Assembly: GCA_028282245.1 (NCBI GenBank)
Contig: JANQIL010000030.1
Span: forward strand, 8,538-32,537
DNA: 24,000 nucleotides
Origin: Magnetospira sp.
GTDB taxonomy: Bacteria > Pseudomonadota > Alphaproteobacteria > Rhodospirillales > Magnetospiraceae
Direction: 5' to 3'
In this document: one piece after another, positions 1-24,000 of the stretch
Layout: every line of letters begins with the position of its first letter
How positions within the stretch are numbered: position 1 is the stretch's first letter
Made by a program: the position numbers and the translations under genes
The notes under the pieces: generated by a model
What the model saw: only the letters and a program-made list of their open reading frames with translations
Database searches by the model: none
Told to the model about the DNA's origin: nothing

Positions 1-632
1 CCCTGGCCAATTTGACGGCCAAAACACCAAAGGACCAAAAGGCCGATCGTCATGTTCACCAGGCCGAGGACGAGGCCGCTCTTGAACGTCCCCAGAAACG
101 GCAGCAGAAGCAACGGAAAGGCCAGAGTCGCGATCAATGCCCCCAGGTAATCCAGGGACAGCACGTGCGCGATACTGATCCTTAGGGACTCATACGTCTC
201 CAGCAGACGGGTCAGGAACGGCACCTCCAGGCCGATGAGAAACCCGATGGCCAATGTCAGGCTCGCATAAACCCAGATGAAAACGTCGCTGTGGGAAAAC
301 GCGAGATAAAGGACCGGCACGGAAAAGCCGCCGAGCAGGCCCAAGGCGACCTCCGCCCCGACCAGGAACCGGAGAAGGTTCCCCTTGACAAACTTCGACG
401 CAAAGGCCCCGAGGCCCAGGGCGGCCATGTAGAGGCCGATGGTCAGCGAGAAATACCTCACGCTGTCTCCGAGGAAGTAAACCACGGTGGTCGCGATCAA
501 CAGCTCGTAAACGATGGAGCAAAGACCGGCAACGAAGACAGCGTAGACGAGGGTGAAGATCTCCGTCGACCGCCCTCGACCAGCGGTTTGGGCGATATCC
601 ATCGCTTGGATTTCGGTGGATGCGACACCCAT
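1..632 (-). CDS. Membrane-anchored spermidine/spermine-synthase-like protein (polyamine aminopropyltransferase family). Only the N-terminal multi-TM domain is in the window; the 3' part runs off the window start.
   Basis: Absent from the ORF track because it has no in-window stop. Hand translation of the minus strand from ATG 632-630 stays open down to base 3: MGVASTEIQAMDIAQTAGRGRSTEIFTLVYAVFVAGLCSIVYELLIATTVVYFLGDSVRYFSLTIGLYMAALGLGAFASKFV...HVLSLDYLGALIATLAFPLLLLPFLGTFKSGLVLGLVNMTIGLLVLW. The YEL..A....YFLGDS...FS..IG.Y and L..DYLGAL...L.FP..L.P.LG motifs match what I recall of the TM domain of fused spermidine-synthase-like proteins. An alternative start is ATG 602-600. The gene begins 6 nt after the stop of the upstream gene. 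Confidence 0.7.
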   Translation of the reverse strand, partial: MGVASTEIQAMDIAQTAGRGRSTEIFTLVYAVFVAGLCSIVYELLIATTVVYFLGDSVRYFSLTIGLYMAALGLGAFASKFVKGNLLRFLVGAEVALGLLGGFSVPVLYLAFSHSDVFIWVYASLTLAIGFLIGLEVPFLTRLLETYESLRISIAHVLSLDYLGALIATLAFPLLLLPFLGTFKSGLVLGLVNMTIGLLVLWCFGRQIGQ

Positions 633-638
633 CGGAAA

Positions 639-947
639 TTATTTGCCTCCCCGCATTCCTCCCCCCGCAACCTTGGGGCCGCCGACGCTCCCGGTGCGCG
701 CGCTCGGTCCGCCGGCCACGGTGCCCGCGCTCGACCCGCCGGCCACGGTGCCCGCGCCCGGCCCGCTGGTTCCGTGGTAGTAGGGTCGCGAACTGCCCCA
801 GTAGAAAAGGCCGCCTCCGGATCCCCGGAAATTGTTGTATCCGGGATAGCCGTATCCCTCGCTCGACGGCTTGAGGAGGAGCAGCCAAATCAAGACAAGA
901 ACTCCCCCGGTGATCAGCATGACCTTCGTTGTCTTGCTCATCATCAT
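639..947 (-). CDS. Small glycine/tyrosine-rich membrane protein of unknown function, 102 aa
   Basis: ORF MMMSKTTKVMLITGGVLVLIWLLLL... has one N-terminal TM helix. A 77-aa tail follows, with 25 Gly by my count plus GYGYPGY and AGTVAGG repeats. An AGGGGA Shine-Dalgarno-like sequence lies directly upstream of the triple ATG. It is wedged 17 nt after the upstream gene and 6 nt before the downstream gene on the same strand. Confidence 0.6.
   Translation of the reverse strand: MMMSKTTKVMLITGGVLVLIWLLLLKPSSEGYGYPGYNNFRGSGGGLFYWGSSRPYYHGTSGPGAGTVAGGSSAGTVAGGPSARTGSVGGPKVAGGGMRGGK
709..757. repeat. 27-bp-period tandem direct repeat inside the Gly-rich gene
   Basis: ccgccggccacggtgcccgcgc at 709-730 recurs identically at 736-757 (22/22). 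A degenerate third unit lies just upstream, at about 682-708. On the minus strand the repeat encodes the reiterated (S/G)AGTVAGG(S/P) peptide. Confidence 0.85.
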
Positions 948-964
948 TCCCCTATTCTTTTATT

Positions 965-1582
965 TTATTTAGTCATCTTCTCCACGAAACTCAAAATCGT
1001 CAGGTTGCGAATTTCGTTCATGAGCACCCCAACGATCAGAAGTATCCAAGCGATAATCTTTAAGGGACCGTTGCTGCCCCGAATGTGTCTGACTTTGACG
1101 GTCAGCTTGGTTTCTTTGTATGACTCAAAAAAGCCGACATTGGAATTGCGGCCGGTTTGCACGCGAAATTTTAAGTAGTAGATTCCCGACTCAGGTATGA
1201 CGACACGGATACCATTGAAATCTATGCTCTCTTCCCACCGTTCTCCACCATCGACCCCGGATTCATGATAGGTCTCACCGCCAAACGACATCAATGTGTT
1301 GTTTTTTTCGTCCAGAAGATCGGCCTCCACATACGCCCAGCCATTCCTCGGCGGAGAATTGACGATCTTTATCTCAAGGACCGTATTCGACTCGCTGGTT
1401 TTAATCGGACCATACAAATGGTAGGAGCTAATTTTTTTTAGTTCGGAATGCGTCCAAGAAGCGAAGTAGTAGGCCGTCGCGAAAAAGAGGAAGGAAAACC
1501 CGACGAAAACCAACCCCAACTTGCCCCAGTCGATTTTTTCGGGCTCGGTCTCCGTAACCTTGAGAAGTGGTCCCGTTTCCAT
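965..1582 (-). CDS. Two-TM membrane protein with a roughly 125-aa extracytoplasmic beta-rich domain; no family recognised (205 aa)
   Basis: The track ORF 965..1633 was trimmed to ATG 1582-1580, which has a GGAGG sequence 5-6 nt upstream and avoids overlap with the DUF350 gene stop at 1593. Sequence: METGPLLKVTETEPEKIDWGK-LGLVFVGFSFLFFATAYYFASW (TM1), a soluble region (VLEIKIVNSPPRNGWAYVEADLLDEKNN...GIYYLKFRVQTGRN...KLTVKVRHIRG), then LKIIAWILLIVGVLM (TM2). GC is about 38-47% in three hand-counted 60-nt lines, far below the flanks. Confidence 0.75.
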   Translation of the reverse strand: METGPLLKVTETEPEKIDWGKLGLVFVGFSFLFFATAYYFASWTHSELKKISSYHLYGPIKTSESNTVLEIKIVNSPPRNGWAYVEADLLDEKNNTLMSFGGETYHESGVDGGERWEESIDFNGIRVVIPESGIYYLKFRVQTGRNSNVGFFESYKETKLTVKVRHIRGSNGPLKIIAWILLIVGVLMNEIRNLTILSFVEKMTK

Positions 1583-1592
1583 CTCGAGCCTC

Positions 1593-2444
1593 CTACAACA
1601 GGGACACCAGGACAATGGCGAAGCAAACGGCAACGCACATTTCCAGGAAACCCGCCGCCAGATTACGGTCTTCCGAAATCTCCTTGTTCAAGGGGTGCCC
1701 CGTTAACACGAGTCTGTCCATGAACACGCGAACGACCTGAAGGACGACCATCCCAACGACGGCCGTATAGGCGAACACCTCCAGATTCGAGATCCAACCG
1801 ACGAAGTCGCCATAGGTCCCCTTGGCGACGATCAATCCGAGCGCGACCAGCGTGCCGCCGAATCCGACGCCAGCCGCGGTGTTGCCCTGCTCGATTTCCT
1901 TCTGCAGGTCGTAGGGCGTGGTCAGGTCGTACAGCCACGCGAACAGCAGCAGCACGGCCTGCCCAAGAACGAAGAACGCCAAGGCGGTATGGACGCCGCC
2001 ACCCTGTCCATTGATGCTCGCGGCGGCAACCAGCCCGGTGGCGACATAGACGCCGAAGCGGACCGCCGCCATTCCGATGTTCCGGCCCTCGACGATCGCC
2101 GTGATGTTGCAGAAGCGCCGGAAGATAAGCTTGTCCAAGCTCCACCGGGACAGATTGAGGAACACCAGGCCGAGGATCGAATACCCCGCCACCAAGCTCA
2201 TGTCGGTCAGCAAGTCATTGGTGCTCGGACCGATCAGGGCGCCGACGAAGATGATTGCCGTCGCGAGGAGATAGCCCGTCACCGACAGGCCGACCGCCGG
2301 ATTGTCCTTCTGCGCCAGTTGGACGATCAACTTGTAGGGGGTGAGAACATCCTTCAGGAGTTTCGCCAACAGGAAGAGGATCGCGTAGACGCCAACGAAG
2401 GCCAGCGACCTCAAGGTCTCGTCCCACAGCACGTCCCATTCCAT
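1593..2444 (-). CDS. DUF350 (YjfL-like) integral membrane protein with four DUF350-type repeats, 283 aa
   Basis: The DUF350-like signature occurs four times: LTPYKLIVQLAQKDNPAVGLSVTGYLLATAII, FCNITAIVEGRNIGMAAVRFGVYVATGLV, LTTPYDLQKEIEQGNTAAGVGFGGTLVALGLIV, and HPLNKEISEDRNLAAGFLEMCVAVCFAIVL. The protein is hydrophobic throughout. The start ATG lies 1 nt after the upstream stop (TGAcATG), with GGGGAG 6 nt upstream. Confidence 0.85.
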   Translation of the reverse strand: MEWDVLWDETLRSLAFVGVYAILFLLAKLLKDVLTPYKLIVQLAQKDNPAVGLSVTGYLLATAIIFVGALIGPSTNDLLTDMSLVAGYSILGLVFLNLSRWSLDKLIFRRFCNITAIVEGRNIGMAAVRFGVYVATGLVAAASINGQGGGVHTALAFFVLGQAVLLLFAWLYDLTTPYDLQKEIEQGNTAAGVGFGGTLVALGLIVAKGTYGDFVGWISNLEVFAYTAVVGMVVLQVVRVFMDRLVLTGHPLNKEISEDRNLAAGFLEMCVAVCFAIVLVSLL

Positions 2445-2445
2445 G

Positions 2446-3096
2446 TCAGGTCTCCCCGGAAACCGAATAGATGGTGATCTGCGAGGATTTCAGCGGCTGC
2501 GAGACGTGGCATTCAAACGCTCCGTCACCACGCCACCGCTCGATCGAAATGGACGTCTCTCCGTCGCGCGCCAGAAAGTCCCAATAGCGGAATTCCTCGC
2601 GGGACAGGACATTTCCGTTGCGATGGAAGACCGCCTCGCCGGAATCGTCGTACAGGTATTCGTCGTTCTCGAACTTGAAGCCGCCCTGTTCGTTATCGTC
2701 GAACCGGGACAGGTCTTTCTTGGTCACCTTGAGGTCGTCCAAGGACAGTTTGCGGAGCGTGACCGAGATCTCCAACTCGTCGTCGCGCTCGACCGTGACC
2801 CAGACCTTTCGCGCCCCGGCATTGCATTCCAGTTCCGCCCACTGGAAACCGTCTTCGTCGTAAAGGTGGCGAGCCTCGACGGTCAGGTCGATGTCGTCCA
2901 TGGCCGCGCCGACCGCCCGCAGGCTGAACACGCCGCCGGGCCTCATGTCCTCCAGGGTCGGTTCCCCGAAACCTCCGCGCCCCAAGGAAGATGTCTGGGC
3001 GCCCCTGGCCTTCTTCTTCGAAAAATTCGCCATGAAAATGACCAGCGTGGCGGCCCCCGCCACGAAAACCATGAAGAGGAGGAAGGTATAATCCAT
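2446..3096 (-). CDS. DUF4178 (YdjH-like) protein with an N-terminal TM anchor, 216 aa
   Basis: N-terminal helix FLLFMVFVAGAATLVIFMANF is followed by ...YDEDGFQWAELECNAGARKVWVTVERDDELEISV...YLYDDSGEAVFHRNG...RYWDFLARDGETSISIERW. The W.E...G...W..vE.DDELE and ...iE.W pattern is what I recall for DUF4178, a known PspA neighbour (B. subtilis ydjH). A GAGG Shine-Dalgarno-like sequence lies 5 nt upstream. Confidence 0.75.
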   Translation of the reverse strand: MDYTFLLFMVFVAGAATLVIFMANFSKKKARGAQTSSLGRGGFGEPTLEDMRPGGVFSLRAVGAAMDDIDLTVEARHLYDEDGFQWAELECNAGARKVWVTVERDDELEISVTLRKLSLDDLKVTKKDLSRFDDNEQGGFKFENDEYLYDDSGEAVFHRNGNVLSREEFRYWDFLARDGETSISIERWRGDGAFECHVSQPLKSSQITIYSVSGET

Positions 3097-3108
3097 GTTC
3101 GCCTCGCT

Positions 3109-3852
3109 TTACTTGCCCGGCAACCGCGCCGGCTCTCCAGGCGCCGGAAGCGCCCCCCCGACACCCATGCGAGCCTTCAGGTCCTCGAGCGAAGCCGACG
3201 TCCGGCCTCCACCACTCAGCGCGGCATTGATCTCGTCGTCCACGGAGTGGTCCATCCGCGCCAGTTCGCCATAGGCCTCGGCAAGGGATTCCTCCGTCGC
3301 CACCTTTTCCCGCATCCGCTCCAACATCGAGATGGTCCCCGAGGGATCCACCTGCGCCATTTGCTCGTTGAGCTTGCGGGTCGCCCTGCTGACCTGCGAC
3401 CGGGCCCTCAAGGTCTTGAGTTCGTTCTCCCATTTGGAGATGTTGGATCTGAGGGCCTGGATGTTGTTTTCCATCTGGCCGGTCATGGCATTGAGTTTTT
3501 CCAACTCGCGCATCTGAACCGTTCCGCGCTCGATGGCGCCGTCCCGCCTCCCCAAGGCTTCCGTCGCCAGCCTTTCCGCGTCGGCGACGTCCATCTCGCC
3601 GTTTTGCGCCTTCCCTAGCAGCAGCATGGCCTTCTGTTCATAGTCCGCGGCCGTTTCCTTGCTGTGCTGCAAGTCGCGCTTGGCCTTGATGACCTGCGCC
3701 TTCACCTGCCCGAGGCTCTGCATGGAATTGGACAGGTCCTGACGCAGATCGCGGATTCCCTGTTCGGCCACCTTGATGGGGTCCTCGAGCTTGTCCATCA
3801 CGGCATGGGCCTCGGACTTGCCCCAGGTGAACAGCCTGTTAAAAATGCTCAT
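3109..3852 (-). CDS. PspA/IM30 family protein (YjfJ-like phage-shock-protein-A paralog), 247 aa
   Basis: MSIFNRLFTWGKSEAHAVMDKLEDPIKVAEQGIRDLRQDLSNSMQSLGQVKAQVIKAKRDLQ... is the classic PspA/IM30 N-terminus. A long coiled coil follows. GGGGAGA lies 6 nt upstream of the ATG. Confidence 0.95.
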   Translation of the reverse strand: MSIFNRLFTWGKSEAHAVMDKLEDPIKVAEQGIRDLRQDLSNSMQSLGQVKAQVIKAKRDLQHSKETAADYEQKAMLLLGKAQNGEMDVADAERLATEALGRRDGAIERGTVQMRELEKLNAMTGQMENNIQALRSNISKWENELKTLRARSQVSRATRKLNEQMAQVDPSGTISMLERMREKVATEESLAEAYGELARMDHSVDDEINAALSGGGRTSASLEDLKARMGVGGALPAPGEPARLPGK

Positions 3853-3878
3853 CGGTCATCTCCCCGTTTCCATGCCAC

Positions 3879-4280
3879 TCAAGCCGGTTTCGCGAAACCG
3901 ACCAGTTCGTCGGCATGCATCGCCAATCCCAAGCCAAGGGCATTCAGGGACGCCTCCAACTCATTCAGGTCGAGGTTGGCCAATTGCAGGGTGTCTCGGA
4001 AAATCACGTGCGCCCCGTCCTCGTCCATGACGAAGGCGCCATGGACGAGCTCGCGGTTCATCTGCAACAGACGCTTATACATGGTCGCGTCGTCGCTCTT
4101 GACCGGAAAGATCACCTGCTCGATCACCAGAAGCTCGTCCTCGCAGTCGACAACCATGTGGTTCACGCCGCGATTCGCGTCGTTCACCACGTAAAGCGTG
4201 CGTTCCGCGTCCTCTTTGGCGATATCGACTTCAAGGTCTTCAAGGTAACCTTTGACTTTCTCAAAATAAGAATTCGACAC
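3879..4280 (-). CDS. Small acidic cytoplasmic protein, YjfI/DUF2170-like (secretion-chaperone-like fold suspected); first gene of the operon, 133 aa
   Basis: GTG start (cac at 4278-4280) with GGGGGAG 6 nt upstream. Sequence: MSNSYFEKVKGYLEDLEVDIAKEDAERTLYVVNDANRGVNHMVVDCEDELLVIEQVIFPVKSDDATMYKRLLQMNRELVHGAFVMDEDGAHVIFRDTLQLANLDLNELEASLNAL.... The family call rests on its position immediately upstream of a PspA paralog, on size (as I recall, close to that of E. coli YjfI), and on a YbjN/CesT-like alternation of strands and helices. It is not based on an alignment. Confidence 0.6.
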   Translation of the reverse strand: MSNSYFEKVKGYLEDLEVDIAKEDAERTLYVVNDANRGVNHMVVDCEDELLVIEQVIFPVKSDDATMYKRLLQMNRELVHGAFVMDEDGAHVIFRDTLQLANLDLNELEASLNALGLGLAMHADELVGFAKPA

Positions 4281-4323
4281 GATTCACTCCCCCAGGGCGG
4301 ATACGGCCTAACCGAGAGCGAGC

Positions 4324-4351
4324 AGTATGGGGTTTCTCGTGCAAAGGTCAA
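4324..4351 (-). promoter_or_regulatory. Candidate sigma70-type promoter of the PspA-family operon
   Basis: The minus strand reads TTGACC (4351-4346), a 16-nt spacer, then CATACT (4329-4324), about 40 nt upstream of the GTG at 4280. AT-rich DUF-free DNA lies upstream and contains the 8-bp palindrome AATGCATT (about 4367-4374). No convincing sigma54 -24/-12 element was found, unlike E. coli pspA. Confidence 0.3.
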
Positions 4352-4499
4352 CGGGGCGTCGTCGAAATGCATTAAATATTACGCTGTGTTCTGCTTATGG
4401 TTGTTTATTCTTGGCAAAAATTTCAAGAAAACCAGAGCGATTTTCGCGGATAAGATTTGAACGACTCTTTGGAGTCACGGGCGATTGACGCCCAAAACC

Positions 4500-4583
4500 G
4501 GATCGGTCACCCGCCTTGCCCGGCAGCAAATCCTCAATCCGCGCCCATTGCGCGTCGGTCAGGGTTCTTCTGCTCAAGATCAT
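4500..4583 (-). pseudogene. Remnant of an IS5-family (DUF4096-type N-terminus) transposase gene
   Basis: ORF 4395..4583 begins MILSRRTLTDAQWARIEDLLPGKAGDR. This matches the conserved L(T/S)D.(E/Q)W..I..LLPGK..D.G N-terminus of IS4/IS5-family transposases. Similarity then stops and the frame ends after 62 aa, with no transposase body in any frame. It lies between the operon promoter and the stop of the diguanylate cyclase gene. Confidence 0.5.
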
Positions 4584-4647
4584 CTCCCGTTTTTGATCTT
4601 GAATCAGAAATCTCCCGGCTTGGGAATCCTTTTAATGAAGACGCCGC

Positions 4648-5682
4648 CTAGGCCGCGACCACCAGCTTGTTCTTGCCGGCCTGCTTGGCTTCGAGCAGGG
4701 CGGAGTCCGCGCGCTCCAGGAACGCTTGCAGGGATTCCGGCGGGGAGTAGCTGGTCATTCCCATCGAAATCGTCAGGTTGCCGAAGGTTTCGTTGCTGCC
4801 GCGCCGGCGCAACGGCGTCGAGGCCATTCGATCGCGCAGTCTTTCGGCCAGGTGCCGGGCATCGGCCGGGCCGATCTTGGAGAGCAAGATGACGAATTCG
4901 TCGCCGCCGAACCGTCCGCAGAGGTCGTGGTCGCGCACGCCGCTCCGAATGATCCGCGCCACCAGCTTGAGCACCATGTCGCCCACCGGATGGCCGTAGT
5001 TGTCGTTGAACCGCTTGAAATCGTCGATGTCGAAAAACAGCATGGCCAAGCCCTCCTCGCGCGCGTCCGGGGAGGTCAGGAGCCTTTCCACCTCGTCCTC
5101 GAAATGGCGCCGATTGAACAGACCCGTCACCACGTCGGTGCGCGCCATCTGCCGGATTTCGTCCAGTTGGGCCTTCAATATGTTCACGGTCCGGGTCGAC
5201 TCGCGCAACCTGTCGCACAGCGCCCGGTTGGTTTCGACGAGACCGTCGGTATCGAACTTGGCGCCGTTGATGATGCGCCGGGTCTCGGCATCGTCCCGGG
5301 CCGCGACGAGACGCTCCGACAAACCGCCGAGGTGCCCCCCGAAAGCCTCGGTATCGCGCTCGATCGTCTGCGCCGAGCGGACGATCTCGCCGGCCTCGAC
5401 GGCCAGAAGTTGCCCCGAATTGGTGAACTCCTCGAATTCCGGCAATGACAGGAGGCGCGTGCAGACGATCCGCGTCTTGTCGGCGAGGCTTGCCGATTGG
5501 TTCGGGGCCTCGGCCATGTCGCGGGCCTCCAGGGCCTCGCTGAGGCCTCGGATTTCATCCCGGGCCTCGGCCAGGAACGCACTGATGTAGACTGTCTTCA
5601 GGGGCAGGCCATGGGATTCCATGGCCCGATAGGCCTGTTCGAGCTCCTTCGTGATGTGGTCAAACGTTTTGCTAGTGATCAT
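4648..5682 (-). CDS. GGDEF-domain diguanylate cyclase with I-site, 344 aa
   Basis: The C-terminal half reads DVVTGLFNRRHFEDEVERLL...LAMLFFDIDDFKRFNDNYGHPVGDMVLKLVA...RDHDLCGRFGGDEFVILL. The GGDEF active site is intact, and RxxD (RDHD) lies five residues upstream, forming the allosteric I-site. The N-terminal 170 aa or so is helical or coiled-coil, with no TM segment or recognisable sensor domain. Confidence 0.9.
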   Translation of the reverse strand: MITSKTFDHITKELEQAYRAMESHGLPLKTVYISAFLAEARDEIRGLSEALEARDMAEAPNQSASLADKTRIVCTRLLSLPEFEEFTNSGQLLAVEAGEIVRSAQTIERDTEAFGGHLGGLSERLVAARDDAETRRIINGAKFDTDGLVETNRALCDRLRESTRTVNILKAQLDEIRQMARTDVVTGLFNRRHFEDEVERLLTSPDAREEGLAMLFFDIDDFKRFNDNYGHPVGDMVLKLVARIIRSGVRDHDLCGRFGGDEFVILLSKIGPADARHLAERLRDRMASTPLRRRGSNETFGNLTISMGMTSYSPPESLQAFLERADSALLEAKQAGKNKLVVAA

Positions 5683-5716
5683 TCCAGTTCTGCGTCGTTA
5701 GGGTTGCCGAAACAGT

Positions 5717-5745
5717 ACTATACCAAAGTTAAAGATTTGTGCCAG
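5717..5745 (-). promoter_or_regulatory. Candidate extended -10 promoter for the diguanylate cyclase gene
   Basis: The minus strand reads CTGGCA (5745-5740), a 17-nt spacer, then TGG-TATAGT (the -10 at 5722-5717, preceded by TG). This is about 35 nt upstream of ATG 5682. Confidence 0.35.
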
Positions 5746-5748
5746 TGA

Positions 5749-5777
5749 TTGAGAACTCCAGGCCGAAACCGTTAAAT
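5749..5777 (+). promoter_or_regulatory. Candidate sigma70 promoter for ppa
   Basis: TTGAGA (5749-5754), a 17-nt spacer, then TTAAAT (5772-5777). It sits back to back with the divergent cyclase promoter, about 90 nt upstream of ATG 5871. Confidence 0.35.
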
Positions 5778-5870
5778 CGATTTTGCGATGCGGCAACATC
5801 TTGCGTCGCCGCTCGGGGCCGCGTATCACATCCTTCGCCTGCCAGACCCTTACCCGCGACAGGAGCACCC

Positions 5871-6407
5871 ATGGACATCGAAAAAATCGCCGTCGGCAAG
5901 AATCCTCCCTACGACATCAACGTCCTGATCGAGATTCCCCTGGGCGGCAATCCGGTCAAGTACGAACTCGACAAGGAGTCCGGCGCGATGTTCGTCGACC
6001 GATTCCTGCATACCGCCATGTATTACCCGTTCAATTACGGGTTCGTGCCGCACACCCTGTCGGAGGATGGCGACCCGGTGGACGCCGCCGTCGTCGGCCG
6101 GATTCCGGTGGCGCCCGGCGTGATCATCCGGTCGCGGCCGATCGGGGTGTTGATCATGGAGGACGAGGCGGGCATCGACGAGAAGCTGCTTTGCGTTCCG
6201 GTCGACGACCTGCACCCGTATTATACCGACACCACCTCGTATCGCGACCTGCCGACCATCATGATCGAGCAGTTCGCCCATTTCTTCGGCCACTACAAGG
6301 ACCTGGAAAAGGGCAAGTGGGTGCAGGTGAAGCGCTGGGGCGAAGCCGCGGAGGCGTTCGACCTGCTGCGCGCCGGCATGGAGCGGGCAATCAACGCCGA
6401 CAAGTAG
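5871..6407 (+). CDS. ppa: Inorganic pyrophosphatase (family I), 178 aa
   Basis: The track ORF 5739..6407 was trimmed to ATG 5871, which has AGGAG at 5861-5865. MDIEKIAVGKNPPYDINVLIEIPLGGNPVKYELDKESGAMFVDRFLHTAMYYPFNYGFVPHTLSEDGDPVD...HFFGHYKDLEKGKWVQVKRW aligns along its length with E. coli PPase as I recall it. Confidence 0.95.
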   Translation: MDIEKIAVGKNPPYDINVLIEIPLGGNPVKYELDKESGAMFVDRFLHTAMYYPFNYGFVPHTLSEDGDPVDAAVVGRIPVAPGVIIRSRPIGVLIMEDEAGIDEKLLCVPVDDLHPYYTDTTSYRDLPTIMIEQFAHFFGHYKDLEKGKWVQVKRWGEAAEAFDLLRAGMERAINADK

Positions 6408-6464
6408 GCGGCATGGCGCGGCGGCGGACTGGCCGAACGCGACTCGCGGTGATATTATAGCGCC

Positions 6465-7370
6465 ATGACTGTCCGCCGTCCCCTGATCGGTCTGCTGTCC
6501 GTCGCCATGGTCGCGCTTCCGGCCGTGGCGCAGACGCCGCGTTATCAGCCTTGGACCGATCCGAACCGCGACGCCACCGGCACGGCGGGCGAATTCGCAT
6601 CCCGATTGCGGACCCTGGTCGACGAGGCCGAGCGATCAAAGGCCGCCGATCCGCAGTTTCTGCGGGATCTGCGGGCGCTGGCCGACAGCTACGCCGGCGG
6701 CGGCCAGGCCACCACGCCAACTCCGGTGGCGAGGCTTGACGAGACGTTCGCCGACGGCGACTTCACGCGCGATCCGACGTGGACGGTGACGGCCGGCAAG
6801 TTCTGGATCGAATCCGGCTATGGCCTGCGCAGCGCGGTTGATCGCGCCGCCGCCACGCCGAAGACCGGCGACCTGACCGACGAGCAGAAGGCGCTGGCCA
6901 TTCTCGGCGCCGTGCTCGGAGCCCAAACCGGTGTTCCGGCGAGCGGCGCGTCGACCACGCCGACGGCCGAGATCCATGTCGGCACGCCGATCGACAACGC
7001 CTTCTCGATCCGCCTCGAACTGGCTTCCTGGCGGGCGGGCGGGCGTCTTGAGATCGGCCCCGGGCAGCGCGCCCACGGCGACGGCGGCTATCGGCTGTCC
7101 TACGACGGCGGTCGCTGGGAAATGCTGCGCGTGGGGACGCGCGGCAGCGAGGTGATCGATGTCGCGGTGACCCGGCGCACCATCGAGGACAACAGGATGC
7201 ATGACATCCATTGGACCCGCGACCGACGCGGCCGGATGTCCGTCGTCCTGGATGGCGCGGTCCTGCTGACCGCCCGCGACAACGGGTATCGCGACTCCTT
7301 CGACCGGCTGCTGCTGACCAACCGGGGCGGTGATTTCACCCTGCGCCGGGTGACCGTGGACGGACGATGA
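6465..7370 (+). CDS. Exported protein of unknown function (signal peptide; possible concanavalin-A/LamG-like beta-sandwich in the C-terminal half), 301 aa
   Basis: Signal peptide MTVRRPLIGLLSVAMVALPAVA-QT. The C-terminal half (FTRDPTWTVTAGKFWIESGYGLRS...FSIRLELAS...YRLSYDGGRWEMLRVG...HDIHWTRDRRGRMSVVLDGAVLLTARD...FTLRRVTVDG) resembles lectin/DUF1080-like jelly-roll proteins. The fold call is an inference only. Confidence 0.7.
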   Translation: MTVRRPLIGLLSVAMVALPAVAQTPRYQPWTDPNRDATGTAGEFASRLRTLVDEAERSKAADPQFLRDLRALADSYAGGGQATTPTPVARLDETFADGDFTRDPTWTVTAGKFWIESGYGLRSAVDRAAATPKTGDLTDEQKALAILGAVLGAQTGVPASGASTTPTAEIHVGTPIDNAFSIRLELASWRAGGRLEIGPGQRAHGDGGYRLSYDGGRWEMLRVGTRGSEVIDVAVTRRTIEDNRMHDIHWTRDRRGRMSVVLDGAVLLTARDNGYRDSFDRLLLTNRGGDFTLRRVTVDGR

Positions 7371-7388
7371 ACCGACGGACGGACGGTT

Positions 7389-7404
7389 GATCCGGCGCCG
7401 GATC
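7389..7404. repeat. Perfect 16-bp palindrome between convergent genes (possible bidirectional terminator stem or binding site)
   Basis: GATCCGGCGCCGGATC at 7389-7404 lies in the 78-bp gap between the stop of the exported-protein gene (7370) and the ccmI stop (7449). It is preceded by an (ACGG)3 run. No flanking U-tract was seen. Confidence 0.3.
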
Positions 7405-7448
7405 GGCCGGCAGGCACCCGCGAGCGACACCGGTTTTCGGGCTTCGGA

Positions 7449-8636
7449 TCACTGCTGGTCCAGAAGGCGGCGGATGCGCGCCTCGGCCGCCTCGGCCTTC
7501 CCGGTCTCGCCGAGAACCCGGTAGGCCCGCGCCAGACGCCGCCAGCCGGCGAGATCGTCCGGGTTGGCCTCGAGCCGCAGGGCGAGACCCTCGACCATGC
7601 CACGGATCATCGCCGTCCGCTCCTCGGGCGTCATCTCGGCGGCCTGCCGCATGTCCTCGCGGGTCGGCCCCGGGGAATCGGCGACCGGGTCCGGACGGGC
7701 CGACTCCGCCACCTCGCGGCCCAGCGCGATCGCGTCCTCGGTCGGAGCCACGGTGGCCGGATCGATCCCGGAATCCCCGGCGACGCGGCCGATCATCTGC
7801 TCCACGGCGTTCATCCAGGGGGCACCCTCCGGACCGATGGCGCGGATGTCGATCAGGTCCCGCAGGGCGCCCGCCAGATCGCCATTCTGGGCCTTGCGGT
7901 TGGCAAGATAGAAGCGCGGCTTGGGATGCGTCGGATCGGACGCCCGCCCGTCCCTCAGCAACCCGGCCGCCCGGTCGCCGACCCGGCCGCCGTCGGCGAT
8001 CACCAGGGCCTCGGCGAAATCGATTCCCACCACATGGCGGTCGTCGCCGTCGAGTCGCGTCCAGGCCTCCTCGAAGGCCGCCGCCGCGTCCGCGTAGCGC
8101 TTCATCGACAGGTAGGATCGGGCGAGCAGCAGCCAGCCGTCGGGATCGTCCGGCGACCGCCGCATCCGTTCGGCGAGGCGGTCAAGCATCGCTTCCATGC
8201 CCGGCGCCTGGGCGGGATCGCCGCCGTCCGCGACGGATGGTTGCGGCGCCGCCCGACGATCGGCGGCCGGGGCTCCCGGCTGCTCGGGCGAGCCCATGTC
8301 GAGGTACAGCAGAAAGGCGGCCAGCGGCATCACGCCGGCGATCCCGATGGCCAGCACCCGCCCGCCGCCGCCCTGGGCGTTCTCCGGCGATCCGTCCGAC
8401 CGGTCGGCCAGGGCGAGGATGCGGCGCTGGATTTCGGTGCGCAGGGCGTCGGCCTGCTCGGCGCTCACCAGCCCGCGCTCCAGATCACGGTCGATGTCGT
8501 TGATCTGGTCGCGAAAGACGGTCAGATCATAGTCGGCGCGCTCCGCCCCGGGGGCGCGACGGCGCAACAACGGCGGCAGGACGAGTCCCAGAACGAGAAC
8601 GGTCAGGGCGCCGATCGCGAGCCACAGGCTGGTCAC
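7449..8636 (-). CDS. ccmI: Cytochrome c-type biogenesis protein CcmI (CycH), TPR-containing, 395 aa
   Basis: The track ORF 7449..8795 was trimmed to GTG 8636-8634, which overlaps the ccmH stop (GTGA). VTSLWLAIGALTVLVLGLVLPPLLRRR... forms TM1, a second TM follows (VLAIGIAGVMPLAAFLLYL), and the periplasmic part is TPR-like (WLLLARSYLSMKRYADAAAAFEEA..., WRRLARAYRVLGETGKAEAA). It is the last gene of the ccm cluster. Confidence 0.85.
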   Translation of the reverse strand: MTSLWLAIGALTVLVLGLVLPPLLRRRAPGAERADYDLTVFRDQINDIDRDLERGLVSAEQADALRTEIQRRILALADRSDGSPENAQGGGGRVLAIGIAGVMPLAAFLLYLDMGSPEQPGAPAADRRAAPQPSVADGGDPAQAPGMEAMLDRLAERMRRSPDDPDGWLLLARSYLSMKRYADAAAAFEEAWTRLDGDDRHVVGIDFAEALVIADGGRVGDRAAGLLRDGRASDPTHPKPRFYLANRKAQNGDLAGALRDLIDIRAIGPEGAPWMNAVEQMIGRVAGDSGIDPATVAPTEDAIALGREVAESARPDPVADSPGPTREDMRQAAEMTPEERTAMIRGMVEGLALRLEANPDDLAGWRRLARAYRVLGETGKAEAAEARIRRLLDQQ

Positions 8637-9121
8637 CGGTCGCCATCCTCCAGAATTTTCTCCAGGCGCCGCCGCTCGGCGTCGCTGAGAGCGGGGTCCA
8701 CGGCGCCGGTCGGCCCCGCGCCGGCGGCGCGATGGCGATAGAACGCGAACATGCCGATCAGGCCGATCACCATCAGAATCACCGGCCCGGCCCATAGCAG
8801 CAGGGTCTGCGGCTTGACCGGCGGCTTCAGCAACACGTAATCGCCGTAGCGCGACACCACGTAGTCCACCACCTCGCGGTCGTCGTCGCCGGTTTTCAGG
8901 CGGTCGCGCACCAGCACCCGCATGTCGCTGGCCAGTTCGGCGTTGGAATCCTCAATGGACTCGTTCTGGCAGACCAGGCAGCGCAACTCCCTGCCGATCT
9001 CCTGAGCCCGCTTCTCCAGCGCCGGATCCTCCAGCATCTCGGACGGATCGGCGCCGCCGGCCGGCGGCGCGGCCAAGGCGAACGCCAGAACTAGCGCGAA
9101 AACGGCGGCATGCCGGGTCAT
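8633..9121 (-). CDS. ccmH: Cytochrome c-type biogenesis protein CcmH (CycL), 162 aa
   Basis: A signal peptide is followed by the diagnostic LRCLVCQNESIEDSNAELA motif, a C-terminal TM helix and a charged tail. Its start overlaps the ccmG stop (ATGA at 9118-9121). Confidence 0.9.
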   Translation of the reverse strand: MTRHAAVFALVLAFALAAPPAGGADPSEMLEDPALEKRAQEIGRELRCLVCQNESIEDSNAELASDMRVLVRDRLKTGDDDREVVDYVVSRYGDYVLLKPPVKPQTLLLWAGPVILMVIGLIGMFAFYRHRAAGAGPTGAVDPALSDAERRRLEKILEDGDR

Positions 9122-9660
9122 GGCGTCCTCAATTCCTCGATCAGGGGTCGGATGGTCCGGGTCCAGACCTCCGGGGTAAGCGGGCCGATGTGCTTATAGC
9201 GGATGATGCCCCTTTGATCGACGATGAAGCTTTCCGGAGCCCCGGTGACCCCGAACGCGATCGCCGCCTTGGAGTCCGGGTCGTCGCCGACCCGCGTGTA
9301 GGGGTCGCCGAACCGGGCCAGCCAGGCGGGACCGGCGTCGCGGTCCTTTTCGCGCCAGTCGATGCCGTAGATGGGAACCTCGCGGCTGGCCTTGATGTCG
9401 ACCAAGAACCCGTGCTCGGCCCGACAAGCGATGCACCACGACCCGAAGATGTTGACCAGGGTCACCTGGCCCAGCAGGTCGGCCGACGCGAACCCCTCGG
9501 TCCGGCCCTTGATCGGCGGCAGATCGAACGGCGGCACCTCCTGATTGATCAGCACCGAGTCGATGCGGTGCGGATCCTTGCCCAGCTGCGACCAGAACAG
9601 GCCACCCAGGCCGAGCACCATGATCAATGGCAGCAAATAGATCCAGCGTTGCACGGGCAT
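9118..9660 (-). CDS. ccmG: Thiol:disulfide oxidoreductase CcmG/DsbE, 180 aa
   Basis: An N-terminal anchor (WIYLLPLIMVLGLGGLFW) is followed by a thioredoxin fold with VTLVNIFGSWCIACRAEH and GVTGAPESFIVDQRGIIRYKHIGPL. Confidence 0.9.
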   Translation of the reverse strand: MPVQRWIYLLPLIMVLGLGGLFWSQLGKDPHRIDSVLINQEVPPFDLPPIKGRTEGFASADLLGQVTLVNIFGSWCIACRAEHGFLVDIKASREVPIYGIDWREKDRDAGPAWLARFGDPYTRVGDDPDSKAAIAFGVTGAPESFIVDQRGIIRYKHIGPLTPEVWTRTIRPLIEELRTP

Positions 9661-9673
9661 CGTCCTCCGTCGC

Positions 9674-11635
9674 CTATTCCGCCGGCTGGGCGGCGGCGCG
9701 CAGACGGCTGCGCCTCGGGGCTCCGATCCGGTACCGCCGATCGGTCAGGCTCAACGTGCCGCCGGCGACCATGATCAGGCAACCGACCCACATCCAGGGC
9801 ACCAGCGGATTCCAGTAGAGACGGACCACGTGGCCGTCGCCCTGTGGGTCGCCGATCACCGCGTAGAGATCGCCGGCCAGCATGCTGTGGATCGCCGCCT
9901 CGCTGGTCGGCCGGCCCTCCACCGGATAAATCCGCTTCTCCGGGGTCAGGACGACCACCTCGTCGCCGTCGCGGCGCGCCGTGAAGGTGCCCCGGGTGGC
10001 CTCGTAGTTGGGGCCGGGTCGGCTGTCCACGCCGTCCAGGGTGAGATCGAACCCGCCAATGGACGCGGTCTCGCCCGTTCGCATGACGAGGACCCGTTCC
10101 TGTTCCCACAATCCGGCCCCGGTCATTCCGGCGATGGCCACCGCGAGACCCAGGTGGGCCAGGGTCATGCCCCAGGCGCTGCGCGGGGTATGGGCCATGC
10201 GCTTGGGGCTGAGACGGGTGCGACCGACGAATTCGGCCAGGGTACCGCCGGCCAGCCACACCGCGAGCCCGATACCGACCATGGACATGACCAGGTATTC
10301 GCCCACCATGACTCCGGTCAGCGCCGCCGCGCCCAGGGTCATGGCGGCGACGAACCACAGGCGCTTCAGGGCCGGCATGAGATCGGCCCGCTTCCAGGAC
10401 AGCAGGGGTCCGATCCCCATGGCCACGATCATCGGCACCATCAGCGGCACGAACACCGAATTGAAGAACGGCGGCCCCACCGAGACCTTGTAGTCGAAGG
10501 CCTGGGCCAGCAGCGGGAACAGGGTGCCGAGCAGCACCGTGGCGGTGCCCACCGACATCAAGAGGTTGTTGAACAGCAGGCTGCCCTCGCGCGAGATCGG
10601 CTGGAACAGGCCACCCGCCTTCATGCTCGGGCCGCGCCAGGCGAACAGGGCCAGGGAGCCGGCGATGGTGATCAGCAGCAGCGCGAGGATGAAAACGCCG
10701 CGCGTCGGATCGGTGGCGAAGGCGTGCACCGACGACAAGACCCCGGAGCGGACCAGGAAGGTGCCGAGCAGGCTCAGCCCGAAGGTGACGATGGCCAGGA
10801 AAACGGTCCACGCCTTCAGGCCGTCGCGCTTCTCGACCACCAGGGCCGAATGCAGAAGGGCGGTACCGGCCAGCCAGGGCATGAACGAGGCGTTCTCAAC
10901 CGGGTCCCAGTACCACCAGCCACCCCAGCCCAACTCGTAGTAGGCCCACCAGGAGCCGAGCGCGATGCCGACGGTCAGGAAGCACCACGCGGCCAGGGTC
11001 CAGGGTCGCACCCAGCGCGCCCAGGCGGCGTCCACCCGGCCCTCGATCAGTGCCGCGATGGCGAACGAGAAGGCCATCGAGAAGCCCACGTAGCCTAGGT
11101 AGAGAAACGGCGGATGGAAGGCCAGCCCCGGGTCCTGAAGCAGCGGGTTGAGGCCGCGCCCGTTGAGGGGCACCATCTCGGCCGGAATGCGCTCGAACGG
11201 GTTGGAGGTGAACAGGACGAACAGCAGGAAGCCGACCGCCACCATCGCCTGCACGGCGAGGGCGCGCGCCTTCAGGCCGGGCGGCAGGTTGCGCCCGAAC
11301 ATCCCCACGGCGCCACCGAACAGGGCGAGGATCAGCACCCACAGCAGCATGGAGCCCTCGTGGTTGCCCCACACGCCGCTGACCTTGTAGAGCATCGGCT
11401 TGTCGGTGTGCGAATTGGCGGCCACGTTGAGGACCGAGAAATCGGACGTCACGTAGGCGTGGGTCAGGGCGGCGAAGGACACCCCGACCAGGAACAATTG
11501 GCCGATCGAGGCCGGCGCCGCGAAATCCATCCACGCCGTGTTGCCGCGCTGCGCGCCCACCATCGGCACCACCGACTGCGCGATCGCGACGCAGAGCGCC
11601 AGAATAAGGGCGAAATGGCCGATTTCGGTGATCAT
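9674..11635 (-). CDS. ccmF: Cytochrome c heme lyase subunit CcmF, 653 aa
   Basis: MITEIGHFALILALCVA... is polytopic and carries the WWD motif WGGWWYWDPVENASFMPWL plus the conserved His residues typical of CcmF. Confidence 0.95.
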   Translation of the reverse strand: MITEIGHFALILALCVAIAQSVVPMVGAQRGNTAWMDFAAPASIGQLFLVGVSFAALTHAYVTSDFSVLNVAANSHTDKPMLYKVSGVWGNHEGSMLLWVLILALFGGAVGMFGRNLPPGLKARALAVQAMVAVGFLLFVLFTSNPFERIPAEMVPLNGRGLNPLLQDPGLAFHPPFLYLGYVGFSMAFSFAIAALIEGRVDAAWARWVRPWTLAAWCFLTVGIALGSWWAYYELGWGGWWYWDPVENASFMPWLAGTALLHSALVVEKRDGLKAWTVFLAIVTFGLSLLGTFLVRSGVLSSVHAFATDPTRGVFILALLLITIAGSLALFAWRGPSMKAGGLFQPISREGSLLFNNLLMSVGTATVLLGTLFPLLAQAFDYKVSVGPPFFNSVFVPLMVPMIVAMGIGPLLSWKRADLMPALKRLWFVAAMTLGAAALTGVMVGEYLVMSMVGIGLAVWLAGGTLAEFVGRTRLSPKRMAHTPRSAWGMTLAHLGLAVAIAGMTGAGLWEQERVLVMRTGETASIGGFDLTLDGVDSRPGPNYEATRGTFTARRDGDEVVVLTPEKRIYPVEGRPTSEAAIHSMLAGDLYAVIGDPQGDGHVVRLYWNPLVPWMWVGCLIMVAGGTLSLTDRRYRIGAPRRSRLRAAAQPAE

Positions 11636-11660
11636 GGGGCGTGGTCCCGCTCCGTCGGGG

Positions 11661-12140
11661 TCAGTTGGCGGGCATCGCCGACGGGTCGCCTTGGGTCATG
11701 GCGCCCTTGAACTCCTCCCATTTGCCGGACTCCTTGAGGGCATCGGCCACCTCCGGCGGCATGTAATTCTCGTCATGCTTGGCCAGCACCTCGTCGGCCC
11801 GGAACACGCCGTCTATCAGCCGCCCCTCGGCGACCACGCCCTGTCCCTCCCGGAACAGGTCGGGCAGGATGCCCTCGTAGACCACCGGCGTGCTGTGCAC
11901 CATATCGGTCACCTTGAACCGGACAAAACCCGAATTATCGGTGCGCGCCACGCTGTTCTCCTCGACAAGACCGCCCAGGCGCAGCCGGCGGTCCGGCGGC
12001 ACGTCCTGCTCGATCATTTGGGTCGGGCTATAGAAGAAAACAATGCTGTCCTCGAAGGCCGTCAGGATCAGAGCCGTCGCGACGCCCAGGGCGAGCAGGC
12101 CGATGGCGACGAAGGTCAGGCGCTTGTGCTTACGCTTCAC
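11661..12140 (-). CDS. ccmE: Heme chaperone CcmE, 159 aa
   Basis: MKRKHKRLTFVAIGLLALG anchor, then FFYSPTQM...LRLGGLV...V.F.VTD... and the heme-binding histidine context VLAKHDENYMPPEV. Confidence 0.95.
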   Translation of the reverse strand: MKRKHKRLTFVAIGLLALGVATALILTAFEDSIVFFYSPTQMIEQDVPPDRRLRLGGLVEENSVARTDNSGFVRFKVTDMVHSTPVVYEGILPDLFREGQGVVAEGRLIDGVFRADEVLAKHDENYMPPEVADALKESGKWEEFKGAMTQGDPSAMPAN

Positions 12141-12324
12141 CGTCGGGCTCCCGTTCGAGTTGAATGGTCCGGAGGAGGTTGTCGAGCGCCGCTTCCTCGC
12201 CGCGCAGGCTGCGCAGGCTGTGGATAAACGCCCCGATCAACACCGCGAAGGCAATTCCGTAGACCGGCCAGACGTAGGCGGCGTAGCCACCCATGTCCAG
12301 CCATTCGCCGATCGATCCCTGCAT
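12130..12324 (-). CDS. ccmD: Heme exporter protein CcmD, 64 aa
   Basis: MQGSIGEWLDMGGYAAYVWPVYGIAFAVLIG... aligns with E. coli CcmD (...WNEFFAMGGYAFFVWLAV...). It lies between ccmC and ccmE and overlaps the ccmE start by 11 nt. Confidence 0.75.
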   Translation of the reverse strand: MQGSIGEWLDMGGYAAYVWPVYGIAFAVLIGAFIHSLRSLRGEEAALDNLLRTIQLEREPDGEA

Positions 12325-12362
12325 GGATTGGTTCTCCGTGGGGCCGGTTCACGCCGCGCCGT

Positions 12363-13088
12363 TCACACGGCGCCGTGCGCCTGGCGCAGACGTAGCGCGC
12401 GCACCTTGCCGGCCGTGACCTCGGCACGCATTCTCAGAAGCAAAACATAGATGTAGTAGGCCTTGAAGGCGAATGCCATCAGGAGCAGCGGCACCATCAT
12501 GGAGGCGTCGATGGCCGGGCCGCCCATCTTCACAACGCTGGCCGGCTGATGCATGGTGGTCCACCAGTCGACCGAGAACTTGATGATCGGCACGTTGATG
12601 AGGCCGACCAGCGCCAGCACGGCGCCCGCCTTGAGGCCGCGTTTCGGGTCGTCGAAGGCGTGGATCAGGGCAATGTAACCGAGATACAGGAACAGCAGCA
12701 CCAGCTCGGCGGTCAACCGGGCATCCCAGACCCACCACTTGCCCCACATGGGCTTGCCCCAGAAGGCGCCGCTGATCAGGGTGACGATCGTGAAGGCGGC
12801 GCCAATGGGCGCCGAGCCTTTGGCCGCCACGTCGGCCACCGGATGTTTCCAGATCAGCCCGACCCCGGCCGAAATCGCCATCACCACGTAACAGAACAAG
12901 GACATCCAGGCGGCCGGCACGTGCACGTACATGATCCGCACCGTCTCGCCCTGCTGATAGTCCGGCGGCGAGTCGAAGAGAGCGAACCACAGCCCGGCGA
13001 TACCGAGCAACAGGGTCAGGCCCCCGGCCCAGGGCAGCAGCATTCGCGAAAGTTTCATGAATCTGCTGGGATTGGCGTACCTGAACAT
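12363..13088 (-). CDS. ccmC: Heme exporter protein CcmC, 241 aa
   Basis: The start was set at ATG 13088-13086 (MFRYANPSRFMKLSRMLLPW), matching the Rhodobacter HelC N-terminus as I recall it (MSIWEYANPVKFM...). The WWD motif is WGKPMWGKWWVWDARLT. Confidence 0.9.
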   Translation of the reverse strand: MFRYANPSRFMKLSRMLLPWAGGLTLLLGIAGLWFALFDSPPDYQQGETVRIMYVHVPAAWMSLFCYVVMAISAGVGLIWKHPVADVAAKGSAPIGAAFTIVTLISGAFWGKPMWGKWWVWDARLTAELVLLFLYLGYIALIHAFDDPKRGLKAGAVLALVGLINVPIIKFSVDWWTTMHQPASVVKMGGPAIDASMMVPLLLMAFAFKAYYIYVLLLRMRAEVTAGKVRALRLRQAHGAV

Positions 13089-13203
13089 CGTCCCCAAGAT
13101 CCGAAATGGCTAGGCGTTGTCTCGTCATAGCCTGTCTGGCCGCCCGTTTCCAGCCCCCAACGAGACCACGCTATGGCCGGCCTGTGGCAAAAAAAAGGCG
13201 GCC

Positions 13204-13869
13204 CTATTCGAGCGCCTGGCGGAGCGCCGCGGCGGCCGCGAAGGGCGCCAACGGCAGCGCCACCGCCAGGATCCCGGACAGCACCAGCACGTGGGTCCTG
13301 GCCGGGAACCCGCCGATCACCGCGTCCACGGCGCCGACCCCGAAGATCAGCACCGGGATGTAGAGCGGCAGCACCAGCAGCGACAACAGCACCCCGCCGC
13401 GCCGGGCGCCCAGGATCAGCGCCGCGCCGATGGCGCCGATCAGGCTGAGGGTCGGGGTTCCGAGCAGAAGCGTCGCGATCAGCACCTGGAAGCCTTCGGA
13501 CGGAAGGTTGAGCAGGATCGCCAGCAGGGGCGTGGCGATCAGCAACGGCAGACCGGTGGTCAGCCAATGGGCCAGGATCTTGGCCGCGACCACGAATTCC
13601 AGCGGCGGTGGCGCGGTGGCCAGCAATTCCAGCGACCCGTCCTCGTAGTCGGCCAGGAACAACCGTTCCAGGGCCAACATCGAGGCCAACAGCGCGGCGA
13701 CCCAGATCACGCCCGGCGCGATGCGGGCCAGGATATTGGGCTCCGGGCCAACCCCGAACGGGAACAGGACGCAGGTCAGAACGAAGAACATGACCACCAT
13801 CGTGGAGTCCGATCCCTGGCGCAGGGCCAGTCGGAGGTCGCGGCGGACGATGGCGGCGAATCCGGTCAT
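13204..13869 (-). CDS. ccmB: Heme exporter permease CcmB, 221 aa
   Basis: The track ORF 13204..14058 was trimmed to ATG 13869-13867, which overlaps the ccmA stop (ATGA). MTGFAAIVRRDLRLALRQGSDSTMVVMFFVLTCVLFPFGVGPEP... is typical of CcmB. Confidence 0.9.
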   Translation of the reverse strand: MTGFAAIVRRDLRLALRQGSDSTMVVMFFVLTCVLFPFGVGPEPNILARIAPGVIWVAALLASMLALERLFLADYEDGSLELLATAPPPLEFVVAAKILAHWLTTGLPLLIATPLLAILLNLPSEGFQVLIATLLLGTPTLSLIGAIGAALILGARRGGVLLSLLVLPLYIPVLIFGVGAVDAVIGGFPARTHVLVLSGILAVALPLAPFAAAAALRQALE

Positions 13870-14519
13870 ATGGCGACACCCGGCGCCGGGCCGGGCGGAA
13901 AATCGGCCAGATCGAGAATCGTCGGGTCGTCCAGGCCCAGATCCTGGTGAGTGGAGACGACCACCAGGCCACCGGCCGCGCGGTGCGCCGCGATGGCGTC
14001 GTTGAGGCGGCCCACCGAGGCGCGGTCCAGCGCCGTGGCCGGCTCGTCGAGCAGCCACAGCGGCGCCGGGACGGCGACGACCCTGGCCAGATTCACCCGC
14101 CGTTTCTGGCCGGCCGACAGGAATCGCCCCGGCACGTCGCGCAGATGCCCCACGTCGAGGCTGTGGAGCGCCCTTTCCAGACGATCCTCCGATGTCGCCG
14201 CGGATCCATGCAGGCGGGCCCAGAAGGCCAGGTTCTCGGCCACCGTGAGGATCGGCTTCACGCAGTCGTGGTGGCCCACGTAGTGCAACCGGGCGTGGTG
14301 CTCGTCCGGCTCGTCGGTTACCGCTTCGCCATCCCAGGTCAGGGTGCCGGCGGCCGGCCCGAGCAGCCCGGCCAGCATCCGCAGGAGGCTCGATTTGCCC
14401 GACCCGTTGGGTCCCACCAGGACCAGAGCGCCGCCGCCCGCGACCGTGAAATCGAGGTCGCGGAACACCAGATTCTCGCCGCGCAGGCAGGTCAAGCCGC
14501 TGCCGGAAAAGGTCGCCAT
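13866..14519 (-). CDS. ccmA: Heme exporter ATP-binding protein CcmA, 217 aa
   Basis: Walker A is GPNGSGKSSLLRMLAGL, the signature is LSAGQKRRVNLAR, and Walker B is LWLLDEP. The start was taken as ATG 14519-14517, which has GGAG 5 nt upstream; GTG 14525 is the alternative. Confidence 0.9.
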   Translation of the reverse strand: MATFSGSGLTCLRGENLVFRDLDFTVAGGGALVLVGPNGSGKSSLLRMLAGLLGPAAGTLTWDGEAVTDEPDEHHARLHYVGHHDCVKPILTVAENLAFWARLHGSAATSEDRLERALHSLDVGHLRDVPGRFLSAGQKRRVNLARVVAVPAPLWLLDEPATALDRASVGRLNDAIAAHRAAGGLVVVSTHQDLGLDDPTILDLADFPPGPAPGVAI

Positions 14520-14584
14520 GGGCACTCCGAACGGAAAACGGCGTCAGCTATAGCAAACGCCCGCCATCGCGCCCAACCGAAAAG

Positions 14585-15259
14585 TCAGTTCCCGGGCCGC
14601 CGCTTGATCCAGGCCCGCTCGTCGATCTCAAGAGCGACGGTCACGGCGACGTGCAGTTCCATGTGGTCGGGTGCCTTGCCGTCGGACAGCGTCCGCGCCG
14701 TCGCCGCCGCCAGGGCGTGGCGCAGCATCGTCGCCCGCATCAGGCGGTCCGGGTCGGCCGGGATCGGCAGCGAATGATCCCGGGTCTCGGCGGAGGCGTC
14801 GCAGGCCGCGAGATCGGTGCTGGTGTAGCCCCGGCAGGCCAGGGGGCGCGCCGGGTAGATCGCGCAGGACTCCCCGGCGTCGAGGAACGCGCAGGGGATC
14901 TGCGCCTCCCAGCGCGGACCGGGATCGAGGTCGGCGACCCGGGCGGCGGTATGGGCGATCCGGTCGCGCAGGATGGCGAGGTCGGTGTCCGAAAGGCCGG
15001 TCCGCAGGTGGCGGGCGATGGCGAAGCCTTCCGCCGGCTCGACCCCCACGTGCGCCCGGCAACAGCCGCCGCAGCCGGCCTTGCAGGCCAGGTGGTCGGA
15101 CGGCAGGTCGCGGACGTTGGCTTCGTAAATCCGATGCGCCTCGCCGGCCGCCTCCGAGAGCGGAGCGCGCCTCGGCGCCGCGCGCACGCGAGCCCGAATC
15201 CGGCGGGTCAGCCAGGGCACCACTTCGTCGAGGGTCAGGTCGGCGCCGTGCGCGGACAT
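14585..15259 (-). CDS. YkgJ-family cysteine-cluster protein (putative Zn/Fe-binding CxxCxxCC protein), 224 aa
   Basis: CKAGCGGCC (CxxCxxCC) near residue 60, then a second half-cluster CAFLDAGESCAIYPARPLACRGY. This is the arrangement I associate with the UPF0153/YkgJ family. Confidence 0.8.
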   Translation of the reverse strand: MSAHGADLTLDEVVPWLTRRIRARVRAAPRRAPLSEAAGEAHRIYEANVRDLPSDHLACKAGCGGCCRAHVGVEPAEGFAIARHLRTGLSDTDLAILRDRIAHTAARVADLDPGPRWEAQIPCAFLDAGESCAIYPARPLACRGYTSTDLAACDASAETRDHSLPIPADPDRLMRATMLRHALAAATARTLSDGKAPDHMELHVAVTVALEIDERAWIKRRPGN

Positions 15260-15337
15260 CGGCGGAAGGCTCCGTTCGATCTGCTCGTAGCATGCGGGCC
15301 GGACCGGGCGTTCGGCAAGGGGGATTGCGGTTCGGCG

Positions 15338-15903
15338 TCACAGGGCCGCCACCTCCACCGCGTAGCGCAGCGGGCCTCCCGGCACCAGGGCACCGAATGG
15401 CCAGCAGGTGAGCAGGACGGCGCGCGGCCGGTCGGAGTCCGGCCGCACATAGGCATGGTCCCGATGCAGGACCCGGCCCGGTCCGGCCGCATAACGGGTC
15501 GTGCGCCCCGAGAGATCGGTCAGGCGCACCTCGTCGCCCGGCACCAAATCGCGTAGAAACGCCATGTGGGTGTCCCGATGGCCGGCGATCACCGCGACGC
15601 CCCGGCGGTTGGGGGCGGCGCTGCCGTCCTGGTGGCCCGGCCCCCAGGCGATGCTGCGCCCGCCGGTCCCCGACAGCACGATCAGGTCGACCTCCAGACG
15701 CGGGACCTCCAGACGCGCCACGGGTCGGGTGTCGGCCCATGGCCAAGGCGGCGGGGCCGCCCCGGTGTCCCGCGCCTCGGTCCAGGCGTCCCGGATCAGA
15801 TGTTGGCCGAGTCGCGCCTTGGCGAGGATCCACAGGCCGCCGCCGAGCTGCCACAGCCCGAACCCCAGCAGCAGGATCGCCGCCATCCGGACGAGACGCC
15901 GGT

Positions 15904-15907
<4 letters not shown>
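15338..15907 (-). CDS. Class GN (proteobacterial, subfamily-6-type) sortase, 189 aa
   Basis: N-terminal anchor RMAAILLLGFGLWQLGGGLWIL, catalytic His context VAVIAGHRDTHMAFL, catalytic Cys in VLLTCWPF (TLxTC-like), and a distal Arg (PLRYAVEV). The GTG start overlaps the stop of the upstream VIT-VWA gene (GTGA at 15904-15907). Confidence 0.85.
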
Positions 15908-20748
<4,841 letters not shown>

Positions 20749-20752
<4 letters not shown>

Positions 20753-22041
20753 GGCGCGGCGATCAGCATGCGGCGCAGGCGGACCGTCATCGCGATGACC
20801 GCCAGATTGGCCAGCGCAAGGCCGAGGAACAGCCCAGCGACCGTCATTCCCTGGGCGAACAGCGCCCCGGCGACCACCGCCGAGACGACCATGAACAGCG
20901 CGTTCAGGATGTTGTTGGCGGCCACCGTGCGGGCCCGATGGCGGGTCTCTGTGCGGGTCTGCATCACCGCGTAGAGAGGCACGATGTACAGGCCCCCGGC
21001 CAGCGACAGGCCGGCGAGATCGACCAGGATGCGCCAGTTGCGCGGCTCGGCGACGAAGCCCGCCGCGCCGATCAGATCGCCGGGCGGCGCCACCGCCGGG
21101 GTGGCGAAATACAGGTCGCCGGCGAACAGACTGATCAGAACGGCGGCCAGCGGCACATGGGTCACCCGCACCCGGCCGCCAAGCAGCCGGTTGCAGAGCA
21201 GCGAACCGACCCCGATACCAACCGAGAACAGGGTGAGGAACAGGGTCACCACGCTCTCGTCGGCGTTGAGGTGATCCTTCGCGTAATTGGGAAACTGCAC
21301 CAGGAAGGTGGCGCCGAGCAGCCAGAACCAGGAAATTCCCAGCACCGCCAGGGCAACCGGCGGCTCGGTCATGAGGGCGCGCAGGACGCGCCATGTGGCG
21401 GCGGCGAGGTTCCAGGATATCCGCAAACCCGGCTCGGCGGCCGGGGCCGGCGGCACGGCGCGGCCGGTCAGCCAGCCGAGCACCGCCAGACCGACGATCA
21501 GGCTCGACACCAGGGGGATTCCGCCGGGCGCCAGGATCAGCAGCGCCCCGGCCATGGTTCCGGTCAGGATGGCGAGGAAGGTCCCCATCTCGATCAGCCC
21601 GTTGCCGGCGATCAATTCGTCGGGCGCTAGGTGATCGGGCAGGATGCCGTACTTCAGCGGACCGAAGAACGCCGACTGGGCGCCCATCAGGAACAGCACG
21701 CCGAGCAACAGCCAGGCGTCGCCGATCCAGAGTGCCACGGCGCCGAGACTCATGACGCCGATTTCCGCCGCCTTCACCAGGCGGATCAGGCGCGCCTTGT
21801 CGTATCGGTCGGCCAGATGCCCGGCGGTGGCCGAGAACAGAAAAAACGGCAGGATGAACACCCCGCCGGCCAGGGTGACCAGCAGCCGCCCGTCGAGCCC
21901 CTGCGCCTCGGCCAACCGGTAGGCGACCAGGATCGCCAGCGCGTTCTTGAAAAGATTGTCGTTGAAGGCGCCCAGGAACTGGGTCGCGAACAGCGGCAGG
22001 AAGCGGCGCCGACCGAGCAGCGGAAGGAGGCGATGCGTCAT
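20749..22041 (-). CDS. MFS transporter, LplT-like (lysophospholipid transporter family), 430 aa
   Basis: MTHRLLPLLGRRRFLPLFATQFLGAFNDNLFKNALAILVAY...AGHLADRYDKARLIRLVK...AFFGPLKYGILPDHLAPDELIAGNGLIEMGTFLAILTGTMAG parallels E. coli LplT as I recall it (QFLSAFGDN..., SPAKYGILGEL...L.KANGLMEA.T..AILLG...). Confidence 0.85.
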
Positions 22042-22092
22042 CGCCGCATCCTTTCCGAAGCCGGCCCCGGCCTCAAGCGAAAACGGCGCGAC

Positions 22093-22110
22093 GCCACCGC
22101 GCGCGGTGGC
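22093..22110. repeat. Perfect 18-bp GC-rich palindrome in the MFS 5' region
   Basis: GCCACCGCGCGCGGTGGC at 22093-22110 lies 52-69 nt upstream of the MFS ATG (22041). It could be a leader hairpin (7-bp stem, CGCG loop) or an operator. Confidence 0.3.
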
Positions 22111-22147
22111 CGAACATGCGGGGCATTTTATCGAAATTCACCGACAT

Positions 22148-22163
22148 TGTGACAGGGGTCACA
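22148..22163. promoter_or_regulatory. Perfect CRP-type palindrome TGTGA-N6-TCACA
   Basis: tgtgacaggggtcaca at 22148-22163 matches both consensus half-sites of the CRP-family box exactly. On the minus strand its GTCACA half lies 17 nt upstream of a TAAAAT -10 candidate (22130-22125). It therefore overlaps the -35 position of a likely MFS promoter. Confidence 0.4.
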
Positions 22164-22344
22164 GCGACCGGCGGCGGTTCGGGGCAAGATCGATCCGTTC
22201 GATGGCGACCCCCATCGGCCCGGCAATGGAGTCGACGCAATGATCAAGATTGGAGACCCGATGCCCTGGATCCGAGTCGCGGTCGGCATGGCCATGGGGG
22301 TAACCCTCGGCCTCGCCCTGATGGCCATGGTCGCCGCCGGATAG

Positions 22345-22388
22345 CGCCCCGTCCCCGCCGAAAAGAAAAACCCGAACCCCGGCGGGGA
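22345..22388 (-). terminator. Possible intrinsic terminator after the endopeptidase gene
   Basis: Immediately after the TGA (22391-22389) the minus strand reads TCCCCGCCGGGGTTCGGGTTTTTCTTTTCGGCGGGGAC. Short GC stems (CCCC/GGGG or CCCG/CGGG) precede a T5CT4 tract. Alternatively, an 8-bp stem CCCCGCCG/CGGCGGGG encloses the T tract. The stems are short, so confidence is low. Confidence 0.35.
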
Positions 22389-22832
22389 TCAGCCAACCTC
22401 CTCGATGCATCGCGCGCATTTTCCGACCGCCCGCGCCACCTCGGGCGACAGGCCGTCTCCGTATCCGAAATCGGCGGCCTCGATCCCGTAGACCGTCAAG
22501 CGGTTTGGCAAGCGGCCAAGATGGCGCGCCGTTTCCACCGCCTCGACCAGACCGAGAACGTGGCTGGTGTGCGGAAAGCCGTCGCGCGGCAGCGATTCGC
22601 CCAGCGCGTCGAAGCGACGCACCGTGCCGGGCGCCGCGCCGCTGCGCATGGCGTCGATCAGCACCACGTCGTCGACATCCCGCCACAGGGCGATGAGGGC
22701 GATGGCGTCCCCGGCATGCTCGATGGCATCGTGACCGCGCGCCGCGAGCCTGGCGGCCACCGCCGGCCCGGCTCCGTCGTCGCGCCGCATCGAATTGCCG
22801 ATCCCGACAATCAGGCGCCGGCCCTCGGTCAT
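22389..22832 (-). CDS. Hydrogenase-maturation-type endopeptidase (HycI/HyaD, peptidase A31 family), 147 aa
   Basis: The track ORF was trimmed to ATG 22832-22830, which overlaps the CYTH-CHAD stop (ATGA). MTEGRRLIVGIGNSMRRDDGAGPAVAARL closely parallels HycI (VGNSMMGDDGAGP). Candidate metal ligands are conserved: D in RDDG, D in LIDAM, and H in TSHVLG. Confidence 0.85.
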   Translation of the reverse strand: MTEGRRLIVGIGNSMRRDDGAGPAVAARLAARGHDAIEHAGDAIALIALWRDVDDVVLIDAMRSGAAPGTVRRFDALGESLPRDGFPHTSHVLGLVEAVETARHLGRLPNRLTVYGIEAADFGYGDGLSPEVARAVGKCARCIEEVG

Positions 22833-24000
22833 CGCCGGGCGCCGCCGCTCTCCGGCCAGAACGGGGCGGTCCTGGCGAACGCCTTCCAGGCGGCCACCAT
22901 TTCGGCGTCGCGAGCCCGCAGCAGGTGCTCGTGCCAACCGACCACCGTGCCGGCCGCCCGCTCCAGTTCGCGTGCCTCGCCGTCGCCCGCCTCGCGCACC
23001 AGATCGGCCAGGAGATGGCGCATTACCGCGACATCGTTCATCCGGCCCAGGTCGTCCTGCATGGTCTTCAGCGCCGCCGCGTAGGGTCCGACCTTGCGTT
23101 CCGGATAGAGCGACGACAGGAACTCGCTGGCGTAACGCAGCTTCTTGAGGGAGATCCGCACCTCGTGGCGTTCCTCCTCGCTCAGGGACTCGAACCCCTT
23201 GCCGGTCCGCCGGGCCGCCCGATAGCGCTTGCGCAGCAGCGACGGCGCCAGATCGGCGACCGGCGAGAACAGGCGGGCGGCGTTCTCGTTGAGCGGCTGA
23301 TCGCGCCAGCCGCGCGACTCCACCCAGTGGCCCAGATCAAGGAACAGCGCCGCGTAGCGCTTCGAGGCGATGGCGGCGCGCGCCGGTTCGTAGGCCCGAT
23401 CCCGAATCCCGCGCGCCTTCCGCCCGAGCGTGTCGAGCGCGACGGCATCCTCCCCGGCGACGGCCGCCGCGACCGGCGGCAGGGTTTCGTCCAGGAACAC
23501 GTCCCAATCCCGAGCCGGCCCCATCTCGTTGATGAGCCACCTTAACTCGCCGTTCAGGTGCGCCACCTGGGCGGCCGGCAGCAGCTTTCGGAACAGCGCC
23601 AGGGCGGAGCGCAGGCGGCGGGTGGCAACCCGCATTTGGTGTATCCCCTCGATGTGCGACCCTTGGGTCGCGCAGGGTTCATTGGCCATCAGATGATCGA
23701 TGCAGGCATGGATGATTCGGGTCAGCGCCTGTTCGGCGGTCATTGCCGGATCGAGGCGCGGCACCGCCGCCTTCGACCACGGCGCCCCGCCGCCGGCCAG
23801 CAGGGCGTAGCCGCGTCCCGCCTTGGACAGCGCCGAGGGGCGCAGCGTCACGTGATCCAAAAGTTTGCGGGCCAACTCGAACACCCGCGCCGGATCGCCG
23901 CTGGTCAATTCCAACTCGACCTCGGCCACCGCGTCCTCGCGGTCGCCGGATATCACGCGCCCGAGATCCAGGTCGAGGGTGATGGCGGTCCCGTCGTCGA
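22829..24000 (-). CDS. CYTH-CHAD domain protein (YgiF-like inorganic triphosphatase / polyphosphate-associated); the N-terminus lies beyond the window end
   Basis: The frame is open to base 24000: ...DDGTAITLDLDLGRVISGDREDAVAEVELELTSGDPARVFELARKL is the last part of a CYTH tunnel domain (ExExEL strand). A helical CHAD domain follows, with HQMRVATRRLRSALALFRKLL, RDWDVFL and HEVRISLKKLRYASEFL. Confidence 0.9.
   Translation of the reverse strand, partial: DDGTAITLDLDLGRVISGDREDAVAEVELELTSGDPARVFELARKLLDHVTLRPSALSKAGRGYALLAGGGAPWSKAAVPRLDPAMTAEQALTRIIHACIDHLMANEPCATQGSHIEGIHQMRVATRRLRSALALFRKLLPAAQVAHLNGELRWLINEMGPARDWDVFLDETLPPVAAAVAGEDAVALDTLGRKARGIRDRAYEPARAAIASKRYAALFLDLGHWVESRGWRDQPLNENAARLFSPVADLAPSLLRKRYRAARRTGKGFESLSEEERHEVRISLKKLRYASEFLSSLYPERKVGPYAAALKTMQDDLGRMNDVAVMRHLLADLVREAGDGEARELERAAGTVVGWHEHLLRARDAEMVAAWKAFARTAPFWPESGGARR

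Follow-up and report, generated by a model that had tools for sequence, protein, structure and literature searches.

Gene content and layout of the locus

The window, a stretch of 24,000 nucleotides from a Magnetospira sp. contig, contained seven operon genes between positions 1 and 4280, all located on the minus strand and at the positions given in an initial annotation. The genes, here called G1 to G7, and a candidate promoter are listed below.

4324..4351, minus strand: promoter candidate, sigma70-like (TTGACC-16-CATACT), 44 nt 5' of the G1 start codon, identified as a consensus match
3879..4280, minus strand: G1, acidic protein of 133 aa with a CesT/Tir-like chaperone fold (PF22550), GTG start
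3109..3852, minus strand: G2, PspA/IM30 protein (ESCRT-III-like) of 247 aa, YjfJ-type paralog (PF04012)
2446..3096, minus strand: G3, TM helix and DUF4178, 216 aa (PF13785)
1593..2444, minus strand: G4, two DUF350 units with 8 TM helices, 283 aa (PF03994)
965..1582, minus strand: G5, TM helix, predicted jelly roll and TM helix, 205 aa, conserved family without a Pfam model
639..947, minus strand: G6, TM helix and Gly/Tyr-rich tail, 102 aa (101 from the second ATG)
1..632, minus strand: G7, 7-TM part of a membrane/aminopropyltransferase-like fusion protein, N-terminal 210 aa, runs off the window edge

The intergenic gaps from G1 to G7 were 26, 12, 1, 10, 17, and 6 nt, and a purine-rich motif (GGAG, GAGG, or AGGAGG) could be read 5' of every gene start, in agreement with the Shine-Dalgarno sequences proposed initially. 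The sigma70-like site is to be taken as a consensus match only, since 3 such sites were found in the 5.8 kb scanned, compared with 1.5 +/- 1.3 in shuffled sequences. No sigma54-type -24/-12 site was found upstream of G1, and pspF, pspB, pspC, and a sigma54 promoter were all absent from the window, as previously noted. A search of the locus against Rfam yielded no match.

The operon extends past position 1 of the window. A metagenome contig (L001) that matched window positions 1 to 7566 with 0 mismatches continued beyond this edge, and contained the remainder of G7 followed by an eighth gene, which encodes an RCK-gated K+ channel with a TVGYGD filter. The channel gene most likely starts 11 nt past the G7 stop codon, and the extended N-terminus fits the homologues of 354 to 356 aa. 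No terminator or promoter was found between the two genes. The initial description of seven co-directional genes with gaps of 1 to 26 nt holds within the window, but the operon has eight genes.

We also noted a remnant of an IS5-type transposase gene just upstream of the operon (4395-4583), and a lower GC content in the operon region than in the rest of the window.

Protein families and predicted topology

The G1 protein matched PF22550 (CesT_Tir_1) with an E-value of 7e-53, YbjN with 4e-8, and CesT with 8e-5, whereas DUF2170 was not among its Pfam matches at E <= 0.1. Its earlier designation as YjfI-like is thus correct at the level of the superfamily but not of the family. The gene for G1 was located directly 5' of the PspA gene in every related locus that reached that far, and G1 and the PspA paralog G2 are partners. 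The G2 protein matched PF04012 across residues 2-228 (E 3e-41) and scored 50 bits against the PspA equivalog model TIGR02977, for which the cutoff is 243; by these profile scores, G2 is classified as a YjfJ-type paralog and not as canonical PspA.

The G3 protein matched PF13785 (DUF4178) with an E-value of 5e-18. Its AF2 model (pLDDT 87) consists of a helix at residues 2-29 followed by two β meanders, and had no significant match to PDB folds. The stretch that follows the TM helix is rich in K and R (mean 5.7 K+R), and the β-rich DUF4178 domain is predicted to be cytoplasmic. Eight hydrophobic segments were legible in the G4 sequence, which matched the 133-position PF03994 model in two stretches (E 1e-54); G4 consists of two YjfL-type DUF350 units of 4 TM helices each. 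The PspA, TM-DUF4178, and DUF350-repeat assignments of the initial annotation were all borne out by these matches. No TPM domain is present, contrary to the suggestion of a YdjH-type partner, and the account of B. subtilis YdjG given by Ravi et al. does not mention DUF4178 (PMC11237479).

No match to G5 was found in Pfam or NCBIfam, and its family comprises at least 284 cluster representatives at E <= 1e-3. The AF2 model (pLDDT 93.5, pTM 0.80) shows a jelly-roll β-sandwich of about 130 aa between two TM helices, for which the PDB offered generic jelly rolls only and no informative fold match. The jelly roll is predicted to be periplasmic, and the near-invariant columns include G58, P59, W82, F100, E107, G109, D111, W116, E118, G133, Y135, and G169.

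The G6 protein has an N-terminal TM anchor followed by a Gly/Tyr-rich tail. Its family contains 108 clusters of proteins of 45 to 101 aa, none with a Pfam domain, and neither DUF1190, which had been considered for this protein, nor any other Pfam model was matched up to E <= 10. The alignment of 12 homologues revealed the motifs GYGY, FxxxGG, and RxGSxGGP, as well as a C-terminal Gly-Lys that was present in all 12 and also in fused forms of the protein. Natural fusions were identified between G5 and G6, which the G6 HMM matched at E-values of 1e-19 to 1e-5, and between G5 and DUF4178 in both orders.

The part of G7 inside the window matched NF002956 with an E-value of 1e-53. The full protein of 529 aa, of which 319 aa are located outside the window, contains 7 TM helices and an intact Spermine_synth domain (PF01564, E 2e-37, residues 285-468). 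It scored 565 bits against NF002956 (NCBIfam PRK03612; cutoff 472) over positions 11-521 of 522, and 53.9 against MFS_SpdSyn NF037959 (cutoff 40), which upholds the initial call of a polytopic, spermidine-synthase-like protein and supplies the catalytic domain. In an alignment with the structures of ACL5 and SpeE, the catalytic core retains GGGDG and DLPDP, and G7 keeps all aminopropyltransferase motifs. Invariant acidic residues were identified in the alignment within TM helices 1, 4, and 5 (E43, E136, and D161).

The loops of G7 assigned to the inside contain 8.9 K+R as compared with 1.7 for those assigned to the outside, and the positive-inside rule favors an N-in protein with 7 TM helices. 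With this topology, the catalytic domain would be periplasmic and separated from decarboxylated AdoMet (dcAdoMet), and hence either the topology call is wrong or the simple enzymatic picture is.

Fused membrane/SpdSyn-like proteins were reportedly found by Li, Kurihara, Kim, Liang and Michael in 2019 to cluster with DUF350, and their co-occurrence with AdoMet decarboxylase is said to have been emphasized in that study. The G7 protein resembles this fusion type (PRK03612, MFS_SpdSyn) in its full-length PRK03612 match above the cutoff and its MFS_SpdSyn match, but differs in that neither the window nor the sequence flanking the related loci contained a gene for AdoMet decarboxylase (speD), which counts against the explanation that we favor below. 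According to a passage in a JBC article from 2025 (PMC12803844, citing Li et al. 2019), bacterial fusion proteins of this type were shown experimentally not to be involved in the biosynthesis of spermidine or spermine. The local polyamine synthesis proposed initially is doubtful because of this statement.

Conservation of the cassette and its relatives

The same gene order was observed in about ten alphaproteobacterial MAG lineages with 42% to 75% protein identity. A Nitrospirae MAG and Marinobacter sp. R17 carried the same gene set with the K+ channel gene moved to the front. Since the order recurs across lineages, the arrangement is not a product of chance. The genes for DUF350, G5, G6, and the enzyme (SpmS) were contiguous in every complete locus sampled from Alphaproteobacteria, Gammaproteobacteria (cultured Marinobacter included), and Nitrospirota, and also in further permuted loci. 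In the loci examined, a separate G6 gene was always located immediately 5' of the enzyme gene. G5 and G6, which could not be placed at first, thus belong to the conserved core of the cassette.

In four lineages of Alphaproteobacteria, in Marinobacter and Nitrospirae, and in two further metagenome lineages, the K+ channel gene was linked to the operon at varying positions, but it was not found directly 3' of the enzyme gene in 4 alphaproteobacterial lineages (L012, L016, L017, and L018). Two short contigs carried the quartet with no PspA gene in view; both are truncated at the DUF350 gene or shortly before it, and the link to PspA may or may not be obligatory for this reason. A pspF-pspA pair was located immediately upstream of the cassette in the L007/L008 lineage.

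The name of the NCBIfam model (polyamine aminopropyltransferase), which G7 matches above the cutoff, and the intact catalytic motifs could suggest an ordinary spermidine synthase that happens to lie beside an unrelated PspA stress operon. This is very improbable and, as judged from the sequences, largely refuted by the synteny across classes and phyla, in which permutations keep the set together, and by the fusions that tie neighboring genes (G5::DUF4178 and G5::G6). The spacing of 1 to 26 nt and the lack of participation of such fusion proteins in spermidine and spermine synthesis, as stated in the JBC passage, also speak against it.

We consider it similarly far-fetched that the operon represents an anti-phage defence system or an otherwise mobile accessory island. 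Such an origin would fit with the upstream transposase remnant, the lower GC content, a match of G7 to the PADLOC model mad2 (E 2e-15), and a locus (L027) in which the quartet adjoins a phage terminase gene. However, the mad2 match spans the SAM-fold core only (residues 294-463), and the only PADLOC matches among the other products were weak coiled-coil ones to PspA. Furthermore, the GC3 values of the operon genes (0.74-0.84) were close to those of neighboring genes, and the genes that flank the operon in the window and in the related loci were housekeeping genes that differed between lineages.

The operon is a member of the second major group of CesT/Tir-PspA operons, which was described with a membrane-dynamics interpretation by Ravi, Anantharaman, Aravind, Gennaro et al. 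(2024, mSystems, PMC11237479). The class is thus already catalogued and not, as first suggested, the best candidate for an undescribed variant, and the coupling of a PspA scaffold to polyamine-type chemistry at the membrane, also proposed in the initial annotation, was likewise inferred in that study. In its exemplar from Shewanella oneidensis, SO_3765 (PspA, AAN56746.1), the order is lipoprotein (Ctha_1186 plus low-complexity), DUF350, SpmS, CesT (DUF2170), PspA, DUF4178, and RHH. There the dyad follows SpmS and its CesT protein is of the DUF2170 type, whereas here it comes first with a chaperone of the CesT_Tir_1 type; an RHH gene is present there but not here, a single lipoprotein gene occupies the place of G5 and G6, and our operon has an additional K+ channel gene at its end. 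A bridging locus (L025) contained DUF2170, a gene that appeared RHH-like by eye, a G5::G6 fusion, and a K+ channel, which suggests, from this locus and not from a comparison of the sequences, that the exemplar's Ctha_1186 plus low-complexity protein is the counterpart of G5 and G6.

Operons of the E. coli yjfIJKLMC type form the third group of Ravi et al., in which CesT/Tir-PspA is combined with an ATP-grasp glutathionylspermidine-synthetase-like ligase (PMC11237479). Like the operon studied here, they encode a protein of the CesT superfamily, a YjfJ-type PspA, DUF350, and a K+ channel, together with a polyamine-type enzyme and a small protein that is Gly-rich or a lipoprotein. However, the enzyme is an ATP-grasp ligase instead of an aminopropyltransferase fusion, DUF350 has 4 TM helices instead of 8, and there were no matches to DUF2170, DUF2491, or DUF1190 in our operon.

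The bac operon of P. aeruginosa is the closest studied dyad and the only one of its kind to have been examined by experiment. As in our operon, a gene for a CesT/T3SS-chaperone fold is located directly 5' of a PspA paralog, and these are the first two genes of several. The data consist of a crystal structure and of the findings that BacA (PA3732), a DUF2170 protein with a T3SS-chaperone fold, controls the operon negatively and that the PspA-like BacB (PA3731) is induced by osmotic shock (PMC10948618). The operon differs in that BacA belongs to DUF2170 and G1 to CesT_Tir_1, in a putative sigma54 site, and in that it has no spermidine-synthase-like gene according to its authors (PMC10948618), in contrast to G7 here. 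The canonical Psp system (pspF-pspABCDE) likewise has an effector of the PspA/IM30 family with an N-terminal amphipathic segment, but the window lacks PspF, PspB, PspC, and the sigma54 promoter, and G2 is far below the PspA equivalog cutoff.

Proposed function of the cassette

With a probability of roughly 0.55, we interpret the locus as a conserved inner-membrane cassette of eight genes that combines non-polyamine aminopropylation at the membrane with stabilization by PspA and K+ flux. Its order is CesT/Tir-like protein, PspA paralog, TM-DUF4178, 8-TM DUF350, G5, G6, 7-TM::aminopropyltransferase, and RCK-gated K+ channel. The DUF350 protein, G5, G6, and the enzyme may form a trans-membrane complex; the tail of G6 and the jelly roll of G5 would be exposed to the periplasm and DUF4178 to the cytoplasm. 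The enzyme would use dcAdoMet to aminopropylate a membrane acceptor other than putrescine or spermidine, and thereby change the local charge; this acceptor could be G6, a component of the envelope, or the head group of a lipid. The CesT-like partner would restrain or deliver the PspA paralog, which may polymerize on the cytoplasmic face and stabilize the membrane during aminopropylation or the triggering stress, while the K+ channel would at the same time tune the membrane potential and the flux of cations.

A rival reading, in which G6 is the substrate of the enzyme, appears rather unlikely. The membrane-anchored Gly/Tyr-rich peptide would then be aminopropylated on its invariant C-terminal Lys, with G5 as periplasmic partner or scaffold, and PspA would shield the membrane during assembly. 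The conserved Gly-Lys terminus and the G6 or G5::G6 gene that directly precedes the gene for the enzyme in all loci examined are consistent with this, as are the K/R counts, which would place both the G6 tail and the catalytic domain of G7 in the periplasm. However, dcAdoMet is cytoplasmic, the conserved Lys might just as well serve in sorting or anchoring, and to our knowledge, protein aminopropylation by a SpeE-type enzyme is undescribed in bacteria. The report that homologous fusions make neither spermidine nor spermine, as given in a passage of PMC12803844, would fit with a protein substrate, whereas the candidate equivalent gene in Shewanella does not adjoin the enzyme gene (PMC11237479).

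A role mainly in cation or osmotic homeostasis is a clearly less probable alternative to the aminopropylating membrane cassette. The RCK-gated K+ channel would take part in an exchange across the membrane together with a polyamine-like cation that the 7-TM enzyme and DUF350 produce or transport, with PspA preserving the proton-motive force. The channel's absence directly 3' of the enzyme gene in the four lineages named above argues against this, and it would leave G5, G6, and DUF4178 without a role. It gains some credit from the invariant acidic residues inside the TM helices of G7, the linkage of the channel across lineages at different operon positions, the K+ channel genes carried by the related ATP-grasp/DUF350/PspA operons (PMC11237479), and the induction of BacB by osmotic shock (PMC10948618).

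Gene layout, leader, and the first four products

The seven operon genes, referred to as G1 to G7 in transcription order, are all encoded on the minus strand, with gaps of 26, 12, 1, 10, 17, and 6 nt from G1 to G7 and a GGAG/GAGG-type motif ahead of each start. The initial annotation, which had described seven co-directional genes with gaps of 1 to 26 nt and a Shine-Dalgarno sequence for each, is accurate.

Operon genes and the cytochrome c maturation cluster in the window
3879-4280, minus: G1, CesT/Tir-like protein, 133 aa, GTG start
3109-3852, minus: G2, PspA paralog, 247 aa
2446-3096, minus: G3, TM helix and DUF4178 domain, 216 aa
1593-2444, minus: G4, DUF350 membrane protein, 283 aa
965-1582, minus: G5, TM helix, modelled jelly roll, TM helix, 205 aa
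639-947, minus: G6, Gly/Tyr-rich protein, 102 aa
start at 632, continuing past window position 1, minus: G7, membrane-fused aminopropyltransferase, 210 aa inside the window
7449-14525, minus: complete set of System I genes for cytochrome c maturation, encoding CcmA, CcmB, CcmC, CcmE, CcmF, thioredoxin-like CcmG, CcmH, and TPR-containing CcmI/CycH

In the Pfam searches, G1 matched CesT_Tir_1 (PF22550, E 7e-53) and, more weakly, YbjN and CesT; DUF2170 was not among the matches, and the earlier YjfI-like assignment holds at the superfamily level only. G2, located 26 nt downstream, matched PspA_IM30 (PF04012, E 3e-41), and the 2 genes thus form an adjacent dyad of a CesT/Tir-superfamily protein and a PspA protein. 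Against the NCBIfam PspA equivalog TIGR02977, G2 scored 50 bits, and because this is far below the cutoff of 243 we refer to it as a YjfJ-type paralog. G3 contained a DUF4178 domain (PF13785, E 5e-18) after a single TM helix, and since a K/R-rich stretch follows the helix, the β-rich domain is predicted to be cytoplasmic; a fold search with DUF4178 gave zero matches at E <= 0.001. G4 contained 2 copies of the 133-position DUF350 model (PF03994, E 1e-54) and eight hydrophobic segments, corresponding to 8 TM helices as in the YjfL family. The profile searches thereby bear out the PspA_IM30, DUF4178, and DUF350 calls made from the sequence.

No Sigma54_activat, PspB, or PspC domain was found among the window ORFs scanned, which agrees with the reported absence of pspF, pspB, and pspC, and the 367-nt leader upstream of G1 contained neither a sigma54 -24/-12 site nor an Rfam element. 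A sigma70-like hexamer pair was located at 4351-4324 upstream of G1, but with 3 sites found as compared to 1.5 +/- 1.3 in shuffled sequences, this pair amounts to a consensus match only.

The leader also contained an ORF of 62 aa (4395-4583, minus strand), the start of which (LTDAQWARIEDLLPGKAGDR) matched positions 1 to 26 of DUF4096 (E 4e-4, under the gathering score). DUF4096 is found at the N-terminus of IS4/IS5-family transposases, and the ORF looks like the remnant of an IS5-type insertion sequence just 5' of the putative promoter region. Together with the lower overall GC content of the operon region, this remnant could point to acquisition of the operon by horizontal transfer. The case is weak, however, since the GC3 values of the operon genes (0.74 to 0.84) are close to those in the remaining part of the window (0.80 to 0.91), with G5 (GC 47%, GC3 0.61) as the sole outlier, and the low GC content of G5 could be due to fast evolution or to a recent replacement of that single gene. 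Directly upstream of the operon and on the same strand was a gene for a GGDEF diguanylate cyclase of 344 aa (4648-5682), of which the N-terminal ~180 aa had no Pfam match, with two weak terminator-like hairpins 3' of its stop codon.

The complete enzyme and an eighth gene

An exact-protein look-up identified the 10.1-kb metagenome contig L001, which was identical to window positions 1-7566 (0 mismatches) and extended 2542 nt past window position 1. The operon observed in the window is confirmed, and the contig extends it by the rest of G7 and an eighth gene. The GGDEF gene was also present in L001 and was absent beside the cassette in other lineages.

Full-length G7 (L001:6935-8524; window 1-632 and beyond) was 529 aa and consisted of seven hydrophobic helices at residues 26 to 234, followed by a Spermine_synth domain (PF01564, E 2e-37) at residues 285 to 468. 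The aminopropyltransferase domain, the lack of which would have refuted the initial annotation by its own account, is hence present. Pfam gave no match for the 210-aa fragment inside the window, nor for G5 or G6; the fragment matched the N-terminal 200 positions of the NCBIfam model PRK03612 (polyamine aminopropyltransferase). The full protein scored 565.1 bits against PRK03612/NF002956, which represents the membrane-fused form (cutoff 472, positions 11 to 521 of 522), and also passed the subfamily model for fused MFS/spermidine synthases. Alignment of the core to thermospermine synthase (6bq2) and to the aminopropyltransferase SpeE (7xif) showed that the motifs for binding of decarboxylated AdoMet (dcAdoMet) and for catalysis (Q..DE..YHE, GGGDG, DLD, and DLPDP) have been kept. 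According to a statement in a recent article (JBC 2025, PMC12803844), which cites Li et al. [quoted passage not shown]

Among the PADLOC defence models, mad2 (MADS system) also matched the SAM-fold core of G7 (residues 294 to 463, E 2e-15), which we take to be a similarity at the fold or family level. The probability that the operon belongs to a defence island is low, as the only other PADLOC match was weak coiled-coil noise for PspA, and nothing was reported for the other cassette proteins.

Application of the positive-inside rule to 11 homologues of G7 predicted an N-in topology with 7 TM helices, with K+R counts of 8.9 on the "in" loops versus 1.7 on the "out" loops. The catalytic domain would therefore be periplasmic, away from the cytoplasmic dcAdoMet and beside the tail of G6. 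Within the membrane, residues E43, E136, and D161 in TM helices 1, 4, and 5 were invariant in the eleven aligned enzymes, which fits with a putative path across the membrane domain that binds cations or amines.

The gene located 3' of G7 in L001 codes for a K+ channel, with an Ion_trans_2 domain containing the TVGYGD filter and an RCK/TrkA_N domain. The start suggested by the gene caller was 131 nt after G7, and the frame was open further upstream. An alternative GTG codon, 11 nt past the G7 stop codon, yields a channel of 357 aa with a basic N-terminus that matches homologues of 354 to 356 aa elsewhere. Neither a terminator nor a promoter was found between the 2 genes. The channel gene directly followed G7 in four alphaproteobacterial lineages, and it recurs in further copies of the cassette described below.

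Two conserved families and a contiguous quartet

A word-indexed homologue search with G5 returned only G5 itself, and an exhaustive HMMER search was required to reach the family. At E <= 1e-3 this search returned 284 cluster representatives, of which 106 also passed E <= 1e-10. The AlphaFold model built from this alignment (pLDDT 93.5, pTM 0.80) predicted a jelly-roll-like sandwich with about nine strands, set between two TM helices. Comparisons with the PDB retrieved generic jelly rolls alone, such as birnavirus VP2, TNF-like, and GOLD domains, with TM-scores of about 0.3. A set of acidic and aromatic residues was nearly invariant in the family (W82, E86, E107, D111, W116, and E118), and the positional equivalents of G5 in related loci were 36% to 42% identical in sequence. 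One metagenome contig contained two G5 paralogs in tandem (L016:10385-11613).

The G6 family comprised 108 clusters in a profile search, all of 45 to 101 aa and none with a Pfam domain or a functional name. The 12 homologues aligned here had a TM anchor at the N-terminus and an invariant Gly-Lys at the C-terminus, and they shared the motifs GYGY, FxxxGG, and RxGSxGGP. A Pfam scan of these homologues at E <= 10 gave no match, and none of the 12 could be assigned to DUF1190 (YgiB/YjfM, PF06693-type), one of the families for which the initial annotation had suggested a profile search. Lipobox-like signals were seen in some homologues of both G5 and G6, including an FSC motif in G6 on contig L026, whereas the copies in the window have uncleaved TM anchors without the cysteine. 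On contig L019 (L019:10681-11793), a G6-like gene flanked G5 on both sides, the first of which bears a lipobox-like LIMGSC signal.

The 2 families were also joined by gene fusion. A complete G6 was present at the C-terminus of at least 7 G5 homologues (E 1e-19 to 1e-5 with the G6 HMM), and in 5 of 67 scanned G5 homologues DUF4178 was present, either N-terminal or C-terminal to the G5 domain. Homology between G5 and DUF4178 was rejected (hhalign profile-profile probability 1.3%), and the 2 domains are considered fusion partners. The K/R counts predict that the G5 sandwich faces the periplasm, with the G6 tail leaning the same way, and the arrangement of three TM helices in the G5::G6 fusions sets the G6 tail on the side of the sandwich.

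Retrieval of related loci with the G5 alignments failed because no stretch was sufficiently conserved, and the DUF4178 alignment was used instead. These searches identified about ten lineages of alphaproteobacterial MAGs and one bin labelled Gastranaerophilales. The alphaproteobacterial loci retained the order G1-G2-G3-G4-G5-G6-G7 with sequence identities of 42% to 75%, while the cultured gammaproteobacterium Marinobacter sp. R17 (GCA_003789045.1) and a Nitrospirae MAG contained the same eight genes with the channel gene first. A more divergent locus, L025, encoded DUF2170, PspA, a divergent DUF4178, an RHH-like protein (so labelled by eye, not by HMM), the K+ channel, DUF350, a G5::G6 fusion, and the enzyme. 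The genes for DUF350, G5, G6, and the enzyme were also found on contigs L026 and L027. This quartet was contiguous in every complete locus seen, and the dyad, DUF4178, and the channel were linked to it in varying order. The initial annotation had called G5 and G6 unplaceable; the family searches, synteny, and fusions instead identify both as conserved core parts of the cassette. Synteny and fusions likewise contradict the idea that the enzyme and PspA genes are linked by chance, to which we assign a low probability.

In one related marine metagenome lineage, a canonical pspF-like sigma54 activator gene and a pspA gene for a protein of 222 aa were located directly upstream of the CesT-PspA cassette (L007:1069-1737 and L008:714-2562), such that two Psp-type systems lie side by side. 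On contig L027 (L027:3894-5309), the quartet was followed by genes for a phage terminase large subunit (Terminase_6C) and a DUF2924 protein, and this copy adjoins or lies inside a prophage-like region.

Relation to known Psp systems and a possible function

The operon is of exactly the class that Ravi et al. 2024 (PMC11237479) set out as their second major group among the CesT/Tir-PspA operons. Members of this group combine a 7-TM::spermine-synthase fusion with an 8-TM DUF350 protein, DUF4178, and a lipoprotein that has a "Ctha_1186" domain and a low-complexity region, and some also have an RHH protein. The dyad, the fused enzyme, the 8-TM DUF350 protein, and the predicted intracellular DUF4178 domain are all present here. 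The exemplar of this group, Shewanella SO_3765, has a different gene order and a DUF2170-type chaperone (PMC11237479). G5 and G6, which are fused elsewhere, hold a place equivalent to that of the lipoprotein, and locus L025, which bridges the two forms, suggests that "LipoSIG+Ctha_1186+Low-comp" may correspond to G5 plus G6. The interpretation in the initial annotation stands in part, but its proposal that the operon is an undescribed variant is not supported, as the class is already group 2 of Ravi et al. (PMC11237479). The present copy adds no new class to those already described computationally.

Unlike the canonical pspF-pspABC system, the window lacks PspF, PspB/PspC, and a sigma54 promoter. 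Only PspA, DUF350, and the K+ channel are shared with the E. coli yjfIJKLMC-type operons (group 3), whereas DUF2170 (YjfI), DUF2491 (YjfK), DUF1190 (YjfM), and the ATP-grasp ligase (YjfC) are matched by none of the products. The suggested YdjH-type partners were not recovered, as the operon contains no TPM domain, and the proposed location of B. subtilis pspA beside a DUF4178 gene is not supported by the description of ydjFGHL in Ravi et al. (PMC11237479). The only experimentally studied dyad of a CesT-fold protein and a PspA paralog is BacA/BacB of Pseudomonas aeruginosa. BacA, a protein with a chaperone fold, negatively controls its operon, and osmotic shock induces BacB. Unlike the cassette, the BacA/BacB operon has no synthase gene.

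We envisage that DUF350, G5, G6, and the enzyme may form one trans-membrane complex, in which the enzyme would aminopropylate, at the membrane, an acceptor that is not a polyamine. The CesT-like partner would handle the PspA paralog, which would steady the cytoplasmic face of the membrane, and the RCK channel would tune K+ flux and membrane potential. The N-in topology and the invariant intramembrane residues of G7 allow the reading that G6 is the acceptor, to which we give roughly a one in ten chance. In this reading, G7 would receive dcAdoMet via its own 7-TM domain and aminopropylate the invariant C-terminal lysine of G6, or another amine, on the outside of the inner membrane, producing no free polyamine and being coupled to the PspA repair scaffold and the K+ channel. 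If true, this would be a bacterial system for protein aminopropylation, functionally akin to hypusine and silaffin-type lysine polyamination.

The new elements are the invariant quartet and the delimitation of the G5 and G6 families, which are fused to each other and, for G5, also to DUF4178. They bear on what the widespread membrane-fused spermidine-synthase-like enzymes modify, a question standing since 2019, and on the reason for the recurrent linkage of PspA/ESCRT-III-type scaffolds with polyamine-type enzymes. Two experimental handles have been gained, namely Marinobacter sp. R17 as a host in culture and a candidate acceptor, the C-terminal lysine of G6, that is accessible to mass spectrometry.

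Elsewhere in the window, a sortase gene adjoined a gene for a 751-aa protein with VIT and VWA domains (15338-18159, minus strand), resembling the proteobacterial pairing of sortases with VIT-vWA proteins. A gene for a CxxCxxCC protein (14585-15259) was located beside these genes, and a CHAD-domain protein was encoded at 22829-23956.
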